Positions 1 through 64,000 of a stretch of 64,000 nt of DNA are shown here, one piece after another. How positions within the stretch are numbered: the stretch's first letter is position 1; each line of letters begins with the position of its first letter. A program made the translations under genes and the position numbers. Source of the stretch: Gammaproteobacteria bacterium (GTDB lineage Bacteria > Pseudomonadota > Gammaproteobacteria > Arenicellales > JAJDZL01); contig JAJEHQ010000011.1 in the NCBI GenBank assembly GCA_022823625.1, positions 132,077-196,076 on the forward strand, in the 5' to 3' direction. Under the pieces are notes generated by a model. The model saw nothing but the letters and a program-made list of their open reading frames with translations. It was not told the origin of the DNA and made no database searches.

Positions 1-1210
1 CGAATCGAAGCAGTTCGGAAATTGTTTGGCGGTTGTCCGCGTCCTCTGTGATTCCCTCTTTAAACGCTCGGCCGAACTCTTTCCAGAAGGTCTGATATTT
101 CTCACTGTCCTTCTTGGCAACGCGCTTGAGTTCGCCAAGTATCTTCCTGACTACACCAGCGCGAATTCGTTCGACTTGTTTGTTCTTCTGTAGAAACTCC
201 CGTGATATGTTCAATGGCAAATCATCGGAGTCTATAACGCCGCGTACAAACCGAAGGTAGCTTGGCATCAGATTTTTTGTGTCATCTGCTATGAATACAC
301 GGCGAACGTAGAGCTTGATACCTCGCTGGCGGTCGGCATCCCACAGGTCAAATGGCGCATGAGCTGGAATATACACAAGGGCGGAATACTCAAGCCGCCC
401 CTCGACACGATTGTGCAGTCTTAGCAGCGGATTTTCAAAGTCGAAGGTTAGTGACTTGTAGAAATTGTCATATTCCTCATCGGAAATGTCTTTTCGCGCC
501 CGGGTCCAGAGCGCAGAACCGTCGTTTACGAGTTCCCACTCTTCTTCTTTCTTGGCAGTTGGTGCAGCCCGAAGTCGAATTGGAACAGAGATGTGATCTG
601 CATACTTCTTTATGACGCTTGAAACCTGCCCTGTGTCCGCAAATTCTTTGGCATCCTTACGCAGTGTGATGATGATCTCGGTGCCATGATTTTCAATTGA
701 CTGATCTTCAATTGTGTAGCCGGTTACTCCATCTGACTCCCAAACAACACCCTGTTCCTTTGCAGTACCTGCTTTACGAGTTTTCATGACGACTCTTTCG
801 GCAACCATGAACACAGAATAGAAGCCAACTCCAAACTGTCCGATCAGATTGGCATCTTCGGACTGTTCTCCAGTGAGTGCTTCAACAAATTTCTTGGTGC
901 CTGACCGGGCAATCGTTCCGATATTCTCTGCGACCTCTTCGTGGGTCATTCCAATGCCGTTGTCTCGGATCGTGATGGTCTTGGGCCTCTTGGCGATTTC
1001 CAATTCAATGGCTGGCGTGTGTTCTGACTCCAGCATGTCGGGATTGGTTAATGACTCGAATCGAAGTCGTCCGCAGGCATCTGAGGCATTGGATATCAAC
1101 TCTCGCAGGAATACTTCCCGTTCCGAGTACAAAGAGTGAATGACGAGGTTCAGCAGTTGCTGAACTTCAGCTTGAAAATCAATTTTGTCTATCGTTGTTT
1201 CTTCTGACAT
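1..1210 (-). CDS. htpG: Molecular chaperone HtpG (Hsp90), N-terminal ~403 codons; the C-terminus lies beyond the left window edge
   Basis: Absent from the ORF track because it is edge-truncated. My reverse-strand translation from the ATG (complement of 1208-1210) gives MSEETTIDKIDFQAEVQQLLNLVIHSLYSEREVFLRELISNASDA...GQFGVGFYS...LYVRRVFI..., which are GHKL-ATPase/Hsp90 signatures. The frame stays open to position 1. Confidence 0.9.
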   Translation of the reverse strand, partial: MSEETTIDKIDFQAEVQQLLNLVIHSLYSEREVFLRELISNASDACGRLRFESLTNPDMLESEHTPAIELEIAKRPKTITIRDNGIGMTHEEVAENIGTIARSGTKKFVEALTGEQSEDANLIGQFGVGFYSVFMVAERVVMKTRKAGTAKEQGVVWESDGVTGYTIEDQSIENHGTEIIITLRKDAKEFADTGQVSSVIKKYADHISVPIRLRAAPTAKKEEEWELVNDGSALWTRARKDISDEEYDNFYKSLTFDFENPLLRLHNRVEGRLEYSALVYIPAHAPFDLWDADRQRGIKLYVRRVFIADDTKNLMPSYLRFVRGVIDSDDLPLNISREFLQKNKQVERIRAGVVRKILGELKRVAKKDSEKYQTFWKEFGRAFKEGITEDADNRQTISELLRF

Positions 1211-1425
1211 CGAGGTACTCCATGTTACCGAAAAACATGATTTGTCGTATTTGGCATTTATAGTTAGTGTGTAATTACCAGAATTCAAGCGTTTCGAGAT
1301 GCAAATTATTTGCAGTTAAGGAGCCCTGAGTTCCCAGCGAATAGAGTTTCAATCCACTTGCACGAGCCGACAATCATTTTGGAAAACACTGATAAAAATT
1401 TCGAACTGACAGAAGTAATTTGCAA

Positions 1426-3738
1426 ATGGATGATTTGATTGGTAGACCAATATTGCGTGTCGAAGATGACCGATTGCTCACTGGCAATGGCTCCTTCACA
1501 GATGACTGGCACTTAGAGGGTGAATTGTTTGCCTGTTTTGTTCGCAGCCCCTATGCCCATGCGCGCATAGTTTCTATCAATGCTTCCAATGCAGTGAAAA
1601 TGCCAGGTGTTCGCATGATTGCAACTGGTGAAACACTAGCCAAAGCCGGTCTACAGCCGATTGATCCCCTGACGCGTAGCCCGGACTTTCCAATTATCAA
1701 TAAAGACGGTAGTCAGCTTCCCGTCGTGTCACGATGGCCACTTGCCAGGGAAAAGGTCCGTGTGGTAGGAGAGCCGGTCGCAGTGGTTGTTGCAGATAGT
1801 AGTCTAGCGGCGCGGGATGCAGCTGAGACGTTCGATGTGGAGTACGAACCGCTTGAAGTTGTCGTTGATGTCGACCAGGCATTGAAGTCCGAGGCACCAC
1901 TAGTGTGGGAGGAACTTGAAAGCAATATCTGTGTGGACGCCGAATATGGAGATAGACAGGCTGTTGATGATGCATTTACTAAAGCTGTCAAGGTTGTTTC
2001 GGTAACGGTCGACTATCCTCGGCACGTGATTGCATTCTTAGAGCCGCGGGCTGTGATCGCGCGGTTTGACAAAGAATCAGGTCGATACGAAGTAATTTGT
2101 GGTAGTCAGTCGGTTCATTGGCACCAAAAGGGAATTGCTGACATGCTGAATGAACCACCCGAAAAAGTCAGGTTCATTTCGCCAGATACGGGAGGAGGTT
2201 TTGGCGCGCGTACATCGCCCTACCCGGATTTTGCTGTGCTGGCTTGGCTTGCTCAGCAAACAGGTTCACCGGTGCGATGCACACTGGATCGATCTGAAAG
2301 CTTTCTGACCGACTCTCAATCGAGGGATCATCGGCTAACTGCCAAACTTGCAGTTGATCATCAAGGCAAGATGACTGCAATTCGACTTGTGAGTGCGTGG
2401 CGGCTTGGGGCTTACTTGAATCAACGCAGTATCTGGCTACACGCGTCTTATATGCACCTGGTCAATTGTGGTGTTTATCGGATACCGGTCAGTAATTTTC
2501 AGATCAAGGGTGTCTTTACCAATACTGCAAATATTGGAGCCTTTCGTGGGGTAGCCCGAGCAGAAGCGTCTTTTGCGCTGGAACGAGTAGTTGATAAAGC
2601 CGCTCATGAAATGGGTATGGATCCTGTTCACTTCAGGAAACTGAACATGATCCAGGCAGGTGAAATGCCTTGGAAAGCGCCAAGTGGCGCTCGCTATTCT
2701 GCAGGTAACTATCCAGCTAACTTTGACATGCTGTTAGAGCATCTCGATATGAATGAGTATCAGACTCGAAGGCGGGCTTGTACCCAGCAGGGCAAGTATC
2801 GCGGATTGGGTTTTTCGGTTTATCTCGACAGTGTCGGCGGTTCGCCCAATGAATTTGCAGAAATATCGGTTCTGGGCGATGTTGTCGAGGCGAGAGTCGG
2901 TACCAAATCGGTTGGTGTCGGGCACGAAACTGTATTCGCACAAGTCTTGGCGAGTCGATTGCAACTTCCACTTGACAGGATTCGGATAGTCGATGGCGAT
3001 ACTGACCGGGTTCGCACTGGCAGTGGCACTCATGCATCGAGATCTCTTCGTATGGGTGGTTCAGCGATTCATTTCGGAGTTAAGAAAGTACTGAAACAAG
3101 CACGCGAGTATGCCGCACAGCATCTTGAAGTTGCAGAACACGATCTGGCATATGCTCATGGTTTGTTTACTGTTTCTGGAACTGATCGGCAGGTCAGTCT
3201 GTGTGAAATTACCAAATTGATGATTGAAGAAACCGGCAAACCGCTTACCGCTGAACATGAACACTTTATTCAAGCAGGAATGTTCGCCAGCGGTGCTCAA
3301 GCCTGTGAAGTTGAGATTGATGCTGAAACGGGCATGGTTCGCATCTGCCGATTTGTAACAGTGAGCGATCCTGGCAAAATCTACAACCCAGTGATTTGTG
3401 AAGGACAAATTCATGGTGGAGTTGCCCAAGGTGTTGGACATGCATTATTGGAAAAAACGCACTACGATGAATCCACAGGGCAGCTGTTAAGTGGTAGCTT
3501 CATGGACTATACACTGCCGAGGGCTGATGATTTGCCGATGTTTGAGAGTTTGTGGAATCCTGTTGAAACCGATGAAAATCCACTCGGTACCAAAGGAGTT
3601 GGAGAGCTAGGTATAACGGGAGCACCCGCGGCAATTATGAATGCTATAGTTGATGCGTTACGGCCGTTGGGAATTGAAGAGGTGCAAATGCCAGTGACTT
3701 CGGAAAGCATATGGCGATTAATTCAAAAAGCGAATTGA
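1426..3738 (+). CDS. Xanthine dehydrogenase / CoxL-family molybdopterin-binding large subunit (COG1529-like); substrate unknown
   Basis: 770 aa. The N-terminus LIGRPILRVEDDRLLTGNGSFTDD is typical of the a/b-hammerhead domain. It has GAFRGVARAEA in place of the CO-dehydrogenase AYRCSFR/AYRGAGR loop and a C-terminal GVGELG motif. ATG at 1426, two codons inside the TTG-started track ORF. Confidence 0.85.
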   Translation: MDDLIGRPILRVEDDRLLTGNGSFTDDWHLEGELFACFVRSPYAHARIVSINASNAVKMPGVRMIATGETLAKAGLQPIDPLTRSPDFPIINKDGSQLPVVSRWPLAREKVRVVGEPVAVVVADSSLAARDAAETFDVEYEPLEVVVDVDQALKSEAPLVWEELESNICVDAEYGDRQAVDDAFTKAVKVVSVTVDYPRHVIAFLEPRAVIARFDKESGRYEVICGSQSVHWHQKGIADMLNEPPEKVRFISPDTGGGFGARTSPYPDFAVLAWLAQQTGSPVRCTLDRSESFLTDSQSRDHRLTAKLAVDHQGKMTAIRLVSAWRLGAYLNQRSIWLHASYMHLVNCGVYRIPVSNFQIKGVFTNTANIGAFRGVARAEASFALERVVDKAAHEMGMDPVHFRKLNMIQAGEMPWKAPSGARYSAGNYPANFDMLLEHLDMNEYQTRRRACTQQGKYRGLGFSVYLDSVGGSPNEFAEISVLGDVVEARVGTKSVGVGHETVFAQVLASRLQLPLDRIRIVDGDTDRVRTGSGTHASRSLRMGGSAIHFGVKKVLKQAREYAAQHLEVAEHDLAYAHGLFTVSGTDRQVSLCEITKLMIEETGKPLTAEHEHFIQAGMFASGAQACEVEIDAETGMVRICRFVTVSDPGKIYNPVICEGQIHGGVAQGVGHALLEKTHYDESTGQLLSGSFMDYTLPRADDLPMFESLWNPVETDENPLGTKGVGELGITGAPAAIMNAIVDALRPLGIEEVQMPVTSESIWRLIQKAN

Positions 3739-3804
3739 TTAGATTGTTTGAGACTGGTACAGATCAAGAGCCTTTCACCAAGAAAACACATTAGGAGATT
3801 TTTT

Positions 3805-4653
3805 ATGAAACTCGTGCGATATGGCGAAGCGGGCCAGGAGAAACCTGGTATTTTTGACCAGGAGGGCAACATTCGAGATTTGTCCGAACACATTCATGAT
3901 ATTGATGGATCGGTGCTGGCACCTGATAGCCTGGACAAACTGGCAAGACTTAACTTAAATGACTTGAGTCGTGTTGAAGGTGCGCCTAGAATTGGACCGC
4001 CCGTGGCGAATGTCGGTAAGCTGGTTTGCATAGGTCTCAACTATCGCCTGCACGCCGAAGAAGCAGGTTTGAAAATCCCGGAAGAGCCTATCCTGTTTAT
4101 GAAGGCAACAACATCAATCGTCGGACCAAATGACGACTTAATGTTGCCAAAGGGCAGTAAAAAAACAGATTGGGAAGTTGAATTGACTGTCGCCATTGGA
4201 CGTGTCGCACGGTATGTCGAAGAAAGCGAGGCATTTGACTATGTTGCCGGATACTGTGTTGCGAACGATGTGTCCGAACGAGCATTTCAAATTGAGGGAA
4301 CCGGGCAGTGGGTAAAGGGCAAGAGTGCAGACACTTTCTGCCCTTTGGGACCATTTCTTGCCACGCGCGATGAAATTCCTGATCCACAGAATCTCAATTT
4401 ATGGCTGGATGTGGACGGTAAGCGATATCAATCCGGTTCAACAGATGACATGATTTTTGGGGTGGCTCATATTGTCAGTTACGTGAGTCGGTACATGACG
4501 CTGATGCCTGGCGATCTGATTTTGACTGGCACCCCATCAGGTGTCGGATTTGGATTGAATCCACCGGTATTTCTCAGACCGGGTAATCAAGTCAGGCTTG
4601 GGGTTGAGGGATTAGGCGAGCAAGTGCAGAACGTGGTTGATTTCCAGAGGTAA
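3805..4653 (+). CDS. Fumarylacetoacetate hydrolase (FAH) family protein
   Basis: MKLVRYGEAGQEKPGIFD... and CIGLNYRLHAEEAG... are typical FAH-fold motifs. AGGAG at 3793-3797 precedes the ATG at 3805. The track ORF start at 3748 looks like an upstream extension. Confidence 0.85.
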   Translation: MKLVRYGEAGQEKPGIFDQEGNIRDLSEHIHDIDGSVLAPDSLDKLARLNLNDLSRVEGAPRIGPPVANVGKLVCIGLNYRLHAEEAGLKIPEEPILFMKATTSIVGPNDDLMLPKGSKKTDWEVELTVAIGRVARYVEESEAFDYVAGYCVANDVSERAFQIEGTGQWVKGKSADTFCPLGPFLATRDEIPDPQNLNLWLDVDGKRYQSGSTDDMIFGVAHIVSYVSRYMTLMPGDLILTGTPSGVGFGLNPPVFLRPGNQVRLGVEGLGEQVQNVVDFQR

Positions 4654-4740
4654 CCACAGCTAAACATCTGAATTTCAGGAAGACCATTCCATCGTGTCGA
4701 CTGGAGTGATCATAATCGGAAATCCCTGGCGACGCAAACG

Positions 4741-5478
4741 CTAGGTCGCCGACTCTTCCACAATTGATACGTAAGATCGAACTGTCGATTCAAAGCCGTG
4801 GAGTAAGGCCTCAACTGTCAGGGCGTGCCCGATCGACACTTCAAGAACATCTGGGATAGTCAAAAATTTTCCTAAGTTCTTTTGATTCAGATCGTGGCCA
4901 GCATTAACGCCAAGCCCATGCTGCTGTGCCATAACTGAAGCCTTTTGGTATTGTTCAAAAACCTGTTCGTGATCTTCAGTGTTGTAGGTCCGGGCGTATT
5001 CTTCGGTGTAGAGTTCAATTCTGTCGGCACCGGTTTCTGCCGCAGAAGGAATCAAAGATGGGTCCGGGTCAAGAAAAATACTGGTTCGAATGCCATGTTC
5101 CTGAAGGTCTGCAAGAAGTGGTCGAAGAAAATGGTTTTCTGATTGGGTGTTCCAACCGTGATCAGAGGTGATTTGGTCTGGCGCATCCGGTACTAAAGTG
5201 CACTGATCGGGTTTGGCGGATTTTACGACTTCCATGAAATCTGCAGTCGGATAACCTTCGACGTTAAACTCAACATCAGGGTAGTCCTGACAAAATTCTG
5301 CTAACTCGAAAGTGTCCTGATAAGTGGCATGACGCTGGTCTGGACGCGGGTGTACGGTTATGCCGTGGGTACCGGATTTGACGCAAAGCTCAGCAAAGTC
5401 GAGTACCTTAGGGAAATTCATGCCTCTTGCGTTTCTCAGCAATGCAATTTTGTTCAGATTGATGCTTAGTTTGGTCAT
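4741..5478 (-). CDS. pdxJ: Pyridoxine 5'-phosphate synthase
   Basis: From the internal Met: MTKLSINLNKIALLRNARG...HGITVHPRPDQRH...VNAGHDLN, 245 aa, which matches PdxJ length and motifs. The 46-codon upstream extension in the track ORF has no family support. Confidence 0.85.
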   Translation of the reverse strand: MTKLSINLNKIALLRNARGMNFPKVLDFAELCVKSGTHGITVHPRPDQRHATYQDTFELAEFCQDYPDVEFNVEGYPTADFMEVVKSAKPDQCTLVPDAPDQITSDHGWNTQSENHFLRPLLADLQEHGIRTSIFLDPDPSLIPSAAETGADRIELYTEEYARTYNTEDHEQVFEQYQKASVMAQQHGLGVNAGHDLNQKNLGKFLTIPDVLEVSIGHALTVEALLHGFESTVRSYVSIVEESAT

Positions 5479-5742
5479 TGGTTGTACCGATGTGACTACT
5501 CCAGATTTTACGCGAAACTTTATCAATGAAAAATTCGTCTTTCTATCAAAACTTTCTGAACGGTTCAGTCCAGAACAAGAGCAGGTTGCTAGGGTCGATG
5601 GTTTACCCGGAAACAACTACTAGCCACAGGCCAGCAGTAATCTGTGAACAGAATTCATAGTGATGCCAGAATTTGCGCTAGTTGAGTTGTAACTCTCCGC
5701 ACAGAACTTGCTAAGAACAAGAACGTGAATGACGGAGTTCAG

Positions 5743-6747
5743 CTAGCCGTCGTAGATTGTCTTACCCGTGTCGCGATGCCAGGTACGAACCAAATGACGC
5801 TTTTTGTCTGGGTCTGGATCATCAACTATTTCACTGCGATAGTGCGCAATGTCTATGTTATTGATGTACTGTAGATGTCCTCTTTCAATTGGTAACTCAA
5901 ACCAAAGTGATGGATCTTCAGAAACCTCTTTCAGGGCAAGTACTGCTTCTTCTGTTGCGCTATCCATTTTGGTTTCAGCGACTTCATAGCCTTTCATGAT
6001 AAGACTCGGATTTGCTCGAGTCCATAGGCGTTCTGTATCAAAACGGAATACAGGTGCTTTTGCCACCAATGGCGCACCAGGAATATGTTCTGCCTGTCTG
6101 TCCCAGTAAACAGGCTCGTAAAGACGATCAAGTTCTTTCGGGAATTTTTCCAGCATTCGATTGTGCACAGTGTAGAGGCTGCAAAATCGACTCAAACCTC
6201 CTTGCGCTGAAGGTTTTAAGCACATCAGACCTACATAGTGAGGAAGGGCGACTCCAAACGCGTTATCGTTGTGAAACATCAGTTCAACACTGGTATAGGA
6301 GCCGCGTACACCATATCCATATTCAGCACCAGTGTCTCGAACGTGGTAAATCATCGTCCCGTCCCACTTCTGTGCAACATTTCGCCCGATTTTTTGGCCA
6401 ACAATCCAGAATAGATCAATCGCCTGCTCTGAGCTCAGTTGATGTAGCGGTAGACTGTTGATCACTGCTACCCCAGGTGGTTCATCAAGTCGACGCTTGA
6501 TGTCTGCCATCATCTGCAGGGTGTGAGGGATTTCAAAATCTTCCAATCGTCTAATCAGTGTGGGCAGTGGATTCGATTCCATGATGTCAACTACCCGCAT
6601 TAATTCGTTCCGCGCGGCGGTTCTAATCGCAACGACGCAAGAGTTCGGATTGACACTATCGCGGGTCCATGCAAATCCGCCGGCTACCTGAATGTGGAGT
6701 TTTTGAGCGCTACATTCGTGTGACAGGTCAAGAACTTCCATGATCAC
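5743..6747 (-). CDS. Fe(II)/2-oxoglutarate dioxygenase, TauD/clavaminate-synthase-like (amino-acid beta-hydroxylase-like)
   Basis: 334 aa. LMFHNDNAF supplies the HxD facial triad. The distal HYRSE and RHLVRTW motifs resemble the VioC/AsnO/SyrP-type CAS-like fold. Confidence 0.7.
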   Translation of the reverse strand: MIMEVLDLSHECSAQKLHIQVAGGFAWTRDSVNPNSCVVAIRTAARNELMRVVDIMESNPLPTLIRRLEDFEIPHTLQMMADIKRRLDEPPGVAVINSLPLHQLSSEQAIDLFWIVGQKIGRNVAQKWDGTMIYHVRDTGAEYGYGVRGSYTSVELMFHNDNAFGVALPHYVGLMCLKPSAQGGLSRFCSLYTVHNRMLEKFPKELDRLYEPVYWDRQAEHIPGAPLVAKAPVFRFDTERLWTRANPSLIMKGYEVAETKMDSATEEAVLALKEVSEDPSLWFELPIERGHLQYINNIDIAHYRSEIVDDPDPDKKRHLVRTWHRDTGKTIYDG

Positions 6748-7223
6748 TCCCTGAATACATAGTAAAGATTTGCAGTTGCTAAATTCCCTTTAAGGCGAAG
6801 ATGCAGAATTTGAATTGATGCCAGCATATTTTATGAAGTCTGGTATGAAACTCGACACTGTTTTACGTCTACATTGATATTTTTGTGGTGCTGGGGTTTA
6901 GGTTTGACTTATGTCATTAAAGGTTCGCCTCTTGTCTGAATCAACGTGTGTTCATGATTCTGCAGAATAACTACTTGAGAACTTACAGAAGATCTAATTC
7001 AACAGCACGAACTAACCCGAACGCCTAGTTCACCGTGGCAAGGTGCTTTTCTGTTCTCGAATTACGCTTGCTGGCTACGGGAGTTAGAATTGCTACTGCT
7101 CGCGACGGTGAAACTTCTTCCGATGTTTAGCGAAAGCGGGCGCTTGAAGTATTTACACCTCCATGTCTGATAAAATCAGATTCAGTTTGATTGAATCATC
7201 AATGAATTAATTGGAGTTTGGAC

Positions 7224-7391
7224 ATGAATTACCTTTTGGGAATTGTTTCAATTGTATGTTGCCTCGTTTTGGTATCTTTTGATACGTTTACAGGGTCATT
7301 TTTATCGAATGTTGCATGGTGGGGCGCTGGTATGTCCGTCCTGTACATGATTCTTTCCGCAGTCGAAGGAAAAAAATCCGCAACATCTTGA
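7224..7391 (+). CDS. Hypothetical small membrane protein (55 aa); below the ORF-track size cutoff
   Basis: My translation is MNYLLGIVSIVCCLVLVSFDTFTGSFLSNVAWWGAGMSVLYMILSAVEGKKSATS. It has two hydrophobic segments, and GGAG at 7213-7216 lies 7 nt upstream of the ATG. No homology evidence is available. Confidence 0.3.
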   Translation: MNYLLGIVSIVCCLVLVSFDTFTGSFLSNVAWWGAGMSVLYMILSAVEGKKSATS

Positions 7392-7452
7392 ATCTTATAC
7401 AATTTCCTCTTCTTTTCTCATTAAAACCAGCCTTTCGGCCTGACCGTCAGTC

Positions 7453-8268
7453 ATGGGCGAAAATCTTGATTTCAACTTTTCCGCTAACACTGTCATTGTG
7501 GTCGGTGGTACCAGTGGCATCAACCTCGGTGTGGCAAAAAATTTTGCCGATGCGGGTGCAAGACTCGGGGTCATCAGCCGTTCACAAGGGAAAGTTGAAT
7601 CTGCTGTCGAGTTTTTGGGTCAGTCAGGTGGTGAAGTTCTCGGGTCTATCGCAGATGTCAGAAACTATGATCAGGTAACTGAAGGACTACAGCATTTTGC
7701 AGATCAGTTTGGAGCATTTGACGTTTTAGTGTCCGGTGCTGCTGGTAATTTCCCTGCCCGGGCGAATGATATGTCACCAAACGGATTTGCAGCGGTAGTC
7801 AATATTGATTTGCTCGGCACTTTTCACGTATTGAAAGCAGCTTATCCTCATTTGAGAAAACCTGGAGGTTCAATAATAAATATTTCGGCACCGCAGGCAT
7901 TCATCCCGATGATTCTGCAATCACACGTGTGTGCCGCAAAGGCTGGTGTCGATATGATTACTCGGACTTTCGCCATGGAATGGGGAGGCGAAGGTATTCG
8001 CGTCAATTCAATCGTACCAGGTCCAATCCAGGATACTGAGGGAATGAAACGATTGGCGCCCACTCCGGAACTGCTGAATTCAGTTGTTGAGTCTGTACCA
8101 CTTAAACGACTCGGACAATCTTCGGATATTGGAAGGATGGCGATGTTTCTGGCATCACCTCTGGCAGATTATGTGACAGGTACCGTTATACCTGTCGATG
8201 GAGGTTGGTCATTGGGAGGTGTGTCAGGTTTGATGGATGAGCTGTCAAAGGAAATGGAGAAACACTAA
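7453..8268 (+). CDS. Short-chain dehydrogenase/reductase (2,4-dienoyl-CoA reductase-like subgroup)
   Basis: VVGGTSGINLGVA is the TGxxxGxG Rossmann motif. The core NISAP...SHVCAAKAGV and the tail IRVNSIVPGPI fit SDR enzymes. Confidence 0.85.
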   Translation: MGENLDFNFSANTVIVVGGTSGINLGVAKNFADAGARLGVISRSQGKVESAVEFLGQSGGEVLGSIADVRNYDQVTEGLQHFADQFGAFDVLVSGAAGNFPARANDMSPNGFAAVVNIDLLGTFHVLKAAYPHLRKPGGSIINISAPQAFIPMILQSHVCAAKAGVDMITRTFAMEWGGEGIRVNSIVPGPIQDTEGMKRLAPTPELLNSVVESVPLKRLGQSSDIGRMAMFLASPLADYVTGTVIPVDGGWSLGGVSGLMDELSKEMEKH

Positions 8269-8271
8269 AAA

Positions 8272-9801
8272 TCAGATACCTCCTTCAGAAAAAATTGAAC
8301 GGTACGATTCTCTCAGTCGATTCTTTTCAATTTTCCCCATTGCGTTTCTCGGAAACCCATCGACAAAGACAATCTGCCGAGGAATCTTGAACGCAGACAC
8401 GTTTTTTTCAAGAGACTCATTAATCTGTAATTCACTCAACCTGTTCGACTGTCGGATAACTGCAGCGACAACTCCCTCCCCCAGATCCGGGTGAGGCACT
8501 CCGAACACCGCCGAATCGCTAACCAAGGGAATTTGATTGATTTGGAATTCTATTTCACTGGGATAAATGTTGAAGCCCGCGGAAATGATCAAATCCTTTT
8601 CCCTCCCGACAATGGTAACCACACCTTCTTCATCAATTCTTGCTACATCTCCAGTGATGAAGTAGCCATCTTCACGAAACGTCGATTTTGTAGCATCCGG
8701 ATTGCGCCAATATCCTCTGAATACATTAGGACCCTTTATTTCAAGAGATCCAATCTCCCCATATTCAAGTGAAGTTCCATCGCCATCACATACGCGAACT
8801 TCAACACCGGGTAATGGAAGCCCAACATTTCCGCCGCGTCGAACAGCGTTCAAAGGGTTTGATGTGATCATTTGCGCCTCAGACATTCCATAGCGCTCTA
8901 AAATTCGGTGTCCAGTTCGTTGTTCGAACTGTGTAAACGTTTCCGGCAACAGGGGTGCCGACCCGGATACAAACAGCCGCATCCCATCACACACATCTTT
9001 CTTGAATTCCGCTTCAGACAGTAGACGCGTGTAGATGGTTGGTACCGCCATCATGACTGTGGACTGCGGAAGCAATTCAATGGTTTCCGTAACCGAAAAC
9101 CTAGGTTGAAACAGAATTTTCGTGCCCATCAGCAAGGGTATGTGCAACGCAACACAAAGGCCGTGAACATGAAAAATTGGCAGTACGTGCAACAGCACAT
9201 CAACTTTTTGCCAACCCCAAACCTGGCTCAGACTGGCTGCGTTCGAGCTGATGTTTGCGTGCGTAATCATCGCCCCCTTGGGCTTGCCAGTCGTTCCGGA
9301 TGTGTAGATCAACAAAGCAGTGTCGTTCCCCTCACGCACCACCGTTTCAAAGCGCTCGTCGTAATCAGTAATATCTTCACACAAAGTACCCGTCCCATTT
9401 GTTTCGAGTGTTTCAACTAACTGGATTTTGAGTTTCTTTGTCAGTTCAGTTGCATCATCCGCTCGCTTCGAACCACATACAAATAGCATCGGTTGTGCGT
9501 CTTCCAGGAAATGTTCCAGTTCTTTCAGTGTATAGGCGGTGTTCAGGGGGTGAAAGATAATTCCTGCTCTAAGACAAGCCAAATACAGTAATACTGCTTG
9601 TGCTGATTTATCAATTTGTGCGGTTACTCGATCGCCGGGTTGCAGACCCAATTCAATCAGTTTGTTGGCAAGTTGGGCTGAAAGTCGGTTTGCGTCCGAA
9701 AAGGAAATTGAACGTGAGTCATGCAGCTCTAAGAAAGTCTCTTGAGACGATTTCAGCATTTGCTGCTGAATCAATTCAAAAAAATTGTTGTTCTGAGACA
9801 T
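8272..9801 (-). CDS. AMP-forming acyl-CoA ligase, malonyl-CoA synthetase (MatB)-like
   Basis: 509 aa with the AMP-binding motif YTSGTTGKPKGAM, plus GYFITGDVA and a C-terminal GKIEKNRLR. Confidence 0.8.
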   Translation of the reverse strand: MSQNNNFFELIQQQMLKSSQETFLELHDSRSISFSDANRLSAQLANKLIELGLQPGDRVTAQIDKSAQAVLLYLACLRAGIIFHPLNTAYTLKELEHFLEDAQPMLFVCGSKRADDATELTKKLKIQLVETLETNGTGTLCEDITDYDERFETVVREGNDTALLIYTSGTTGKPKGAMITHANISSNAASLSQVWGWQKVDVLLHVLPIFHVHGLCVALHIPLLMGTKILFQPRFSVTETIELLPQSTVMMAVPTIYTRLLSEAEFKKDVCDGMRLFVSGSAPLLPETFTQFEQRTGHRILERYGMSEAQMITSNPLNAVRRGGNVGLPLPGVEVRVCDGDGTSLEYGEIGSLEIKGPNVFRGYWRNPDATKSTFREDGYFITGDVARIDEEGVVTIVGREKDLIISAGFNIYPSEIEFQINQIPLVSDSAVFGVPHPDLGEGVVAAVIRQSNRLSELQINESLEKNVSAFKIPRQIVFVDGFPRNAMGKIEKNRLRESYRSIFSEGGI

Positions 9802-9850
9802 ACGCGTGTGTATGATGTGTTGATATGAGCTTCAAATAAATGGTCTGAAA

Positions 9851-10879
9851 ATGACTGCTGAGACAATTTCACCGAATCCTCGGGCACAAAAGGATGGCGT
9901 TCCTCACTGGAACTATCAGCCTGATACTCCTCTGGCTGTGTCACCGCTATTTGAGTGGCCCTTGAATCCATTGAAAATTATGAACTGGTTTATCCGAAGT
10001 TGGTTTCCTATTTCGGAGAAGTTGATCATCGTTTTTGCTGCGTGGTTATCCTGGACTTATTTCCAACCACCGCTTGACGTGTCAAAGAATTTTGCTTTCG
10101 ACTGGATTGGCCTGATGTGGCTGAGAAATTTCGTCCTGATGATGATTTTTGCCGGCGGTCTGCATCTTTACCTCTATGTATTCCGATTTCAGAAAGACAG
10201 ACGGCGATACGATAGCAAGCGCTTTGGCAAAGGTCGTCCCTATACCTTCCGAGACCAGGTACTGGATAACATGTTCTGGACAATCGTCAGTGGTGTTACG
10301 ATTTGGACAGGGTACGAGGCATTACTGATTTGGGGATTTGCGAATGGCTACCTGGAAGTCATGGAGTGGGCTCAAAATCCGATCTGGTTCGTTGCAATTT
10401 TCCTGATCGTGCCGGTTTGGGAGACTTTTTACTTCTATATTGTTCACCGCTGGCTGCACTGGAAACCACTCTACAAGATTGCCCATCATGTGCATCATCG
10501 AAATACCAATGTTGGCCCGTGGTCGGGACTGTCCATGCATCCGATTGAACATCTGATCTTTTTGGGATCGGTTTTAGTTCACTGGATTATCCTGTCTCAT
10601 CCTATTCATGTTCTTTATCATCTTCAGTATTTTGCCTTATCTGCAGTGACTACACACTGTGGTTACAACTCGATTGCAGGTAAACGGCGTAAGATCATTT
10701 CGCTTGGAACGTTTCATCATCAGATGCATCATCGGTTCATCCACTGTAATTACGGCGGACTGGAAATTCCCATTGACAAGTTTGTCGGAACATTTCACGA
10801 TGGTACAGTTGAGGCGCATGCGAAACTGAAAGAGCACATGCGTGCCAAGGCCCGCGAAATTCGGCAGAAGAAAGGCTGA
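9851..10879 (+). CDS. Fatty acid hydroxylase / sterol desaturase family membrane di-iron protein
   Basis: Three histidine boxes are present: HRWLHW, HHVHHRN and HHQMHHRF. There are several hydrophobic segments. Confidence 0.8.
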   Translation: MTAETISPNPRAQKDGVPHWNYQPDTPLAVSPLFEWPLNPLKIMNWFIRSWFPISEKLIIVFAAWLSWTYFQPPLDVSKNFAFDWIGLMWLRNFVLMMIFAGGLHLYLYVFRFQKDRRRYDSKRFGKGRPYTFRDQVLDNMFWTIVSGVTIWTGYEALLIWGFANGYLEVMEWAQNPIWFVAIFLIVPVWETFYFYIVHRWLHWKPLYKIAHHVHHRNTNVGPWSGLSMHPIEHLIFLGSVLVHWIILSHPIHVLYHLQYFALSAVTTHCGYNSIAGKRRKIISLGTFHHQMHHRFIHCNYGGLEIPIDKFVGTFHDGTVEAHAKLKEHMRAKAREIRQKKG

Positions 10880-10990
10880 TGTTGTTTCATTAAAAGATTC
10901 TAAAAGTCGTTAAAAACGTACAAATCCGTCCAAATTAATTCTATATGTCAGTAAAAATCTCAGAGCAACAGTCCCGCAGAAAGTTGAGGT

Positions 10991-11851
10991 GTGGAAATGT
11001 GGGTTAGATGGTGGATACTACTAATTCCACCGCTCATTGTCGGTTTCACACTGGTTGCGGCATCACAGTTTGTCTTTCTGAGAGCAAGTTTTTTTGAAGA
11101 TCTCGGTCTTGGGCGCGTTGGAGACGAGTTGGTCATTGGAAACTATGTTCAATTTCTCACAGATGGTTTTTACCTCAAGATTCTCTGGGTAACTGTTAAG
11201 ACTTCAGCACTTGCAGCACTGTCAACATTGATTCTGGGATTTCCGGTCGCTTACCTGATTGCGCGAATGCGATCGAGCTGGTCCATGATCTTGCTCGCGG
11301 GAATCGTTGTATCGACCTTTATTACTATCGTGATCAAAGTCTACGGACTGATTGTCATATTCTCCGCTAATGGCCTCTTTAATCAGACAATGCTTGCCAT
11401 CGGGCTCTTTGACAAACCTTTTTCAGTGTTCGGTAATGAAACCGGCGTGGTCATCGGCTTGATGCACTTTACACTCGGATTTGGTGTTCTTCTGCTGTAC
11501 AGCATCATTCAAACGATTCCGAAATCGCTGGAGTCTGCCGCGCAAATTCATGGTGCAAATCGCTGGCGAGTGTATTACCGCATTATTTTTCCGTTGTCTT
11601 TGCCAGGTGTTACAGCGATGCTTCTCATGGTGTTCAACATGTGTATGGGGGCATTCACATCTGCAGCACTTCTTGGCGGTGGACGCGTCTTCACGCTCCC
11701 CGTGATGATCCAAAGGATTGTCATGATGGATATCAAGTATTCCATGGGAGCGACGATTGCTGCAGTATTACTGGTTTCGGTGATTGTCATCAATCTTTTG
11801 TCAATTTATCTGCTTCGACGTTTGCGCGCCGCTCATCTCGTTGTTGTCTGA
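10991..11851 (+). CDS. ABC transporter permease (PotB/PotH-like)
   Basis: A multi-TM protein with an EAA-like loop (ESAAQIHGANRWRVYYRIIFPLSLPG). It sits in an operon with a second permease, a binding protein and an ATPase. Confidence 0.85.
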   Translation: MEMWVRWWILLIPPLIVGFTLVAASQFVFLRASFFEDLGLGRVGDELVIGNYVQFLTDGFYLKILWVTVKTSALAALSTLILGFPVAYLIARMRSSWSMILLAGIVVSTFITIVIKVYGLIVIFSANGLFNQTMLAIGLFDKPFSVFGNETGVVIGLMHFTLGFGVLLLYSIIQTIPKSLESAAQIHGANRWRVYYRIIFPLSLPGVTAMLLMVFNMCMGAFTSAALLGGGRVFTLPVMIQRIVMMDIKYSMGATIAAVLLVSVIVINLLSIYLLRRLRAAHLVVV

Positions 11852-11860
11852 GGACTGTTC

Positions 11861-12724
11861 ATGAAGTTTGTGACCTACAGATTACAAAAATTAATCGGCC
11901 GATTCTTCTTTGGACTTTATTGCTCCATTTCGTACATATTTCTCCTGTCGCCCATAGTGGTTGTGATCGGTACATCACTGAACGGTCCGACGGAAAACGT
12001 TGAGGCTTCTTTCAAATTTCCACCTGAATCGTTGTCGCTATATTGGTACACCCAAATTCCCGAAGGACAGATCGACGCGCTGCTGTTGAGCTTCGTGCTT
12101 GCGATCGTAGCATCACTGTGTGCTTGTCTTTTGGGCGTGCCCGCTGCGCTTGGTCTGGTACGCAGTAACGTTCCCGGAAAAGCGCTGATCAGTGCAATTT
12201 TTCGCGCGCCTTTGCAGATTCCGGCAATCGTAACCGGAATCGCTTTTCTGCAGCTGTTCTACTGGATTGGAGACCTGACCGGATTTTATTGGCAAGGCTC
12301 TCTCATCGGCCTTGCACTCGGTCATATCTTCATCGCCACACCTTATGTTGTCGGCACGGTTACTGCGATTCTGCAAAGATTCGATACGCGCCTTGAGGAG
12401 GCTGCTGTCATTCATGGGGCATCACCGAGGCGCGCCTTTTTCCGTGTTACTCTACCTGTGATTATGCCCGGAGTCTATGCCGGAGCGCTGTATGCGTTCA
12501 TGGTTTCATTTTCAGATGTTCCTGTTGCAATATTTCTGAGTGCGCCCGGATTTGTAACCTATCCAGTCGAGATATTCTTCGCACTTGAAAACGATTTTGA
12601 ACCGAGCCTGATGGCATCTGCTACATTGGTGATTATTATTTGCTTGCTTCTGCTACTGCTTGTCCAAAAAGTAATAGGACTTGATGCGCTATTGAAAGTA
12701 GGCGGTTCCCGTGGAGTGGGATAA
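11861..12724 (+). CDS. ABC transporter permease (PotC/PotI-like)
   Basis: EAA loop EEAAVIHGASPRRAFFRVTLPVIMPG. It starts 10 nt after the previous stop. Confidence 0.85.
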   Translation: MKFVTYRLQKLIGRFFFGLYCSISYIFLLSPIVVVIGTSLNGPTENVEASFKFPPESLSLYWYTQIPEGQIDALLLSFVLAIVASLCACLLGVPAALGLVRSNVPGKALISAIFRAPLQIPAIVTGIAFLQLFYWIGDLTGFYWQGSLIGLALGHIFIATPYVVGTVTAILQRFDTRLEEAAVIHGASPRRAFFRVTLPVIMPGVYAGALYAFMVSFSDVPVAIFLSAPGFVTYPVEIFFALENDFEPSLMASATLVIIICLLLLLLVQKVIGLDALLKVGGSRGVG

Positions 12725-12955
12725 TCGTTTCTAGCCAGTTTGATAATCTCACAATGTAAGCGTACATCACTGAAATTTATGGCAGTCGAAGAGTTTTGTT
12801 GTAAACTCTACAAACCAGTTGAATTTTTTGTGATGTCAGACGTAATGCAGATTAGTGCTTGGTAAATACCAGATGGCATCGACCTGAAAAAGACTTCGTC
12901 TCAACACTGAAAATTCAATGGTGTTTGAATTAATTGCAAACGGAGAGAGTGAGAA

Positions 12956-14020
12956 ATGTTTAAATCAGCTAAAAATGCCTTAGCTGGCATCTTTATTACA
13001 TTATTTTTGTCATCATCGGCTTTAGCAGCAGGTCAGTTTGATGGTGTTACGCTTCTCGTTGGTACGTGGGGAGGGTTGTGGAAAGACAACCAGGTGGAAA
13101 ACATCGTATCAAAATTTGAAGCAGAAGGCGGAAAAGTCGAGTTTGTAACCGGATCCCCAGCGGCAAATTTCGCAAAAATTGTTGCTGCGCGCGGTCAAGC
13201 CCCATTTGACGTGGTAGAAATTCTTGCTGCTCAGGTAAAAGACTATCATGAACTTGATGTGCTTCACCCACTGGATTTGAGCTTGATTCCCAACACTGAA
13301 TTCCTGGCGGAAAGCCGCTACAACGAATGGTTGGTTGGGTCGTGGGAAACCCAGGAGGTAATCTGCTACCACAAGGATAAATTTGCAGAAGAAGGGATTC
13401 CGGTACCCACAACCTATCGTGATCTTGTGCATCCAAAACTTGCCGGACGGATCCAGTTTCCTGACATCAATTCAGGTGGTGGCCTTACCGGTCTGGCGGG
13501 AGTAACGTTTGCTGAAGGTGGTGATGAAACCAACATTGAGCCGGGTTTGAATCTTGTTAAGGAAATGAATGTATTGAAGTTTTGGGCCCGTGGCGGCGAG
13601 ACGATGGCACAGTTTGAATCAGGTGACATCATTGCATCAGTCGTTCATGCAGGCTGGTGTTTGCGCACAAAAAAACTCGCCGGCCAGAATGTGACAACCG
13701 TCCATCCACGAATCAATGACGAGCTTGTTGGCGTCGCCTCAGAAGGCTGGTGGGGAGTTATGAAAAACAGCAAGAATGCTGAAGCTGCCCAATGGTACAT
13801 TAATCAGTTCATCAGTTCCGACTATCAACTTAAGATGGCCATAAAAACAGGTCTGGTTCCCGTCAATCAGAGCGTTTTTGAACCAATGGCGGATGATCCG
13901 CTTGTAGCAGAAATGATCGTACTGGATCCCGAAAAGGTTGGTAGCCAACTGAGAGTTGACTATTCGAAAGTCATCATTCCAGATTGGACCGACCAGTGGA
14001 ACAGAGCGATTGCTCAGTAA
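12956..14020 (+). CDS. Periplasmic solute-binding protein, PotD/PotF-type family
   Basis: Signal peptide MFKSAKNALAGIFITLFLSSSALAAG, about 354 aa, positioned between the Pot-type permeases and the ATPase. Confidence 0.8.
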   Translation: MFKSAKNALAGIFITLFLSSSALAAGQFDGVTLLVGTWGGLWKDNQVENIVSKFEAEGGKVEFVTGSPAANFAKIVAARGQAPFDVVEILAAQVKDYHELDVLHPLDLSLIPNTEFLAESRYNEWLVGSWETQEVICYHKDKFAEEGIPVPTTYRDLVHPKLAGRIQFPDINSGGGLTGLAGVTFAEGGDETNIEPGLNLVKEMNVLKFWARGGETMAQFESGDIIASVVHAGWCLRTKKLAGQNVTTVHPRINDELVGVASEGWWGVMKNSKNAEAAQWYINQFISSDYQLKMAIKTGLVPVNQSVFEPMADDPLVAEMIVLDPEKVGSQLRVDYSKVIIPDWTDQWNRAIAQ

Positions 14021-14057
14021 TAATCAGCAGTGCGATAAATTTCACTGATCGCCAACA

Positions 14058-15134
14058 ATGTCACAGCGCGTTGCTCTGCGGAATGTTACCAAGAGATTTG
14101 GCAGTGTAGTCGCACTAAAGACCATTAGTTTGGACATAGAGGAGGGTGAATTCATCACCCTCCTCGGTCCTTCTGGTTGCGGCAAAACAACCACGCTCCG
14201 GCTAATTGCGGGATTCAACGATCCAGATCAGGGACAGATTCTTCTGGGTGATCAGGACATCACGAATCTCCCTCCGCAGAAAAGGGAAATCGGAATGGTC
14301 TTTCAGGACTATGCGCTTTTTCCGCATCTGACCATTAAAGAGAACATTGCCTTTCCTCTGCGTGAAAGACGTACTCCAAAGGAGAAAATCAATGACAGGG
14401 TAGTGGAACTACTCGAACTGGTGCGTTTACCTGGCGTGGAAGAACGCTATCCCTCAGAACTGAGTGGAGGACAGGCACAGCGAATTTCAGTTGCACGTGC
14501 TGTAGCATATCCACCGAGAGTGTTACTAATGGACGAACCGCTAGGCGCTTTGGACCTTAAGCTTCGGGAAGCCATGCAGCTGGAATTGCGAAGAATTCAA
14601 CAGGAACTCCAAATTACAACTGTTTTCGTCACTCACGATCAAACAGAAGCAATGAACATGTCTGATCGAATTGCCGTTATGAGGAATGGTGAAATTGAAC
14701 AGGTAGGCACCGCTCGGGACATCTATAACTTTCCACAAAGTTCTTTTGTTGCAGATTTCGTCGGACGCATTAATCTGCTTGATGCAGAACTGTTGGGCGA
14801 ATCAGAAGGGATTGCAGAACTTAGGATCCTCAATGACGTGAATATTCGTGCAAAAATTGCGACCGAAGTACAGTCGAAATCTCTCTGCGTTGGCATTCGA
14901 CCGGAAAAACTTGCGATTGGCAGGTCAGGACACAAAGACAGATATGACAATCAAATTCCGGGGAAAGTCATCAGTTCTACATTTTCCGGTAATCTGCTGG
15001 ATATATTTGTTGATGTTGGAGCAGATAAGCCATTTCTGGTAGAACAGCGGCCTGATCAAGTTCCTTTGGAAATCAATACACCGGTTGATGTGTGTTGGAA
15101 CGCACAGGATGCTTTGGTCTTGAGCGCAGAATAA
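14058..15134 (+). CDS. ABC transporter ATP-binding protein (PotA-like, with C-terminal TOBE-type domain)
   Basis: Walker A GPSGCGKTT, signature LSGGQAQR, Walker B LLMDEPLGALD. Confidence 0.9.
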   Translation: MSQRVALRNVTKRFGSVVALKTISLDIEEGEFITLLGPSGCGKTTTLRLIAGFNDPDQGQILLGDQDITNLPPQKREIGMVFQDYALFPHLTIKENIAFPLRERRTPKEKINDRVVELLELVRLPGVEERYPSELSGGQAQRISVARAVAYPPRVLLMDEPLGALDLKLREAMQLELRRIQQELQITTVFVTHDQTEAMNMSDRIAVMRNGEIEQVGTARDIYNFPQSSFVADFVGRINLLDAELLGESEGIAELRILNDVNIRAKIATEVQSKSLCVGIRPEKLAIGRSGHKDRYDNQIPGKVISSTFSGNLLDIFVDVGADKPFLVEQRPDQVPLEINTPVDVCWNAQDALVLSAE

Positions 15135-15181
15135 TACTTTCATAACGAATCTCTTTCATCCCGCAATCCTTCTGATACGCG

Positions 15182-16087
15182 TTGTATCGGTCGTGTGTTA
15201 CCTCTTTTAAGCACGTGAAGCGAATTCCGCCAGCCATCGGCGCGATCCTGCTGATGGCGACTTCGACATTGTTTCTTGCCACCATGCAGGCACTGGTGCG
15301 CCATCTTGGACAGGACATTCACAGTTTTCAGATCACTTTCATCAATAGCGTTGTCGGGTTAATCTCACTCGCTGTTTTTTCAGCGTTCAGAAAGCAGCAT
15401 CAGTTCAAATCTCAGCGCAAAAAGCTGCTTTTTTTTAGGGGGACGGTGGTCGCGGCTGCAAACCTGATGTTTTTCTTTGGATTGACGTTGACACCGCTCG
15501 TTGAGGCAACATCTCTCAGTTTTGTCGGTATTGTTTTCGCGGTGATTCTATCGGTCCTTTTTCTGCGAGAAACTATGTATTTTCACCGTTGGATCAGTGT
15601 GATTGTTACTTTTGTTGGGATTATTGCAATTCTTCGCCCAGGATATATTGAAGCCTCACTGGGCGCTTATGCTGTCCTTTTGTCTTCACTCCTCTGGGGA
15701 TTCGCCCTGGTTGTTGCCAAAGTACTCTCCCGAACGGAGTCACCAGTTGTGATCATCACCTGGTCACTCTTGGTGACAAGCTTGGTTTCTGCTTTTTTTG
15801 CCATTTCTGTTTGGACGCCGATGTCGACCGAGCAGTTAATCAAAGTGATTCTGACTGGATTGTGTTGGACAATTGGCCATGTCAGCATGACAAAATCGTT
15901 AAAGATGTATGATGCAACGGTTGTTCTTCCAGTGAACTGTACTAGACTTATCTGGGCTGCAATCATTGGGTTGCTGGTATTCCAAGAGTTTCCGGATTCT
16001 TGGACAATATTCGGTTCACTACTAATTGTGCTTGCCATCATTTTTCTTTCACAATCAGAGGTGCGAAGCACAAAGGTTTCCGCGTAA
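15182..16087 (+). CDS. DMT-superfamily (EamA-like) transporter
   Basis: About 10 hydrophobic segments arranged as two EamA-like halves. The true start is uncertain; an in-frame GTG at 15215 (MKRIPPAIGAILLMA...) is plausible. Confidence 0.75.
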   Translation: MYRSCVTSFKHVKRIPPAIGAILLMATSTLFLATMQALVRHLGQDIHSFQITFINSVVGLISLAVFSAFRKQHQFKSQRKKLLFFRGTVVAAANLMFFFGLTLTPLVEATSLSFVGIVFAVILSVLFLRETMYFHRWISVIVTFVGIIAILRPGYIEASLGAYAVLLSSLLWGFALVVAKVLSRTESPVVIITWSLLVTSLVSAFFAISVWTPMSTEQLIKVILTGLCWTIGHVSMTKSLKMYDATVVLPVNCTRLIWAAIIGLLVFQEFPDSWTIFGSLLIVLAIIFLSQSEVRSTKVSA

Positions 16088-16258
16088 TATTGAGTTCAGG
16101 AGATAAGTGAGCCGGTCTGGTCAATAGACTGTGCTTGACTGGACCCGAAAGAGACTAGCGATAGAATTAAGTTAGAAAGAGTGAAATGGAGAGTTTTCAA
16201 CTAGGTACAGTAGCCCAACAGAACTAACGGCCAGCATTTTGGCAATCCGTACGTTCAC

Positions 16259-16264
16259 TATAAT
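16259..16264 (+). promoter_or_regulatory. Possible -10 element upstream of the purine-oxidation operon
   Basis: A perfect TATAAT lies 93 nt upstream of the puuD ATG. The best -35-like hexamer, TTGGCA (16239-16244), has a spacer of only 14 nt, so the call is weak. Confidence 0.25.
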
Positions 16265-16356
16265 TCTCGCGCGATTTGCGTCTACCTGGAAAAAGTAAAT
16301 AAGAGTGAATGGAATTCGCTCCTGGCTAACCAATCAGGAATCTCAATCAAATATCG

Positions 16357-17550
16357 ATGATTGAAGCCCACCTCCAAGAATGGCTTGAACTGTCGTTACG
16401 CTGGGCCCATCTGACAGTTGGCATCGCATGGATCGGTGCGTCGTTCTATTTCAATTGGCTCGAAAACCGTCTCATTCGACAGCAGTCGGTAAACCCCTCC
16501 ATTGAAGGGGACCTCTGGGCAATACATGGCGGTGGGTTTTACCACGTTCAAAAGTACGAGGTTGCCCCGGATGAGTTACCAGCTCAGCTCCATTGGTTCA
16601 AGTGGGAGGCTTATTTCACATGGTTTACGGGCCTGGCATTGCTGGTCTTGATCTTCTATGGAAATGCCAACGCTTACTTACTGGATCAGTCAGTCGCTCA
16701 AATTGCTCCCTGGCAGGGAATAACGATCGGAGTTGCTACATTGGCAATCTCCTGGATATTTTACGATCTGATGTGCCGGTCGGCCTTTGCCGAACGGCAT
16801 ATGCTTCTTGCTCTAATCATATTTACATACTTTTGTCTCTTGACGATTCTTCTGTGTAATACATTTAGCGGGCGTGGTGCATTTATCCATGTGGGTTCGG
16901 CCATTGGTACCGTCATGGTGCTGAATGTAATGGCAGTGATTGTTCCTTCACAAAAATCACTGGTCCGGGCAATGGAAACAGGTGGTGAACGGGATGCGGC
17001 ACTTGGCAGGGCAGGATTGACCCGCTCACGGCACAACAATTATCTGACATTGCCAGTGTTGTTCATCATGATCAGCAGTCATTACCCGTCAACCTTCAGC
17101 AGTAGCTGGAATTGGCTGATTTTGATCGGAATTGCCGTTGCTGGAATCGTCGTCCGACATTACTTTAACGTTCGCCATCTGCCGGGTACAAAGTGGTGGC
17201 TGCTACTGGTCGGGGCTGGAATATTCGTCCTGATTGCGCTGATGACTTTGCCCGAATCCCGGTCGACTTTGGATACTGTAAAATCAGTTTCAATAGAGAA
17301 CGTACGCAGCGTTATTCATGAACGTTGTACGGTCTGTCATTCCGCGGCGCCTGTGCATACTGATTTTCAAGTGGCACCGGGGGGCATCGTGATGGATACT
17401 GACGAACAGATCAACACACTTGCATCACGCATTTACACTACTTCCGTAGCCACCCGGTCGATGCCTATTGGCAATCTTTCACAGATGACTGAAGCCGAAC
17501 GTCAGCTTATTGGAGATTGGTATGCACAACTCGGTAGAACATCTCAATGA
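16357..17550 (+). CDS. puuD: Membrane-bound cytochrome c urate hydroxylase (PuuD type)
   Basis: 397 aa. A polytopic N-terminal region is followed by a C-terminal haem-c motif CTVCHS. It sits immediately upstream of, and overlaps, uraH-xdhABC. Confidence 0.8.
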   Translation: MIEAHLQEWLELSLRWAHLTVGIAWIGASFYFNWLENRLIRQQSVNPSIEGDLWAIHGGGFYHVQKYEVAPDELPAQLHWFKWEAYFTWFTGLALLVLIFYGNANAYLLDQSVAQIAPWQGITIGVATLAISWIFYDLMCRSAFAERHMLLALIIFTYFCLLTILLCNTFSGRGAFIHVGSAIGTVMVLNVMAVIVPSQKSLVRAMETGGERDAALGRAGLTRSRHNNYLTLPVLFIMISSHYPSTFSSSWNWLILIGIAVAGIVVRHYFNVRHLPGTKWWLLLVGAGIFVLIALMTLPESRSTLDTVKSVSIENVRSVIHERCTVCHSAAPVHTDFQVAPGGIVMDTDEQINTLASRIYTTSVATRSMPIGNLSQMTEAERQLIGDWYAQLGRTSQ

Positions 17551-17927
17551 ATAAATTAACGACACATGTACTTGATCTGGTACATGGTTGTCCCGGGCGA
17601 GGTATTGCTATCGAACTCTATCGGCTGACATCGGATGAAGCTCAAGCAGACGATTCGAATACCGAATGGGAACTGGTTGCATCCGATACAACCAACTATG
17701 ATGGCCGCTGTGATCAACCCTTGTTGGAAGGCGACTCATTTGTCAAGGGCTGTTATGAAATCGTGTTTCAGGCAGGCGCGTACTTTGATTCCTGGAATGA
17801 CAGCCAGGCTGAGCCCAAATTTTTGGATGCGATTGTGATTCGATTCGGAATTTCCGATCCGACGCAGCATTATCACGTCCCGCTTCTGCTATCTCAATAC
17901 GGGTATTCGACTTATCGGGGAAGTTGA
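17547..17927 (+). CDS. uraH: 5-hydroxyisourate hydrolase (transthyretin-like)
   Basis: THVLD..G.P N-terminus, HYHVPLLLSQYGYSTYRGS C-terminal signature (YRGS). ATGA overlap with the puuD stop. Confidence 0.9.
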   Translation: MNKLTTHVLDLVHGCPGRGIAIELYRLTSDEAQADDSNTEWELVASDTTNYDGRCDQPLLEGDSFVKGCYEIVFQAGAYFDSWNDSQAEPKFLDAIVIRFGISDPTQHYHVPLLLSQYGYSTYRGS

Positions 17928-19387
17928 TGCAAGACAGACATTCAATTCGATTCTTGTTGGGTAGTGAAAGCCGTGAGCTGACGGATATCGTGCCGACTAC
18001 TACTGTACTGGAGTATCTTCGTAAAGTCGAGAGGATGACTGGTACCAAGGAAGGGTGCGCCGAAGGTGATTGTGGTGCCTGCACAGTTGTCGTCGCAGAA
18101 AATGTAAATGGCAAACTTCGATACAAAGCCTGTAATTCATGCATCATGTTTGTACCCTTTCTTCATGGTAAACAGTTGATTACCGTTGAACACCTGAAAA
18201 ACAGGAACGATGAGTTGCATCCGGTGCAACAGGCAATGGTTGACCAGCATGGTTCGCAGTGTGGATTTTGTACGCCTGGATTTGTGATGTCGTTGTTTGG
18301 CATGTATCACAATGAATGTGATACGAGTCGGGTTGCTATCGATGATGCGTTGGCAGGTAATCTTTGCCGCTGTACCGGATATGCACCGATTGTACGCGCT
18401 GCCCGTCAGGCTTTACATGGACACAAGCCAGATCAATTTGACCATCGCGAGAAGCAAACCTTACGGTCTCTGTCAGATCTAGATGCCGCACCTTCAGTTC
18501 ATATTGACTCGAGTCAGCAAAGCTACCACGCACCAGCAACCGTTAAGGAACTGAAGCAGATTCTCAAGGAGAAGCCCGCAAGCCGAATTGTGGCAGGTGC
18601 AACCGATGTAGGGCTCTGGGTAACCAAAGAGCGTCGACACCTGGATTGTGTCATCTCCGTCTCTGATATTCAGGAGCTTCAAAGCATCTCGGTCGAAAAG
18701 GAGATGATCAGAATTGGTGCTGCAACGACCATAGCTGAAGCAATGGATACGCTTTCTCTATACTATCCATCACTGGATGAACTCTTTAGGCGATATGGTT
18801 CAGAACAGGTTCGAAATCAAGCCACCATTGGTGGCAACGTTGCGAATGGGTCACCGATAGGAGATAGCCTGCCTGTTCTAGTTGCGCTTGATGCAAAATT
18901 AATTATCTCAAGTGCTGCCGGTTCTCGTACCTTACCCGCTGAGGATTACTTCATTGACTATGGCAAGCAGGACCTCGGACCTGGTGAATTTCTGGAACGA
19001 ATCGATTTACCCTTGCCTATAGAAGGACAGCAATTCAGGGTTTACAAACTATCCAAGCGATTTCACCAGGATATTTCCGCGGTTTGTGGGGCGTTCTCTC
19101 TGACACTGGAAGCTGGAATTATTCAGGCTGTTCGAATCTCTTTCGGTGGAATGGCTGCAACACCAAAACGAGCGTTTCACTGTGAAGAAGCCCTAATCGG
19201 TTCTCCTTTATCTGGCGATGCAATTGTCAGAGGGCGACAGGCTTTACAGCGGGACTTCAACCCCATAACTGACTTTAGGGGCAGTTCTGATTACCGGACT
19301 CGGGTTGCTGGAAATCTGCTTGAAAAACTGTTCGATGAACTCTCGGGACGCGAACAGACAATCGTTTGGGAGGCAGACTATGCTTGA
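17927..19387 (+). CDS. xdhA: Xanthine dehydrogenase small subunit (2Fe-2S + FAD)
   Basis: Motifs CAEGDCGACTV, CGFCTPGF and CRCTGY, plus an FAD-domain GATDVGLWVTK. The ATG at 17927 shares one base with the uraH TGA. Confidence 0.9.
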   Translation: MQDRHSIRFLLGSESRELTDIVPTTTVLEYLRKVERMTGTKEGCAEGDCGACTVVVAENVNGKLRYKACNSCIMFVPFLHGKQLITVEHLKNRNDELHPVQQAMVDQHGSQCGFCTPGFVMSLFGMYHNECDTSRVAIDDALAGNLCRCTGYAPIVRAARQALHGHKPDQFDHREKQTLRSLSDLDAAPSVHIDSSQQSYHAPATVKELKQILKEKPASRIVAGATDVGLWVTKERRHLDCVISVSDIQELQSISVEKEMIRIGAATTIAEAMDTLSLYYPSLDELFRRYGSEQVRNQATIGGNVANGSPIGDSLPVLVALDAKLIISSAAGSRTLPAEDYFIDYGKQDLGPGEFLERIDLPLPIEGQQFRVYKLSKRFHQDISAVCGAFSLTLEAGIIQAVRISFGGMAATPKRAFHCEEALIGSPLSGDAIVRGRQALQRDFNPITDFRGSSDYRTRVAGNLLEKLFDELSGREQTIVWEADYA

Positions 19388-21704
19388 TCGACCGACAAAA
19401 TCCCTGTTGCCAGCAAGTGTGCACAAGCCCATTGCCCATGACAGTGCTGCACGACATGTTACCGGTGAAGCAGTTTACATTGACGACTTTCCAGAACCAA
19501 GAAATCTGCTGCACATCTGGCCAGCACTCAGTCCCCATGCCGCAGCTCGAATTACTTCAATGGACACAAGCCAGGTTGACAGTGCACCAGGTGTCGTTGC
19601 AGTATTCGATGCCAGTACAGTGCCTGGAATAAATGACTGCAGTCCAACAATGGGAGATGATCCGGTTTTTGCGGAGGGTCGGGTCGACTTTGCAGGACAG
19701 GTGTTGTTTGCGGTAGCAGCTGAATCGGAACTTCAGGCACGTCTTGCCTGCCGCGAGTCTGTTGTCGAGTATGAAATTGAAGAGCCTGTTCTGACTATTG
19801 AACAAGCACTCGATCGGGAATCATTCGTGCTGCCTTCTTCAACCATTCGACGAGGTGAGCCAGAGCGGGCAATTCAGGACGCACCACATCAATTTGAAGG
19901 AACGATTCGAAATGGTGGTCAGGATCACTTCTACCTTGAGGGTCAGGCCGCAATGGCGATACCGAGAGAGGGTGGAGATATGGTGATTTACTGTTCCACT
20001 CAACATCCTTCTGAAATTCAACTTCTGATTTCGAAACTGCTGAACAAAAAGTTACATTCGATCACAGTCGAAGTTCGTCGGATGGGTGGAGCATTCGGCG
20101 GTAAGGAGTCACAAGCCTCGCAGTGGGCTTGTATTGCGGCGATGACTTCCGAACAAACCGGACGACCCGCAAAGATTCGACTTGATCGTGATGTAGATAT
20201 GCTGGCGACCGGCAAACGACATGATTTCCTTTTCAGTTATCGGGTGGGGTTTGGAGATGATGGAACAATTCACGGGCTGTTCGTTGAGATGGCTTCAAAA
20301 TGCGGTTACTCCGCCGACCTATCCAGACCCATCAATGATCGTGCTCTCCTGAGCATTGACAACGCCTATTACCTGGAAAATGTCGTTGCAACGACTCATC
20401 TTTGCCGTACGAATACTGTTTCCAACACAGCATTTCGAGGGTTTGGGGCACCTCAGGCGGTGCTATGTATGGAGCGAATTATTGATGAAATCGGTTGTTA
20501 TCTCGGAAAAGACCCGCTTCAAGTACGCCAGCGAAACTATTACGGAAAACGGACTCGAAATATCGCCCCTTATGGCATGAAAATTTCCGATTTTGTGTTG
20601 AACGAGATGACCGCGGAACTACTTGAATCTTCAGACTATTATGCCCGCCGCCAGAGAATCCGACAAATGAATGCGGGTGAATCCAACCTATTGCGAGGCA
20701 TAGCGCTAACACCCGCTAAATTTGGTGTTTCATTCACAATGTCCTACTACAATCAGGCGGGTGCTCTGGTTCATGTATACACGGACGGCAGCATTCATCT
20801 CAATCACGGTGGGACAGAAATGGGACAGGGTCTGTTCATCAAAGTTGCACAAGTTGTGGCCGACGAATTCTCAGTACCGCTGGAATGGGTCAAGTTGGTG
20901 GAAACCAACACTTCAAGGGTTCCGAATACCTCTGCAACTGCTGCATCATCCGGATCAGACATAAACGGTATGGCTGCGAAAGCCGCTGCACGAACGATCA
21001 AAAATAGATTAATCGGTGTAGCTGCCAAGGCATTTGGTGTGGAAAAAGACGAGGTCATCTTCTTGAATGGCTCAGTTATCGCGGGCCGATCATCCGTTTC
21101 ATTCCAAAAACTGGCGAAGATGGCTCAAGTAGCGTGCGTATCGCTGTCATCTACCGGATATTACAGAACACCAAAAATCAATTGGGACCCAAAAACCATG
21201 ACTGGTCATCCCTTTTACTATTTCGCCTATGGCGTAGCAGTGAGTGAGGTTGCAATTGATCGTTTGACTGGTGAATATCGAATTACCCGGGTTGATATTC
21301 TTCATGATGTTGGCCGCTCACTGAATCCAGCTGTTGATCTTGGTCAGATCGAAGGTGGATTTGTTCAAGGCACTGGGTGGTTGACGAGCGAAGAGTTGTG
21401 GTGGGATGATAACGGAGCACTCAAAACCCACGCCCCTTCAACTTACAAAATTCCTGCCAGCGGTGATGTACCAGAAGCCTTCAATGTGAAGATCTGGGAA
21501 CGCGGCCGAAATGTCGAGCAGACAATCTATCGGTCCAAGGCAGTCGGTGAGCCACCGCTATTGTTGGCTGTCTCCGTTTTCAGTGCAATATCGGATGCTG
21601 TTTCAAGTCTATCGGACTACAAACGATGGCCAGCTATTGATGCACCTGCCACACCTGAACGTGTGTTGATGGCCATCGATAAAATGCGTTCGAATGGAGT
21701 GTGA
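19380..21704 (+). CDS. xdhB: Xanthine dehydrogenase molybdopterin-binding subunit
   Basis: MLDRPTK...HDSAARHVTGEAVYIDD, GGAFGGKE, AFRGFGAPQ, SKAVGEPP. The ATG at 19380 overlaps the xdhA stop (ATGCTTGA). The track start at 19305 lies inside xdhA. Confidence 0.9.
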   Translation: MLDRPTKSLLPASVHKPIAHDSAARHVTGEAVYIDDFPEPRNLLHIWPALSPHAAARITSMDTSQVDSAPGVVAVFDASTVPGINDCSPTMGDDPVFAEGRVDFAGQVLFAVAAESELQARLACRESVVEYEIEEPVLTIEQALDRESFVLPSSTIRRGEPERAIQDAPHQFEGTIRNGGQDHFYLEGQAAMAIPREGGDMVIYCSTQHPSEIQLLISKLLNKKLHSITVEVRRMGGAFGGKESQASQWACIAAMTSEQTGRPAKIRLDRDVDMLATGKRHDFLFSYRVGFGDDGTIHGLFVEMASKCGYSADLSRPINDRALLSIDNAYYLENVVATTHLCRTNTVSNTAFRGFGAPQAVLCMERIIDEIGCYLGKDPLQVRQRNYYGKRTRNIAPYGMKISDFVLNEMTAELLESSDYYARRQRIRQMNAGESNLLRGIALTPAKFGVSFTMSYYNQAGALVHVYTDGSIHLNHGGTEMGQGLFIKVAQVVADEFSVPLEWVKLVETNTSRVPNTSATAASSGSDINGMAAKAAARTIKNRLIGVAAKAFGVEKDEVIFLNGSVIAGRSSVSFQKLAKMAQVACVSLSSTGYYRTPKINWDPKTMTGHPFYYFAYGVAVSEVAIDRLTGEYRITRVDILHDVGRSLNPAVDLGQIEGGFVQGTGWLTSEELWWDDNGALKTHAPSTYKIPASGDVPEAFNVKIWERGRNVEQTIYRSKAVGEPPLLLAVSVFSAISDAVSSLSDYKRWPAIDAPATPERVLMAIDKMRSNGV

Positions 21705-21708
21705 GTCA

Positions 21709-22764
21709 ATGAGTCTTCGGCAGGATCTCTACGAAAACCTGGTAGGGCTTGATCGCTTCGTGATCGTGACCGTGATCGAAATCAATGGTTCTGCACCAAG
21801 AGAGGTTGGGGCGAGAATGATCGTTACAGAAGAATCGTCGCAAGGCAGCATCGGCGGCGGAAATCTGGAGTTTCAGGCGATCAAAAATGCGCAGGCGATT
21901 CTCGCGCAGCCTCAGGAGTTTACTCGAAAGACCGAATTTTCAGGATTGGGTATTACGCTGAAGCAATGCTGTGGTGGCGCGGTGCAGTTGATGTATGAGA
22001 TGTTCTCAGGAAATATGGCTGATGAATTCATTCATGATTTAGGAATTGAAGGAGACGGCAGACCGCGGTACTCGGTGTCTAGCGTGTCCGATGACCGCCC
22101 GACCAGGGTCGTATCCCGCAGAAAAGATGTTGAAGATCTGCCTGATTCGGTTTGGGACACTGCTAGGGAACTGGTTGCTGGTAGTTCCGAGTACAGCAGA
22201 CTGGTTTCTGAAGGTTCGACTCAGTGGTTTATCACGCACCTCAATGAGAAGCCAATCAAGATTGTATTGTTTGGAGCCGGACACGTTGGCAAGGCGCTTG
22301 TACCGCTGCTGCAGAACCTGTCATTTCAGATTGACTGGGTGGATCAGCGTGAAGACGTATTTCCTTCGAGTATCCCAGACAATGCAAGAGCCCTTTCGCC
22401 AGATGATTTAACCAGTCTCATTGATGCCCAGCCAGATGGGACGTTTTTCGTTGTGATGACCCACGATCATGGATTGGATTATGAGCTTTGTCTGCATATT
22501 CTCAAGCGACGGAACTTTGGCTGGCTCGGGTTGATCGGTTCAAATACCAAACGGCAAAGATTCGAGCAGCGCTTAATTGAAGATGGCATTAGTTCATTTA
22601 CACTGCAGCGGCTGGTCTGTCCAATCGGACTTCCCAGCATTCGCGGAAAATACCCCGCGGTCATTGCTCTTTCGACAGCTGCGCAGTTGCAGGAAATTCG
22701 AAATCGCATGGCGATTAGTGAAGATGCAGAAAGATCGGTTCTTCAGGCAGAGGTGCAAACGTGA
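21709..22764 (+). CDS. xdhC: Xanthine dehydrogenase accessory/maturation protein XdhC
   Basis: The N-terminal XdhC/CoxI domain has GSAPREVGARMIV, and the Rossmann-like part has LFGAGHVGKAL. It directly follows xdhB. Confidence 0.8.
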   Translation: MSLRQDLYENLVGLDRFVIVTVIEINGSAPREVGARMIVTEESSQGSIGGGNLEFQAIKNAQAILAQPQEFTRKTEFSGLGITLKQCCGGAVQLMYEMFSGNMADEFIHDLGIEGDGRPRYSVSSVSDDRPTRVVSRRKDVEDLPDSVWDTARELVAGSSEYSRLVSEGSTQWFITHLNEKPIKIVLFGAGHVGKALVPLLQNLSFQIDWVDQREDVFPSSIPDNARALSPDDLTSLIDAQPDGTFFVVMTHDHGLDYELCLHILKRRNFGWLGLIGSNTKRQRFEQRLIEDGISSFTLQRLVCPIGLPSIRGKYPAVIALSTAAQLQEIRNRMAISEDAERSVLQAEVQT

Positions 22765-24272
22765 GTTCACCGTTGCTGGAACTTCAGGGTGTCACCAAGG
22801 CTTTCCCTGGAGTATTAGCTAACGACTCGGTTAACATTTCAATTCCAGAGGGCCAGATTCATGCTCTTCTTGGGGAAAATGGTGCCGGCAAGAGCACTCT
22901 AGTCAAGATCATCTACGGATACTATGCCGCCGACGAAGGCGACATGTACTGGATGGGAAACTCGATTAGCGTGACAAGTCCCGCCCACGCACGCCAGATC
23001 GGAATCGGTATGGTGTTTCAGCATTTTTCGCTGTTTGATGCGCTGTCGGTTCGGGACAATATCGAACTGGCCATTTCTTCCAAAGAGGGAGGCGATGGGC
23101 TCTCACAAAAGATTCACGAAGTTTCCAATACCTACGGTTTGGGACTTGATCCCGAACGCGATGTATTTTCGCTGTCAGTCGGTGAACGGCAGCGGGTAGA
23201 AATTGTTCGCTGTCTGTTGCAGTCTCCAAAACTGCTAATCATGGATGAGCCGACTTCGGTTCTGACACCACAGGAAGCAGACAACCTGTTCAAAGTCTTG
23301 AACCAACTCGCTGATGAAGGTTGCGCAATTCTCTACATCAGCCATAAGCTTGAAGAAATAAAGGAGTTGTGTCACCACGCTACTATTCTAAGGCAGGGTA
23401 AAGTGGTCGCAGAATGTGACCCGACTAAGGAAAGTACGCGAAGCCTTGCAGAAATGATGATTGGAAGGTCGCTCGACCCTCCAGCTTACGAGTTAAAGAA
23501 AACGGGTGAGACAAAATTTTTTGTCCAAAACCTCTCGCGGACTGCTGAAGATGAACGCAGTATTTCATTAAAGAACATCAGTTTTGACGTTCGTGAAGGA
23601 GAAATATTTGGAATTGCCGGTGTTGCCGGCAATGGACAGACAGAGCTGATGGAAATGCTGGCTGGTGAGGTGCTGGCCGATGACAACGCCGCCATAAGTA
23701 TTAACGGTGTTGAGTGCGGGAAGAGAAGTATTCGTGAGCGCAGAGAACTCGGTGCGGCTATCGTTCCGGAAGAACGCTTGGGTCATGGTGCCGTTGGCAG
23801 TATGTCATTGATCGAAAATGTGTTTTTGAGCGGACACCAGCGCTTTAACTTGGCTCGCAAGCTTTGGATGAATTATTCAAATGCTCGAACCTTTGCACAG
23901 AAAACCTGCGATGACTTTGATGTCAGACATGCGGGGATTCACGTTGATGCTGGCAGTCTTTCCGGTGGAAATCTGCAAAAGTTTCTTATCGGCCGTGAAA
24001 TTCTACAGGAGCCATTGGTGATGCTCGCTTCACAGCCGACCTGGGGTGTGGATGCAGGCTCTCAATTGGCCATTCACAAGGCGCTGCTTGATCTTGCCGC
24101 CAATGGTACGGCAGTTTTGGTCATCTCACAGGACCTGGATGAATTGCTTGAGTTGTGCAACCGAATTGCTGTGATGTTCGCCGGGAGTTTATCCGAGCCT
24201 TATCCGGTTTCGAGTCTGACAGCTGAGAAAATTGGTCTTTTGATGGGCGGCGCCCATCCTGAAGCGGCATAG
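22761..24272 (+). CDS. ABC transporter ATP-binding protein with duplicated ATPase domains (BMP/nucleoside-type system)
   Basis: Walker A GENGAGKST, signatures LSVGERQR and LSGGNLQK, 503 aa. The GTG start overlaps the xdhC TGA (GTGA). Confidence 0.9.
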   Translation: MSSPLLELQGVTKAFPGVLANDSVNISIPEGQIHALLGENGAGKSTLVKIIYGYYAADEGDMYWMGNSISVTSPAHARQIGIGMVFQHFSLFDALSVRDNIELAISSKEGGDGLSQKIHEVSNTYGLGLDPERDVFSLSVGERQRVEIVRCLLQSPKLLIMDEPTSVLTPQEADNLFKVLNQLADEGCAILYISHKLEEIKELCHHATILRQGKVVAECDPTKESTRSLAEMMIGRSLDPPAYELKKTGETKFFVQNLSRTAEDERSISLKNISFDVREGEIFGIAGVAGNGQTELMEMLAGEVLADDNAAISINGVECGKRSIRERRELGAAIVPEERLGHGAVGSMSLIENVFLSGHQRFNLARKLWMNYSNARTFAQKTCDDFDVRHAGIHVDAGSLSGGNLQKFLIGREILQEPLVMLASQPTWGVDAGSQLAIHKALLDLAANGTAVLVISQDLDELLELCNRIAVMFAGSLSEPYPVSSLTAEKIGLLMGGAHPEAA

Positions 24273-24282
24273 GGTAGAACCA

Positions 24283-25371
24283 GTGCGAATTAAGTTGGTA
24301 CCTCGACAGACTCACTCCAGGTTGATGACCTGGATGACCCCTGTTATGGCATTGGGACTGAGTCTGATTGCGGGGACGGTCGTGTTTTACCTGCTTGGCT
24401 ATCCGCCGCTTCAGAGTCTCTATGCGTTTTTCATCAGTCCAATCAGTGATCTCTATGGAGTTTGCGAACTCCTGGTCAAGGCATCACCACTGGCAATGAT
24501 CGCAGTAGGGCTCTCAATGGGATTTAGAGCCAATGTTTGGAATATCGGTGCAGAAGGCCAGTTAACAGTTGGTGCTTTATTTGGCAGTGCGCTGGTCATT
24601 TATTTTCCCGAGTCGAATAATATTCTGATGCTGCCTGCCATGTTGATTCTTGGCATATTAGGAGGCATGGCGTGGGCATCGATTCCAGCTTTTTTAAAAA
24701 CACGGTTCAACACCAATGAAATTCTGACCAGTCTGTTACTGGTCTATGTCGCAATTTTACTGTTGAGTACGTTGGTTCATGGTCCCTGGCGGGACCCAGC
24801 AGGCTACAACTTTCCTCAAAGCGTTCTATTTCAAAACGTTGCGATACTGCCGGTGATCGTGCCTGGGACACGGTTGCATCTTGGAACGATATTTGCATTG
24901 CTGGCAATCCTCACAGGTTGGATTTTGATCTCCAGAACACTGGCAGGCTTTCAGGTCAGAGTTTCTGGAATGGCGCCACAGGCTGCAAGATATACCGGGG
25001 TTCGCTCAAACCTGATGATTTGGTGTGTTTTATTGGGTGCGGGAGGACTCGCTGGACTGGCGGGCATCATTGAAATTACAGGGCTGATTGGGCAGGTGCA
25101 GCCGATTATCTCTCCCGGATATGGTTTTTCGGCAATCATTGTTGCCTTTCTGGGACGTTTACACCCCGTCGGAATATTGTTTGCGAGTTTGGTGTTAGCG
25201 CTATCGTATTTGGGTGGTGAATTTGTACAGATCAAGCTTGGTTTGCCACTTGGCATTGCTGGTGTGTTTCAGGGGATGCTGCTGTTCTTTTTGCTGTCCT
25301 GCGACATTCTGATTCACTACCGAATCGAAATTCGAAAAACAAGCATCAGCGGTTCAGCAAGGTCAACCTAA
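24283..25371 (+). CDS. ABC transporter permease (BMP-family system)
   Basis: Polytopic, 362 aa, between the dual-domain ATPase and the second permease. Confidence 0.85.
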   Translation: MRIKLVPRQTHSRLMTWMTPVMALGLSLIAGTVVFYLLGYPPLQSLYAFFISPISDLYGVCELLVKASPLAMIAVGLSMGFRANVWNIGAEGQLTVGALFGSALVIYFPESNNILMLPAMLILGILGGMAWASIPAFLKTRFNTNEILTSLLLVYVAILLLSTLVHGPWRDPAGYNFPQSVLFQNVAILPVIVPGTRLHLGTIFALLAILTGWILISRTLAGFQVRVSGMAPQAARYTGVRSNLMIWCVLLGAGGLAGLAGIIEITGLIGQVQPIISPGYGFSAIIVAFLGRLHPVGILFASLVLALSYLGGEFVQIKLGLPLGIAGVFQGMLLFFLLSCDILIHYRIEIRKTSISGSARST

Positions 25372-26300
25372 TGGCTGCCATTACCACAGTTGAATTAATT
25401 CTGCTTACAGTTGTGAGTGCTGCCACTCCGCTGTTACTTGCGGCAACAGGGGAGTTGGTGGTGGAGAAATCCGGGATTCTGAATCTCGGAGTGGAAGGAA
25501 TGATGCTGGTCGGTGCGGTCAGTGCATTCATAGCGATGTTAACCACAGGCAGCTGGGCACTTGGTATTGTTGCTGGTGCTGCTGCGGGTGTCATCATGTC
25601 CATGCTGTTTGGGGTGCTTACACTGTTTTTCCTGGCTAATCAGGTTGCTTCGGGACTTGCGCTGACTCTATTCGGTATCGGCATCAGTTCTCTGCTTGGA
25701 ATTCCGTTTATCGGATTACCGATCGATAAGCTACCGTCGCTTGATGTTCCCGTTCTCGGTGACATTCCCATTTTTGGTCCATTAATTTTCGAGCAAGATT
25801 TTCTGATTTACTTTTCGGTCTTAATGGTCGTGGTTGTCCATTTTTTCCTGTTTAGAACCAGGGCTGGGCTGGTATTGAGAGCGGTGGGGGAATCACATGA
25901 TGCTGCTCACTCGATTGGATACTCGGTGATCAGAATCAGGTTTTTTGCGGTGATGTTTGGCGGCGCGATGGCAGGACTGGGTGGTGCATTCCTGTCTTTA
26001 TCCTACACACCAATGTGGGTTGAACAAATGACTGCAGGACGCGGGTGGATTGCGCTGGCTTTAGTGGTATTTGCAACGTGGAAACCCGGCCGAGTCCTGA
26101 TTGGCGCTTATTTGTTTGGAGCGGTGACCATTTTCCAGCTACATTTGCAGGGATTTGGTGTACAGATACCCGGACAGGTGCTGTCAATGCTGCCGTACCT
26201 GGTGACGATACTCGTGCTGGTGTTGATTTCGAGAAATGCTTCGCGCGTGAAATTGAGCGCGCCAGCCTGTCTGGGTCAGATATTCCATTCTAACACCTGA
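25371..26300 (+). CDS. ABC transporter permease (BMP-family system)
   Basis: Polytopic, 309 aa. Its ATG shares one base with the preceding TAA (TAATG). Confidence 0.85.
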
Positions 26301-26545
26301 TTGATTTCATTATCAACAACAACAGATTATCTGGAATCGTCTAAGTTTTCTGAGTCTCGTTTGATGTTCGTGGTGATTTGGATGAAAAGGATTCGGGTTA
26401 TTTTCACAGGTTATAGCGGCTATCTGTTGGTGTTAAAATAATTCGATGGAGCAGTTTAGAGAAGCTCAAATTTATCGCATAATTTCTTTGGGTGATTTTG
26501 TATTCGATCACCAGCTAAGAAAAAAGAATTAGGAGAAATAGGAGA

Positions 26546-27622
26546 ATGAAAAAGTTCTTAATCGCCGCGGTTGCGGCATTTACTTACGCAATCGGTTCGA
26601 GTTTAGCGCTGGCCGATGACCCCCTAAAGATTGGGTTTGTGTACATCGGTCCGGTTGGTGATCACGGTTGGACATATCAGCACAACGATGGACGTCTTGC
26701 GGTCGAAGAAGCATTCGGTGACAAAGTACAAACGAGCTTTGTTGAATTCGTTCCTGAAGGTCAGGATGCTGAGCGAGTCATTCGACAGCTTGCCGCGGAC
26801 GGAAACAAGTTAATCTTTACCACCTCTTTTGGTTATATGAACCCAACCATCAAGGTTGCACAGAGTTTTCCAGATACTTATTTCGAGCATTGCTCCGGCT
26901 ACAAGCGTGCAGATAACGTTTCCACTTACCTGGCGCGCTTTTATGAAGCACGATATGTTAATGGCCGAATCGCGGGTCAAGTTACTAAAACCAATACGAT
27001 TGGATATATCGCATCTTTCCCCATTCCAGAAGTTGTAAGAGGAATCAACGCATTCGCCCTAGGGATGCGTAGCGTCAATCCAGATGCAACCATCAAAGTC
27101 GTTTGGGTGAGTACCTGGTTTGATCCTGGTAAAGAAGGCGATGCTGCAAAAGCTCTGATCGATCAGGGTGCCGATGTCATCCTTCAGCACACGGATTCGC
27201 CAGCACCGCTTCAAGTTGCTGAAGAACGCGGTGTTTGGGCAATTGGTCAAGCGTCCGACATGTCTGCCTTTGGCCCAAGAGCGCATTTGACCTCAGCCAT
27301 TAACAATTGGGGCCCCTACTATGTCGAACGCACGAGAGCAGTGCTGGAAGGCACTTGGGAATCGGGCGACGTTTGGGGTGGATATAGCGCTGATATGATC
27401 AAGTCATCTGAAATCAATGCAGAATCTGTACCTGCGGATGTCATTGCCGACGCTGAAGCAACTATTGCAGCCATTCGTTCTGGAGAACTTCACCCATTTG
27501 CTGGGCCGATTCTGGATCAGTCTGGTAATGAAATTATTGGAGCGGGTACCACTTTAAGTGATGGGGACCTGCTTGGAATGAGCTACTACGTCATGGGTGT
27601 CGAAGGCTCATTACCGCAGTAG
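26546..27622 (+). CDS. BMP-family (Med/PnrA-like) ABC substrate-binding protein, probably purine base/nucleoside binding
   Basis: Signal peptide MKKFLIAAVAAFTYAIGSSLALA. LKIGFVYIGPVGDHGWTYQH is typical of basic-membrane-protein family binding proteins. A GGAG-rich RBS lies upstream. Confidence 0.85.
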   Translation: MKKFLIAAVAAFTYAIGSSLALADDPLKIGFVYIGPVGDHGWTYQHNDGRLAVEEAFGDKVQTSFVEFVPEGQDAERVIRQLAADGNKLIFTTSFGYMNPTIKVAQSFPDTYFEHCSGYKRADNVSTYLARFYEARYVNGRIAGQVTKTNTIGYIASFPIPEVVRGINAFALGMRSVNPDATIKVVWVSTWFDPGKEGDAAKALIDQGADVILQHTDSPAPLQVAEERGVWAIGQASDMSAFGPRAHLTSAINNWGPYYVERTRAVLEGTWESGDVWGGYSADMIKSSEINAESVPADVIADAEATIAAIRSGELHPFAGPILDQSGNEIIGAGTTLSDGDLLGMSYYVMGVEGSLPQ

Positions 27623-27653
27623 CGATTACTGGTCGAATAAATAGAAATCACTG

Positions 27654-27692
27654 TTCAGGGATGCTTGATTTCAAGCACCCCTGAATTTTGTT
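27654..27692 (+). terminator. Rho-independent terminator closing the purine operon
   Basis: TTCAGGGATGCTTGA-tt-TCAAGCACCCCTGAA imperfect hairpin (14 of 15 positions pair, one A/C mismatch) followed by TTTTGTT, 32 nt after the binding-protein stop. Confidence 0.6.
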
Positions 27693-28286
27693 GGTTTATT
27701 TAAACCGAGCGCAGGAGTCGGAATTGCCGGCGGCTACCTTTAGTATCACGACCCAGGTCCCTTCCAGGAATGCTTGCCGGCCTCCCACAGTCTTTATTTT
27801 TTACTTTCAAGATCGCTTTTATCTCCCTATGATGACCCCGACCCCCGGGGTTAATTTGGCTAAATTCTTATCAGAAAACACTGAGTATCGGAACCACTCA
27901 CTGGCGTGGTAAAATCTGAGATGCGACTGAATGGTGCGCATCAGGTAGGTTCTTATGCGTATTGTTGAATGGAAGGCGAATTTTTCTTTCCGTTATTCGG
28001 TTATTTCTCTTTGAACTACGTCCTTCGGGAAACAACCGGAAAAGTACCACTTGTTACTGACCAGAACCGGACAGCGGTTGTGAACGCCACTACCCACGCT
28101 CATGGTGGCATACAAACTCTTGGCACGCCCACTCAATTTCATCGGTGCGGATAAAGGGCACTGCAACCAACCTGTAACTGTAATTTGTTATAGTGTTAAA
28201 ACTGAAATGGCAAAAATAGACTAACGAACTTGGTCTTTTACAGACTGATGTCATCTGGTTTTCACAACACTTTAGTTGCAAATTTC

Positions 28287-29273
28287 ATGAATTTTCTGCT
28301 CAGGAATTTGTTAGTGATTTTTGTATTGGTCTCGATGCCGGTGCTCGCAACAGATGGGTTGGAAAATGAGAAGATACTAGCTGAGCAAGGAGATTCTACC
28401 GCACAATTTAATCTCGGCTGGATTTACTATCACGGTGAAGGTGTACCGCAGGATTACACTGAAGCTGCGCGCTGGTACCTCAAGGCAGCTGAGCAAGGCC
28501 ATTCTTTTGCACAGCACAATCTAGGTGTGATGTACGCTAACGGCGAAGGCGTGCCGCAGGATTACACCGAAGCTGCGCGCTGGTATCTCAAAGCGGCCGA
28601 GCAAGGCCATTCTTTTGCACAGCACGATCTAGGCGTGATGTACGACAAAGGTAAAGGCGTTCCACAGGATTACACTGAAGCTGCGCGCTGGTACCTCAAG
28701 GCGGCTGAGCAAGGACATCGTTCAGCACAGAACAACCTTGGCCACATGTACACTAACGGCGAGGGTGTGCTGCAGGACTACACCGAAGCTGCGCGCTGGT
28801 ACTTCAAGGCGGCTGAGCAAGGTGATTCAAAGGCGCAGTACAACCTTGGAGTGATGTACGCTAATGGCAAAGGCGTGCCGGAAGACGATGTAGAGGCTGT
28901 GCGCTGGTACCTTAAGGCAGCTGTGCAAGGACATCGTTCAGCGCAGAACAATCTCGGCTTTATGTACGCTAACGGCAAAGGCGTACTGGAAGATGACACC
29001 GAGGCTGTGCGATGGTTCCTTAAGGCAGCTGAACAAGGAGATTCAATGGCGCAGTACAATCTTGGCGGGATGTTTTACGAAGGTGATGGAATCCCTAAAG
29101 ATAAATTGAAGGCCTATGCGTGGTTTAGTGTTGCAGCAGCTTCTGGACACAATAATTCTCAAGAAGCGAAAGAAATTGTTGCCATGGAACTGTCTTCCAC
29201 GGAAATATCCAAAGCACAAAAACTATTACGCAAGTTATGGGATTCAATTGGCTTGAACAATAGAGGGCAATAG
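28287..29273 (+). CDS. Secreted Sel1-like repeat (SLR/TPR-like) protein
   Basis: Signal peptide MNFLLRNLLVIFVLVSMPVLA, then about 8 units of 36 aa of the form GVPQDYTEAARWYLKAAEQGHSFAQHNLGVMYANGE. I prefer the ATG at 28287 to the track start at 28230. Confidence 0.85.
   Translation: MNFLLRNLLVIFVLVSMPVLATDGLENEKILAEQGDSTAQFNLGWIYYHGEGVPQDYTEAARWYLKAAEQGHSFAQHNLGVMYANGEGVPQDYTEAARWYLKAAEQGHSFAQHDLGVMYDKGKGVPQDYTEAARWYLKAAEQGHRSAQNNLGHMYTNGEGVLQDYTEAARWYFKAAEQGDSKAQYNLGVMYANGKGVPEDDVEAVRWYLKAAVQGHRSAQNNLGFMYANGKGVLEDDTEAVRWFLKAAEQGDSMAQYNLGGMFYEGDGIPKDKLKAYAWFSVAAASGHNNSQEAKEIVAMELSSTEISKAQKLLRKLWDSIGLNNRGQ
28390..29155 (+). repeat. Tandem 108-bp coding repeats (about 7 units) encoding the Sel1 modules
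   Basis: The GA(T/C)TAC.. register recurs at 28452, 28560, 28668, 28776, 28884 and 28992, exactly 108 bp apart. Units 28443-28550 and 28551-28658 differ at 13 of 108 positions by my count, mostly third codon positions. Confidence 0.85.
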
Positions 29274-29437
29274 TTTCATATTACTGATATCGTTCAGTTT
29301 CTATCTGATTAGAGCTTCATGTGCTATGTTGTCGTTGCGTATCAATGCCATCCACGACAGCCACTTACAATTACGTACTAGGGAGCGATACCGTAAATCT
29401 GGGAAACATGAGAAACGACAGTGCACCTGAGTCTGGT

Positions 29438-29995
29438 TCACTCGTTTAGAACTTTCCAAATCTCAGGTCGGAAAATGCGAATTTCCTCATCGCTTAACCC
29501 TTCAAGCGAGTGCGGGAACTTAATCCATCGATCTGTTTCATGTAAGAAATAGTCAGGCACCTTTTCAGTCCGGTTGCGCGTGGGTTTATACCAAGGAACT
29601 GCAACTCGGATATCTTCTGGCGTATTCAGTCTTGCTTTACGACGCAGTTTGTCAATGATCGCCTCAATGGTTAAACCTGTGTCAAAAACATCGTCTACAA
29701 GAAGCAAACCGTCTTCTGCATTGACTCTGTCCACAAGATAGCTCAAACCGTGTACGCGCACGAGATGGCCGCGCTGGTCGATTGTGGATTCGTAAGAGGA
29801 TGTCCGAATAGCGATATAATCTGATTCAATTCCAGCCCAAGACAAAACTTCCTGAACACCAATGCCAATTGGTGTCCCACCGCGCCATATACCAACAATG
29901 AACTTCGGCTTAAAACCACTATTGACTACCATAGCACCGAGTTGCATGGCATCGTTCAGCAAATCCTGGGCTTGTATATATAGTTTGGCACTCAT
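29438..29995 (-). CDS. Phosphoribosyltransferase (purine PRT, Gpt/COG2236-like), paralog A
   Basis: PRPP-binding loop LLLVDDVFDTGLT, FIVGIWRGG, C-terminal DRWIKFPH. Confidence 0.8.
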   Translation of the reverse strand: MSAKLYIQAQDLLNDAMQLGAMVVNSGFKPKFIVGIWRGGTPIGIGVQEVLSWAGIESDYIAIRTSSYESTIDQRGHLVRVHGLSYLVDRVNAEDGLLLVDDVFDTGLTIEAIIDKLRRKARLNTPEDIRVAVPWYKPTRNRTEKVPDYFLHETDRWIKFPHSLEGLSDEEIRIFRPEIWKVLNE

Positions 29996-30012
29996 GAATA
30001 AAATATTACAGC

Positions 30013-30606
30013 ATGGAAAAGCTACACGCTCAAGAAAAAGTTTTTGTTGAAGAGCATGATCTGATTATGGATGGATTTCGACTCGGCCGACGCGTATATG
30101 AAAGCGGCTTTCGACCTGACTTCATTGTCGGTATCTGGCGAGGGGGCAGTGCAGTCGGCATCGTTGTGCAGGAATGCTTACAACATTTGGGAGTGGAAAC
30201 GGATCACATTGCCATACGGACGTCCTACCGCGGAATGGATAATTACTCCGACATGATACGGAATTCTGAAAACATTAGGGTTCATGGCTATGAATATTTA
30301 GTCGATCGCTTGGAGGCTTATCATCAACTTTTGCTAGTGGATGATGTGTTTAGCAGTGGTTACAGCATACAGGCGGCGAAAGAGAAACTTCGTCAAAAAC
30401 TGCGTAAGAATTTGCCGGAAGACATCCGGGTGGCAACCGTGTGGTACAGGTCAGTGGCGGATCGTCCGACTCCCGAATACTTCATAAACGAAACCGACCG
30501 TTGGTTAGTTTTACCTTACGAACTCTCTGGTCTCAGTTTGGATGAGATTCGTATTCACAAGACTTGGGCTGCGTCGATACTGGAAACCATTTCAGCAAAG
30601 GATTAA
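30013..30606 (+). CDS. Phosphoribosyltransferase (purine PRT, Gpt/COG2236-like), paralog B
   Basis: LLLVDDVFSSGYS, FIVGIWRGG, DRWLVLPY. Roughly half of the aligned residues are identical to paralog A by eye. Confidence 0.8.
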   Translation: MEKLHAQEKVFVEEHDLIMDGFRLGRRVYESGFRPDFIVGIWRGGSAVGIVVQECLQHLGVETDHIAIRTSYRGMDNYSDMIRNSENIRVHGYEYLVDRLEAYHQLLLVDDVFSSGYSIQAAKEKLRQKLRKNLPEDIRVATVWYRSVADRPTPEYFINETDRWLVLPYELSGLSLDEIRIHKTWAASILETISAKD

Positions 30607-30670
30607 AGGTGGATACTCTGTTTCAATCAATTGATGCAGCAGCATTTGAATTGAACTTCTAATATTTCTC

Positions 30671-31885
30671 ATGAATAAATCTCATCGCTCCGTTCATTTC
30701 TTATCGATTGCCAAGGAGCTGTCTCAAAAGTTTGCACCTAAAGCTGCTTTGTGGGACAGGTCCCGTGAATACTGCTGGGAAAACATTGACGACCTGGTTG
30801 ATGCTGGTCTGATGGGTATGACGATTCCTAAGCAGTACGGTGGACAGTCAGCATCTTTCTATGATGTAGTATTGGTAATTGAGGAGATTGCACGTGGTTG
30901 CGCACTGAGCGCACGAATTGTCGTTGAGTCAAATATGGGGGGCATCAGCGCAGTGATAGCTTATGGCACAGAAGAGCAGAAAAATTACTGCGCACCTTTG
31001 GTGCTCAAGGGTGACAAACCGGCAATCTGCATCACTGAGCCGGAAGCTGGCAGTGCTGCAACTGAAATGAAAACCGTTGCCCAAAAAGCGGGTTCTAAAT
31101 ACATTCTCAATGGAGTTAAGCACTGGATTACCGGAGGTGGAATATCCAAACTCCATTTAATTTTCGCTAGAATTTTAGATGAAGAGGGACAGGATCTGGG
31201 AATTGGGGGATTTCTGGTTCACTACGACCCGGCTAACAACATCAAACCTGACGGATTTACTGTTGCCCGTCGAGAGCATACCTTGGGTTTGTGCGGAATG
31301 CCAGAAGCCGAACTCCATTTCAATGACCTGGAAGTGGACGAAGCATTTATGCTTCCAACGCCATCAGGATTTCGTCGAGGCTTTGCTGATCTAATGAATG
31401 CATATAACAGTCAACGAGTCGGAGCGGGAACGATCGCAATGGGTATAGCTGCCGGGTCGCTCGACCATGCAAAGCGCTATATGACTGACCGGCACCAGTT
31501 TGGACGACCGCTCGCTGAGTTTCAAGGCTTGCAGTGGATGATTGCAGAAATGGATACGTCAGTCCATGCTTCGCGGTTACTGCTTTATGAAGCGGCGAAA
31601 TCCGCCGAAGAAGGGAAGAGCCAGTTCCCAGACCCCTTATTGGCTGCCAGAGCAAAGCTCTTTGCGTCGGAAAGCGCGATCAAAGTCGTCAGCGATGCTC
31701 TGCAACTATTTGGTGCTCGAGGATACGGTGATCAGGAGCCACTGGAGCGTATGTATCGAGACGTACGAATGTTCACCATTGGCGGGGGAACTGCGCAAAT
31801 ATTGAAGACCCAAGTTGGCAGCCGTCTGTTGGGAATCAAGGCGCCGCAAACTCGGGACGGATACTTACGACTTTCGGGAGAATAG
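30671..31885 (+). CDS. Acyl-CoA dehydrogenase family protein
   Basis: 404 aa. Motifs ICITEPEAGSAATEM, QFGRPLAEFQGLQWMIAEM and a C-terminal FTIGGGTAQI are typical of ACADs. Confidence 0.85.
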   Translation: MNKSHRSVHFLSIAKELSQKFAPKAALWDRSREYCWENIDDLVDAGLMGMTIPKQYGGQSASFYDVVLVIEEIARGCALSARIVVESNMGGISAVIAYGTEEQKNYCAPLVLKGDKPAICITEPEAGSAATEMKTVAQKAGSKYILNGVKHWITGGGISKLHLIFARILDEEGQDLGIGGFLVHYDPANNIKPDGFTVARREHTLGLCGMPEAELHFNDLEVDEAFMLPTPSGFRRGFADLMNAYNSQRVGAGTIAMGIAAGSLDHAKRYMTDRHQFGRPLAEFQGLQWMIAEMDTSVHASRLLLYEAAKSAEEGKSQFPDPLLAARAKLFASESAIKVVSDALQLFGARGYGDQEPLERMYRDVRMFTIGGGTAQILKTQVGSRLLGIKAPQTRDGYLRLSGE

Positions 31886-31985
31886 ATTTGCCAACCGAAA
31901 ATTGGAGGGCAACATGGGAGAACTCATAAATTCAATGATTTGTATAAATTCAACAGGTTGAGAATTGATTCGTTTGTCTGAAGAT

Positions 31986-33290
31986 ATGAAAAAATTCGGC
32001 ATTCGTGGTGCAATTTTTGATTTTGTCGCAAACCCAAGACAGAGTTCAAAGGCATTCCGTTTCATTAATGATGGCATCATGGTCATTTCGGATGGGCGAG
32101 TCGAATCTATTGCTCAGGCGACAGAATGTCTAGACACCTTTCAGGAGCAAATTCCAATTTTTGAATATCCTGGCTGTTTCATTTGTCCCGGATTCATTGA
32201 TACCCATATCCACTATGCTCAAACGCGGATTATTGGTTCACCCGCACCCGGTCTGCTGGAGTGGCTTGAAACCTACACGTTTCCTGAAGAACTCAGATTT
32301 AGTGATCGAAATCACTCAGCAGCCGTTGCATCACAATTCTTCGATGAGTTGGTCAGCAATGGGACAACCTGCGCACAGGTCTATCCAACGGTTCATGAAA
32401 ACTCTACGGATGTTTTCTTCGAAGAGGCGCATACGCGGGGCCTTCGAATGGTGGCAGGAAAGGTGCTTATGGACAGGCACGCTCCAGAAGGCTTGCTTGA
32501 TGGGAGAGATGGTGGCGAAGCTGAAACTGATAGGCTAATCAAAAAATGGCATGGCACAGGACGTCAAAGCTACTCCATCACATTGCGGTTCGCAGCGACA
32601 TCCACTCTCAAGCAGATGGAGTTGTGCAGACGGTTGGTGCAAAGGTATCCTGACCTTTTGTTTCACACACATCTGGCAGAAACACTACCAGAAAATGAAT
32701 GGACAATGCAACTGTATCCTGATTGTTCAGACTACCTGGGTGTCTATGAAAAGTTTGGTGTGGTTACGGACCATTCAGTGTTCGCTCACTGCATCCATTT
32801 GAGTAACGCTGAAAAGCAGCGAATGGCGGATGCTGGTGCATCAATTGCACTTTGTCCAACATCTAATTCTTTTCTTGGCAGCGGTTTGGTGCCGCTAAAT
32901 CAGCTGGATGATTATCATATCGGTTTGTCGCTTGGTACAGATGTGGGTGGAGGCACGAGCTTTTCAATGCTTAAAACCATGCACGAGATGTACAAGGTGG
33001 TGAGTCTTGGTGGCGACCGAAATGTCGACGAGTTGGATCTTTTCTATCTCGCGACTCTAGGCGGTGCACAGGCGCTCAATATCGATGAGCACGTAGGTAG
33101 CCTGGAAGTTGGTAAAGAGGCAGATTTTGTGATTCTGGACGATGGCGGGCAACGATTGATACAGCAGAGATTTGAGCAGTCACAATCCGTATCAGAGAAG
33201 TTATTTGCACTGATTATTCTCGGTGACTCTGCAAACATACGAGAAACGTGGAGTATGGGCCGCCGCGTATACCAACGCGGTGTTCACTGA
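31986..33290 (+). CDS. guaD: Guanine deaminase
   Basis: PGFIDTHIHYAQ metal-binding motif, HLAETLPENEW and GTDVGGG, about 434 aa from the ATG at 31986. It lies in a purine-gene neighbourhood. Confidence 0.85.
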   Translation: MKKFGIRGAIFDFVANPRQSSKAFRFINDGIMVISDGRVESIAQATECLDTFQEQIPIFEYPGCFICPGFIDTHIHYAQTRIIGSPAPGLLEWLETYTFPEELRFSDRNHSAAVASQFFDELVSNGTTCAQVYPTVHENSTDVFFEEAHTRGLRMVAGKVLMDRHAPEGLLDGRDGGEAETDRLIKKWHGTGRQSYSITLRFAATSTLKQMELCRRLVQRYPDLLFHTHLAETLPENEWTMQLYPDCSDYLGVYEKFGVVTDHSVFAHCIHLSNAEKQRMADAGASIALCPTSNSFLGSGLVPLNQLDDYHIGLSLGTDVGGGTSFSMLKTMHEMYKVVSLGGDRNVDELDLFYLATLGGAQALNIDEHVGSLEVGKEADFVILDDGGQRLIQQRFEQSQSVSEKLFALIILGDSANIRETWSMGRRVYQRGVH

Positions 33291-33295
33291 TTATC

Positions 33296-33313
33296 CGCAG
33301 CAAGTCTGCTGCG
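33296..33313. terminator. Short hairpin between convergent guaD and the deacylase gene (possible bidirectional terminator)
   Basis: CGCAGCA-agtc-TGCTGCG, a 7-bp perfect stem in the 29-bp convergent gap. There is no strong U-tract on either side. Confidence 0.35.
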
Positions 33314-33319
33314 TCATTC

Positions 33320-34378
33320 TCAATACGAGTCCCGTTCGAATTCTTCACCGGTGTTGTCCGATTCAACGCCGACCACTGCGAGACCTTCGCCGTGTTCAAC
33401 CAAGCCTCTATGACACCGCACGTAGGCTACACCGCCGATTGGAAATTCTATTCGGATGGGCGGTTCTTCAATATGGCTGATACTATGAATATAGCCAACC
33501 AGGTCGCCAGCTGAAACGCGATCACCGGGTGTAAAAGCGGGTTCAAACAAGCCGCGGTGTGTTGCATAAACGGTTTGATTTGCATCGACAATCTTGAAAA
33601 ATGTTGCCGGTTCTTTTCGCAGTTCAACTTCACCTGACAAAACTCCCAAGTGACGCAGACAGTTACGGATGCCTTGCTCTCCAAGCTTCATGGTTTCCGG
33701 AGAGACGTGGCCGGTACCGCCCAGTTCGGCCGCAATTGATGGGATTTTGTTACGAACGGCAGCACCATTCACACTGCGATCATCATTGAAAATTCCCATC
33801 ACCCAGACTAAGGGGCAACCAAATACATCTGCCAGTTCCATGATTATTGCCTGACGAGTTGGATCGTCATCATAGGTTGCCATCGAACAGGGAGAAAACC
33901 AGTAGGCTTTACCACCCGCGTGCAGGTCAATTGCAACATCGCAGACTGGCATCACCGCGCTTTCGACAAAGTGTGCGATGACCTGAGTTGGAGATCCGTT
34001 TGGGTCTCCGGGAAACGCTCGATTTAGATTGCCGTCATCAAGCGGTGACACTCTGGCCGAGGCATTCAAGGCCGGTGCATTGATTGCCGGAAAAATGATG
34101 ACTCGTCCCTGAATGTCGTCAACATTGGTTTCGCGAAGAAACTTGACAAGAGAAATGGGGCCTTCAAATTCATCGCCATGTACCCCGCCGGTCAGGAGGA
34201 TTGTTGGACCGGTTCCATTGATAATGACACCCGCAGGAATGGGTATGTAACCCAAAGGGGTCTGGTTGTCGGAGTACTTTAGGCGCAGGTCGCCGGATCG
34301 CTTGCCTGGAGAGGTAAAGTCGAGACTCGATTGAATTCGAGTTTTATTCCAATTGATGTCGGAATACTGTTTGCTCAT
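33320..34378 (-). CDS. Succinylglutamate desuccinylase/aspartoacylase-family zinc deacylase (DoeB-like)
   Basis: From the internal Met: MSKQYSDINWNK...PTILLTGGVHGDEFEGPISL (Zn-binding H..E) and IDLHAGG. The TTG-started upstream extension in the track is not supported by the family N-terminus. Confidence 0.75.
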   Translation of the reverse strand: MSKQYSDINWNKTRIQSSLDFTSPGKRSGDLRLKYSDNQTPLGYIPIPAGVIINGTGPTILLTGGVHGDEFEGPISLVKFLRETNVDDIQGRVIIFPAINAPALNASARVSPLDDGNLNRAFPGDPNGSPTQVIAHFVESAVMPVCDVAIDLHAGGKAYWFSPCSMATYDDDPTRQAIIMELADVFGCPLVWVMGIFNDDRSVNGAAVRNKIPSIAAELGGTGHVSPETMKLGEQGIRNCLRHLGVLSGEVELRKEPATFFKIVDANQTVYATHRGLFEPAFTPGDRVSAGDLVGYIHSISHIEEPPIRIEFPIGGVAYVRCHRGLVEHGEGLAVVGVESDNTGEEFERDSY

Positions 34379-34437
34379 GGAAATACCCTGAATTCTGCTT
34401 GTTGGTCCATACTCCTCAATCCAAATTTGGGAGTGAA

Positions 34438-35007
34438 TCAATAGTAGCCGATCACATCACCCTTGGTGGTCACGCCTAAACCATTGAGCAGACGGTTGAC
34501 GTAGCAGAAGTAACCGACTACCTGGTTTAATTCCAGGATTTCACCGTCATCACATCCGGCCTGAAATAGAGCCTCAATGTCTGATTCAAGCATAGAGTCA
34601 ACCGCGACTGTCAGCTTTTCCACGTAATTTAGCATTGCCAGTTCTTTATCTTGGAAGGCGCAGTTTGGTTGGCGGTTTTTCAAAGCTGAAATTATTTGCT
34701 CGTAGCGTACGTCGTCGTTCAGTAGTTTGCGCAGATTTGAACTGTGATGTGTAACGCTGTAATCACACTTGTTCAGAAGGCTGGTATAGGTTCCAGCGGT
34801 TTCAAGAAACCAGATTGGCAGTGAATTATCATTGCTGTGGAGTACGCTTCGATACAGTGAGACGTGACCATGCATGGTTTTTGGACGTAGACTGTGAATT
34901 CGCATCACGTTGTCCACTGTTCCGTGTGGCGTTCGAGTCGTTTCCAAAGCCTCTTTTGCTTCTCCCGTCGCCTCTTCGTCAGAGAGCATTTTGATCCAGG
35001 CAGTCAT
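34438..35007 (-). CDS. Carboxymuconolactone decarboxylase (AhpD-like) family, peroxidase-related-enzyme subgroup
   Basis: 189 aa. The N-terminus W.KMLSDEEATGEAKE and the core KCDYSVTHH fit a CMD-type CxxC/H motif with the second Cys replaced by Ser. Confidence 0.65.
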   Translation of the reverse strand: MTAWIKMLSDEEATGEAKEALETTRTPHGTVDNVMRIHSLRPKTMHGHVSLYRSVLHSNDNSLPIWFLETAGTYTSLLNKCDYSVTHHSSNLRKLLNDDVRYEQIISALKNRQPNCAFQDKELAMLNYVEKLTVAVDSMLESDIEALFQAGCDDGEILELNQVVGYFCYVNRLLNGLGVTTKGDVIGYY

Positions 35008-35015
35008 TTCATCAA

Positions 35016-35945
35016 CTAGTTTCGATATGCGAAGGATCGATTGAACCGGCCGCTGATATAAGCATCGCAGGTGATTGGTTCAAAATTTGCGGCTTCGCCA
35101 TTGTGAAGAATAGGATCAATGACGGTGTTGGAATCAGGGTCTACGAATACAACAACTGAATAACGCGCTTGGCCACCCTTGTTGACAACAAAATGTGGAA
35201 CCGAACGAAATCGACCATTCGACCAGCGTGACAGCAGGTCTCCGATGTTGGCAACAAATGTATTCGGAATCGGTTCTACTTCGTACCAGTTGCCATCGGC
35301 AGATTGGGCGTTTAGCCCTGGCCCTCCTTGCAAGAGCATGGACAAGCATCCGAAATCTGAGTGTGGCGAGACTCCATAACCATTGGAATTTTTTTCAGTC
35401 GCTGGGTAATAAATCAGTGATCCTCTGGAAGTTGGGCGATTGAAGTTTCGGGTGAAAAAAATTGGAGATTCATCCAGAGATACGGCTAGTGCACGAAGTA
35501 TCTTCCGGGAGCAATTGTGAACTTCATCAAAAAAGGTGTTAAGAACCGAGCGCATATCAGCGGGTTCATTCGGCCAGCGGTTTGGTGCGAGTAGTTGACT
35601 CTGGACTTCAGATGAAAGGTCATCGAGATCTTCGTCAATTCCCCAAATAAAGCTTTCTTTCTGGTCGGCGCTGCTGTAACCCTCCATGGTTGACTCCCCG
35701 ATTGACAAGAAACCGCGGTGGGTGTCGGACATTTCTGTTTCAGCCTTCTTTTCTTTAGGCAGCGAGAAAAATTGTTTGGCTGTTTCAAAAGTCGAACTGA
35801 TTAGATCGGTATCTACACCGTGTCCAGTGATGTAAAAGAATCCGTCAGTCTCAGATGCCGCGCGCAGTACTTTTCCGACAGATCTAAGCGCAGAATCAGA
35901 CTCATTCTGCAGCGGAGAGATGTCGATGACTGGAATTGAAGTCAT
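35016..35945 (-). CDS. 2OG-Fe(II) oxygenase (isopenicillin-N-synthase/ACC-oxidase-like)
   Basis: N-terminal IPVIDISPL, HSDFG (HxD), distal SVPHFV His, and RYS (2OG-binding RxS). Confidence 0.8.
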   Translation of the reverse strand: MTSIPVIDISPLQNESDSALRSVGKVLRAASETDGFFYITGHGVDTDLISSTFETAKQFFSLPKEKKAETEMSDTHRGFLSIGESTMEGYSSADQKESFIWGIDEDLDDLSSEVQSQLLAPNRWPNEPADMRSVLNTFFDEVHNCSRKILRALAVSLDESPIFFTRNFNRPTSRGSLIYYPATEKNSNGYGVSPHSDFGCLSMLLQGGPGLNAQSADGNWYEVEPIPNTFVANIGDLLSRWSNGRFRSVPHFVVNKGGQARYSVVVFVDPDSNTVIDPILHNGEAANFEPITCDAYISGRFNRSFAYRN

Positions 35946-36205
35946 TGAATTTCAGGTATTTGACGCAACGAAGTGCAAAGAAACAAAAAAGTATACTTGG
36001 TTTTGATTTCAGCCTGCTATTTGAAATGTTGTACCCTCTGTCTGTTTAGTCAACAAGCTGCTTCAAAATCAAGGAATTCGGTTGATCGGAACTAATCGTT
36101 CAACTATATTTCAACTCCCTCTGTAAGCAATTTGGAATCCATTACCCTTTCCTTGCCTAAGTAAAATGCACTCGACTGATTTTGACTACCTGATTCGTTG
36201 GAGTA

Positions 36206-39106
36206 ATGTCTGATACAGCCACAATAAAGCGTGACTTGTCGAAACGTATCAAATGCGAAGTGCTGACCGCTAATTTTGATCGCGGTCGATACGCGACCGA
36301 TGCATCAAGCTACCAGATGATGCCTCTGGCAGTTGTTCTTGCAGAGCACGAGAACGATGTTGTAGAGACAGTCGGCTATGCGGGACAGCAGGGAATTCCA
36401 CTCTTGCCCCGGGGTGGAGGGACATCGCAGTGCGGCCAGACAGTCAATCATGCAATTGTGCTGGATTACAGCAAATTCCTGAATCAGGTTATTGATCTCG
36501 ACATCGAAAACCGGCGTTGTCGGGTCCAAGGTGGTATCGTGCTAGATGAGTTGAATCGATTTCTCAAGCCCCATGGATTCTGGTTTCCCGTTGATGTCTC
36601 CACTGCGAGTCGAGCAACAATCGGTGGCATGACCGGTAACAATTCCTGCGGGAGCCGGTCCATTCGATATGGCTTGATGCGGGACAATGTCATTGCTGTG
36701 GATGCTTTGCTGCCGAGTGGTGAAACACTTGGCTTTGGTGAGACAGCTGTGAAGTCTGCAAGTATTCATCCTCTATTCAAGCAGTTCATCGATATCGGTG
36801 TTCGAGAACACAAAGAAATTGATTTGCGGTTTCCGAAGCAAATGCGACGGGTCGGTGGTTACAACATTGATGCTCTGGTTCCTCAAAAAGATTCAATCAA
36901 TCTAGCGCACCTGCTAGTTGGATCAGAAGGCACCCTGGCCCTAAGTCGCACCATCGACCTCAAACTATCTCAAATTCCAGACAACAAATTACTCGGCATC
37001 TGTCACTTCCCAACTTTTCATGCAGCAATGGAATCAGCCCAGCATATCGTCAAACTGGGACCCGTTGCTGTTGAACTCATTGACCGTACGATGATTGAAT
37101 TGTCCCGTGAAATTGAGATTTTTCAAGACACTGTCAAAAATATGGTCAATGGTGAACCAGAGGCTTTGCTGTTAGTTGAATTTGCTGAAAGCGATCAGTC
37201 CGAGAACTTTCGACGTTTGAAGGCACTGAGTGAATTGATGGCTGAACTCGGATACCAGTTTACAAATCCTAAACGATTCCGAGGCGGCGTGGTTGATGCG
37301 ATTGACCGAAAGTTTCAGGCTTCGGTGTTCGAAGTACGAAAGGCTGGTCTCAACATCATGATGTCTATGCGAGATGACCGCAAACCGGTTTCTTTCGTGG
37401 AAGACTGCGCAGTCGACCTTGAGGACCTAGCCGAGTATACCGACAGGCTAACAGAAATTTTCCATAAGCATGGCACCCGAGGAACCTGGTACGCGCATGC
37501 TTCTGTGGGTTGTCTACATGTTCGCCCTGTTTTGAACTTGCGCGAGGAACGGGATATCAAGGCTATGCGCGCCATTGCCGAAGAATGCTTTGACATGGTA
37601 CTCCAATACAAGGGATCGCACTCTGGAGAGCATGGAGACGGATTGTGCCGTTCGGAGTTCCACGAGAAGATGTTCGGCAAACGGATGGTTGAGACATTCG
37701 GTGAAATTAAGCGGCTGTGTGATCCGGCTGGAATAATGAATCCAGGGAAAATCATCAACCCGCCGAAGATGGATGATGCTCGACTATTCCGCTTCCCGCC
37801 CGAATACACCGTACCTGAAATCAGTACCGTCTTGGATTGGCGGGGCTGGACCGGTCAGGGCGGCGGCTTTCAAGGCGCCGTTGAAATGTGTAATAACAAT
37901 GGTGCCTGTCGAAAACTTTCTAGGGGTGTGATGTGTCCTTCCTATCGTGCAACCAAGGATGAGCGGCATGTGACTCGGGGTAGAGCGAATGTTCTGCGTC
38001 TCGCTATTTCCGGTCAACTCGGTACGGATGCATTGACCTCTGATGCGATGCGTGACGCGATGAAATATTGTGTCAGTTGCAAAGCCTGCCGACGGGAATG
38101 TCCAACCGGAGTTGACATGGCAAGGATGAAGATTGAAACTACCGCGGCTATATCAAGTGCTCACGGTATTACAACGCACGAGAAACTGATCGGTCATTTG
38201 CCACGTTTCGCGCGGTATGCCAGTCGTTTGTCCTGGATTAGTAGTCTAATCTCCAATTCTTCCGCTGTCCGTTCAGTTTTGGAACCCGTTACGCAATTGA
38301 GTCGTTATCGTCCGTTGCCAAAATGGCATCGAAATCCATTTTTACAGTCTCAAAGCCTAGGACCATCCAATGGCAAGCCGGTGGTCCTGTTTGCTGACAC
38401 TTTCAACAGGTGGTTTGAGCCGGCTAATCTGCGATCTGCGATAAGTGTTTTGGTCGCAGCGGGCTATCGCATACACTTTCCGATTTCGGATGACGGTCGG
38501 CATCCTTTGTGCTGCGGGCGTACCTATCTGACGAATGGTCTGATCGATGAGGCGAAGCTGGAAATTAACCGCTTGCTAACAGCAGTCGAATCCTACTTGA
38601 AACAGGGTATTCCGCTCGTTGGACTGGAGCCGAGTTGTCTGCTTGGTCTGCGAGACGAGATTCCGCTATTGGTCAGTAGCGATGTCTCGGAATTGCTGGC
38701 ACAAAATTCGTTCCTGTTTGAAGAGTTCTTGGAAAAGGAAAACCCCGACCTCAAACTGAATCCTATTGATCGAGTTGCCCTGATTCACGGTCACTGTCAT
38801 CAGAAGTCATTTGATCAGATGAGTGATGTTGAAAGTGTGCTAGCTCGAATTCCCGAATTGAAGTCTAGTGTCATTGATTCCGGTTGCTGCGGTATGGCTG
38901 GTGCATTCGGCTACGGTAGGCATACCTGGCGCATTTCAAACAAGATGGCAGAACTTGATCTGTTACCGGCGATTCGCGAGGCGAAAGAGGACACAATCAT
39001 AGTTGCAGATGGAACTTCCTGCCGCCACCAGATTGAACTGGGTACTGGCAGGCAATCTATACACGTCGCACAGTTGTTGGAATCCGCCTTACAGAGTAAC
39101 GATTGA
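36206..39106 (+). CDS. FAD-linked oxidase fused to a 4Fe-4S / CCG-domain module (YdiJ/GlcD-GlcF-like 2-hydroxyacid dehydrogenase)
   Basis: 966 aa. The FAD-binding PCMH region has LLPRGGGTSQCGQ, the ferredoxin-type cluster motif is CVSCKACRRECP, and the C-terminus carries Cys-rich repeats (CCG...GCCGMAG). Confidence 0.85.
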   Translation: MSDTATIKRDLSKRIKCEVLTANFDRGRYATDASSYQMMPLAVVLAEHENDVVETVGYAGQQGIPLLPRGGGTSQCGQTVNHAIVLDYSKFLNQVIDLDIENRRCRVQGGIVLDELNRFLKPHGFWFPVDVSTASRATIGGMTGNNSCGSRSIRYGLMRDNVIAVDALLPSGETLGFGETAVKSASIHPLFKQFIDIGVREHKEIDLRFPKQMRRVGGYNIDALVPQKDSINLAHLLVGSEGTLALSRTIDLKLSQIPDNKLLGICHFPTFHAAMESAQHIVKLGPVAVELIDRTMIELSREIEIFQDTVKNMVNGEPEALLLVEFAESDQSENFRRLKALSELMAELGYQFTNPKRFRGGVVDAIDRKFQASVFEVRKAGLNIMMSMRDDRKPVSFVEDCAVDLEDLAEYTDRLTEIFHKHGTRGTWYAHASVGCLHVRPVLNLREERDIKAMRAIAEECFDMVLQYKGSHSGEHGDGLCRSEFHEKMFGKRMVETFGEIKRLCDPAGIMNPGKIINPPKMDDARLFRFPPEYTVPEISTVLDWRGWTGQGGGFQGAVEMCNNNGACRKLSRGVMCPSYRATKDERHVTRGRANVLRLAISGQLGTDALTSDAMRDAMKYCVSCKACRRECPTGVDMARMKIETTAAISSAHGITTHEKLIGHLPRFARYASRLSWISSLISNSSAVRSVLEPVTQLSRYRPLPKWHRNPFLQSQSLGPSNGKPVVLFADTFNRWFEPANLRSAISVLVAAGYRIHFPISDDGRHPLCCGRTYLTNGLIDEAKLEINRLLTAVESYLKQGIPLVGLEPSCLLGLRDEIPLLVSSDVSELLAQNSFLFEEFLEKENPDLKLNPIDRVALIHGHCHQKSFDQMSDVESVLARIPELKSSVIDSGCCGMAGAFGYGRHTWRISNKMAELDLLPAIREAKEDTIIVADGTSCRHQIELGTGRQSIHVAQLLESALQSND

Positions 39107-39199
39107 GTAATACCTTCCCACGGTGGGTATGATTTGCAAGCACAGTGTGCCGTATTGCACAAAATCTGTCTTATTACCCATCAGCATGGCAAGTAGGTG

Positions 39200-39228
39200 A
39201 AATCGTTCCATAATTCTTGGAACGATTT
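39200..39228. repeat. Perfect 10-bp inverted repeat (hairpin) in a long convergent spacer
   Basis: AAATCGTTCC-ataattctt-GGAACGATTT. It carries one of four GTTCCA motif copies found in 39200-39341. Confidence 0.5.
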
Positions 39229-39439
39229 AATGGAAATGAATCTATACTCTTGAAAAATAAGGGTATTATTGTTCCATACTTCTCAATGATCAAGCTCTTC
39301 TTTACTACATCGCAATCTATCGAAATTTCAGATGTTCCATAAATGTCGCGCTGTTGCTGGTATCGGAATTACAGAATAACGATTAATTTGGAGAAATGTA
39401 ATCAAGTCGGTGCTGCGCTAGTCACCAACTTCACTTCAA

Positions 39440-40300
39440 TTATTTTCCCTCAAAATTTGGTTTGCGCTTTTCATTGAATGCTTGAACTCCTTCACGCCGG
39501 TCGCGAGTTGGGACCGTTCGGTTGTAGGCTTCAATTTCAAACGCCAGTGCGTCGGACAGGCTCATTTGCACTCCCTTTTGAATAGACTGTTTAGCTTGTC
39601 GAATTGCGATGGGTGCGTTGGCAGAAATTTTTTCTGCTGTTTCAATAGCCGAATTTAAAAGTTGATCAAGTGGTACGATTTTATTGACCAGTCCCCATTT
39701 GAATGCCTCCTGTGCTGAAAATGACCTGCCTGTCAAAATGATCTCCTTGGCGCGACGCTCACCAACGGAGCGCGGTAGTGTTTGAGTTCCGCCGGCACCA
39801 GGAATGATCCCGAGTCCAGTTTCCGGAAGTGCAAAATGAGCGGTTTCTGAAGCATAAAGAAAATCCATCAAACATGCCAGTTCACATCCTCCACCGTAAG
39901 CTGCACCATTGACTGCTCCGATGACGGGAATGGGACAGTTTTTGATTGCTCTCACCATGCGTTCAATTTCCAGATGCTGTCTCGACCAAACTGAATCGTC
40001 CATTCCACGCCTTTCCTTTAAGTCGGCACCCGCACAAAATGCCCGTTTTCCGGCACCAATGACGACAATACATCGGTAGTCAGTCTGATCTAGTGCAACA
40101 CCTTCAAACAACTGATAAATGTCCCGGACCATCTGGGTGTTGAACGCGTTCGAAGCTTCTGGTCGGTTTAAAGTTACGATGAAGATATGGTCGCTGATCT
40201 CATCAATCAGTAACGTATCGTAAATTTCATTGGTTAAAGGTGATCGTGGCATCAGTGATTCACTCTCATCGGCGAGATTTTGGATTTTGCCATATTCCAT
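39440..40300 (-). CDS. Enoyl-CoA hydratase/isomerase (crotonase) family protein
   Basis: FCAGADLKER, AVNGAAYGGGCELA and G.IPGAGGTQ oxyanion-hole motifs. Confidence 0.85.
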   Translation of the reverse strand: MEYGKIQNLADESESLMPRSPLTNEIYDTLLIDEISDHIFIVTLNRPEASNAFNTQMVRDIYQLFEGVALDQTDYRCIVVIGAGKRAFCAGADLKERRGMDDSVWSRQHLEIERMVRAIKNCPIPVIGAVNGAAYGGGCELACLMDFLYASETAHFALPETGLGIIPGAGGTQTLPRSVGERRAKEIILTGRSFSAQEAFKWGLVNKIVPLDQLLNSAIETAEKISANAPIAIRQAKQSIQKGVQMSLSDALAFEIEAYNRTVPTRDRREGVQAFNEKRKPNFEGK

Positions 40301-40434
40301 CTCACGTTAATCATTATTGGATACTGATTTGCAAATTGTCGCGCAAACGTAGTCGTTGACGAATCGATTTTTACACCATATTAGTGCTCTGAAGACCGCT
40401 ACGAATGCATAGTGCTCTTTGAGTTTAACCAATT

Positions 40435-40473
40435 ACCTTGAAATATGAACACAATCTGTTCATATTTCAAGGT
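40435..40473. promoter_or_regulatory. Perfect 17-bp-arm palindrome in a divergent promoter region (candidate operator)
   Basis: ACCTTGAAATATGAACA-caatc-TGTTCATATTTCAAGGT lies between the divergently transcribed crotonase and acyl-CoA dehydrogenase genes. No flanking U-tract. Confidence 0.45.
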
Positions 40474-40752
40474 GCTATATTGATGATCCTAACAGACATT
40501 ACTAGTTCAATCGGTATTTGCTGGGCTCGGTTTAGTTCTTTACGGATTGGCTTGCAAGCGCAGAAATTCCTTAATGTCAAGTGCAAGCTACAAATCATCA
40601 GTTCATAAAGCGCATAATCAACTGTATTACGATAAAAGTAGCTTAATCCATTCCTATTTGAGATTGGAGAAACATGTGATGAATCTAACACAATCCCTCG
40701 AAATTGTTCAACGAAACACATGAGTGATATTCGCACGGTAGACTTGTAGATT

Positions 40753-41910
40753 GTGAAGTACCAACTTGACCACCAGGACATACGCGATGGAGTCTGGAAG
40801 CTTTGTCTCGATTTTGGGTCGAACTACTGGCAAAACTGTGACCGGAATCGTTCATACCCTGAAGAATTTGTCAATGCACTGACCCGTTCTGGTTACCTTG
40901 GTGCGCTTATTCCGAAGCAGTACGGTGGCTATGAGCTGCCAATTTCTGCCGCCGCTGCCATTCTGGAAGAAATTCACCGATCAGGTGGGAATGCAGCTGC
41001 GTGCCATGCTCAGATGTACATCATGGGGACGGTACTGCGTCACGGGTCAGAAGAACAGAAGGAAAAATATTTGCCCGGCATTGCAGATGGTTCTATTCGT
41101 CTTCAGGCGTTTGGTGTGACCGAACCCGGTAGCGGGACCGACACATCATCATTGCGCACCACAGCAGTTCGCTCAGGTGACCGCTATATCGTGAATGGTC
41201 AGAAAATCTGGACCTCCCGAGCCGAACACTCTGATCTGATGCTGTTATTGTGTCGTACAACACCAATTAATCAGGTGAAGAAGCGAAGCGACGGATTGTC
41301 GACGCTCCTGGTTGACACTCGGAAAATACCAGAATCACAGTTAATAATTCGTCCGGTTCGCACCATGATGAATCACTCAACGACGGAAGTGTTTTTTGAG
41401 GACATGGAGGTGCCCACTAATGCCTTGATCGGAGAGGAGGGAATGGGATTTCGGTACATTCTCTCTGGTATGAATGCCGAGCGGATATTGATTGCTGCGG
41501 AGTGTATCGGCGATGCGAAATGGTTTGTTGAAAAGGCAGTTGCCTATGCCAAAGAACGCGTGGTGTTCAGTCGTCCGATTGGACAGAACCAGGGAATACA
41601 GTTTCCAGTTGCCAGGGCGTACGCAGGAATGCGGGCTGCTGAGTTGATGCTCAAGGAAGCAGCGAGATTATTCGATGAAGGTGGAAATCCAGGTGAAGAG
41701 GCGAATTTGGCGAAACTGCTGGCTGCTGATGCGTCGTGGGAGGCTGCAGAGGCCTGTCTGCAAACGCATGGAGGATTTGGATTTGCCGAAGAATTTGACG
41801 TAGAAAGAAAGTTTCGAGAAACGCGGCTGTACCAGATCGCACCGATTTCAACCAATCTGATTTTGAGCTATCTCTCAGAACATGTCCTGGAGTTGCCAAG
41901 GTCGTATTAA
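40753..41910 (+). CDS. Acyl-CoA dehydrogenase family protein
   Basis: 385 aa with a GTG start. Motifs FGVTEPGSGTD, IWTSRAEHSD and GGFGFAEEFDVERKFRE are ACAD features. Confidence 0.85.
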   Translation: MKYQLDHQDIRDGVWKLCLDFGSNYWQNCDRNRSYPEEFVNALTRSGYLGALIPKQYGGYELPISAAAAILEEIHRSGGNAAACHAQMYIMGTVLRHGSEEQKEKYLPGIADGSIRLQAFGVTEPGSGTDTSSLRTTAVRSGDRYIVNGQKIWTSRAEHSDLMLLLCRTTPINQVKKRSDGLSTLLVDTRKIPESQLIIRPVRTMMNHSTTEVFFEDMEVPTNALIGEEGMGFRYILSGMNAERILIAAECIGDAKWFVEKAVAYAKERVVFSRPIGQNQGIQFPVARAYAGMRAAELMLKEAARLFDEGGNPGEEANLAKLLAADASWEAAEACLQTHGGFGFAEEFDVERKFRETRLYQIAPISTNLILSYLSEHVLELPRSY

Positions 41911-42075
41911 AAAACGATAACGCTCTTACGACTCTAAACTACGAGTAAACTAGCTATTTCCATCAAGTAATTTGGGACATTCGAAAAATTTGTCTCAGAT
42001 TCGACGATGATTTTGAGAAAATAAAGGGCTTCAGTCGACCCGTTTCAACAGTTTTTCATTTTTCCCTCGCCGTCC

Positions 42076-43173
42076 ATGACCCCTGAACTGCGTCCCGGCT
42101 TAGAAAACATCAAGCCGCACATGGTTGCGGCGGACGATAAAGCACTGGCTAGAACTCGCATCAACATAGCCTCCAATGAAAGTGCATTTGGCCCGTGTGA
42201 TCTGGCGATAGCTGCTGCCACCGAAGCGATTCAAAGAATGGAACGATATGCTGATGGTGCGGAAGCCGTATTGACCGAACGCGTCGCTCATCATCATGCA
42301 CTCAGTCCTGACGGTGTTGTTTGTGGGAATGGTTCCGATGATTTGTTGGCGAGACTCGCTCGTGCATTTTTAAGACCGGGCGACGAATTGATCTGCAGTA
42401 TCAACGGATATCAGAAAATTCCAAATTATGCTTACGCTAATGATGCCGTTCCTGTTCGCGCGAACGATAGTGACTTTACGACGAATGTCGATGAAGTTTT
42501 GAGTTGTTTGTCGTCCAAAACTCGAATCGTCATGATTGCAAATCCTGACAATCCCTCTGGCACTTGGGTGAGTGGGTCGGAAGTCAGGCGACTGCATCAG
42601 AATCTGCCGTCCAGCGTGCTCCTGATTCTGGATTCTGCCTATCTCGAATATGTTGATGACGATGAATTTGGAGACCCGGCCTCTCTTGTTGAAGAAAATG
42701 AAAATGTTGTAATGACAAGAACATTTTCAAAGATTTATGGCCTTGCTGGACTGCGCTTGGGATGGATGTACGCACCGAAACGAATCACTGATGCAATTCG
42801 AAAAATTGGAATGACTTTTCCGATTTCGAATGTCGCGTTTGAATGCGCCAAAGCTGCATTGGCGGACCGTGAATACACGAAGAGTGTATTTGAACGCAAC
42901 TTGAACGGGCGACAGAAGTTCGCTGCCACTCTTGAGCGTTTGGGTGCCCGAGTACTTCCTTCCCAAACCAATTTTTTGTTGGCAACATTTCCACCAGATC
43001 TAGTAGCGGCATCCGATCTACACCGTGAGTTGTTAGCACAGGGAATTTTCACCCGTCGCCTGGCATCTGACGCGTTCTCTGACTGCATTCGATTTACGAT
43101 TGGAACACCTTCTCAGATGAAAGAAGTTTCGCACGTTCTTCAGGACCTGATCAAAGGGCCCGCCACCGCTTAA
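42076..43173 (+). CDS. PLP-dependent aminotransferase, class I/II, HisC-like
   Basis: IANPDNPSGTW and TFSKIYGLAGLRLGW (PLP-lysine motif), 365 aa. Confidence 0.8.
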   Translation: MTPELRPGLENIKPHMVAADDKALARTRINIASNESAFGPCDLAIAAATEAIQRMERYADGAEAVLTERVAHHHALSPDGVVCGNGSDDLLARLARAFLRPGDELICSINGYQKIPNYAYANDAVPVRANDSDFTTNVDEVLSCLSSKTRIVMIANPDNPSGTWVSGSEVRRLHQNLPSSVLLILDSAYLEYVDDDEFGDPASLVEENENVVMTRTFSKIYGLAGLRLGWMYAPKRITDAIRKIGMTFPISNVAFECAKAALADREYTKSVFERNLNGRQKFAATLERLGARVLPSQTNFLLATFPPDLVAASDLHRELLAQGIFTRRLASDAFSDCIRFTIGTPSQMKEVSHVLQDLIKGPATA

Positions 43174-43187
43174 ATAACGGGGACAAT

Positions 43188-43694
43188 ATGACGCTGCCAA
43201 TCAAAGGTGCATCGATTATCAAGGCATTCGAGGATGCCGGAATTCAGTCTGTTGTCGCGCTGCCGGATATCGTTACCTGCGATACAGTGCTCTGGCCACT
43301 GTCATCGAACCCCAACTTCATGTTTATTCCGGTCTGCAAGGAAGATGAGGGAGTTTCGATTTGTGCGAGCCTTTCTTACTGTGGTCAGCGCGCACTGCTT
43401 TTAATTCAGCATACCGGCTTTCTGGATTCGATCAATGCAATACGCGCGATTGCGGTGGAATACCAGCTGCCGGTTGTCATGGTTGTCGGACTGCAGGGTT
43501 CTGACCCCGATACGCATCCGAACCAGTCAAAAAGCATTGGAATTCGAGCGCTTGGGCCGATTTGCGATGCCTTGGAACTTCGTCATGCTTTTGTCAAGGA
43601 TGAGGAGAGTGCCATCTCGATTGTTGAGATGATTGAAGCCGCATACGAGAACTCCTCACCGTGCGCAATATTTGTACCTAATCCGCCAGTCTGA
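43188..43694 (+). CDS. TPP-dependent 2-oxoacid decarboxylase, alpha (PYR-domain) subunit; sulfopyruvate/phosphonopyruvate decarboxylase family (ComD-like)
   Basis: 168 aa. VALPDIV...PVCKEDEGVSICASLSYCGQRALLLIQHTGF has the catalytic-Glu PYR-domain pattern, and it is a separate polypeptide as in ComD. Confidence 0.7.
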   Translation: MTLPIKGASIIKAFEDAGIQSVVALPDIVTCDTVLWPLSSNPNFMFIPVCKEDEGVSICASLSYCGQRALLLIQHTGFLDSINAIRAIAVEYQLPVVMVVGLQGSDPDTHPNQSKSIGIRALGPICDALELRHAFVKDEESAISIVEMIEAAYENSSPCAIFVPNPPV

Positions 43695-43700
43695 TCCAAC

Positions 43701-44288
43701 ATGATGAAACGAGATCAAGCGCTACAGGCACTAGCCCGACACTATCAGGACGGCATTGCAGTTGCTGTCTATCAGACGGCGTTTGACTGGATGCACATCA
43801 GACCGCATGACCTGAACTATTTTTGCACTGGTGCGATGGGTCAGGCATCTTCGCACGGATTGGGGTTGGCGTTGGGCGCCCCGGATGAAAAAGTAATCGT
43901 ATTGGACGGAGACGGCAGTCTGCTGATGAATCTCGGGTCGCTGGTTACAGTTGCCAATATGGCACCGAGAAACTTTTTTCATTTTGTCAGCCAGAACAAC
44001 ATGTATGAAGTGAACGGAAAAATTCCGATTCCCGGAGCGGCATCCATCAATTTTGATCATATGGCGATTGCGGCGGGATACAGACACGCTTTTTCCTTCG
44101 ATGACATCGGTCAATTCAATTCAGAGATCAAGGGAATTTTGGAATTGGAAGGTCCGGTGCTTGTTTGCATGCATATCGAACCAGGAGATTTCTATCCACT
44201 CGATTACGTTACACTCCACAGTGAAGAGACCCGGGTAAAATTTCGAAACGCTTTGAAATCTCGGCTACAATCACCACTTCAGGAATGA
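43701..44288 (+). CDS. TPP-dependent 2-oxoacid decarboxylase, beta (PP-domain) subunit (ComE-like)
   Basis: GAMGQASSHGLGLALGAPDEKVIVLDGDGSLLMNLGSLVTV...SQNN contains the GDG-x(25)-NN TPP/Mg motif. 195 aa. Confidence 0.75.
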   Translation: MMKRDQALQALARHYQDGIAVAVYQTAFDWMHIRPHDLNYFCTGAMGQASSHGLGLALGAPDEKVIVLDGDGSLLMNLGSLVTVANMAPRNFFHFVSQNNMYEVNGKIPIPGAASINFDHMAIAAGYRHAFSFDDIGQFNSEIKGILELEGPVLVCMHIEPGDFYPLDYVTLHSEETRVKFRNALKSRLQSPLQE

Positions 44289-44381
44289 GCTGAATCTTTT
44301 GGTGCAAAAAGCATATAAACTTTCGATTCAAGCCGCGAAAAACAACTGATATCAAAAGCGGCGGCTAGCAAGACAATCGAA

Positions 44382-45227
44382 ATGGCAAATCAACATACAC
44401 AATCGGCGGCGGGGTATAGAGTCCGACCACCTACACCGAGTATTTTGTTTACTCGGAAATCTCCCCTTATTGATATTGGGCAACTGCTATTGCTCGGAGG
44501 ATTGACTACATGGGTCATCTATAAGGGTGCGAAAGCCATGCAATACAACTGGCAGTGGTATCGGGTCGATCAATTCATTTACCGGATTATTGACGGTGAA
44601 TTGATTTGGGGGGCGTTAATGAAGGGACTGATGGTCACCTTTGAGATTACTGCAGTCAGCATGGTGCTGTCGGTGGTGATCGGGTTAGTTACCGCTCTGC
44701 TTCGGATGTCGAATTCATTTTCAGGCAAACTGATTGCGAATATCTATCTTGAATCAATTCGTAATACTCCGCTGCTTGTTCAACTATTCCTGTTCTATTT
44801 CATTATTGCACCAATTGTTGGAATTGACCGGTTCTGGACCGGGGTGCTGTGTCTGAGTTTTTTTGAAGGCTCTTTTGCAGCAGAAATCATTCGCGCGGGT
44901 ATTCAATCAGTACCTCGCGGTCAGACTGAAGCGGCCAAGGCGATCGGCTTTAGTCGCATCAATATGTATCGGGATGTGATTCTTCCACAAGCGATACCAA
45001 TAATCCTTCCGCCAATGACTGGGTTGATCATCAATCTGATCAAGCACTCAGCAATCGTCAGCGTGATTGCAGTTGCAGATTTGACGACAGAAGGATTAAA
45101 CATTATTTCGGAGACCTTTATGGCATTCGAAATCTGGTTTACAGTTGCTGGGATTTATCTTGTCGTGACTGTATCACTCTCATTATTCGTTTCATGGATG
45201 GAGTCTAAAGCCATGCGTGGACGGTAA
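44382..45227 (+). CDS. Polar amino acid ABC transporter permease (HisM/HisQ-like)
   Basis: EAA-type loop GQTEAAKAIGFSRINMYRDVILPQA. Confidence 0.85.
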   Translation: MANQHTQSAAGYRVRPPTPSILFTRKSPLIDIGQLLLLGGLTTWVIYKGAKAMQYNWQWYRVDQFIYRIIDGELIWGALMKGLMVTFEITAVSMVLSVVIGLVTALLRMSNSFSGKLIANIYLESIRNTPLLVQLFLFYFIIAPIVGIDRFWTGVLCLSFFEGSFAAEIIRAGIQSVPRGQTEAAKAIGFSRINMYRDVILPQAIPIILPPMTGLIINLIKHSAIVSVIAVADLTTEGLNIISETFMAFEIWFTVAGIYLVVTVSLSLFVSWMESKAMRGR

Positions 45228-45257
45228 TGTCATTTATTTTTTAGGAGAAAGTTAAAT

Positions 45258-46082
45258 ATGAAACTAAGAAACCTATTCGTTACGATCTTTACAGCTTTTG
45301 CGCTTGCATTTTCAGCTATGGCCGGAGCGGCATCGCAGGAGTTGGCTGCTGAAAGTGTCTTGGAAGAGGTCAAAAAGCGCGGTTCTCTTCGAGTTGGCAT
45401 GTCCACCTTTGTACCATGGGCGATGCGAGACAAGAAAGGCGACTTGATTGGTTTTGAGATCGATGTTGCAACAAAGGTTGCTGAAGACATGGGTGTGGAA
45501 GTCGAATTTGTTCCCACTGCTTGGTCTGGAATCATTCCCGCTTTGATTGCTCGAAAGTTTGACGTAATTATTGGTGGTATGTCGATTACTCCAGGAAGAA
45601 ATCTGACTGTAAATTTCACAGCACCATATGCGCATTCTGGACAACAGATGGTCGCAAATATCGAGTTGGCAGAAGGATTTGCAGTCGAAGACTTTAACGC
45701 CTCAGACGTAACAATTGCATGTCGTCGCGGCGCGACACCCTGTAATGCAGCGCAAGAACTCTTTCCGAAGGCAAGCCTTGCTCGCTTCGATGATGATGCT
45801 CAGGCATTTCAGGAAGTTGTCAATGGTAATGCACATGCAATGATTTCATCGGCACCAAAGCCTCGCTTTTGGATGGGCAACTACCCAGGCAAGCTTTTCA
45901 TGCCAACTGATGAAAACCTGACGACGGGAGATGAAGCCTTTGCACTCCGTAAGGGAGACCCGGATGCGCTCAATTTCTTCAGCAACTGGATTGTCGTAAA
46001 CACGAGCAACGGTTGGCTGAAAGAACGCCATGATTTCTGGTTTAAGGCACAGACTTGGAAAGACCAGGTTGAAGAACAGTAA
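45258..46082 (+). CDS. Polar amino acid/opine-type periplasmic binding protein (family 3)
   Basis: Signal peptide MKLRNLFVTIFTAFALAFSAMAGA, plus GFEIDVA and FDVIIGGMSITPGR motifs. Confidence 0.85.
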   Translation: MKLRNLFVTIFTAFALAFSAMAGAASQELAAESVLEEVKKRGSLRVGMSTFVPWAMRDKKGDLIGFEIDVATKVAEDMGVEVEFVPTAWSGIIPALIARKFDVIIGGMSITPGRNLTVNFTAPYAHSGQQMVANIELAEGFAVEDFNASDVTIACRRGATPCNAAQELFPKASLARFDDDAQAFQEVVNGNAHAMISSAPKPRFWMGNYPGKLFMPTDENLTTGDEAFALRKGDPDALNFFSNWIVVNTSNGWLKERHDFWFKAQTWKDQVEEQ

Positions 46083-46100
46083 GGTTGTTTGATTTTTGTG

Positions 46101-46125
46101 TTTCCCCGGTAACTCGCCGGGGAAA
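46101..46125 (+). terminator. Intra-operon hairpin after the binding-protein gene (possible attenuator or partial terminator)
   Basis: TTTCCCCGG-taactcg-CCGGGGAAA, a perfect 9-bp GC-rich stem 19 nt after the stop. The downstream T-tract is weak (TACATAATTTCC). Confidence 0.45.
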
Positions 46126-46152
46126 TACATAATTTCCAATTGATTGTTTGAC

Positions 46153-47064
46153 ATGAATGAAGTTCGACTACGGCCTCCGGCTGAAAAAACCAGGCGAGTC
46201 ACCCTGCTCGATATCGCAATAATCAGCGTTGTCGTTGCAGTGTTGGTATACACCTATTACCGGGTGGAGCACGTCCTGGTCTATACCTGGGATTGGCCGC
46301 TGGTTTTCGAGTACGTCATTCGAGTTGACGAAATAACTGGTGAAATATTCCCCAATTTGTTTCTGAAGGGTGTCGCGATGACGCTGCGTCTCGCATTTTG
46401 GGGGACCATCATTGCCGCCGTAATCGGAATCGTCATGGGCCTGTGTCGGGTCAGTAACAACCTGTTCCTGAAACTTGGCAGCCGACTGTACGTGGAACTG
46501 ATCCGCAACATTCCGCCGGTTGTTTTCATTTTCGTCTTTTACTTCTTTATCAGCAGTCAAATTATTCCTCTGTTGGGACTGGATAGAATTGAGCAAACGT
46601 TTTCGCCGGGAACTCTTGCGGTAATGGAGGTGTTGTTCGGCCCCACTGATTTGTTCAACAACTTTCTTGCTGGGCTCATCTGTCTGGCGGTTTTTGAAGG
46701 TGCATACATCACTGAAATTGTGCGGGCAGGAATTCAATCCATTGACAAGGGCCAGTGGGAAGCCGCTCGTGCAATTGGACTTTCGCGCTTTCGTGTTCTA
46801 AGCGACATCATCATGCCACAGGCGTTGCGGACGATCCTGCCGCCATTGGCTGGACAATTTATTACGCTGGTAAAGGATTCGAGTATCGTGTCGTTGATCT
46901 CAGTTCAGGAATTGACTTTTCTTACTCAGGATGTTTCCAATACCACGACCCACTTTTTCGAAGCCTGGATGATTACCGCTGCCTTGTATTTCATGATGTG
47001 TTTTCCGTTAGCGGTATTGTTCCAGAGATTTGAGCGATTCGGCTTGGGTATTCAAAGAAACTAG
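46153..47064 (+). CDS. Polar amino acid ABC transporter permease with N-terminal extension
   Basis: EAA loop [28 protein letters not shown] at 46153, three codons inside the TTG-started track ORF. Confidence 0.85.
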
Positions 47065-47074
47065 GAGTGTTGAT

Positions 47075-47851
47075 ATGTCAGACCATACAGAAAATAAAAA
47101 TTCCGACCCGTCTCGCAAGGAACTTTTGAAGTTCGTTAACGTAGGCAAATGGTACGGTGATTTTTGTGCGCTATGGGACATCAACCTGACTGTTCATGCA
47201 GGTGAACGAGTGGTCGTTTGTGGCCCTTCCGGTTCTGGTAAATCAACGATGATACGGTGTGTCAACCAGCTTGAAACCTTTGAAGCTGGTGAAATTCTGA
47301 TTGACGGAGTTGTCGTCCAAACTGACCCGAAGTCTTTGCAGACCATTCGCCGTAAAGTCGGAATGGTGTTTCAGAACTTCAATCTATTTCCGCACATCAC
47401 AGTAATTCAGAACCTCATGTTGGGGCCAATCCGTAATTTAAAAGTATCAAAAAAAGAAGCGGAAGAAAGAGCGATGCGCTATTTGGAAAAGGTTCGCATT
47501 GCTGAGCAGGCTAAGAAATACCCCAGTCAACTGTCTGGTGGTCAGCAGCAGCGCGTTGCGATTGCACGGTCGTTATGTATGCACCCGGAGGTGATGCTGT
47601 TCGATGAACCGACATCTGCCCTTGACCCTGAAATGATTTCTGGCGTATTGGACATTATGGTGGAGTTGGCGGAAGGCGGAATGACGATGATGGTGGTCAC
47701 GCACGAGATGGGATTTGCCAAGCAGGTTGCAGATACGATGGTCTTCATGGACCATGGTGAAATTGTTGAAGTAGCGCCTCCAAATGAATTTTTCACCAAC
47801 CCCAAGAGCGAGCGAACCGAGCTTTTTCTCAGCCAGATATTGCAGCACTGA
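47075..47851 (+). CDS. Polar amino acid ABC transporter ATP-binding protein (HisP/GlnQ-like)
   Basis: [37 protein letters not shown] at 47063-47067 precedes the ATG at 47075. Confidence 0.9.
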
Positions 47852-47856
47852 CTGCT

Positions 47857-49119
47857 GTGCGCTCAGATCAACGTTATTCAATATTCACTCTGATTGGTGG
47901 CGCAGTTCGCGCTCACAGGCATTGGAAACCAGCTTGGCGAAATCCGCAGCCTAAGACGCACTACGATGTAGTCATCATCGGTGGCGGTGGGCATGGTCTC
48001 GCAACCGCCTATTATCTGGCGAAAAACCACGGTATCCACAATGTCGCTGTGGTCGAAAGAAACTGGATTGGTGGCGGTAACAGTGGTCGTAATACTGCAG
48101 TTGTTCGATCCAATTACCTTCGTGATATCAGCATTCAATTCTTTGACAAGTCGCTGCAGCTCTATGAAGGACTGAGTCGGGAACTCAACTACAACATCAT
48201 GCTCAGCCAGCGTAGTGAAGTCGATGTGCTGCTGACTACCGTGAGTATGCGCAACATGAGAAGACGCGCACTCAACATGAATCGATTGGGTATCGAGTTT
48301 CAGATGCTGACGCCCGATCAGGTGAGGGAGAGAATTCCGATTCTGGCTCCTATGGAAAACTGCCGCTTGCCCATTCTAGGTGGTTCAATTCAGGAACGTG
48401 CCGGTATTGCCAGGCATGATGCAATTGTATGGGGCTATGCAAGAGGTGCTGACTCTTACGGTGTCGACATTATTCAGAATGCCGAAGTTACGGCCATCCG
48501 CCGTGGCAATGATGGCGCAGTCGCTGAAATTGAGACAAGTCGAGGGCGAATAAAGGCCAACAAAATAGCGATTGCAACTGGTAATGAGAACGCTGCAGTG
48601 GCGAGTCTGGTCGATTTGAGACTCCCGCTTCGCTGCTATAACCTACAGGCATTCGTATCTGAACCGATCAAACCGGTTCTTGATGTTGTCGTCAATTGCC
48701 CTGATTTAGGGGTATATCTCAGCCATTCCGATAAAGGAGAGTTGGTGATTGGTGGAGCGACGGATGCGCAGCAGATTTCATTTCGAAAGGGTGGTAAGTT
48801 TCCAATGCTGGAAGACACCATTTCGGGATTACTTGAACTTTTTCCTTCTTTCCGACGGCTCAAGTTGATGCGGCAATGGGGCGGCGCCCTGGAATTTGCT
48901 CAGGATGGCAGTCCGATAGTTTCCTTAACTGATGTTAAAGGATTCTACGTCAGTGCCGGTTGGTGGGGTGGATTCAAGGCCATTCCTGCTGGTGGTATGA
49001 CATTTGCGCACTTAATCGCCCGCGATGAGCCACACCAGCTGGCGGCGGGATACGGGATGGAAAGATTCTCCACATTGAATTATCTGCTTGAAGGTGGGAC
49101 GACGGTTCCGACCGATTGA
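47857..49119 (+). CDS. soxB: Heterotetrameric sarcosine oxidase family, beta subunit
   Basis: RYSIF...HRHWKPAWRNPQPKTHYDVVIIGGGGHGLATAYYLAK is the canonical SoxB N-terminus. The GTG start lies 5 nt after the ATPase stop. Confidence 0.85.
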   Translation: MRSDQRYSIFTLIGGAVRAHRHWKPAWRNPQPKTHYDVVIIGGGGHGLATAYYLAKNHGIHNVAVVERNWIGGGNSGRNTAVVRSNYLRDISIQFFDKSLQLYEGLSRELNYNIMLSQRSEVDVLLTTVSMRNMRRRALNMNRLGIEFQMLTPDQVRERIPILAPMENCRLPILGGSIQERAGIARHDAIVWGYARGADSYGVDIIQNAEVTAIRRGNDGAVAEIETSRGRIKANKIAIATGNENAAVASLVDLRLPLRCYNLQAFVSEPIKPVLDVVVNCPDLGVYLSHSDKGELVIGGATDAQQISFRKGGKFPMLEDTISGLLELFPSFRRLKLMRQWGGALEFAQDGSPIVSLTDVKGFYVSAGWWGGFKAIPAGGMTFAHLIARDEPHQLAAGYGMERFSTLNYLLEGGTTVPTD

Positions 49120-49210
49120 GTGTTTTATGCTGTACTAACCGAATAGTGTTCACAAAATTGGATTCTGTCCGATCAAAATTATCCGATTCGCTGATAAGGA
49201 TAGCCATTCG

Positions 49211-49465
49211 ATGTTATTAATCCATTGTCCATGGTGTGGAGTACGCGCTGAGTCGGAGTTCAGGTGTACGGGTCAAGTGAAGCCGCCGCGCAGTGAGTTT
49301 GTACATAAAAGCGATGAAGCCTGGCTTGAATACCTCTATCAGGCGGACAATCGCCGCGGAATTTTAGAAGAATACTGGTGTCATGAAAAAGGATGTGGCC
49401 AGTGGTTTAAGCTTCGGCGCGATACCACAACGCATGAGATCATGGATGGGGATACGGACTCATGA
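49211..49465 (+). CDS. soxD: Sarcosine oxidase family, delta subunit
   Basis: MLLIHCPWCGVRAESEF... has Zn-ribbon-type Cys/His. 84 aa. Its stop overlaps the soxA start. Confidence 0.85.
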   Translation: MLLIHCPWCGVRAESEFRCTGQVKPPRSEFVHKSDEAWLEYLYQADNRRGILEEYWCHEKGCGQWFKLRRDTTTHEIMDGDTDS

Positions 49466-52431
49466 GTCGAGCAAATTCAAAAAGGCTCCATTTTGGCGGT
49501 TACATTGATCGAACGCAAAGCCTGAAATTTAAGTTCAATGGCAGAGACTATGTCGGATTTCAGGGCGACACACTCGCTTCGGCACTCATGGCAAACGGAG
49601 TTAACGTCCTTTCGAGAAGCTTCAAATATCACCGCCCGCGTGGAGTCCAAAATCGCGGGTATGCCGACGTTACCTCACTTGTACAGATTGCAGGGAAAAA
49701 TGAATCTCCCAATGTTCTTGCCAGCGTTCAGCCACTTTACGAAGGCCTCGAAGCGTTCAGTGTGAACTGCTGGCCGAGCGTCAGTTTCGACATTGGTTCG
49801 ATTTTCGGAGCGTTTTCCCCGATTCTTCCAGCGGGTTTTTACTACAAGACATTCATGTGGCCCAACTGGCATTTATTTGAGCCGCTGATCCGGCGTGCTG
49901 CCGGTTTCGGGAAAGCACCCAGTCAGGCGCCTGCTGGTCAATTCCTGAACCGGTTTGATTATTGCGATATTTTGGTGATCGGTGCTGGTCCTGCCGGACT
50001 TCTGGCGGCTTTGACCGCGGCGAAGTCCGGGGCACGGACTGTGATTATTGATGAAATGACTCAGCCCGGTGGCAGTTTGCTATACAGCAAGACAGAACTT
50101 GAGGGGCAGCTTGCAATCGATTGGATAGCCCGTACAGTTGATGAACTGAAAAGCATGGATCACGCAACCTGCCTTTGGAATTCAACGGCCTGGGGCTACC
50201 AGGAAGGGAACATGGTGTGCGTTTCGGAACGTGACCCGAAACCCGCAGAGTTGATTGGTCGAAATTGGAAAATTTGGGCGAAACAGGTCATACTGGCAAC
50301 GGGCGCAATCGAACGGCCAATCGTCTTTGAAAACAATGACGTGCCTGGTGTGATGCTTTGTTCTGCAGTGATGGAAGCGATTCAGACGTACGGAGTGGTT
50401 CCTGGGAAAAAGGCGGTACTGTTCACCAACAATAGCAGTGCTTACGACATTCTGCCGTATCTGCAAGTAGCAGGTATTGAACTGGCCGCCATTGTGGATA
50501 CGCGCAGTGATGTTGAATTGGATACTGTTATTGGGACGGATGACTCAAATGTCGAGGTTCTACAGGGAGCTTCTATCCAACTGGTGATACGCGCAGGTAG
50601 ACGAGTCAGGGGTGTTGTAGTCCATGCTCAGGACAGTTCCGGCAAAGAGAAAGTGGGCAAAATCGAATGTGACTTGGTCTGCGTTTCGGGTGGCTGGAAT
50701 CCCAGTGTTCATCTCTTCTCTCAATCGCGCGGGACTCTTCGCTATGATGACAATATTGCATCATTTGTTCCAGATCAGGCGATTCAGGCGACACTCTGCG
50801 CGGGTGCCATAACTGGCGAAATGTCGTTAGCAGGCAGTCTGAAATCTGCGGTGCAAATCGGGTCGAAGGCATTGTCAAGAATTGGGATTGAGGCGGCACC
50901 GATTTCGATTCCAGAGGTGACAAACGGCGATCACACTAACTATCAAGTTGATGCGTTCTGGAGTTCAACTGCTGGTCATAAGCGCGTCAAGGCGTTTGTC
51001 GATTTTGCAGGAGATGTGACCGTTTTCGATTTGAAACTCGCCATTCAGGAGGGATTCGATGAGATTGAGCACCTGAAACGCTACACAACCACAGGCATGG
51101 GACTCGATCAGGGAAAAACAGCCAATGTCAATGCGATCGGGATTATTGCCTTTCATCTGGATTGCCATCCATCAGAAGTTGGCACGACAACTTTTCGACC
51201 GCCCTACACACCAGTTGAATTTGGCTCGATTGCTGGAAGTCAAGCGGGTGATGTAGTATTGCCTTACCGCCATACACCGATGACGCATTGGCACAAAGAG
51301 TACGGTGCGGTGATGTACGAAGCAGGAGCCAGGTGGCGGCGTCCTGGTTATTACCTGAAGGAAGGTGAGTCCATGAATGAAGCGATCAATCGCGAGTGTT
51401 ATGCGGTGAGAAATCATGTTGGAATTTACGATGGCTCACCACTCGGCAAATTTATCATTCGGGGCAAGGATACTGAGAAACTACTCAATCTCATCTATAC
51501 AAACAGTTTTAACGGATTAAAACCGGGTCAGGGCAAATACGGGTTAATGCTCAATGAAGAGGGGCTGATTTTTGATGATGGTGTCACCTTTCGAATTGAT
51601 GATGATCAATACCTCTTGTCTTGTTCTACTGGCGGTGCACCAGCGGTAGAGCGTAAGGTTGATAAGCTGATTAATGTCGAGTGCCCTGAATTGAAAGTGA
51701 TCATCACTCCGGTAACCTCTCAGTGGGCGAACGCGACGGTCTGCGGACCTTTGGCAAGACAGATGCTTCAATCCACAGAATCAGACATCGATTGGTCACG
51801 AGAAGCCCTACCATTCATGCATGTCGTGGAAGGCATCATCGCCGGAATGCCAGTCAGGGTGTTTCGGGTCAGTTTCACTGGGGAGTTGAGTTTTGAGATC
51901 AACACACCTTCGAGGTACGGGCTCAAGCTTTGGAGGTATCTAATCGAAGTCGGGCAGAATTGGGATATCTGCCCAGTTGGGTCGGAAGCCAATCACGTCC
52001 TTCGAGTCGAAAAAGGATTTTTGTCTCTGGCTCATGAGGTTGACGGGACAGTCGATCCAATTGACTTGGGACACGGTTGGATCGTGAGTCGGAAAAAGAA
52101 AGACTTCATTGGCAAACGCTCAATGGAGATTCGTCGACAGAACCAGCCAGTTCGGCAGGAACTCGTTGGTTTACTGCCAAAAGACTCGAAGCAACTGATT
52201 TCGGAAGGAGCACCCATAGCACCAGCGAACAAACAGGAGTTGTCAGATGGGTTTGTTTCTGCTTGTGTATGGAGTGGGGTCTTGGAACGCACAATTGCGC
52301 TTGGAGTACTTACGGACGGGCGTTCCAGATTTGGCGAGACGGTACTTGCTTGGGAACAAGGTGAACCGCTGCCTCTAGAGGTCACACGCCCGATATTCTA
52401 TGATGCTGAGGGGATAAGGCTGAGGATGTGA
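49462..52431 (+). CDS. soxA: Sarcosine oxidase family, alpha subunit
   Basis: 989 aa. It has a dinucleotide-binding ILVIGAGPAGLLAALTAAKSG and a C-terminal GcvT-like folate-binding domain (HVGIYDGSPLGKF...). Confidence 0.85.
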   Translation: MSRANSKRLHFGGYIDRTQSLKFKFNGRDYVGFQGDTLASALMANGVNVLSRSFKYHRPRGVQNRGYADVTSLVQIAGKNESPNVLASVQPLYEGLEAFSVNCWPSVSFDIGSIFGAFSPILPAGFYYKTFMWPNWHLFEPLIRRAAGFGKAPSQAPAGQFLNRFDYCDILVIGAGPAGLLAALTAAKSGARTVIIDEMTQPGGSLLYSKTELEGQLAIDWIARTVDELKSMDHATCLWNSTAWGYQEGNMVCVSERDPKPAELIGRNWKIWAKQVILATGAIERPIVFENNDVPGVMLCSAVMEAIQTYGVVPGKKAVLFTNNSSAYDILPYLQVAGIELAAIVDTRSDVELDTVIGTDDSNVEVLQGASIQLVIRAGRRVRGVVVHAQDSSGKEKVGKIECDLVCVSGGWNPSVHLFSQSRGTLRYDDNIASFVPDQAIQATLCAGAITGEMSLAGSLKSAVQIGSKALSRIGIEAAPISIPEVTNGDHTNYQVDAFWSSTAGHKRVKAFVDFAGDVTVFDLKLAIQEGFDEIEHLKRYTTTGMGLDQGKTANVNAIGIIAFHLDCHPSEVGTTTFRPPYTPVEFGSIAGSQAGDVVLPYRHTPMTHWHKEYGAVMYEAGARWRRPGYYLKEGESMNEAINRECYAVRNHVGIYDGSPLGKFIIRGKDTEKLLNLIYTNSFNGLKPGQGKYGLMLNEEGLIFDDGVTFRIDDDQYLLSCSTGGAPAVERKVDKLINVECPELKVIITPVTSQWANATVCGPLARQMLQSTESDIDWSREALPFMHVVEGIIAGMPVRVFRVSFTGELSFEINTPSRYGLKLWRYLIEVGQNWDICPVGSEANHVLRVEKGFLSLAHEVDGTVDPIDLGHGWIVSRKKKDFIGKRSMEIRRQNQPVRQELVGLLPKDSKQLISEGAPIAPANKQELSDGFVSACVWSGVLERTIALGVLTDGRSRFGETVLAWEQGEPLPLEVTRPIFYDAEGIRLRM

Positions 52432-52952
52432 ACATGGGATACTCGGTGGAAATCACATCCATGGATCAAGAAGCCATGTTTGATGTTCAGTGCATCAGGC
52501 CGATTCTGGATGACTTTGTTGCGCGTTTCAGCCTGGAGGTATCCTCGGACACCGATGAATTTTTATCATCTGTAGAGTTTAATATTCTTAGGCTTGGACC
52601 AAGACGGGTGCTGATCCAGTCTTCACTTAGAGATGAGTATCAGATTGAATACAGGGCCGCGAGTTGCAATAGTGACCCGAAGAATCTGAGTGTCGTCAAT
52701 GTTTCAGATCTATATCTTGGAATTCAACTGGCCGGCACTGACGCGCTGGAAGTCCTGGCGCATGCAGTTCCACTCAATCTTCACGAGTTTGCAATCGGCG
52801 ATTCAACTTTAACTGCAGTATTTTCAATTGCAGGTATCGTAACGCGCACTGCTGAAGAATCGTACTCACTTTATATTGATCGAAGTTATTTTGACTATGT
52901 ATGGTACCGTCTCCATGTCTGTGGACTCAAGAATCTGAGCGACCACGGCTAA
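52428..52952 (+). CDS. soxG: Sarcosine oxidase family, gamma subunit
   Basis: 174 aa. The call rests on position (a 4-nt overlap with soxA) and size. The sequence itself is poorly diagnostic. Confidence 0.65.
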   Translation: MNMGYSVEITSMDQEAMFDVQCIRPILDDFVARFSLEVSSDTDEFLSSVEFNILRLGPRRVLIQSSLRDEYQIEYRAASCNSDPKNLSVVNVSDLYLGIQLAGTDALEVLAHAVPLNLHEFAIGDSTLTAVFSIAGIVTRTAEESYSLYIDRSYFDYVWYRLHVCGLKNLSDHG

Positions 52953-53006
52953 ATTCACTCCGTATTCGTATACAAATAACAGCAATCCTTCGATCGAGAT
53001 TTAAAA

Positions 53007-53687
53007 ATGGTTTTGACGATACTGTTTGATTTTGATGGGGTGCTGGTGGACTCTATCGAAATTTTTTCCGAAGCTGTCAATGTTGCCGGTCGAAAATTAA
53101 AGCAGCCTGTTGCGTTTGTACCGGACGACCTGCGCAATATCAAACGCATGTCTATTGCAGAGATTGTTGAAGCCGCAAATGTTGACCCAAGTCTTTCACA
53201 AGAGTTCGTAGTTGAAATTGATCGGGCACTTTTTGATCGATACGAGCAGATCCAGCTTTTCCCAGAAATTGCCAGGGTCGTTCAACAACTGAGAGAAGTC
53301 GCAAAACTTGGCATTGTTTCAGCAACCTCTGTAGCAGTACTTCAAAGAGTTTTGGAGCATCAAGGAATCAAGCAGCACTTCGATGAAATCGTCGGTGGAG
53401 ATGTCCCGGGTACCAAAGCGCAAAAAATTCAACGCATCATTCTAAAGAACGGGTCGGATCAATCGAAGTCCTGTATGATTGGCGATACCGTCAGTGACAT
53501 GGAACAGGGCAAGGCGGCAGGAGTCGTAACGATTGCGGTCAGTTGGGGTTGGCATGCGATCGAGTGGATACGAATAGTTCAGCCAGATTACGAAGCCCAT
53601 CAACCGCAGGATTTAATTGACATTACCAGGCAGCATTTGCTGCCAAATCATTTGACGCCAAACTCATTGAAACATATGGTGAATTGA
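53007..53687 (+). CDS. HAD-superfamily hydrolase (phosphoglycolate phosphatase/beta-PGM-like subfamily IA)
   Basis: Motif I LFDFDGVLVDS, motif II VSATS, motif IV GDTVSD. Confidence 0.8.
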   Translation: MVLTILFDFDGVLVDSIEIFSEAVNVAGRKLKQPVAFVPDDLRNIKRMSIAEIVEAANVDPSLSQEFVVEIDRALFDRYEQIQLFPEIARVVQQLREVAKLGIVSATSVAVLQRVLEHQGIKQHFDEIVGGDVPGTKAQKIQRIILKNGSDQSKSCMIGDTVSDMEQGKAAGVVTIAVSWGWHAIEWIRIVQPDYEAHQPQDLIDITRQHLLPNHLTPNSLKHMVN

Positions 53688-53693
53688 AAATCA

Positions 53694-54827
53694 ATGAAAG
53701 ACAACAAAACCTTACTCGCTCAGGCCAATCACTACATCAATCCGTCAAGCGGTGGCATCGTTCCACCAATTGACCCTTCAGTTACATTCGCTCGCGATGA
53801 TGATCTGGAATTAATTGGAAACTATGTTTATGGACGCTACTCCAATCCTACCTATGAGCAGCTTGAAGGGATCATCTGTGAATTGGAGGGCGGGGAGAAA
53901 GCGTTGTTCTTTGCATCAGGTCTTGCAGCCATCGCTGCAGTGTTTGAGACCGTTAACATGGGTGAGCATATCGTAGCGCCGAAAGTGATGTATCACGGCA
54001 CGGTCGACTGGTTAAAGCGGATATCCGAAAAACGCAATATTGAGTTGACTTTGTTCGATCCCTCTGACCCCACCAATTTAACTCGCTCACTGATTCCTGG
54101 AAAAACAGCGATCGTCTGGATTGAGTCACCCATTAACCCGTCGTGGGATGTGATTGATATTGAAAAAGCAGCCGATGATACTCATGCAGCCGGTGCAATT
54201 TTGGGTGTCGATGGTACTGCAGCGTCTCCCATCTCGACACAGGCATTGAATCTAGGCGCTGATATCGTATTTCATTCTGCAACTAAATATCTGAATGGGC
54301 ACAGCGACCTTAATGCTGGGGTACTCGTGACTGGAGCGGTAAACAAGTGCTGGGAAGAAATCGTCGACGTTCGTCGACTGACAGGCGGCATATTGGGTTC
54401 ATTTGAGGCTTGGCTACTGTTGCGTGGCATGCGGACTCTATCGATCCGATGGCAACGTAGTTGCGAAAGTGCCATGCAAATTGCCGAGTTTCTGGAGGAA
54501 CATCCTGCAGTTGAAAGGGTGCTGTATCCAGGGTTACCGAGCCATCCCTCACACGAAATAGCCAAGCGTCAGATGACCAACGGATTTGGTGGGATGATGT
54601 CGCTGCAGATGAAAAGGGGTCAGGAAGCAGCGCGTGAATTCGTAACGCGGGCCAAGGTTTTTGTCAGAGCGACATCACTGGGTGGAGTGGAAAGTCTGAT
54701 TGAGCATCGAAGGACTGTTGAAGGACCACACAGTGAAGTACCAGTTAACCTGATTCGACTTTCAGTTGGAATAGAAAGCGTAGAGGATCTTATTGAAGAC
54801 TTGCGTCAGGCACTAGAAGGGCTGTGA
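53694..54827 (+). CDS. Cys/Met-metabolism PLP-dependent enzyme (cystathionine gamma-synthase/gamma-lyase/beta-lyase family)
   Basis: HSATKYLNGHSD (PLP-lysine signature) and SLGGVESL. 377 aa. Confidence 0.85.
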   Translation: MKDNKTLLAQANHYINPSSGGIVPPIDPSVTFARDDDLELIGNYVYGRYSNPTYEQLEGIICELEGGEKALFFASGLAAIAAVFETVNMGEHIVAPKVMYHGTVDWLKRISEKRNIELTLFDPSDPTNLTRSLIPGKTAIVWIESPINPSWDVIDIEKAADDTHAAGAILGVDGTAASPISTQALNLGADIVFHSATKYLNGHSDLNAGVLVTGAVNKCWEEIVDVRRLTGGILGSFEAWLLLRGMRTLSIRWQRSCESAMQIAEFLEEHPAVERVLYPGLPSHPSHEIAKRQMTNGFGGMMSLQMKRGQEAAREFVTRAKVFVRATSLGGVESLIEHRRTVEGPHSEVPVNLIRLSVGIESVEDLIEDLRQALEGL

Positions 54828-54946
54828 GCAGTTTCGCAGATTAGGCATGCTTTTGTCCTCGCTGTACGTAACCACCAGGGAATGAGTTACGGTCTGGCCT
54901 GAGCCAGTGATTTATTGACTTTTCCATACAGATAGAACGAAACAAA

Positions 54947-56731
54947 GTGCCTCATCACAGATCTGTCAACGAAGATCGTACAGACGGCTTCAGTGTGAAA
55001 GATGTCGTTGCTGCATACGATGCCGAAGCATCTAGGTTGACATCAGAATACGAGCGCCTTCCTTTTGAAAAAATCCACTCTGCTGTATTGGATCTTGTGC
55101 CGGATACACCTAGCTTTATTCTCGATATTGGTGCTGGGACCGGACGGGACGCAGCTTGGTTCGCGGACAAAGAGCACACAGTTGTCGCGGTTGAGCCATC
55201 TAGGGAGATGAGAAAAGCCGGGCAGGAACGGCATCGTTCTTCAAACATCCAGTGGATGAATGACGCGATGCCAAAGCTGGAGCAGGTGTTTAGCTCTAAA
55301 CTCACTTTTGATCTGGTGTGGTTGAGTGGGGTGTGGATGCATGTGCCGAAAACTCAGCGCGATCGGGCATTTCGCAAGATCGTTTCGGTATTGAGGCCTG
55401 GCGGTAGTGTGATGGTGAGTATCCGTGTCGGTCCCCAGCCGGAAGGGCGTCCGATGGACCCGATAACTGTCGCAGAGATAGAAACCTTGGCACAGCGACG
55501 TGGACTTCAAATCGTGCGCGTTGACCGTACTGAGGACGCACTTCAAAGACCTGAAATAAGTTGGGACGTCGTCTGGCTGCGTTTTCCGGACGATGGCACA
55601 GGTGCTCTTCCCTTACTGCGGCACATCGTTTTCAACGACAGTAAGTCCTCAACGTACAAGCTTGCGCTTCTTCGTACGCTGATTCGTGCTGCAGACAGTG
55701 CCGGTGGTTTTGCGCGGCCAAGTCAAGATGACCAACACGTCGAATTGCCACTTGGACTGATATCACTATTCTGGGTTCGGGGATTCCAACCACTCTTGGC
55801 GAATGATCTCTCTCAACATCCTGCAGGCAACAGCAGGTTGTCATTTGTGAAGGAGGGTTTTCAAGGACTTGCTTCTCGTTCACCCTATGATCTACGTGTT
55901 GGCCAGAATTTTTCCGGACAAGATGCCGTAAACCTAATTCGTGCTTTGCGTGATGCTGCAAACTGCATTCGCAGAATGCCAGCGCATTTCATCACATATC
56001 CTGGCAGTTCCAGTTCAGATCAAAATCACGTTTTTCCTTGCGAGTACAGATCGGTTCGAGTCAGAGACTCTGTACGAATTGACGAAGATTTTCTATGGGC
56101 TTTTGGTACATTCAGCGTACCTGTGCATGTGTGGCAAGCCATGAGTCGCTATGCTCCATGGATTGAACCTGCCGTAGTCAATGAATGGATCGAAGTCATG
56201 CGGGGTTACAAACAATCAAAGGCGGTAGTCACTCAAGATCAATATCTTTCATCTTTAAAGTGGCTTGATCCAGGACATGACACTACATTAGTTCGTAAGC
56301 TTGGAGAAAACCTTCGTGCAGACGGCCAACGAATCTACTGCGTTTGGACCGGAAATTTCATTCGGCAGAAATTTGATGTTGACCACTGCATGCCCTATGC
56401 GGCATGGTCCTGTAATGATCTGTGGAATCTGTTGCCAAGCCTGCCCCGAGTTAATCGAAGTAAAGGAAATTGCCTTCCAGCACCTGAGGCTCTTGAGCAA
56501 GCCAAGCCCCGAATTCTGGAGTGGTGGTCAAGTGCCTATTTGAGTAAACCTGACCTTGCACTACGCTTCGAAGATGAGGCTCGAAGTGCGTTACCTGCAA
56601 TCAAACCTGTTGAGGGGACGGTATCAACAGAGAATGTAGAGCATTTTTTCCAAGGTGTAATGTTTCAGCAAATGGTGTTGAAACGAGATCAGCAGCTAAC
56701 TGAGTGGCACACGCCAAATTTATTCCCTTGA
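54947..56731 (+). CDS. Fusion protein: N-terminal class I SAM-dependent methyltransferase, an uncharacterised central region and a C-terminal HNH (His-Me finger) nuclease motif
   Basis: SAM motif I is ILDIGAGTGRDAAWFA, followed by VVAVEPS and LRPGG. The central region contains STYKLALLRTLIRA. The C-terminus YCVWTGNFIRQKFDVDHCMPYAAWSCNDLWNLLPSLPRVNRSKGN fits the D-H...N...N-x-x-K HNH pattern. The start is GTG at 54947, or alternatively GTG at 54995. Confidence 0.7.
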   Translation: MPHHRSVNEDRTDGFSVKDVVAAYDAEASRLTSEYERLPFEKIHSAVLDLVPDTPSFILDIGAGTGRDAAWFADKEHTVVAVEPSREMRKAGQERHRSSNIQWMNDAMPKLEQVFSSKLTFDLVWLSGVWMHVPKTQRDRAFRKIVSVLRPGGSVMVSIRVGPQPEGRPMDPITVAEIETLAQRRGLQIVRVDRTEDALQRPEISWDVVWLRFPDDGTGALPLLRHIVFNDSKSSTYKLALLRTLIRAADSAGGFARPSQDDQHVELPLGLISLFWVRGFQPLLANDLSQHPAGNSRLSFVKEGFQGLASRSPYDLRVGQNFSGQDAVNLIRALRDAANCIRRMPAHFITYPGSSSSDQNHVFPCEYRSVRVRDSVRIDEDFLWAFGTFSVPVHVWQAMSRYAPWIEPAVVNEWIEVMRGYKQSKAVVTQDQYLSSLKWLDPGHDTTLVRKLGENLRADGQRIYCVWTGNFIRQKFDVDHCMPYAAWSCNDLWNLLPSLPRVNRSKGNCLPAPEALEQAKPRILEWWSSAYLSKPDLALRFEDEARSALPAIKPVEGTVSTENVEHFFQGVMFQQMVLKRDQQLTEWHTPNLFP

Positions 56732-56758
56732 TAGGTTACTAGTCCTAACAGAACAGCA

Positions 56759-56782
56759 GTCGACGCAAGTCTCGTCGATTTG
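56759..56782 (+). terminator. Possible terminator after the methyltransferase-HNH gene
   Basis: (G)TCGACG-caagtct-CGTCGA(T)TTTG: a 6-7 bp stem and a short T run, 28 nt after the stop. Confidence 0.35.
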
Positions 56783-56865
56783 CACCAACGGACAAGAATG
56801 GACTCGCCAGTCACAGAAATTCGGTTCGGCTTTTCAGTCACCACACACCCTAAATTTGACTGATA

Positions 56866-58179
56866 ATGCGTGCTATGAGTTGCCAGCATTATTCCCAGCA
56901 TGAACACGGTGCGAAATCGTTCACCGTCGTAATGCCAAAAATCACTTTCGGACGGGGATGTCTAGCTGAGATTGGAGTCCGCGCCAAGGCTCGAGATTTC
57001 ACACGTGTAGCACTCTTTACTGACCCATTCCTTCGAAACGGACCTTACTTTGAAACGGCTGTAAACACGTTGCAGGCGAGCGGGATTGATGTTGCAGTGT
57101 TTTCTGAAATTCGCATTGAACCCGACGACAATACTATCATCGCCGCCGCAGAATTTTTACGTGACGGACAATTTGACGGTGTGATTTCTGTTGGTGGAGG
57201 CTCTACGATGGACACTGCTAAAGCGGGCATGGTCTATGCATTATATCCAGCAGAGTTCACTGACTATTTTGGCCCACCGGTCGGAGCTGGCAAGCCAGTA
57301 CCCGGTTCGCTATTGCCTCACATCGCCTGTCCGACAACTTCCGGTACCGGTTCAGAGTGCACCTCGGTTGCGGTAATCAGGATCAATGCACTGAATACCA
57401 AGTTTGTAGTTGGTTCTCCGCACATGATGCCATCTGAGGCGCTGGTAGATCCTGCCTGTACGGACACACTAGCAGCCAATGTTGTCGCATCGACGGGTTA
57501 CGATTTGCTGTGTCATGCGCTCGAATGCTATACCGCGAGAGCCTATGCCGCGTGGGATTACATTCCGGAACCCAACAGCCGTTCGCTGCTGCAAGGATCA
57601 AATCCGTGGAGTGACATGTCGGCGCGCGCAGCATTGGAAATCATCAGAAATTATCTTGTGCGCGGTGTTAACGATCAAACCGACTGCGAAGCTCGGGATC
57701 AGTTGATGTGGGGTGCTACCTTGGCAGGCATGGCGTTTGGCAACAGTGGGACGCACCTGCCGCATGCCATGTCCTACGGAATTACCCACCTCATGGACAA
57801 CATCACTACCAATGACTATCAGGTCGCTTCACCTTTCGTCCCACACGGAATTAGCGTGATGGTCTGTGCTCCTGCGATATTTCGTTATATTGCTGAAGGC
57901 GCTCCGCAGCGGCACCTATCTGCTGCAGGCTTTCTGGGTGCCAACGCTAAAGATGCAATACCGAGCGATGCCGGTGAAATAGTCGCTGAAGAACTGATCC
58001 GGTTAATTCGCCGTACGAATGGGCCTAATGGAATCAGTGGGGTTGGATTCAACGTGGAAGACGTAAAGGATCTGGCAGCTTCAGCGGTTCGTCAGTCCCG
58101 GGCAATACAAAACGCACCGCGTGTTGTCGAGCAGCAGGAAATCGAGAATATCTTCACGAGTGCGGTGAGTTATTGGTAG
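56866..58179 (+). CDS. Iron-containing alcohol dehydrogenase family (hydroxyacid-oxoacid transhydrogenase-like)
   Basis: GGGSTMDTAK, the PTTSGTGSE motif and the His-rich metal site HALECY...HLPHAMSY. Confidence 0.85.
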   Translation: MRAMSCQHYSQHEHGAKSFTVVMPKITFGRGCLAEIGVRAKARDFTRVALFTDPFLRNGPYFETAVNTLQASGIDVAVFSEIRIEPDDNTIIAAAEFLRDGQFDGVISVGGGSTMDTAKAGMVYALYPAEFTDYFGPPVGAGKPVPGSLLPHIACPTTSGTGSECTSVAVIRINALNTKFVVGSPHMMPSEALVDPACTDTLAANVVASTGYDLLCHALECYTARAYAAWDYIPEPNSRSLLQGSNPWSDMSARAALEIIRNYLVRGVNDQTDCEARDQLMWGATLAGMAFGNSGTHLPHAMSYGITHLMDNITTNDYQVASPFVPHGISVMVCAPAIFRYIAEGAPQRHLSAAGFLGANAKDAIPSDAGEIVAEELIRLIRRTNGPNGISGVGFNVEDVKDLAASAVRQSRAIQNAPRVVEQQEIENIFTSAVSYW

Positions 58180-58355
58180 TGTTCAACTACTAAAATCTTG
58201 AACTGCAGTCGGGAGACAATCAGCAGTTTGACAGGTGGAGAGCGGTGAAAAATCGCACTGGTAAGACAGCCCCGCAACCTTTCAGTTGACTTTCAAATGA
58301 CTCTGAAAATTAGTGTTTGAAGGAGAACTGGAACAACCTGTTTCATCTGCGCGCA

Positions 58356-59501
58356 TTAAGAGAAGCCGACAAGTGAGTCTAAACGAAAACGGTCTGGCGA
58401 TAGACTCTCAAATGGAAATCCGTGTGATTTATAAGCGTACGGTAGCTCTGCACTGGAAATCAGAGAGGCTGCATAGCGGCCAATTGCAGGTGAGGTGAAT
58501 ACACCGTATCCACCCTGACCAACCAGCCAGAAAAACCCGGGTACTTCCGGCTCCCATCCAATCACCGGATCTCCGTCCGAGGAAAATGTTCGAAGACCGG
58601 CCCAACTGTGATCAATACGTTTGATTTTGAGTGTCGAAACGTCTTCAAGCCTCGCCACTGTGACCGCCATGTCGACTTCATCCGGCTGCGCATCACAGGG
58701 TACGCTCGGAGTTTGGTCAATCGGTGAGATCATCAGTTGACCGACTCCAAATTGCTGAAAATAAAGGTAGTCGGGCTCGACGATGACAAATGGCAAATCA
58801 TCAAAATTGATGCCATCGAATTGATCGCTGCTAACCACAACAATGGTCCTGCGCTTTGGAATCAACCCAATCGGACTGATACCGGCAAGCTTTGCAATTT
58901 CATCGCCCCATGCACCAGCGGCATTAACGACAATTGCAGACTCATAGCGCTGACCACCAGCCTCCACTTCCCAGATGTCGGATGGCGCTAGGGTTATCTT
59001 GGTTACCTCAGCATCAGTTACCACTTTTCCACCGCGGTTTTTCAATGCTTGTACGTACACGCTATGCAACGCGTGAACATCTATGGAGGCAACCTGCGTA
59101 TCTAGCACAGCACCAACATATCTGCCGGGTTTGAGGAATGGTACACGATTAAGAAATTCCGATTCGTCTAGCCACACGCTCTTCGGGGGTCGGTCAACTG
59201 TCATTGAGTTTGCTTTGTCCACAAGAGAAATAGTTTTGCGCTCACTCAGGATCTCAACTTCACTGTCAAATTCAGGCGACTCAAGAAAGTTCCGGCTCAG
59301 GCCTCCAAACGCGCGCATCGAGTCCGGACCATAGTACGGTGTAAACAGTGCAGCGCTGCGCCCGGTTGTGTGGTAAGCGAGGGAACTTTCTCGTTCCAGC
59401 AGTGTGACACTCAGCCCATCATCAGCCAAAAAAGCAGCGACAGAGGCACCGGCAATGCCACCTCCGATGACGATGGCATCAAATTTTTTTACTGCACCCA
59501 T
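58356..59501 (-). CDS. FAD-dependent oxidoreductase (DAO / glycine-D-amino-acid oxidase family)
   Basis: N-terminal FDAIVIGGGIAGASVAAFLA dinucleotide fold. 381 aa. It starts directly after the upstream gene's stop. Confidence 0.8.
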   Translation of the reverse strand: MGAVKKFDAIVIGGGIAGASVAAFLADDGLSVTLLERESSLAYHTTGRSAALFTPYYGPDSMRAFGGLSRNFLESPEFDSEVEILSERKTISLVDKANSMTVDRPPKSVWLDESEFLNRVPFLKPGRYVGAVLDTQVASIDVHALHSVYVQALKNRGGKVVTDAEVTKITLAPSDIWEVEAGGQRYESAIVVNAAGAWGDEIAKLAGISPIGLIPKRRTIVVVSSDQFDGINFDDLPFVIVEPDYLYFQQFGVGQLMISPIDQTPSVPCDAQPDEVDMAVTVARLEDVSTLKIKRIDHSWAGLRTFSSDGDPVIGWEPEVPGFFWLVGQGGYGVFTSPAIGRYAASLISSAELPYAYKSHGFPFESLSPDRFRLDSLVGFS

Positions 59502-61544
59502 TTACAGGTGCTGGCAAAGGCGCAGTGAATCGTAAATTGCTGCATGAATATTTCGGCTGGCAACGGCATCACCAACTCTGAACAACTGATAAGTGCCATC
59601 CGGATTTGGTGCATGCTTCTGCGGTTGTTCAGCGACCAGCGCATTGATGTCGATTGTTCCTTGATTTTTTGAGCTTGGCTTAAGGTCGAAATAGAGTTCA
59701 TCATTTGGCAAAGTGCCATGTTCGACAACAATCTGAGGAGCAGAAATCGTAGTGGTGCTACGATCGTACTCATTGTAGAACTCACCTGTTAACGACCCGT
59801 TCCTGCGGTGAATGCGAATGAGACGTTTATTTGGCAGCATATCAACGTTATGCTGGTAGAAGAGCTTTAGGTAGATTGGGTAGTTGGTTCCTCCGACCTC
59901 CTGAGCAACGCTGCGGTCAGGTGTTACGATTTTGACGGACGCACCTTTAAGTGCCATGTATTCTGCACAGGAAATGCCTTGGTGCTGTCCGTTGTCGTCA
60001 TAGATCAGAACTTCAGAATCAACGGTAGTGATGCCTGTCAGCACATCCCAGGTAGTTGTTGCATATTCACTGCCTGAGTCGAGGAATGACAAATTTGGAA
60101 GTCCGCCGGTAGCGATAATAACGACATCCGGATTTTCCTGGACCACATCACTCGCTTCGACAAATGAATTGAATCGCATTTCCACTGACAGTCGTTGCAA
60201 TTGGGCATAACGCCAGTCAACGATGCCAAGAATTTCCCGTCTTCGCTCTACTTTTGCTGCAATATTGATCTGTCCGCCAGGCTGATCCCCAGCTTCAAAC
60301 AGTATGACATCATGCCCTCGTTCTGCCAGAACTCTTGCAGCTTCAAGTCCTCCAGGCCCTGCACCGACAACCACCACTCGCTTTAAGTCTTTTGATGGAA
60401 TGGTGATATGAGGTGCAGTTTCTTCACGTCCAGTCGAAGGATTGTGGATGCACAGTGCTTCAGATCCGACATAAATACGATCAATACAATAACCGGCTCC
60501 GACGCAGGGCCTAATCTGATCCTCCTGTCCGTTTTCAATTTTCCTGACGATGTGCGGATCAGCCATATGTGCCCGGGTCATGCCGATCAAGTCAACACAA
60601 CCGCTGCCGACCGCATGCCTGGCTGTTGCAACATCAGCAATTCTGGCAGCGTGAAAAATGGGTAGTTTCAATTCTGAACGAACCGCTGCAGTGAATTCAA
60701 GGTGCGGTCCGGATGGAGTGCCCATGTTGGGTATGACGTGGGACAAGCCTTCGTCTGTATCCACGTGCCCTTTTATGACATTTATGAAGTCCAGTTGGCC
60801 GGTATCGGTGAGAATTTTTGCGATGGTCATTCCTTCGTCAAATTCAATCCCACCCGGCAGGTCTTCGTCAATTACCATGCGAAGTCCCACGATATAGTCT
60901 GATCCGACCTGGTTGCGAATTTCGCCAAGGACTTCACGGGTGAAGCGCAGCCGGTTTTCGAGGCTGCCACCATATTCATCGGTTCGTCGATTGGTAAGCG
61001 GTGACCAGAACCCGTCCAATAGGTGCCCGTAACCTTCGATTTCGACACCGTCCAGGCCACCTTCCATGCAGCGCCTTGCTGCTGCACCGTAAGCATTCGC
61101 GATTCGAATCATATCCTCGCGTTCCATCTCCTTCGGAAAGGCGCGATGGGCCGGTTCCCTTACACAGGATGCAGCTACGGTTGGCAACCAGTCTTCCACA
61201 TAGGGTGAAGTCCGTCGTCCGAGGTGAGTGATCTGACACATCAGTGCTGCACCGTGTCGATGGACCCGATTTGAAAGTTCCTTAAAATAGGGAACGATTT
61301 CGTCAGTGCCCGCAAACAGATTGCCAAACGCCGGCGGTGAGTCTCGGTCAACCAGAGTCGAGCCACCGAACATGGTCAGACCAATACCGCCTTTGGCTTT
61401 TTCCTCGTGATACAACTGATAGCGCAGTTTGGGTAGCATATCTTCTGAATATGCCGGTTCATGACTGGTGCTGATGATTCGATTCTTCAACTCAAGGTGT
61501 TTGAGCGTGAATGGCTGAAGCAGGGGGTCTTTGGAAGTGCGCAT
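59502..61544 (-). CDS. Old-yellow-enzyme-type flavin oxidoreductase fused to an FAD/NAD(P)-binding domain (N-methylproline demethylase StcD / 2,4-dienoyl-CoA reductase / amine dehydrogenase-like)
   Basis: 680 aa. The N-terminus is LKNRIISTSHEP, the Cys cluster region is RPCVGAGYCIDR...ALCIHN, and the second Rossmann motif is VVVVGAGPGGLEAARVLAERGHDV. Confidence 0.8.
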   Translation of the reverse strand: MRTSKDPLLQPFTLKHLELKNRIISTSHEPAYSEDMLPKLRYQLYHEEKAKGGIGLTMFGGSTLVDRDSPPAFGNLFAGTDEIVPYFKELSNRVHRHGAALMCQITHLGRRTSPYVEDWLPTVAASCVREPAHRAFPKEMEREDMIRIANAYGAAARRCMEGGLDGVEIEGYGHLLDGFWSPLTNRRTDEYGGSLENRLRFTREVLGEIRNQVGSDYIVGLRMVIDEDLPGGIEFDEGMTIAKILTDTGQLDFINVIKGHVDTDEGLSHVIPNMGTPSGPHLEFTAAVRSELKLPIFHAARIADVATARHAVGSGCVDLIGMTRAHMADPHIVRKIENGQEDQIRPCVGAGYCIDRIYVGSEALCIHNPSTGREETAPHITIPSKDLKRVVVVGAGPGGLEAARVLAERGHDVILFEAGDQPGGQINIAAKVERRREILGIVDWRYAQLQRLSVEMRFNSFVEASDVVQENPDVVIIATGGLPNLSFLDSGSEYATTTWDVLTGITTVDSEVLIYDDNGQHQGISCAEYMALKGASVKIVTPDRSVAQEVGGTNYPIYLKLFYQHNVDMLPNKRLIRIHRRNGSLTGEFYNEYDRSTTTISAPQIVVEHGTLPNDELYFDLKPSSKNQGTIDINALVAEQPQKHAPNPDGTYQLFRVGDAVASRNIHAAIYDSLRLCQHL

Positions 61545-61805
61545 ACGGTACGAAACCTAATTTTTGTTTTGAGGAACGATAAATTTCAATTTCAAAAAAG
61601 TTATATTTATGCCTTTCAATTCACTTGCTGAAAAACTAGCACACATTGAAACAATGGCACTGCCTTTGTCGCTCAATTCAGGTAGCAAGCGCGCTATTTT
61701 AGAAGAATTGGCTGACAGGTACCGAGTGAATCATTTGCATGCTTGATTTCCCGCCAATTGCCTCAAATTTCACAGCGAGATTTCAGCATTCCGCGAGAGT
61801 CTTTC

Positions 61806-63341
61806 ATGGCAGATAGTCGACGCAGAGAAAGACAGAGAAGGCAGCGGCCTTCCCAGGCCAGAATAGATCAGCTTCCGTTTGAGCAAGTTGAAAATCCTTT
61901 TTCTCCGATTGATATCTTATCGGAAGATCAACTCAATCGAATTCATCATGCATCATTGGATGTGCTCGAAGACATCGGCATCAATTTTCTACTCGATGAA
62001 GCACGAGAAATTCTGAAAACTGCCGGCGCTGACGTCGAGAAAAACTCAACCCGTGTTCGCTTTGACCGAAACCTGATCTTGGAATCCATAGCAAAGGCTC
62101 CGTCTGAGTTTACGATTAACGCAAGAAATCCGCAACGGAGTCTGAAGATTGGTGGACGCTGGCTTGCTTTTTCGACCGTAGCCGGTCCTCCCAATGCCAG
62201 CGACATTCAAGGCGGCCGGCGTTCGGGTAACTTCAAGGATTACAGTGACTTCATTAAGCTTGCACAGAGTGTGAATATCGCTCACGCGATATCGGGACAT
62301 CCGGTTGAACCGCTTGACCTTGATCCTAAAACACGACACCTCGATACTGCCAGGGTAAACCTGACGCTCACTGACAAGGTATGCAGGGTTTATTCGTTGG
62401 GACGCGACCGCGTCATGGACATTTTGGAGATCACCCGAATATGTCACAGCCTGAGTCGGGAGGAATTGGCGAAGCGACCTAGCCTGTATACCGTTGTCAA
62501 TGTTAATTCTCCTCTTCAGTATGACATTCCAATGCTATGGGGCATCATCGAACTCGCCAGAATGAATCAGGTGGTCGTAATCACTCCTTTCACACTCGCC
62601 GGTGCTATGGCGCCAATCACTTTGGCCGGTGCTGTTACTCAGCAGAATGCCGAAGCGCTGGCCGGGCTCGCATTTTCTCAAATCGTAAACCCAGGTGCAC
62701 CGGTGATGTATGGAGGCTTTACTTCCAATGTTGATATGAAGACTGGTTCTCCAGCATTTGGCACACCGGAATATGTCAAAGCCACCTTGATGGGTGGACA
62801 GTTTGCAAGGTTCTACAATCTTCCATACCGATCTTCCAACGTCAATGCCTCAAACGCACCTGATGTGCAAGCAACATACGAATCGCAGATGTCGATCTGG
62901 GGATCGGTTATGGCGCGGGCTAACTTGATTCATCACGCACTCGGCTGGCTGGAAGGTGGACTGTGTGCTTCATTCGAAAAGTTTGTGATGGATGCCGAAA
63001 TGTTGCAGGGCGTGGTGGAAACCCTCAAACCGGTCGTTGTTGACGAAGATACGCTTGGCATTGAAGCAATGCGAGAAGTCGGTCCTGGCGGACATTATTT
63101 CGCAGCACAGCAGACTATGGAGCGCTATGAAACTGAGTTTTATAAGCCGATACTGTCTGATTGGCGAAACTTTGAAACCTGGTTCGAGGACGGCGCAAAG
63201 GACGCGACATCCCGCGCCAATCGAATTTACCAGCAACTACTATCGGAATATGAGGCCCCTAAGGTTGATGAGGCGATTTTGCAGGAGCTTGATGAATATA
63301 TTGAAACCACCCGTGAGGAGCGTCGTAAGGCTCCTGTTTAG
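61806..63341 (+). CDS. Trimethylamine methyltransferase (MttB) superfamily protein, non-pyrrolysine type
   Basis: About 511 aa from MADSRRRERQRRQR (the Arg-rich N-terminus common in non-Pyl MttB homologs). The frame is uninterrupted with no internal TAG. Family assignment is by overall sequence character and is not motif-proven. Confidence 0.7.
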   Translation: MADSRRRERQRRQRPSQARIDQLPFEQVENPFSPIDILSEDQLNRIHHASLDVLEDIGINFLLDEAREILKTAGADVEKNSTRVRFDRNLILESIAKAPSEFTINARNPQRSLKIGGRWLAFSTVAGPPNASDIQGGRRSGNFKDYSDFIKLAQSVNIAHAISGHPVEPLDLDPKTRHLDTARVNLTLTDKVCRVYSLGRDRVMDILEITRICHSLSREELAKRPSLYTVVNVNSPLQYDIPMLWGIIELARMNQVVVITPFTLAGAMAPITLAGAVTQQNAEALAGLAFSQIVNPGAPVMYGGFTSNVDMKTGSPAFGTPEYVKATLMGGQFARFYNLPYRSSNVNASNAPDVQATYESQMSIWGSVMARANLIHHALGWLEGGLCASFEKFVMDAEMLQGVVETLKPVVVDEDTLGIEAMREVGPGGHYFAAQQTMERYETEFYKPILSDWRNFETWFEDGAKDATSRANRIYQQLLSEYEAPKVDEAILQELDEYIETTREERRKAPV

Positions 63342-63360
63342 TCCTGAAAGGAGGGCATAA

Positions 63361-64000
63361 CGTGCAAAAGACTGCTGAAGTCGTAATAATCGGAGGAGGG
63401 GTTGCAGGATGCAGCGTCGCCTATCACCTGGCCAAAAGGGGTTGCAAGAATGTTGTTCTACTGGAGCGATCTGAACTGACATCTGGTTCGACCTGGCATG
63501 CGGCTGGAAATACACACGTACTGCAGGACAACGCAAACCTGTCAAAGCTTCACTACTATACGGTCAGGTTGTACCCGCAGCTTGAAGAAGAAACCGGACA
63601 ATCCTGCGGCATTCACCCGGTTGGAGGAATTTATCTGGCCACCACTCCAGAACGCCACGATCAAATTCGCATTCAGGCATCTAAAGCTAAATATCTAGGG
63701 CTTGATTTTCAGACGATTTCACTAGAAGACGTCCACAAAATGAATCCCTTGCTCAATCTCGATGGTGTCATCAGTGCGATGTTTGAGCACAACGAGCTTC
63801 ATATTGATCCCAGCGGAGTTACTAATGCGTATGCAGCAGGTGCACGTATGAACGGCGTCAAAATTCATCGAAACACGCCGGTAACTGCAACGACTCAGCA
63901 GCCCAATGGCGGTTGGCTGGTGGAAACACCCGAGGGCAAGATCGAAACAAAATATCTGGTTAACTGTGCGGGTCTTTGGGGTCGGGAGGTTGGACAACTG
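63361..64000 (+). CDS. FAD-dependent oxidoreductase, dimethylglycine/sarcosine dehydrogenase-like, N-terminal part; continues beyond the right edge
   Basis: Absent from the ORF track because it is edge-truncated. My translation from the GTG at 63361 is VQKTAEVVIIGGGVAGCSVAYHLAKRG...SGSTWHAAGN...NCAGLWGREVGQ. AGGAGGG lies 8 nt upstream. Confidence 0.8.

Follow-up and report, generated by a model that had tools for sequence, protein, structure and literature searches.

Bacillus subtilis has a split phosphonopyruvate decarboxylase, RhiEF (PDB 9IZ3/9IZ4), made up of two polypeptides without a middle domain, and ComDE, which takes part in coenzyme M synthesis and in bacterial sulfolactate degradation, has the same division into alpha and beta subunits. 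ComDE and phosphonopyruvate decarboxylase (Ppd) are mostly known from biosynthesis (PMC12141560). AzcBC, a TPP-dependent alpha-imino-acid decarboxylase of Streptomyces (PDB 9U8Q), is a natural-product enzyme. In the arginine transaminase pathway of Pseudomonas aeruginosa, AruH, AruI and KauB act in succession as aminotransferase, TPP-dependent 2-oxoacid decarboxylase and aldehyde dehydrogenase, and the amino acid is shortened by one carbon. Substrates of four-subunit Sox-like complexes include compounds CH3NHCH(R)COOH in which R is acidic, such as the N-methylglutamate that arises from homarine (PMC13236597).

The stretch of DNA analyzed here, 64 kb in all and hereafter called the window, comes from a marine Arenicellales genome. 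Three plus-strand ORFs of 365, 168 and 195 aa, separated by gaps of 14 and 6 nt exactly as in the original prediction, encode a HisC-family (class I/II) PLP aminotransferase that appears to be a specialized paralogue (42076..43173) and the alpha (PYR domain, 43188..43694) and beta (PP domain, 43701..44288) subunits of a TPP enzyme. The predicted separation of the PYR and PP halves is real, with the two matching Pfam TPP_enzyme_N and TPP_enzyme_C (2.6e-13), respectively, and as in other split-type enzymes the polypeptides of ~170-195 aa are encoded by adjacent genes and no TH3 middle domain is present. The trio is syntenic in 24 of the 25 related loci whose beta subunits share 59% identity or more, which span several orders, and in three further loci, an arrangement that is more than chance. 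Aminotransferase, alpha and beta occur together in Arenicellales, a Rariloculaceae MAG, Acidiferrobacterales, Kiloniellales, Geminicoccaceae and Ruegeria conchae. A promoter and terminator scan gave no signal above shuffled background, and the operon limits are inferred from spacing alone.

The first gene had been proposed to encode a HisC-type aminotransferase, and its placement in that family is upheld by Pfam Aminotran_1_2 (4.6e-47), by a match to NCBIfam hisC (TIGR01141 equivalog) of 253.5 bits, just below the cut-off of 276.55, and by an alignment with 4wbt and 4r2n, in which the PLP-Lys motif TFSK and the two Arg that anchor the substrate are matched. A true histidinol-phosphate aminotransferase is not supported, as the hisC cut-off is missed and the context in every lineage consists of TPP genes and an importer, not his genes. 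The HisC-type gene lies immediately 5' of the TPP genes in 24/25 loci at the identity level given above, and in distant relatives its place is taken by a different class-I aminotransferase (L032), a D-amino-acid-dehydrogenase-like flavoenzyme (L027) or a GMC oxidoreductase (L036, L044, L053). Aminotransferases and D-amino-acid-dehydrogenase-like flavoenzymes are textbook producers of 2-oxoacids, and the usual products of GMC oxidoreductases are aldehydes, not 2-oxoacids. The HisC family also takes amines without an alpha-carboxylate (histidinol phosphate), the natural substrate being an amine with a beta-placed anionic group.

The beta subunit carries GDG at residues 70-72 and NN at 99-100; both motifs had been noted before, but the spacing is 26 residues rather than 25. 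Its residues 44-59 read GAMGQASSHGLGLALG. Together with the cofactor-activating Glu of the alpha subunit, located in a CKEDE motif and invariant in 22 family members, this corresponds to the GDG-X(24-27)-N(N) and activating Glu of the TPP-dependent superfamily. The motifs on which a ComDE/Ppd assignment had been based are either generic to TPP enzymes or specific to a new family, and the assignment itself was not borne out. Among NCBIfam models, ComD/ComE and Ppd score highest for the two halves, and the ComD and ComE models match over their full length, but all scores fall far below the cut-offs (alpha against ComD TIGR03845, 79.4 bits, cut-off 147.95; beta against ComE TIGR03846, 102.1 bits, cut-off 221.5; beta and alpha against Ppd TIGR03297, 109.5 and 35.2 bits, cut-off 312.5). 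The closest match in both sequence and fold is RhiEF: alpha matches RhiE (9iz3_A) with an E value of 1e-5, beta matches 9iz3_B (E 5e-20, 75 bits) ahead of 9u8q_G (E 3e-9, 40 bits), and the AlphaFold model of beta (pLDDT 89) has RhiF (TM 0.77-0.86) and AzcC (TM 0.80) as its best folds.

In the alignment, all 14 RhiF-like split Ppd sequences share DNGxHE(S/K)TGGQ and GSMG(M/I)A(A/G)P, whereas 18/18 sequences of the trio beta family have N(N/G)xYE(V/A)NG and GAMG(Q/L)(A/G)(S/V/A)S(H/N) instead, represented in the window by the family signatures GAMGQASSH and YE(V/A)NG. The RhiF-like clade signature is defined by this alignment, and its role in phosphonate binding is an assumption. An identity as a RhiF-like split Ppd is not supported, as that signature is replaced, the Ppd cut-off is missed and no PEP mutase is nearby; a ComDE equivalog is likewise unsupported, with scores at about half of the curated cut-offs and no CoM or slcD/xsc/pta genes in the window. 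Judged by sequence, the enzyme is an orthologue of neither ComDE nor Ppd, with AzcBC only a distant match, and defines a large, widespread, unnamed family that is a distinct sister of ComDE, Ppd/RhiEF and AzcBC.

An amino-acid importer had been predicted directly downstream, and a four-gene polar-amino-acid ABC importer is indeed found 3' of the trio at 44382-47851, on the plus strand. It comprises two BPD_transp_1 permeases (44382..45227, EhuD/EhuC-like at 147 bits, below cut-off; and 46144..47064), a periplasmic SBP_bac_3 substrate-binding protein with a remodeled pocket (45258..46082) and a GlnQ/EhuA-like ATPase (47030..47851, 309 and 290 bits). The TTG start listed for the ATPase ORF overlaps the permease by 35 nt, and the protein aligns with the model only from residue 33 onward; an ATG near 47075 is probably the real start. 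The binding protein, 52-100% identical across trio-linked loci, has its best PDB matches in 9e2b (316 bits), AncCDT-1 (202 bits) and Ws0279 (168 bits). According to a passage of the AncCDT-1 paper (bioRxiv 10.1101/157495), Asp170 is the residue that has to be shielded if an alpha-keto acid is to bind. In AncCDT-1 numbering, the pocket keeps R85, has D170 changed to S, Q128/L129 to R/R and L198 to E, and has lost D19/D21; among 11 trio-linked orthologues, R85 and both Arg are invariant, Asp170 occurs in none (0/11) and E198 in nine (9/11). From that passage and general knowledge of amino-acid-binding proteins we take Asp170 to be the alpha-ammonium binder, and Arg85 is the alpha-carboxylate Arg. 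With the alpha-ammonium Asp lost and two Arg gained, homology to AncCDT-1 points to a ligand that has a carboxylate, an N-substituted amine and, at its distal end, an anionic group.

The ATPase gene is followed after 5 nt by a complete soxBDAG-like set (47857-52952, plus strand), of which the original prediction made no mention. It encodes a SoxB-like FAD subunit of a heterotetrameric N-methyl amino acid oxidase/dehydrogenase (47857..49119; TIGR01373, 531.7 bits, cut-off 529.45), a SoxD-like subunit (49211..49465; Pfam SoxD 4.3e-28, below its cut-off), a SoxA-like subunit with a folate-binding GcvT domain (49462..52431; TIGR01372, 1123.9 bits, cut-off 1164; GcvT models match residues 603-982) and a SoxG-like subunit (52428..52952; TIGR01375, 54.9 bits, below cut-off). 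The order B-D-A-G and the GcvT domain in A are those of heterotetrameric sarcosine oxidase/N-methylglutamate dehydrogenase. The presence of a SoxBDAG-type demethylase next to a binding protein with a non-standard pocket moves the candidate substrate toward an acidic amino acid that carries an N-methyl or other N-substituent. In the window and in two other loci (L019, L110), trio, binding protein and SoxBDAG form one same-strand array with small gaps. A Paracoccus seriniphilus plasmid carries the importer and Sox module, with purU adjoining the sox genes, and lacks the trio; either demethylation need not be linked to the trio, or that genome has a trio at another site.

Two further plus-strand genes follow soxG. 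The first encodes a HAD-IA phosphatase-like protein (53007..53687; PGP/PpaX-like, 77 bits), kept at this position in Arenicellales only (L001-L010); its motif I is FDFDGVLVDS and not of the DWAGT type that characterizes PhnX. A Cys/Met-metabolism PLP enzyme of the cystathionine gamma-synthase/lyase family (53694..54827; PRK07811, 361 bits, cut-off 513) starts 6 nt later and is possibly the last gene of the array. Directly 5' of the trio lies an acyl-CoA dehydrogenase (ACAD; 40753..41910, plus strand), syntenic in Arenicellales L001-L011, with AcrC acryloyl-CoA reductase at 230 bits and glutaryl-CoA dehydrogenase at 196 bits, both below cut-off. A desulfinase role for it was ruled out by the Glu in NAER, which we take to be the IVD-type catalytic position. 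An enoyl-CoA hydratase (crotonase; 39440..40300, minus strand; PRK07657, 292 bits, cut-off 363) is syntenic in most Arenicellales loci, and an analogous set of ACAD, ADP-forming CoA-ligase and CaiD-like hydratase adjoins the trio of Ruegeria conchae. In strain M340 of this species the trio corresponds to K3740_RS22560-22570, and importer and sox genes adjoin it as well. Farther upstream, the minus strand encodes a DoeB-like AstE/AspA deacylase (33320-34441; DoeB model 243 bits, cut-off 402), a peroxidase-related CMD-family protein (34438-35007; peroxid_rel 87.9 bits, cut-off 81.8) and a 2OG-Fe(II) oxygenase (35016-35945; DIOX_N and 2OG-FeII_Oxy). In other taxa, homologues of the DoeB-like and CMD proteins are again found close to the trio or to its importer.

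The same polar-amino-acid ABC importer and the folate-domain SoxBDAG-type N-demethylase accompany the trio repeatedly across Alpha- and Gammaproteobacteria, and often there is also a Rieske oxygenase, along with a DoeB-like deacylase and an aldehyde dehydrogenase. The aldehyde dehydrogenase is directly 3' of or adjacent to the trio in seven loci (L015, L017, L103, L104, L020, L100, L108). The highest scores of these enzymes are with BADH and aminobutyraldehyde dehydrogenase models (435-532 bits), and those with HpaE and StyD are nearly equal, so that the BADH resemblance is not specific. With an aldehyde dehydrogenase from one of these trio-linked loci as tblastn query, the window yielded no homologue. 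In L015, L103 and L104, the trio shares one co-directional array with a SoxC-type sulfite dehydrogenase (493 bits, cut-off 420) and its cytochrome c; these loci are closely related and probably represent one lineage, and sulfite dehydrogenase is absent from the window. More distant relatives adjoin SsuA-family binding proteins (weak scores, 45-57 bits), and M14 carboxypeptidases and an ArcD-like transporter are found in some loci. Taken together, neighbors such as importers, demethylases, hydrolases and a LysR regulator form a catabolic pattern. The reported absence of PEP mutase, Xsc and PhnX/PalA from the window holds for its annotated ORFs of at least 150 aa, seven of which have no family match, and Pta, PhnA, comABC and slcD were not found among the annotated ORFs either. 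PEP mutase is also absent from ten Pfam-annotated loci (L017-L019, L101-L104, L108-L110) and the PGAP-annotated L100; constant company with this enzyme, which would have indicated biosynthesis, was thus not seen in any annotated related locus. The com genes are absent from the window, the ten Pfam-annotated loci and the PGAP-annotated Ruegeria region, and phosphotransacetylase was not seen in any locus.

We favor, at a probability of roughly 55%, a model in which the trio is an Ehrlich-type catabolic module at the downstream end of a conserved import and N-demethylation island. The ABC importer would bring in a carboxylate whose amine is N-substituted and whose distal group is anionic, and the folate-dependent SoxBDAG/N-methylglutamate-dehydrogenase-type enzyme would take off the N-methyl group, leaving the primary amino acid. 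At the loci of other taxa, Rieske oxygenases may remove or oxidize further groups, and DoeB-like deacylases, amidases or peptidases may free the compound from acylated or peptide-bound forms. The specialized HisC-family aminotransferase would then convert the amino acid to its 2-oxoacid, the heteromeric TPP enzyme would decarboxylate this to an aldehyde, and the aldehyde would be oxidized by the aldehyde dehydrogenase whose gene adjoins the trio in other taxa. In the window, an Fe-alcohol dehydrogenase (56866-58179) and the ACAD/hydratase pair are candidates for the steps that follow. The catabolic direction proposed earlier, from import through deamination to decarboxylation, fits the aldehyde dehydrogenase beside the trio elsewhere and the varying amine- or alcohol-oxidizing enzyme upstream. 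Against the model, the HisC family and GMC chemistry would allow the TPP enzyme to act on an aldehyde rather than a 2-oxoacid, importer and Sox occur without the trio in P. seriniphilus, and the window itself has no aldehyde dehydrogenase homologue. The substrate is probably an N-methylated acidic amino acid; we rank N-methylated sulfonates of the cysteate/homocysteate type ahead of other acidic N-methyl compounds (2-aminoadipate/aspartate type), with all others last. A sulfonate is weakly favored because of the sulfite dehydrogenase in the trio operon of one lineage, and a phosphonate has no support. A bolder and rather doubtful version sees the island as an undescribed marine pathway for an N-methylated anionic, most plausibly sulfonated, amino acid, where the new split-TPP clade decarboxylates a sulfo-2-oxoacid outside the known ComDE routes or itself releases sulfite; uptake of the substrate as an acyl or peptide derivative is a further possibility in this version. 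If true, folate one-carbon release and sulfite release would be linked in one operon.

The TPP enzyme could instead be a genuine sulfopyruvate or phosphonopyruvate decarboxylase, with imported L-cysteate or phosphonoalanine ending as sulfoacetaldehyde or phosphonoacetaldehyde, as originally proposed. The top-scoring ComD/ComE and Ppd models, RhiEF as the nearest solved structure, a pocket suited to an anionic side chain, the sulfite dehydrogenase in one lineage and the SsuA-family neighbors (45-57 bits) are consistent with this. We nevertheless consider it unlikely, since three equivalog cut-offs are missed two- to three-fold, the RhiF-like signatures are replaced (compared with 14 sequences), Xsc, Pta, PhnX, PhnA and PalA were not seen in the window and PEP mutase was in no annotated locus, the binding protein is without the Asp for the free alpha-ammonium of cysteate or phosphonoalanine, and the co-operonic SoxBDAG would be left without a role. 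The sulfite dehydrogenase would also suit a route from amine to aldehyde to TPP-lyase, like Tpa/TauXY/IseJ with Xsc, in which the HisC-type enzyme transaminates a beta-anionic amine, such as taurine derived from N-methyltaurine by Sox or from N-acyl taurines by a deacylase, and the split TPP enzyme desulfonates sulfoacetaldehyde. Such an amine matches the natural HisC substrate type, a ComDE-like site would be expected to bind the same carbon skeleton as sulfoacetaldehyde, and the three upstream enzyme types presumably mirror known sulfoacetaldehyde producers (the aminotransferase taurine aminotransferase, the DadA-like enzyme TauY and the GMC enzyme IseJ). This reading is inferential throughout and quite improbable: we know of no split TPP enzyme that desulfonates sulfoacetaldehyde, the trio-adjacent aldehyde dehydrogenase would compete for the aldehyde, the binding protein keeps the alpha-carboxylate Arg85, and phosphotransacetylase is in no locus.

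Pocket charge speaks against a cationic substrate: the acidic D19/D21 are lost and two Arg gained, which is the opposite of what a positively charged side chain would require. In such a route, a methylated derivative of lysine, ornithine or arginine would be transaminated, its 2-oxo or cyclic alpha-imino acid decarboxylated in the style of AruH/AruI or AzcBC, and the product oxidized by a BADH-like enzyme. The descent of the binding protein from Lys/Arg binders (AncCDT-1, Ws0279), the alpha-imino-acid decarboxylase 9u8q with its same split fold, the aldehyde dehydrogenase scores, the M14 carboxypeptidases and ArcD-like transporter, and the CaiD-like hydratase, ADP-forming CoA ligase and ACAD beside the Ruegeria trio all speak for it. 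With a beta subunit far closer to RhiF than to AzcC, and aldehyde dehydrogenases that score nearly as high for HpaE and StyD, there is little likelihood of such a route. A biosynthetic direction, in which the aldehyde formed from a 2-oxoacid by decarboxylation would go on to be aminated, as on the routes to 2-aminoethylphosphonate or coenzyme M, would accord with the mostly biosynthetic roles of ComDE and Ppd. It is very improbable given the absence of PEP mutase and com genes from the window, the ten Pfam-annotated loci and the PGAP-annotated Ruegeria region, and a neighborhood of importer, demethylase, hydrolase and LysR genes.

The proposed Ehrlich-type module can be set beside the systems described at the outset. 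RhiEF shares the two-polypeptide architecture, GDG...NN and the activating Glu with the trio enzyme at ~28-29% identity, yet its HE(S/K)TGGQ and GSMG(M/I)A(A/G)P are changed to YE(V/A)NG and GAMGQASSH, and unlike RhiEF the trio beta subunit has an additional conserved C-terminal motif, IHS.E.R..FR.AL. The setting of the trio is catabolic, not biosynthetic, with no PEP mutase nearby. ComDE has the same split, but the trio reaches only about half of its curated cut-offs, and comABC, slcD and xsc were not found in the window. AzcBC has the split fold in common and only 25% identity to trio beta; as an enzyme it shows that the split architecture extends beyond sulfo- or phosphono-pyruvate. AruH-AruI-KauB follows the same step logic as proposed for the trio, although AruI is a full-length single-chain acetolactate-synthase-like enzyme and the aminotransferase subfamily, substrate charge and neighbors differ. 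The N-methylglutamate dehydrogenase/tetrameric sarcosine oxidase step of homarine and glycine betaine metabolism (PMC13236597) likewise employs a four-subunit, folate-domain Sox-like complex, which demethylates an N-methyl amino acid formed or taken up as a marine methylated compound is broken down, as proposed here. The homABCDER operon of homarine catabolism has no counterpart at the trio locus, and whereas the homarine route delivers glutamate into central metabolism, the product of the trio island would go to a dedicated aminotransferase/decarboxylase pair.

The aminotransferase gene (42076-43173, +; 365 aa) is followed after 14 nt by a gene for the alpha (PYR) half of a TPP enzyme (43188-43694, +; 168 aa, TPP_enzyme_N) and, after a further 6 nt, by one for the beta (PP) half (43701-44288, +; 195 aa, TPP_enzyme_C). 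The ORF coordinates, gaps and Pfam/NCBIfam matches thus confirm the predicted arrangement of three tightly packed same-strand genes with PYR and PP on separate polypeptides. The beta half contains GAMGQASSHGLGLALG, with GDG at residues 70-72 and NN at residues 99-100; 26 residues lie between the two motifs, rather than the 25 of the original prediction. In the alpha half, the cofactor-activating Glu lies within a CKEDE motif that is invariant among 22 family members. The product of the first gene is a HisC-family aminotransferase of class I/II (Pfam Aminotran_1_2, 4.6e-47), scoring 253.5 bits with the NCBIfam hisC model against a cut-off of 276.55. Both Arg residues and the PLP Lys are kept across the HisC family, and these positions therefore do not discriminate between substrates.

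The best NCBIfam models for the TPP halves are ComD, ComE and Ppd (phosphonopyruvate decarboxylase), with scores of 79, 102 and 109 against cut-offs of 148, 221 and 312, respectively. The closest solved proteins are the two chains of RhiEF, a split phosphonopyruvate decarboxylase (75 bits for beta with 9iz3_B, 29 bits for alpha with 9iz3_A), and 9u8q is the second solved split enzyme matched (40 bits). The beta subunit as modelled by AlphaFold (pLDDT 89) superimposes on RhiF with a TM score of 0.77-0.86 and on 9u8q_G with 0.80. The PDB title of 9u8q names a TPP-dependent alpha-imino-acid decarboxylase, AzcB/AzcC, so that enzymes of split architecture already act on three or more different substrates. 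When 14 RhiF-like split Ppd beta subunits were aligned with 18 members of the trio's beta family, the former shared GSMG(M/I)A(A/G)P and DNGxHE(S/K)TGGQ, whereas the latter carried GAMGQASSH and N(N/G)xYE(V/A)NG together with a conserved C-terminal IHS.E.R..FR.AL; identity between the two groups is about 28-29%. The beta family is large, counting 4,528 clusters at 90% identity with E values of 1e-10 or better, and its members are named only 'thiamine pyrophosphate-dependent enzyme' by NCBI and are inconsistently mislabelled as sulfopyruvate or phosphonopyruvate decarboxylase by JGI. Judged by models and motifs, the enzyme appears to belong to a sister family of ComDE (sulfopyruvate decarboxylase) and Ppd, outside both. 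It forms a separate clade with conserved partners of its own, namely the importer, SoxBDAG, a Rieske oxygenase, a deacylase and an aldehyde dehydrogenase, and recognizing this clade guards against wrongly reading coenzyme M, sulfolactate or phosphonate metabolism into marine genomes, those of the Arenicellales included.

About 110 related loci were compared, from representative genomes, metagenome contigs, contigs encoding specific homologues, and plasmids; the representative-genome scan, with one protein as query, gave matches in Arenicellales-like genomes only, the wider sampling being that of metagenome contigs and plasmids. Conservation of the three-gene module was borne out: of the 25 loci with beta identities of 59% or more, 24 have the order aminotransferase-alpha-beta, the HisC-type gene lying directly 5' of the other two, and the HisC-type gene keeps this position in several loci at 45-55% beta identity. 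Among relatives with beta identities of 57% or lower, the gene directly 5' of alpha differs from the HisC type and encodes a different class-I aminotransferase, a flavoenzyme resembling D-amino-acid dehydrogenase or a GMC oxidoreductase resembling choline dehydrogenase. Two gene contexts recur. Context A, seen in Arenicellales, Acidiferrobacterales, Kiloniellales, Geminicoccaceae and a plasmid of Ruegeria conchae M340, joins to the trio the same importer with its orthologous binding protein, SoxBDAG, a regulator of the LysR type, a DoeB-like deacylase and an aldehyde dehydrogenase, as well as a Rieske oxygenase with two 207-aa proteins that match no family, a DUF1116/AllG protein and an amidase. 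Context B, found in a Rariloculaceae MAG and its relatives, is a co-directional array of two M14 peptidases, a SoxC-type sulfite dehydrogenase (493 bits; cut-off 420), cytochrome c, a methyltransferase, an amidohydrolase, the aminotransferase, alpha and beta, and then an aldehyde dehydrogenase and a 2OG oxygenase, with a TonB receptor and an NhaC-type transporter replacing the ABC system. SoxBDAG lies near the context B trio in two loci (L017 and L104), and one locus (L109) mixes both contexts. A plasmid of Paracoccus seriniphilus holds the importer, Sox, Rieske, CMD and deacylase set without the trio, and the trio therefore appears to be a separable downstream add-on. No PEP mutase was found in the window or in the annotated related loci, and the neighbours of Vibrio homologues of the binding protein were uninformative.

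Two groups of proteins without family matches accompany these loci. Proteins of ~207 aa, one or two adjacent and with no Pfam/NCBIfam match, adjoin the Rieske oxygenase, DUF1116/AllG protein and amidase near the trio in several taxa (Ruegeria conchae L100, 6869-8127; L019, 2604-3227; L102, 5453-6746; L108, 6641-7908), and together with them may constitute an uncharacterised multi-component enzyme. A hypothetical protein of ~360 aa is encoded next to LysR at the importer/Sox cluster of two cultured strains, L105 (Paracoccus seriniphilus p449297) and L107 (Ruegeria conchae), and of several metagenome loci.

The proteins of the window are 99% identical to those of a contig from an Arenicellales MAG. 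In the window, small gaps separate the trio from a polar-amino-acid-type ABC importer (44382-47851, +) encoding a permease, a binding protein, a second permease and an ATPase, and a complete soxB-soxD-soxA-soxG set (47857-52952, +) starts 5 nt past it. SoxB passes its NCBIfam cut-off (531.7; 529.45), and SoxA scores 1123.9 against 1164 and contains the folate-binding GcvT domain. As called, the ATPase ORF starts at a TTG (47030) and overlaps the permease gene by 35 nt, with the model alignment beginning at residue 33; translation more likely begins at an in-frame ATG near 47075. Farther downstream are a HAD phosphatase-like gene (53007-53687, +), a cystathionine-gamma-synthase/lyase-family gene (53694-54827, +) and an Fe-alcohol dehydrogenase gene (56866-58179). 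The HAD protein was rejected as a PhnX-type phosphonatase, as its motif is the DxDG of phosphatases and the PhnX models do not match it. Between the cystathionine-gamma-synthase/lyase-family and Fe-alcohol dehydrogenase genes, 54947-56731 (+) encodes a protein of 594 aa, whose N-terminal part is a SAM-methyltransferase domain and whose C-terminal half weakly matches HNH_4. Upstream of the trio are genes for an acyl-CoA dehydrogenase (40753-41910), an enoyl-CoA hydratase (39440-40300, -), a YdiJ-like FAD/Fe-S dehydrogenase (36206-39106), and a 2OG oxygenase, a CMD-family 'peroxidase-related' protein and a DoeB-like AstE/AspA deacylase (33320-35945). The trio-adjacent acyl-CoA dehydrogenase was rejected as a 3-sulfinopropanoyl-CoA desulfinase on account of its IVD-type catalytic Glu. 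No aldehyde dehydrogenase homologue was found within the window. The case for an operon is one of spacing and synteny only, because a consensus promoter/terminator scan of the window gave counts at or below the shuffled background.

The best PDB match of the binding protein (45258-46082) is 9e2b (316 bits), the crystal structure of a close homologue, followed by AncCDT-1, a reconstructed cationic-amino-acid binder, and the lysine binder Ws0279. The protein is of the lineage that gave rise to cyclohexadienyl dehydratase (AncCDT-1, Ws0279); a related SAR11 protein, SAR11_1068, has stayed an orphan through two large ligand screens. In AncCDT-1 numbering, checked at D19, A20, D21, W60, G99, Q100, Q128, S133 and D170 (bioRxiv 10.1101/157495), Arg85, the alpha-carboxylate ligand, is kept, neither of the acidic residues D19 and D21 remains, Arg replaces both Q128 and L129, Glu replaces L198, and Ser replaces Asp170, which probably holds the alpha-ammonium group. 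All 11 orthologues linked to the trio, which come from different taxa, share R85 and both new Arg residues; 9 of them have E198, and none has Asp170. The predicted ligand would thus have a carboxylate, an amine other than a free alpha-NH3+ and an anionic distal group, and such an N-substituted ligand fits the link with SoxBDAG. Sox-like complexes act on CH3NHCH(R)COOH, acidic R included, as with homarine-derived N-methylglutamate (PMC13236597).

These features suggest a pathway in which the substrate would be imported, released from an acyl or peptide form where needed, and N-demethylated to a primary amino acid, the methyl group passing to folate. The HisC-type enzyme would then transaminate the product and the TPP enzyme decarboxylate the 2-oxoacid, and the aldehyde would be oxidised and enter CoA-dependent steps; the Fe-alcohol dehydrogenase (56866-58179) and the pair of acyl-CoA dehydrogenase and hydratase are candidates for these onward reactions. 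A sulfonate is weakly favoured as substrate because of the kinship with ComDE, the anion-friendly pocket and the sulfite dehydrogenase, which is linked to the trio in three closely related loci only. Other acidic side chains, of the 2-aminoadipate, aspartate or homoserine-derived types, are possible. A genuine ComDE or Ppd acting on cysteate or phosphonoalanine, as originally predicted, finds no direct support, with all three models below their curated cut-offs and the RhiF-like clade signatures replaced. Tpa, TauY and IseJ are known sulfoacetaldehyde producers, and the parallel with them, together with HisC chemistry, suggests a route from amine to aldehyde, with the TPP enzyme working as Xsc does; nothing supports it directly. 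The same is true of a cationic, lysine- or arginine-derived route like that of AruHI or AzcBC, for which a BADH-like aldehyde dehydrogenase was dropped as evidence, its scores with unrelated ALDH models being nearly equal. A biosynthetic direction is contradicted by the gene context.

The window holds further modules. An acyl-CoA dehydrogenase-fold protein (30671-31885, +) scores above the 3-sulfinopropanoyl-CoA desulfinase equivalog cut-off (635.6; 600) and has no catalytic Glu at either of the usual positions. It is a putative organosulfur step (3-mercaptopropionate/3-sulfinopropionate), ~10 kb from the trio, its link to which is unproven. A second methylated-amine module (58356-63341) consists of an MttB-family protein akin to trimethylamine methyltransferase (61743-63341, +), an Fe-S flavoenzyme of the FadH/OYE type (59502-61544, -), which resembles the DgcA/amine-dehydrogenase type, and a DAO-family oxidoreductase (58356-59501, -); the Ruegeria conchae trio is also flanked by MttB-family and DMGDH-like genes. 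A purine catabolism block (17924-27622 and 31965-33290) encodes XdhA, XdhB and XdhC, all above cut-offs, a BMP-family (nucleoside/B6-type) ABC transporter and guanine deaminase. Three further features (1420-3738, 8272-9801 and 9851-15134) include a glyceraldehyde dehydrogenase/CODH-like molybdenum hydroxylase large subunit (below cut-offs), a malonyl-CoA synthase-family ligase (above its subfamily cut-off) and a PotABCD-like polyamine/AEP-type ABC transporter.

Transamination followed by TPP-dependent decarboxylation is a known class of chemistry. The literature searched describes neither the clade of the TPP enzyme nor its constant pairing with a HisC paralogue, the remodelled binding protein or the link with a Sox-type demethylase; searches on the gene combination gave nothing describing the trio's cluster, and no paper for PDB 9U8Q or 9E2B. 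The island appears to encode an orphan pathway whose substrate would be a methylated compound of the dissolved organic nitrogen, perhaps one that contains sulfur as well, and with the homologous structure 9E2B and Ruegeria conchae M340 as a cultured carrier, substrate identification is directly feasible. Among known systems, RhiEF is the solved split enzyme closest to the trio's TPP pair but differs in its clade signatures, and AzcBC shares the split fold of the beta subunit with a weaker sequence match. The homarine operon (PMC13236597) is different from the island, being without aminotransferase, TPP, Rieske or amidase genes.

Follow-up and report, generated by a model that had tools for sequence, protein, structure and literature searches.

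A sarcosine-oxidase-like gene set behind a family-3 ABC importer in Arenicellales may encode an N-demethylase acting on an N-methyl amino acid other than sarcosine

The window analysed in this work (the whole stretch of DNA under study, 64,000 nucleotides in length) originates from a gammaproteobacterium of the Arenicellales, a sponge symbiont. It carries genes for a heterotetrameric sarcosine-oxidase-like enzyme directly behind those for a family-3 ABC importer, which raises the question of whether this enzyme serves free sarcosine or a different N-substituted amino acid. The importer and sox genes are enclosed in a run of 13 genes (42076-54827) in which no convincing internal terminator was found; the genes of this run, and an accessory operon located elsewhere in the window, are as follows:

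42076-43173, + strand: HisC-like class I/II aminotransferase, opening the run (Pfam Aminotran_1_2; NCBIfam hisC 253.5 bits, below the 276.55 cut-off)
43188-43694, + strand: alpha-like piece of a split TPP decarboxylase (NCBIfam sulfopyruvate decarboxylase alpha 79.4 bits, below the 147.95 cut-off)
43701-44288, + strand: beta-like piece of the split TPP decarboxylase (Pfam TPP_enzyme_C)
44382-45227, + strand: ABC permease 1 (Pfam BPD_transp_1; NCBIfam HEQRo_perm_3TM above cut-off)
45258-46082, + strand: periplasmic family-3 solute-binding protein (Pfam SBP_bac_3)
46144-47064, + strand: ABC permease 2 (Pfam BPD_transp_1)
47075-47851, + strand: ABC ATPase (Pfam ABC_tran; start revised from TTG 47030)
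47857-49119, + strand: SoxB-like flavoprotein subunit, a member of the importer-linked clade (TIGR01373 531.7 bits, cut-off 529.45)
49211-49465, + strand: SoxD-like zinc subunit (Pfam SoxD)
49462-52431, + strand: SoxA-like subunit with Fer2_4, Rossmann, SO_alpha_A3 and GcvT-type folate domains (TIGR01372 1123.9 bits, below the 1164 cut-off)
52428-52952, + strand: SoxG-like subunit, strongly diverged (Pfam SoxG 32.7 bits; TIGR01375 54.9 bits, below the 143.95 cut-off)
53007-53687, + strand: HAD-IA hydrolase, a lineage-specific addition (Pfam HAD_2)
53694-54827, + strand: Cys/Met-metabolism PLP enzyme, closing the run and likewise a lineage-specific addition (Pfam Cys_Met_Meta_PP 375 bits)
33320-35945, - strand: accessory operon for a DoeB-like deacylase, an AhpD-like protein and a 2OG-Fe(II) oxygenase (matches to clusters c8, c13 and c12)

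The open reading frames and their Pfam and NCBIfam matches confirmed the order permease, binding protein, permease, ATPase and soxB that the earlier note had described, followed by soxD, soxA and soxG, as well as the tight junctions: soxB starts at a GTG 5 nt past the ATPase stop, and soxD/soxA and soxA/soxG each overlap by 4 nt. For the ATPase, ATG 47075, located 10 nt past the permease stop, is considered a likelier start than the originally listed TTG 47030, since it has AGGAG 7 nt ahead of it and specifies a protein of 258 aa, equal to the median length of the orthologues. The frequency of promoter-like and terminator-like sites within 41800-58400 did not exceed that seen in shuffled sequence, and the sole terminator-like site falling within an intergenic gap of this region is found just past the PLP gene (54894-54907). 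The importer/sox arrangement recurs across many genomes of two proteobacterial classes, and the adjacency is therefore not due to chance.

The two genes behind soxG are lineage-specific: the HAD-IA hydrolase gene is restricted to the six closest Arenicellales loci, and that of the Cys/Met PLP enzyme to the six closest relatives. A role of the HAD-IA protein as a phosphonatase was ruled out (TIGR01422 only 24.5 bits). The genes of the accessory operon match clusters c8, c13 and c12 at 44%, 54% and 38% identity, respectively, and these clusters are present in 20, 12 and 12 of 80 importer loci, indicating that the operon recurs beside the same importer elsewhere.

Orthologues of the binding protein with 60-99% identity occur at more than 520 genomic places, and its closest solved relative is 9E2B with bound L-tryptophan (316 bits). 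When the protein is mapped on AncCDT-1 and 9E2B, the arginine contacting the alpha-carboxylate is kept (R114), while R157, K201, R203, H126, Q129 and Q130 stand where the tryptophan binder has hydrophobic residues; this comparison of pockets is a mapping of sequences only, and the AlphaFold model was of low quality (pLDDT 57). In contrast to AncCDT-1, the window protein has lost Asp170, but because 9E2B itself binds ordinary L-tryptophan, this loss is no proof of an N-substituted ligand. The importer is found free of both the Sox and the aminotransferase/decarboxylase (Dec) modules in 22 of 51 well-flanked loci; it is therefore not strictly dedicated to this pathway, contrary to what had been proposed.

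The cofactor sites are retained in the sox gene products. Alignment with the solved TSOX beta subunit places H187 of SoxB at the FMN histidine, the SoxD residues C6, C9, H and C line up with the zinc ligands of the 2GAG delta subunit, and in the SoxA folate domain all 14 columns conserved in the other GcvT-domain proteins of the genome are kept, 12 of which are identical across the ten clade sequences compared. SoxG is more variable, its identity to orthologues falling to 23-50% beyond the closest relatives. This retention of flavin, zinc and folate-domain residues favours N-demethylation over opine cleavage. Window SoxB scores above the NCBIfam family cut-off, and activity on sarcosine may thus be compatible with its sequence.

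The genome carries four SoxBDAG sets, and the set in the window is a paralogue rather than the ordinary (housekeeping) sarcosine oxidase. Another set, located on a different contig and preceded by glyA, encodes a SoxB scoring 619 bits against the solved TSOX beta subunit, as compared to 497 bits for a third copy (contig C35) and 381 bits for the window copy. Since the glyA-linked canonical copy is far nearer to solved sarcosine oxidases, the window paralogue is unlikely to serve free sarcosine, as the earlier note had suspected.

That note had also proposed a phylogenetic comparison with characterised oxidases, and the SoxB tree, which was built without verified reference sequences for TSOX and N-methylglutamate dehydrogenase (NMGDH), did set the importer-linked copies apart from every other SoxB paralogue of the same genomes. 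They form one clade of 25 copies (SH-aLRT 100) from Arenicellales, another gammaproteobacterium, Leisingera, Ruegeria, Sedimentitalea, SAR116 and Marinimicrococcus, the importer-linked carriers being summarised as Arenicellales, Roseobacteraceae, SAR116, Geminicoccaceae and Paracoccus. The clade is marked by a signature of 14 residues, RILCPDQRKLAWGT, which is strictly kept among copies sharing about 50-58% identity overall, is found too on plasmids of Paracoccus seriniphilus and Ruegeria conchae, and includes three basic gains (R89, R310 and K314). In the alignment with the solved beta subunit, R89 lies five residues past the conserved RSNY arginine and W370 falls within the GW..GGFK stretch, both of which we take to be active-site motifs, as in monomeric sarcosine oxidase.

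The genes upstream of the importer provide a second functional tie. In related loci the HisC-like aminotransferase gene always occurs together with both decarboxylase genes; the alpha-like gene is present in one copy in the genome, and the best NCBIfam matches of the beta-like piece, phosphonopyruvate decarboxylase (109.5 bits) and sulfopyruvate decarboxylase beta (102.1 bits), are both far below their cut-offs. Among 51 importer-carrying genomes, which are mutually related and include many MAGs, SoxB of the clade type or its sister type was present in 27 of the 29 genomes with DecB and in 3 of the 22 genomes without it (Fisher p = 6e-9), and the coupling held when collapsed to lineages (10/12 versus 3/14, p = 0.005). 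It persists in sponge Paracoccaceae in which Sox and Dec are more than 600 kb apart, while the Sox clade occurs without Dec in three genomes. Furthermore, contig C38 carries an unsplit TPP enzyme directly upstream of soxBDAG together with a divergent HisC-like aminotransferase (41% identical to that of the window), so that the same logic is seen a second time in a non-homologous form. The ties of Sox to the importer, through a single clade, and to the aminotransferase/decarboxylase module, through genome-wide co-occurrence, are thus both supported, as previously suggested.

In the pathway proposed here, the family-3 ABC system would import a polar compound, being an N-methyl alpha-amino acid or a methylated precursor. 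In other genomes, enzymes encoded nearby, namely Rieske or 2OG oxygenases, a DoeB-like deacylase and an amidase, would trim the precursor. The N-methyl C-N bond would then be oxidised on the covalent-FMN beta subunit of the Sox-like enzyme and the one-carbon unit handed to tetrahydrofolate on the alpha subunit, following which the released primary amino acid would be transaminated by the HisC-like enzyme and the resulting 2-oxo acid decarboxylated to an aldehyde by the split TPP enzyme. The demethylated amino acid is probably neither glycine nor glutamate, and its side chain is probably anionic or strongly polar. We infer in what order the steps occur, that the group removed is a methyl and that the side chain is anionic; the sequence of dealkylation, transamination and decarboxylation suggested earlier fits with the co-occurrence of Sox and Dec. 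A precedent is found in homarine breakdown, in which N-methylglutamate is an intermediate and a Sox-like NMGDH takes part (PMC13236597). Our literature search retrieved no published account of the importer/Sox/aminotransferase/decarboxylase module, in agreement with the earlier view that it is not a described pathway.

Alternatively, the locus could encode an ordinary sarcosine oxidase or NMGDH that merely lies within a methylated-amine island, its importer taking up a common compound such as sarcosine or dimethylglycine. The complete SoxBDAG architecture, the catalytic residues kept, a SoxB just over the family cut-off, a genome full of demethylases (about 15 DMGDH-like genes in addition to the four Sox sets) and the purU gene adjoining clade sox genes in Paracoccus seriniphilus would agree with this explanation. 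We nevertheless consider it unlikely, given the much nearer position of the glyA-linked copy to solved TSOX, the strictly kept clade signature, and the probable NMGDH group of roseobacters, which has a short glutamate-synthase-like gene at a distance of 8-25 kb and falls in a different SoxB clade; moreover, coupling to an aminotransferase and a 2-oxo-acid decarboxylase would serve no purpose if the product were glycine or glutamate. An opine-type oxidase with its opine importer, cleaving an N-(carboxyalkyl) amino acid of the sponge host such as strombine, alanopine or tauropine, is very improbable. Marine invertebrates do produce these opines, opine systems occur among family-3 binding proteins with two permeases, and opine oxidase subunits belong to the SoxB family, but the binding protein is only remotely related to NocT/OccJ (about 60 bits, N-terminal lobe only, versus 316 bits to the tryptophan binder), so that the opine-type label given to the importer in the earlier note was not upheld. 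The same applies to an opine-type enzyme, considering that all four subunits are present with a full-length alpha subunit and an intact folate domain, a domain that to our knowledge known opine oxidases lack, and that purU adjoins the clade genes in Paracoccus.

The decarboxylase matches also bring more specific end-steps into consideration, although neither gained support from co-occurrence tests among importer-carrying genomes. A sulfonated amino acid, cysteate or an N-methyl derivative, could be transaminated to sulfopyruvate and converted, by a ComDE-like step, to sulfoacetaldehyde for cleavage by Xsc; the top match of the alpha piece (sulfopyruvate decarboxylase alpha), the apparently cationic binding-protein pocket and the presence of Xsc in this genome (934 bits) and in 24 of 28 decarboxylase genomes (the exceptions being a 1.8-Mb genome, a single-cell genome and two multi-contig MAGs) point in this direction. 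This route is distinctly unlikely, as Xsc is equally frequent in genomes lacking the decarboxylase (17/22; p = 0.48) and hence does not discriminate, is never near the cluster in genomes where both places are listed, and both decarboxylase pieces are far under the ComDE cut-offs; in addition, the adjacent aldehyde dehydrogenase, where present, resembles a betaine- or amino-aldehyde type, and we know of no natural N-methylcysteate. Phosphonoalanine or its N-methyl form might instead be imported, demethylated by Sox, converted to phosphonopyruvate by the aminotransferase and then to phosphonoacetaldehyde by the Ppd-like split decarboxylase, with phosphonatase (PhnX) or PhnY/PhnA completing the route. 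In line with this, phosphonopyruvate decarboxylase is the family that the beta piece matches best, the genome has PhnX and no PEP mutase (so that the decarboxylase is not biosynthetic), the pocket is predicted to be rich in Arg and Lys, and eight loci encode an HD protein behind soxG or behind the importer ATPase, often near a 2OG oxygenase. The sole solved-structure profile matches of this HD protein are PhnZ (E = 1e-6) and TmpB (E = 3e-4), both of them oxygenases that cleave C-P bonds. This match, however, spans only about 55 residues, and the homologue in this genome is unlinked; the decarboxylase is far under the Ppd cut-off, the window HAD protein is no phosphonatase, PhnX or PhnA is not commoner with the decarboxylase (21/28 genomes versus 15/22 without; p = 0.75), and several sponge Paracoccaceae genomes with the decarboxylase, four of which are single-chromosome assemblies by record title, have neither, rendering the phosphonate route quite improbable.

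The interpretation offered by the earlier note is, as a whole, partly supported. The joint best explanation, to which we assign a probability of roughly 0.6, is that the Sox-like enzyme acts as an N-demethylase on an N-methyl amino acid rather than on sarcosine, and that the window sox genes would represent an orthologous subfamily, widespread in marine bacteria and distinct within the heterotetrameric sarcosine-oxidase/N-methylglutamate-dehydrogenase family.

The soxB-D-A-G set is read here as an N-demethylase acting on an N-methyl amino acid other than sarcosine and feeding an aminotransferase and a decarboxylase; this reading is given a probability of about 0.6, and confidence in the assignment of any particular substrate is low. 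The set is part of a run of 13 genes separated by short gaps on the plus strand (ORF calls combined with Pfam and NCBIfam profiles), with the following order:

42076-54827, + strand: the complete run of 13 genes
42076-43173, + strand: HisC-like aminotransferase
43188-43694, + strand: split TPP decarboxylase, alpha-like piece
43701-44288, + strand: split TPP decarboxylase, beta-like piece
44382-47851, + strand: ABC importer, encoded as permease, family-3 binding protein, permease and ATPase
47857-52952, + strand: soxB, soxD, soxA and soxG
after soxG and up to 54827, + strand: HAD hydrolase, then Cys/Met-family PLP enzyme

The junctions described in the earlier note, namely a soxB GTG start at 47857, 5 nt past the ATPase stop, and overlaps of 4 nt for both soxD/soxA and soxA/soxG, were found to be exact. 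For the ATPase itself, ATG 47075 is a more probable start than the listed TTG 47030, the former being preceded by AGGAG, located 10 nt after the permease stop and giving a protein of 258 aa, a typical length among orthologues. Searches for promoter and terminator consensus sequences gave no matches above chance level (their frequency being at or below chance), and the sole terminator-like site between genes (54894-54907) is located past the final gene. From gene spacing only, we infer that 42076-54827 is co-transcribed. Among the related importer loci, the terminal HAD and PLP genes are present in the six closest relatives only, and are therefore considered lineage-specific additions. The PLP gene (from 53694) is separated by a methyltransferase-HNH gene (54947-56731) from an Fe-alcohol dehydrogenase gene (56866-58179); paralogues of these two enzymes (31% and 47% identity) directly adjoin on another contig of the same genome (C2:70773-73372), and the pair in the window may therefore be insertion-split. 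Upstream of the run, the acyl-CoA dehydrogenase encoded at 40753-41910 was tested as a possible glutaryl-CoA dehydrogenase and found to be of a generic short-chain type. The DNA of the window was also found in sponge metagenomes.

The importer is of the PAAT, HisJQMP type (SBP_bac_3, two BPD_transp_1 with TIGR01726 above cut-off, and ABC_tran), and orthologues of its binding protein, at 60-99% identity, occur in more than 520 genomic places. The 80 best loci are distributed over Arenicellales, Roseobacteraceae and Paracoccaceae (Leisingera sp. ANG-M1, Ruegeria, Sedimentitalea nanhaiensis DSM 24252), SAR116, Granulosicoccaceae, Pelagibius, Acidiferrobacter-like bacteria, Poriferihabitaceae, Geminicoccales and Bryobacterales. 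When the 51 loci with enough flank were inspected, the importer was located beside sox in 25, beside the decarboxylase in 23, beside both in 19 and beside neither in 22. Between classes, the binding protein is conserved at approximately 77% identity and SoxB at approximately 53%.

The closest solved relative of the binding protein is 9E2B (Desulfonauticus sp., L-tryptophan bound; 316 bits, 52-58% identity), on which nothing relevant was found in the literature, followed by AncCDT-1 (Arg) and Ws0279 (Lys), with SAR11_1068, a weak sulfobetaine binder of the same group (Clifton et al., bioRxiv 10.1101/157495), being more distant. Similarity to the opine binders NocT/OccJ amounts to only ~60 bits over residues 49-139, and the opine-type reading of the earlier note is not supported. 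The AlphaFold model of the binding protein (12 close orthologues) was poor (pLDDT 57); it served only for the Foldseek identification of the title of 9E2B, and pocket geometry was not drawn from it. The arginine contacting the alpha-carboxylate is common to the binding protein, where it is R114, and 9E2B, whereas the hydrophobic pocket positions of the latter are occupied in the window protein and its orthologues by R157, K201, R203, H126, Q129 and Q130, from which a more polar or anionic ligand would be expected. The loss of Asp170 of AncCDT-1 was considered as an indication of an N-substituted ligand and dropped, as tryptophan-bound 9E2B also lacks this Asp. Two cysteines, C155 and C162, flank an invariant RRG motif and are themselves invariant in 12/12 aligned orthologues; they may form a disulfide next to the ligand site.

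The window Sox set encodes the beta, delta, alpha and gamma subunits together (Pfam DAO, SoxD, GCV_T/SO_alpha_A3/Fer2_4 and SoxG, respectively). With respect to the NCBIfam cut-offs (TIGR01372-01375), SoxB scores just above (531.7 vs 529.45) and the other three subunits below (SoxA 1123.9 vs 1164, SoxD 93.2 vs 116.5, SoxG 54.9 vs 143.95). H187 of SoxB aligns with His173, the covalent-FMN histidine of the 2GAG beta subunit, and C6, C9, an H and a C of SoxD align with the ligands of the Cys3His zinc site of 2GAG delta. The folate-type domain of SoxA is recognized by GCV_T (203 bits) and GCV_T_C (40 bits), and it retains 14/14 of the GcvT columns with at least 90% conservation across 19 other GcvT-domain proteins encoded in the window's genome, 12 of these columns being identical in all ten clade sequences compared. 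The retention of the FMN, zinc and folate-domain features argues for folate-coupled removal of a one-carbon unit (N-methyl) and against opine cleavage. Known opine oxidases of the OoxAB/NoxAB type consist of two subunits, without delta, gamma or folate domain; such an identity was rejected for the window enzyme, in which delta and gamma are present and GCV_T domains are part of an alpha subunit of 989 aa. Judged by its sequence, the window enzyme is a member of the superfamily formed by heterotetrameric sarcosine oxidase (TSOX) and N-methylglutamate dehydrogenase (NMGDH, MgdABCD), and the reaction is most likely that of TSOX, in which an N-methyl secondary amine is oxidised and the C1 unit is passed to tetrahydrofolate.

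The 3.18-Mb genome contains four complete SoxBDAG sets and approximately 15 DMGDH-like genes. The set on contig C43 follows glyA and faces a methylene-THF reductase gene, surroundings that represent the classical sarcosine context; against solved TSOX beta subunits, its SoxB reaches 619 bits, compared to 497 for that of contig C35 and 381 for that of the window. The fourth set, on contig C38, has an unsplit TPP enzyme gene directly upstream and faces a gene for a HisC-like aminotransferase, 41% identical to that of the window; the demethylase/aminotransferase/TPP-decarboxylase logic is therefore present twice in one genome, with different decarboxylases. In this module (L093:7965-15963) soxGADB lies on the minus strand, the TPP enzyme is 536 aa long and the aminotransferase gene is divergent; a PhyH-family dioxygenase gene is located alongside, and tetrahydromethanopterin C1 genes (Mpt_N, MCH, ATP-grasp) adjoin.

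In the five genomes searched whole, the importer-linked SoxB is the best match to window SoxB among 3-7 paralogues. A maximum-likelihood tree that covered importer-linked SoxB proteins and the paralogues in the same genomes places 25 importer-linked SoxB proteins from both proteobacterial classes in one clade (SH-aLRT 100), apart from the glyA-linked copy and from every other paralogue in the tree; exceptions are locus L073, where a copy of another clade is located near the importer, and L075, a long-branch sister. Fourteen SoxB positions are fixed in the clade and different in all other paralogues (signature RILCPDQRKLAWGT; positions 89, 93, 171, 281-283, 306, 310, 314, 345, 348, 370, 379 and 416 of window SoxB), and basic residues were gained at three of them (R89, R310 and K314). 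In the alignment to the solved beta subunit, R89 lies five residues past the conserved RSNY arginine and W370 within the GW..GGFK stretch, the counterparts of these two stretches in monomeric sarcosine oxidase being presumably the active-site motifs with Arg52 and Lys348. On sequence mapping only, the binding-protein residues and the basic gains in SoxB together suggest that the substrate carries an anionic or very polar side chain. The full signature was also found on plasmids of cultured Paracoccus seriniphilus DSM 14827 and Ruegeria conchae M340. Both the former (locus L120, plasmid p449297, 183927-208673) and the latter (L121) carry importer and clade sox genes, in the neighbourhood of purU and genes for a glutathione S-transferase, a Rieske oxygenase, an AhpD-like protein, a ferredoxin, RidA and a DoeB-like deacylase.

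The window set has the four subunits, their gene order, the covalent-FMN histidine, the delta zinc site and the folate-binding T-protein domain in common with TSOX (Corynebacterium sp. U-96, 1VRQ/1X31; Stenotrophomonas maltophilia, 2GAG). However, window SoxB belongs to a separate clade with the 14 fixed differences, three of which are Arg/Lys gains, and its genes are linked to the importer and to the aminotransferase/decarboxylase genes instead of glyA. The bit scores (381 vs 619) and separate clades thus argue against orthology with a verified sarcosine oxidase. In function, the role proposed here is most closely paralleled by MgdABCD, also a Sox-like four-subunit enzyme with an N-methyl acidic amino acid as its substrate; it acts in homarine catabolism, where N-methylglutamate is derived from a marine methylated metabolite, and 'sarcosine oxidase' is a routine misannotation of such Sox-like enzymes (Ferrer-Gonzalez et al. 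2026, PMC13236597). Window Sox is nevertheless probably not an NMGDH, because the roseobacter SoxB paralogues located 8-25 kb from a short Glu_synthase-like gene, a group that is probably the NMGDH of roseobacters, fall in a different clade. No short Glu_synthase gene, gmaS/mgs or hom genes were found near the window's Sox set, and the glutamate produced by NMGDH would not need a dedicated aminotransferase and TPP decarboxylase as present in the window. In many related loci, this importer and Sox clade have a Rieske oxygenase gene upstream or nearby, which by analogy with the GbcAB-DgcAB-SoxBDAG cascade for glycine betaine suggests stepwise demethylation of a methylated amino compound; that cascade ends in glycine, however, whereas in the window route the skeleton would be further transaminated and TPP-decarboxylated, and the window importer is of the family-3 polar-amino-acid type rather than the OpuA/ProU or BCCT type. 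The importer-linked clade is rated a putative third functional branch of the Sox/Mgd family, within a modular marine pathway.

Coupling of this clade to the trio formed by the aminotransferase and the two decarboxylase pieces was assessed in 50 importer-carrying genomes, to which the window's genome was added and which were searched whole for the decarboxylase beta piece and for clade SoxB, with SoxB matches being verified by the signature. Clade SoxB or its sister type was present in 27 of the 29 genomes with the decarboxylase (the window's included) and in 3 of the 22 without it (Fisher p = 6e-9, per genome), and the association is retained after collapsing to approximately 26 lineages (10/12 with decarboxylase vs 3/14 without, p = 0.005). 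In many genomes whose 20-kb loci showed no sox genes, clade soxB and the decarboxylase share a contig at a distance of 4-17 kb; sponge Paracoccaceae carry both as well, although more than 600 kb lies between them. The trio and the Sox clade thus act as a single functional unit, and this co-occurrence lends support to the order of dealkylation, transamination and decarboxylation proposed in the earlier note. The same sequence of aminotransferase and TPP 2-oxo-acid decarboxylase is known from the arginine transaminase pathway (AruH, AruI, KauB) and Ehrlich-type routes, and an aldehyde dehydrogenase, representing a third step as in KauB, is encoded in several related loci; differences are that the window decarboxylase is split and ComDE/Ppd-like, and that an N-demethylase precedes. 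Its NCBIfam scores (alpha piece 79.4 vs 147.95; beta piece 102.1 vs 221.5 for ComE and 109.5 vs 312.5 for Ppd) are far below the equivalog cut-offs. A biosynthetic role for aminotransferase and decarboxylase was rejected, as the 97%-complete genome contains no PEP mutase.

Elsewhere, recurrent neighbours of the importer include a DoeB-like deacylase (20 loci), Rieske oxygenases, a 2OG-Fe(II) oxygenase, an AhpD-like protein, an amidase together with an AllG-like protein and two copies of an unknown 210-aa protein, a fatty-acid-desaturase-like oxygenase, RidA and LysR regulators; a NicX-like neighbour is a language-model lead only, and another unknown neighbour was returned as 'hypothetical' when queried. 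A deacylase/AhpD-like/2OG operon is present in the window itself (33320-35945). By analogy with the conversion of homarine to N-methylglutamate (PMC13236597), this set of neighbours suggests that a larger methylated or acylated precursor may often be converted to the N-methyl amino acid within the cell. In two sponge Paracoccaceae loci (L151:2850-10636 and L153:9460-16967) a block encoding a Rieske oxygenase, two copies of the 210-aa protein, an AllG-like (DUF1116) protein and an amidase is divergent from the trio even with the importer located elsewhere, and the window's genome carries its version on a different contig (C14:69046-86298). In five other sponge Paracoccaceae loci (L039, L040, L046, L047 and L061), genes of the Asp/Glu-racemase and isocitrate/isopropylmalate-dehydrogenase families and RidA are located upstream of the importer, and a DAO-family flavoprotein, an unsplit TPP enzyme and a TRAP transporter are encoded on the opposite strand; these loci may handle the same compound, or a related one, by another route. 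In all four SAR116 loci (L035, L041, L043 and L044), genes for urocanase and histidine ammonia-lyase are oriented convergently to the importer operon; this synteny may be a coincidence or may hint at an imidazole-type substrate. Finally, in eight related loci (including L057:12538-13224, L017:17749-18351 and L025:17921-18478) the gene after soxG or after the importer ATPase encodes a small HD-domain protein. It keeps an H...HD...H...H...D pattern, with a 23-residue gap over two of the histidines in L023 and L026, and its only matches among solved-structure profiles are the C-P-cleaving oxygenases PhnZ and TmpB; a homologue in the window's genome (C15:85356-85931) is unlinked and located beside a class IV aminotransferase gene.

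These PhnZ/TmpB matches of a protein encoded in eight loci, a phosphonopyruvate decarboxylase as the best family match of the decarboxylase, and a genome with phosphonatase and without PEP mutase would fit a pathway handling a phosphonate-type substrate, and PhnX and PhnA seemed perfectly complementary in the five genomes compared first. However, this association disappeared among 50 genomes, phosphonatase or phosphonoacetate hydrolase being present in 21/28 with the decarboxylase and 15/22 without, and several sponge Paracoccaceae genomes (four of them single-chromosome by record title) contain the decarboxylase and neither enzyme; the phosphonate idea is thus weakened and not supported. A sulfonate-type substrate is likewise not supported: Xsc is encoded in 24/28 genomes with the decarboxylase and in 17/22 without, and is therefore compatible with such a substrate but non-discriminating.

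A tentative and, at present, rather doubtful extension of the preferred reading is that the module forms the core of a widespread marine pathway for a methylated nitrogen metabolite of hosts or algae. In this extension, the methylated nitrogen compound would be taken up via the strongly conserved family-3 importer and turned, with Rieske, 2OG, NicX-like, amidase and deacylase enzymes as optional steps, into an N-methyl acidic amino acid. This would be demethylated by the dedicated third Sox/Mgd branch, neither sarcosine oxidase nor NMGDH, and breakdown of the carbon skeleton would be completed by the HisC-like aminotransferase and a new catabolic branch of split ComDE/Ppd decarboxylases. By analogy, such a route would be a parallel of the homarine to N-methylglutamate route published in 2026. 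A paper describing the importer/Sox/trio module was not found within the literature searched.

Methylated nitrogen compounds are major currencies among marine hosts, algae and bacteria, and routes for their breakdown are only now emerging: oxidases of N-methyl-aminoethylphosphonate were reportedly found in 2023. The homarine breakdown route followed in 2026 (PMC13236597). The module described here is carried by sponge symbionts (Arenicellales, Poriferihabitaceae, Paracoccaceae) and also by Roseobacteraceae, SAR116, Granulosicoccaceae and others, and the present labels 'sarcosine oxidase', 'histidinol-phosphate aminotransferase' and 'sulfopyruvate decarboxylase' would mislead metabolic models. 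Since cultured carriers exist, the question is directly testable, the Paracoccus seriniphilus and Ruegeria conchae strains being ready-made experimental systems. Other such carriers are Sedimentitalea nanhaiensis DSM 24252, Leisingera sp. ANG-M1 and Marinimicrococcus flavescens YIM 152171. Identification of the substrate would name a new nutrient flux and would define a third Sox/Mgd branch as well as a catabolic branch of split TPP decarboxylases.

Follow-up and report, generated by a model that had tools for sequence, protein, structure and literature searches.

The locus described here raises the question of what a single gene joining a methyltransferase to an HNH nuclease is doing in the midst of metabolic genes. 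The gene was found in a stretch of 64,000 nucleotides (the window) from a gammaproteobacterial sponge symbiont, into which this three-domain gene has been inserted. An earlier note, made from the sequence alone, had divided the 594-aa product into a methyltransferase, a central region and a C-terminal nuclease, and had proposed it as a candidate single-gene module of defence or selfish type. The three-part reading proved correct by Pfam, Foldseek and motif checks. The features of the locus are collected in Table 1.

Table 1. Features of the methyltransferase-HNH gene, its product and its surroundings (window coordinates)
Feature	Position	Strand	Basis or remarks
Complete ORF, methyltransferase + unnamed domain + HNH nuclease	54947..56731	+	GTG start, TGA stop, 594 aa
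Class I SAM-dependent methyltransferase domain (~residues 17-212)	54995..55582	+	Pfam Methyltransf_25/11/12/23, Foldseek, motif conservation
Unnamed basic central domain (residues 213-462)	55583..56332	+	AF2 model; no match in Pfam, PDB or BFVD
HNH (His-Me finger) nuclease, Cas9/HNH_4 type	56333..56491	+	Pfam HNH_4; D479-H480, N490/N494, N503, K506
Acidic three-helix C-terminal tail	56492..56728	+	Invariant W526, W527, Q574, L578, Q582, W587
Lineage-specific cargo (ORF + Fe-ADH gene) in variable spot	54828..58355		Between conserved PLP-enzyme gene and convergent DAO-type gene
Terminator-like hairpin (54894-54907) with T-rich tail	54894..54917	+	Between upstream PLP-enzyme gene and ORF; consensus match only
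Weak hairpin TCGACG-n7-CGTCGA, then TTT	56760..56781	+	3' of stop codon; not reported by terminator scan

The gene and its immediate surroundings

The start of the ORF coincides with that of homologs of 83-92% identity, and the spacers of 119 and 134 bp given previously on either side of it are exact. The hairpin suspected after the stop codon exists as a 6-bp inverted repeat at 56760-56778, but it is followed only by TTT and was not called by the terminator scan. The hairpin upstream of the ORF was the better terminator candidate in that scan, in which terminator-like hairpins were no more numerous than in shuffled sequence, and its position is consistent with a transcription of the ORF separate from that of the PLP-enzyme gene. 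Parts of the gene were also present in two sequencing runs of unknown library type, a suggestive hint of expression.

The earlier note had described the gene as interrupting two unrelated metabolic units. It is indeed inserted among metabolic genes, but the flanks form a single conserved sarcosine/methylamine catabolic neighbourhood, with the gene order SoxBDAG, HAD hydrolase and Cys/Met PLP enzyme, then DAO-type oxidoreductase, OYE-type oxidoreductase and MttB.

Domains of the protein

The N-terminal domain was matched by Pfam Methyltransf_25 over residues 58-153 (E=1e-17), with motif I (LDIGAGTGRDA) at residues 59-69 and E83 as the acidic residue of strand beta-2. Of about 220 relatives, some with no more than about 35% identity, at least 96% retain these SAM-binding residues (D, G, G and G of motif I, and E83). 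After strand 4, where a DPPY-type motif would stand, the protein carries FDLVWLSGVWMH, and across relatives this position holds [SA]VWxH. The whole protein lacks [DNS]PP[YFW] (motif IV of DNA methyltransferases), and even a PP dipeptide, as well as PC[QH], and its sole ENV, at residue 562, falls outside the methyltransferase domain. Foldseek matched the protein to many class I methyltransferases with a probability of 1.0 and target-normalised TM-scores up to 0.79, the best matches being CmoM, UbiG, TPMT, TehB and NmbA, and the whole-protein fold search returned methyltransferases alone. The best NCBIfam matches were CpaM (51 bits, cut-off 180) and sarcosine/dimethylglycine N-methyltransferase (33 bits, cut-off 550), while the profiles of TPMT (24.0 bits, cut-off 26) and TehB (12.3 bits, cut-off 20.4) also scored below their thresholds; the stretches GRDAxWFA..G..V.AVEPS and FDL[IV]W are ones that we take to resemble TPMT and TehB.

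Pfam, NCBIfam, Foldseek and the motif scan together back the earlier assignment to a small-molecule type of methyltransferase, distinct from the canonical DNA methyltransferases. Given this likeness to small-molecule, tRNA and thiol methyltransferases, and the absence of motif IV, the usual targets in DNA (N6-adenine, N4-cytosine and C5-cytosine) are probably not methylated. RNA or protein may be the target instead of DNA: the top-scoring PHROG family carries a tRNA-methyltransferase annotation, and CmoM ranked first in the fold search. A methyltransferase of this type offers no precedent for DNA modification.

The C-terminal His-Me finger was confirmed by a match to Pfam HNH_4 at residues 472-511, scoring 24.6-25.5 bits where the gathering threshold is 22, and the same region aligned weakly with the HNH chains of Cas9 among PDB sequences. 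Conservation of its catalytic residues, on which the nuclease reading had been made to depend, extends to at least 98% of the roughly 220 relatives, the most distant again at about 35% identity (D 221/222, H 219/222, N 219/220, N 216/218, K 215/218). With the SAM-binding and the HNH residues both nearly invariant, the two domains are predicted to be catalytically competent. The full-length AF2 model had a pTM of 0.77, a value that points to domains set in a fixed arrangement.

The central domain, with the family signature PDDGTGALPLLRH..ND.KSSTYKLALLR, was the part of the protein for which no relatives could be found. Residues 213-462 matched nothing in Pfam even at E<=10, nor did a profile of the domain; neither the single sequence nor the profile matched any PDB sequence; and a fold search of the PDB and BFVD with the central and HNH parts together returned nothing at E<0.1. 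The AF2 model of the domain had a pLDDT of 84 and a pTM of 0.83, and the median pI among relatives was 9.6. An initial impression of a winged helix in this region was not supported, as Foldseek gave no match, and no reader or sensor domain was recognised in the protein. Identity with the sulfur-binding domain (SBD) of ScoMcrA (PF26340) was considered and rejected, since alignment of the C-terminal 382 aa with the neighbouring SBD/HNH_2 family by hhalign gave a probability of 0.1, and Pfam gave no match. The mean pairwise identity of the central domain was 0.52, equal to that of the methyltransferase domain. A conserved, not hypervariable, domain of this kind probably recognises the same feature throughout the family (a DNA structure, a modification or a fixed site); a diversifying sequence specificity is unlikely.

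Comparison with known enzymes and systems

The earlier note had drawn an analogy to type IIG restriction enzymes. With enzymes of the type IIG/IIL group, such as MmeI and BpuSI, the protein has in common a SAM-binding methyltransferase fold and an endonuclease in one chain, encoded by a stand-alone, horizontally moving gene. It could then be a classical single-chain restriction-modification enzyme, methylating bases within its recognition sequence and cutting unmethylated copies, and the intact SAM-binding residues would suit this role. The analogy fails, however, on every defining feature tested. The known enzymes carry a gamma-class N6-adenine methyltransferase, whereas the one found here is of another class, with neither motif IV nor a PC motif, and with sequence and fold matches solely to small-molecule-type enzymes. 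They begin with a PD-(D/E)XK nuclease, whereas here the domain order is reversed, with the methyltransferase at the N-terminus and an HNH nuclease at the C-terminus. Lastly, their target-recognition domain is hypervariable, whereas the region that would have to serve this purpose is here as conserved as the catalytic domains (0.52). We consider this explanation highly improbable.

A predicted nucleic-acid-binding module placed before a C-terminal HNH domain is shared with the modification-dependent enzymes ScoMcrA and SprMcrA (SBD-HNH), TagI (SRA-HNH) and VcaM4I (EVE-HNH), and ScoMcrA-type enzymes, together with McrBC, are recurrent neighbours of the methyltransferase-HNH gene. Those enzymes, however, have no methyltransferase domain, the central domain described here is unlike the SBD or any reader fold in the PDB, and the ScoMcrA type carries HNH_2 in place of the Cas9-like HNH_4. 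The best sequence match for the nuclease is the HNH of Cas9/IscB (D-x-D-H...P...N...N-R-x-K-G-N), but RuvC, guide-RNA-binding parts and a CRISPR or omega-RNA context are all absent, and no Rfam family lies nearby. TPMT/TehB/CpaM-like and UbiG/CmoM-like enzymes have the fold and SAM-binding motifs in common with the N-terminal domain, but they are stand-alone proteins without a nuclease, and the profile matches remain under the family cut-offs.

A PADLOC search, proposed earlier as a check for defence function, did return a match, but one of a generic kind that lends no support to such a function. The protein matched mad2 alone (2e-17), in the region of its methyltransferase fold. The HMMs for MADS, which derive from HHpred-versus-PDB alignments, are models at the level of the fold, and an ordinary ABC ATPase in the window matched mad3 at 4e-34. 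MADS is an operon with mandatory MAD6, MAD7 and MAD8, and the flanks are metabolic with no mad operon, so that membership in this system was rejected.

History of the insertion site

The gene had been thought richer in GC than its neighbours. The hand counts behind this claim were right for the short stretches concerned (0.59 versus 0.50), but these are unrepresentative, and no anomaly is seen over the whole ORF, which has a GC of 0.494 (z=+0.7 against 48 window genes), a GC3 of 0.442 (z=-0.9) and a codon-usage deviation ranking 37 of 48. These ordinary values rule out compositional foreignness. The dN/dS ratio was 0.19-0.24 and stayed under 0.36 for all three protein parts, while dS of the gene equalled that of the flanking genes. 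Judged from these rates, the gene is under purifying selection in the host lineage and is evidently functional there.

Within that lineage the gene is fixed, and five close relatives have the site filled in the same way as the window. When sites were located via the PLP-enzyme neighbour of relatives, one (L097, PLP enzyme 78% identical) was found to be empty, with 20 bp, and another (L096, 84% identical) to carry SocA_Panacea and DUF5131 genes at the same spot; a search of metagenome contigs via the Fe-ADH neighbour gave one divergent short contig. The presence/absence comparison suggested in the earlier note has thus been borne out by the exact site without the gene in relatives of the host. 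The same note had held that a vertically inherited core gene with conserved metabolic neighbours would speak against its proposal; this description is true within the host clade, but relatives have the site without the gene. Since more distant relatives show either an empty site or other accessory cargo, the gene entered the conserved sarcosine/methylamine cluster by an insertion that is old. Flanking repeats, att-like sites, tRNA genes and Rfam elements were not found around the insertion.

Two features of the window itself count against a defence role: the gene is stably and vertically inherited in the host clade, and no defence gene occurs in its own flanks.

The position within a one-carbon/methylamine catabolic neighbourhood, together with top NCBIfam matches to CpaM and sarcosine/dimethylglycine N-methyltransferase, might indicate that the protein is simply a metabolic small-molecule methyltransferase of the surrounding cluster, whose HNH tail is a relic. 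This explanation is largely refuted and has become barely credible, as those NCBIfam scores are far under their cut-offs, the same cluster occurs without the gene, homologs are found in unrelated contexts, and the catalytic residues of the HNH domain, which hardly vary, are subject to purifying selection.

Distribution and neighbours of the family

Clustered at 50% identity, the family forms at least 1,229 clusters, and 452 matches were found in 185,579 species genomes (about 0.24% of species). The distribution is patchy and extends over at least eight phyla, carriers being Gamma-, Alpha- and Betaproteobacteria, Binatia, Thermodesulfobacteriota, Melainabacteria, Acidobacteriota, Firmicutes and Salinivenus. 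Full-length copies were found on nine plasmids. The family was absent from the INPHARED and IMG/VR virus collections and so appears not to be phage-borne, which is neutral with regard to a defence function. The 89 loci compared fell into 55 synteny groups, and no conserved partner gene was found, the commonest neighbour family occurring in 5 of 51 contexts and being a generic TctC or SDR protein. A literature search for the methyltransferase-central-HNH architecture found no paper describing it.

Genes for type IV restriction, toxin-antitoxin systems or transposases lay within 8 kb in nine of 11 independently annotated contexts, which is a raw count. ScoMcrA-type HNH_2 genes were found in seven independent contexts, two of them same-strand arrays in which the HNH_2 gene is followed by a PLD-helicase-DUF3427 gene and then by the methyltransferase-HNH gene, and on a Roseomonas plasmid McrBC and VapBC adjoin it. 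The immediate neighbours also include DndC-like, SspD-like, DndH-like, type III RM, ZorA and AbiEi matches, as reported by single PADLOC HMMs, which are permissive. At the level of the family, the stand-alone module of the earlier note is supported as a mobile accessory one: the contexts number about 55, no partner is constant, the spread over phyla is patchy, copies occur on plasmids, and restriction, toxin-antitoxin and IS neighbours are frequent.

Some lineages carry pseudogenised copies, and in two of these (L091 and L092) the methyltransferase is disrupted while the downstream nuclease ORF is intact. A separate central-HNH form of the protein was considered and rejected, as the three cases examined were frameshifted or nonsense-interrupted full-length genes; the short matches whose sequences were read were either truncated copies or began at the domain junction on short contigs.

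A single-gene cassette whose copies lie in a wide variety of unrelated contexts, some near toxin-antitoxin pairs or IS elements and some on plasmids, and in which the fusion of nuclease and methyltransferase is intact everywhere except in pseudogenes, would also be expected of a selfish addiction or post-segregational-killing module. Such a module would bring no net defence benefit; the SAM-dependent methyltransferase would keep its nuclease toxin in check in cis, and the module would persist because its loss is harmful. If the methyltransferase were an antidote that the cell could not do without, however, the broken copies L091 and L092 would kill their carriers, provided that the nuclease were still produced. 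Stable vertical retention in the chromosome, at a metabolic locus and with purifying selection, is likewise at odds with addiction, which we regard as unlikely.

Stable inheritance in the clade of the window would fit an accessory, non-immune enzyme of nucleic-acid processing or repair, for example one whose cut is followed by methylation at damaged sites or at the ends of RNA or DNA. Methylation of RNA ends is known from the bacterial Pnkp/Hen1 RNA repair system; the methyltransferase described here is nearest to enzymes with tRNA, small-molecule or thiol substrates, and a central domain that is conserved and not diversifying fits a constant substrate. On the other hand, presence in about 0.24% of species, empty sites, plasmid copies and pseudogenes would be unexpected for a repair function, and no conserved ligase, kinase or phosphatase partner is found nearby. 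We rate a repair role as unlikely to the same degree as addiction.

Discussion

The explanation that we favour, and to which we give about an even chance, is that the gene is a self-contained accessory nuclease module, acquired horizontally and serving in genetic conflict or defence, which entered a variable spot of a conserved metabolic cluster as an old insertion and has since been kept by selection. The basic central domain would bind nucleic acid, most likely DNA, which the Cas9-type HNH domain would then cut, while the N-terminal methyltransferase would bind SAM and act as a control or self-protection element within the same chain, on a methyl acceptor that is probably none of the three usual DNA positions. 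We infer the DNA target, the defence role and this action of the methyltransferase from the features described above.

A more specific proposal, and a decidedly unlikely one, would make the protein a new class of single-chain immune enzyme, in which a TPMT/TehB-like 'soft-nucleophile' methyltransferase acts directly on nucleic acid at a non-canonical atom, such as a phosphorothioate sulfur or a DNA or RNA end, and is coupled to HNH cutting via an unprecedented DNA-binding fold. If this were true, the co-location with phosphorothioate-related genes (ScoMcrA-type SBD-HNH in seven contexts, and DndC-, SspD- and DndH-like genes) would be functional and not incidental.

For the broader reading, that of an accessory nuclease module with a role in defence, the implications would reach beyond this locus. 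If it is true, the gene represents a compact single-gene system of 594 aa with a chemistry unrepresented among known restriction or abortive-infection enzymes, built around a middle domain of about 250 aa without structural relatives in the PDB or BFVD. The family is large and has been exchanged across phyla, notably among sponge symbionts, and because its members are annotated as 'class I SAM-dependent methyltransferase', defence-finding tools currently miss it. The locus itself provides a testable example, a small variable spot in a conserved metabolic cluster whose accessory cargo differs between lineages, and its methyltransferase-HNH gene is a good candidate for a new single-gene defence enzyme from a large unstudied family.

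Results

The MT-HNH gene is present as the earlier note had read it and encodes a protein of 594 aa; it begins with GTG and stops with TGA, and the spacers on its two sides are exactly the 119 and 134 bp reported there. The division into three parts proposed in that note was borne out by Pfam, which recognised a methyltransferase and an HNH_4 nuclease flanking a distinct central domain (residues 213-462). The first part is a class I SAM methyltransferase (Methyltransf_25, residues 58-153, E=1e-17) with motif I, LDIGAGTG, at residue 59. It was nearest in sequence to small-molecule methyltransferases, every match lying far under the family cut-off (CpaM-like, 51 bits against 180; TPMT, 24 against 26; also UbiG and UbiE/MenG), and its match among PDB sequences was 2avn. 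A full-length AlphaFold model (pLDDT 83.9, pTM 0.77) retrieved from the PDB small-molecule-type methyltransferases only, including CmoM, SpnF, UbiG, TPMT, TehB and the bacillithiol S-methyltransferase NmbA, and a motif scan found neither [DNS]PP[YFW] nor PC[QH] anywhere in the protein. The methyltransferase resembles enzymes for small molecules, tRNA or thiols and is without the active-site motif of DNA base methyltransferases, so that any mark it makes would probably be non-canonical.

The HNH_4 match (residues 472-511) scored 24.6 bits where the gathering score is 22, and this part aligns to the Cas9 HNH domain (DVDH..P...N...NRxKGN). Its D, H, N, N and K residues are kept in at least 98% of about 220 relatives, and the SAM-binding D, G, G, G and acidic strand-2 residue in at least 96%, in both cases down to ~35% identity; both catalytic centres therefore look competent. 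That the protein is a metabolic methyltransferase whose HNH domain is a relic is scarcely credible. In P0191, a divergent family member of 631 aa from a low-GC organism, DIDY stands in place of DxDH and the catalytic histidine may have been lost; the histidine is also absent from three further members.

The central domain is a basic one, with a family median pI of 9.6 and a net charge of +6, and the C-terminal tail of the protein is acidic. Nowhere is the protein more conserved than in the central-domain signature PDDGTGALPLLRH..ND.KSSTYKLALLR. A profile of this domain (250 residues, ten sequences, 36-50% identity) matched nothing among PDB sequences or in Pfam, and the C-terminal 384 residues, which when modelled separately gave a confident fold (pLDDT 83.7, pTM 0.83), found no structural match below E=0.1 in either the PDB or BFVD. 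Among 157 full-length members, the mean pairwise identity of the central domain was 0.52, the same conservation as that of the methyltransferase, which is not how a hypervariable target-recognition domain behaves.

An exhaustive search with the same 384 residues gave 1,229 clusters at 50% identity (E<=1e-3). The full-length matches (~560-590 aa) carry ~195 residues of methyltransferase ahead of the matched part, and the shorter matches were mostly truncated copies. Forms of 370-430 aa that seemed to lack the methyltransferase turned out, once inspected, to be full-length genes in decay: the one in Sphingomonas sp. PAMC 26621 has a 1-nt frameshift at the junction between domains, a second has a frameshift within the methyltransferase and a third an in-frame stop. 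The three-domain architecture is therefore essentially invariant, and pseudogenisation occurs. Two relatives, P0058 (819 aa) and P0055 (730 aa), have N-terminal extensions of ~190-250 aa, which may reflect wrongly called starts or additional domains; they had no Pfam match at E<=1e-3, and the database does list PF26468 for P0058. Full-length relatives in the protein database (50-90% identity) bear generic names only, such as 'methyltransferase domain-containing protein', and a literature search found no paper describing the methyltransferase-central domain-HNH architecture. The family is real, sizeable and uncharacterised.

Carriers were found in at least 452 of 185,579 species (one genome per species), a lower bound since the scan was pattern-based. 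They are scattered over Arenicellales and other Gammaproteobacteria, Acetobacteraceae, Rhodobacterales, Massilia, Binatia, Thermodesulfobacteriota, Melainabacteria, Acidobacteriota, Syntrophomonas and Salinivenus. Copies from different phyla (among loci L013-L040, from Gammaproteobacteria, Binatia, Thermodesulfobacteriota and Rhodobacterales) can share 55-65% identity, and many of these MAGs have record names that we take to be typical of sponge-symbiont bins, which suggests exchange of the gene within one habitat. The source of the window is a sponge metagenome, and its closest genomes are Arenicellales MAGs. Full-length copies lie on nine plasmids or chromids (Azospirillum, two; Roseomonas, four; Sphingobium; Sinorhizobium fredii NGR234; Pseudoalteromonas), where RefSeq labels them 'class I SAM-dependent methyltransferase', and neither IMG/VR nor the 50,697 phage records searched yielded a copy. 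MT-HNH is an accessory, horizontally mobile gene. Massilia sp. ZL223 has two paralogous copies, 89% identical and ~13 kb apart on the same contig.

The 89 loci compared fell into 55 synteny groups, and no neighbour family occurred in more than five of 51 independent contexts, the commonest being generic (TctC, SDR, LysR); the gene thus has no obligate partner and is a stand-alone module, as had been proposed. It is frequently found among restriction and toxin-antitoxin genes: these or transposase genes lay within ~8 kb in 9 of 11 contexts annotated by domain or RefSeq, a raw count with no matched background. The neighbours were, by context, AAA_15/DUF3226, HNH_2 and Pol-beta NTase; DDE and rve transposases; a Phd-PIN pair; SBD_ScoMcrA-HNH_2, AAA_16/NACHT and Uma2; HNH_2 within the same operon; HipA, NOV_C and Uma2; McrC, a DUF3578 (McrB-like) protein, VapBC and IS21 on a 40-kb Roseomonas plasmid; IS elements and BrnTA; and HNH_2 followed by PLD-helicase-DUF3427, ending 4 nt before MT-HNH. 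Loci L004 and L014 hold such a tight same-strand array (~300 aa, ~1,045 aa, then MT-HNH after the 4-nt gap), apparently a cluster of type IV-like nucleases. The ~300-aa HNH_2 protein was found by HMM search near MT-HNH in seven independent contexts, likewise a raw count with no matched background, and its member in loci L006-L008 carries PF26340, the sulfur-binding domain of ScoMcrA. PADLOC, run on 141 immediate neighbours from 36 contexts, gave permissive single-HMM matches to DndC-like, SspD-like, DndH-like, type III RM, type IV, ZorA and AbiEi proteins. In two alphaproteobacterial MAGs (L062, L071) the gene lies between those for a HerA/DndH-like ATPase and a DndC/SspD-like PAPS reductase, inside a phosphorothioation-like locus. 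On counts without matched background and permissive PADLOC matches, this is the pattern expected for a defence or mobilome gene. That it is a purely selfish addiction module is unlikely.

MADS membership, raised by a PADLOC mad2 match, was rejected. HHpred alignments against the PDB underlie the MADS profiles, and an ordinary ABC-transporter ATPase in the window matched mad3 at 3.6e-34 and mad8 at 2e-10; in PADLOC v2 these profiles therefore yield fold-level false positives.

Features of the window and of related loci
Feature	Location	Coordinates	Remark
MT-HNH gene	window	54947-56731 (+)	
Hairpin	window	56760-56778	3' of MT-HNH stop; 6-bp stem, then only TTT
Better terminator-like hairpin	window	54894-54907	between PLP-enzyme and MT-HNH genes
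Lineage-specific cargo	window	54828-58355	MT-HNH and Fe-ADH genes; small variable spot, PLP-enzyme to convergent DAO-type gene
Fe-ADH gene	window	56866-58179	
Catabolic neighbourhood	window	44382-63341	
ABC-transporter ATPase	window	47030-47851	
Empty site	L097	9135-9154	20 bp
Alternative cargo	L096	9141-11066	SocA/Panacea-domain and DUF5131 genes
Three-gene array	L004	3922-9770	
Three-gene array	L014	5883-11743	
Massilia sp. ZL223 copy	L058	9932-11728	
Massilia sp. ZL223 copy	L075	9839-11740	

In the window, the gene is preceded by an ABC transporter, SoxBDAG, a HAD hydrolase and a Cys/Met PLP enzyme, and followed by Fe-ADH, convergent DAO- and OYE-type oxidoreductases and MttB. The surroundings are a sarcosine/methylamine catabolic neighbourhood, and no defence genes were found in the flanks. 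The wider methylated-amine/osmolyte catabolic neighbourhood is coherent (amino-acid ABC transporter, SoxB/D/A/G, non-Pyl MttB-family methyltransferase, DgcA-like OYE-type flavoprotein and DAO partner), and its gene order is kept in relatives with a PLP-enzyme gene ~78-84% identical.

MT-HNH occupies the same place in five related genomes and evolves faster than its neighbours (amino-acid identity 83-92% versus 90-100%; dN/dS 0.19-0.24 versus 0.03-0.15). It is under selection, which is purifying in each of its three parts (dN/dS 0.14-0.35), and its dS is the same as in the flanks, so gene and flanks have been inherited together. In the more distant relative L097 (PLP enzyme 78% identical), only a short gap separates the PLP-enzyme and convergent DAO genes, with neither MT-HNH nor Fe-ADH, and L096 (84% identical) holds different genes at the same spot; the segment is therefore lineage-specific cargo in a conserved cluster. 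The Fe-ADH gene, also missing from both of these relatives, may have arrived together with MT-HNH or separately.

The earlier note had also seen a compositional anomaly. Its hand counts for two short stretches (0.59 and 0.50 GC) were correct and are unrepresentative of the ORF, for which GC (0.494, z=+0.7), GC3 (0.442, z=-0.9) and codon-usage deviation (rank 37 of 48, among the least deviant) are ordinary for the 48 window genes, so the argument fails. With composition ameliorated and neither repeats nor tRNA genes nor Rfam elements flanking it, the insertion is old. The hairpin suspected after the stop codon exists, with a poor T-run. Two runs of unknown library type hold portions of MT-HNH, a faint hint of expression; in one, short contigs (depth 12-50) lie inside MT-HNH and over a portion of the HAD-hydrolase gene, which is two genes upstream, with none on the directly adjoining PLP-enzyme and Fe-ADH genes.

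Discussion

Type IIG enzymes share with MT-HNH the logic of nuclease and methyltransferase in a single chain, and the earlier note had drawn this analogy. It failed on every defining feature tested: there is no motif IV, the nuclease is of another type and position, and no variable target-recognition domain was found. A classical type IIG-like restriction-modification enzyme is thus very improbable. Reader-HNH type IV enzymes are similar in layout, with a binding module ahead of a C-terminal HNH, and are the company that the gene keeps, but they are without the methyltransferase that MT-HNH has. Structure search and alignment to the sulfur-binding family revealed no known reader fold in the protein. 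An accessory enzyme of nucleic-acid processing or repair is not likely either.

The best reading, in which our confidence is about evenly balanced, is an accessory conflict or defence nuclease. The basic central domain would bind DNA, the HNH domain would cut the DNA so bound, and the SAM-binding methyltransferase would act as control or self-protection in cis, or may be mainly a SAM-dependent switch. The conservation of the central domain speaks for a target feature that is constant and against diversifying sequence specificity. MT-HNH would then act in genetic conflict as a nuclease linked to a SAM-dependent module.
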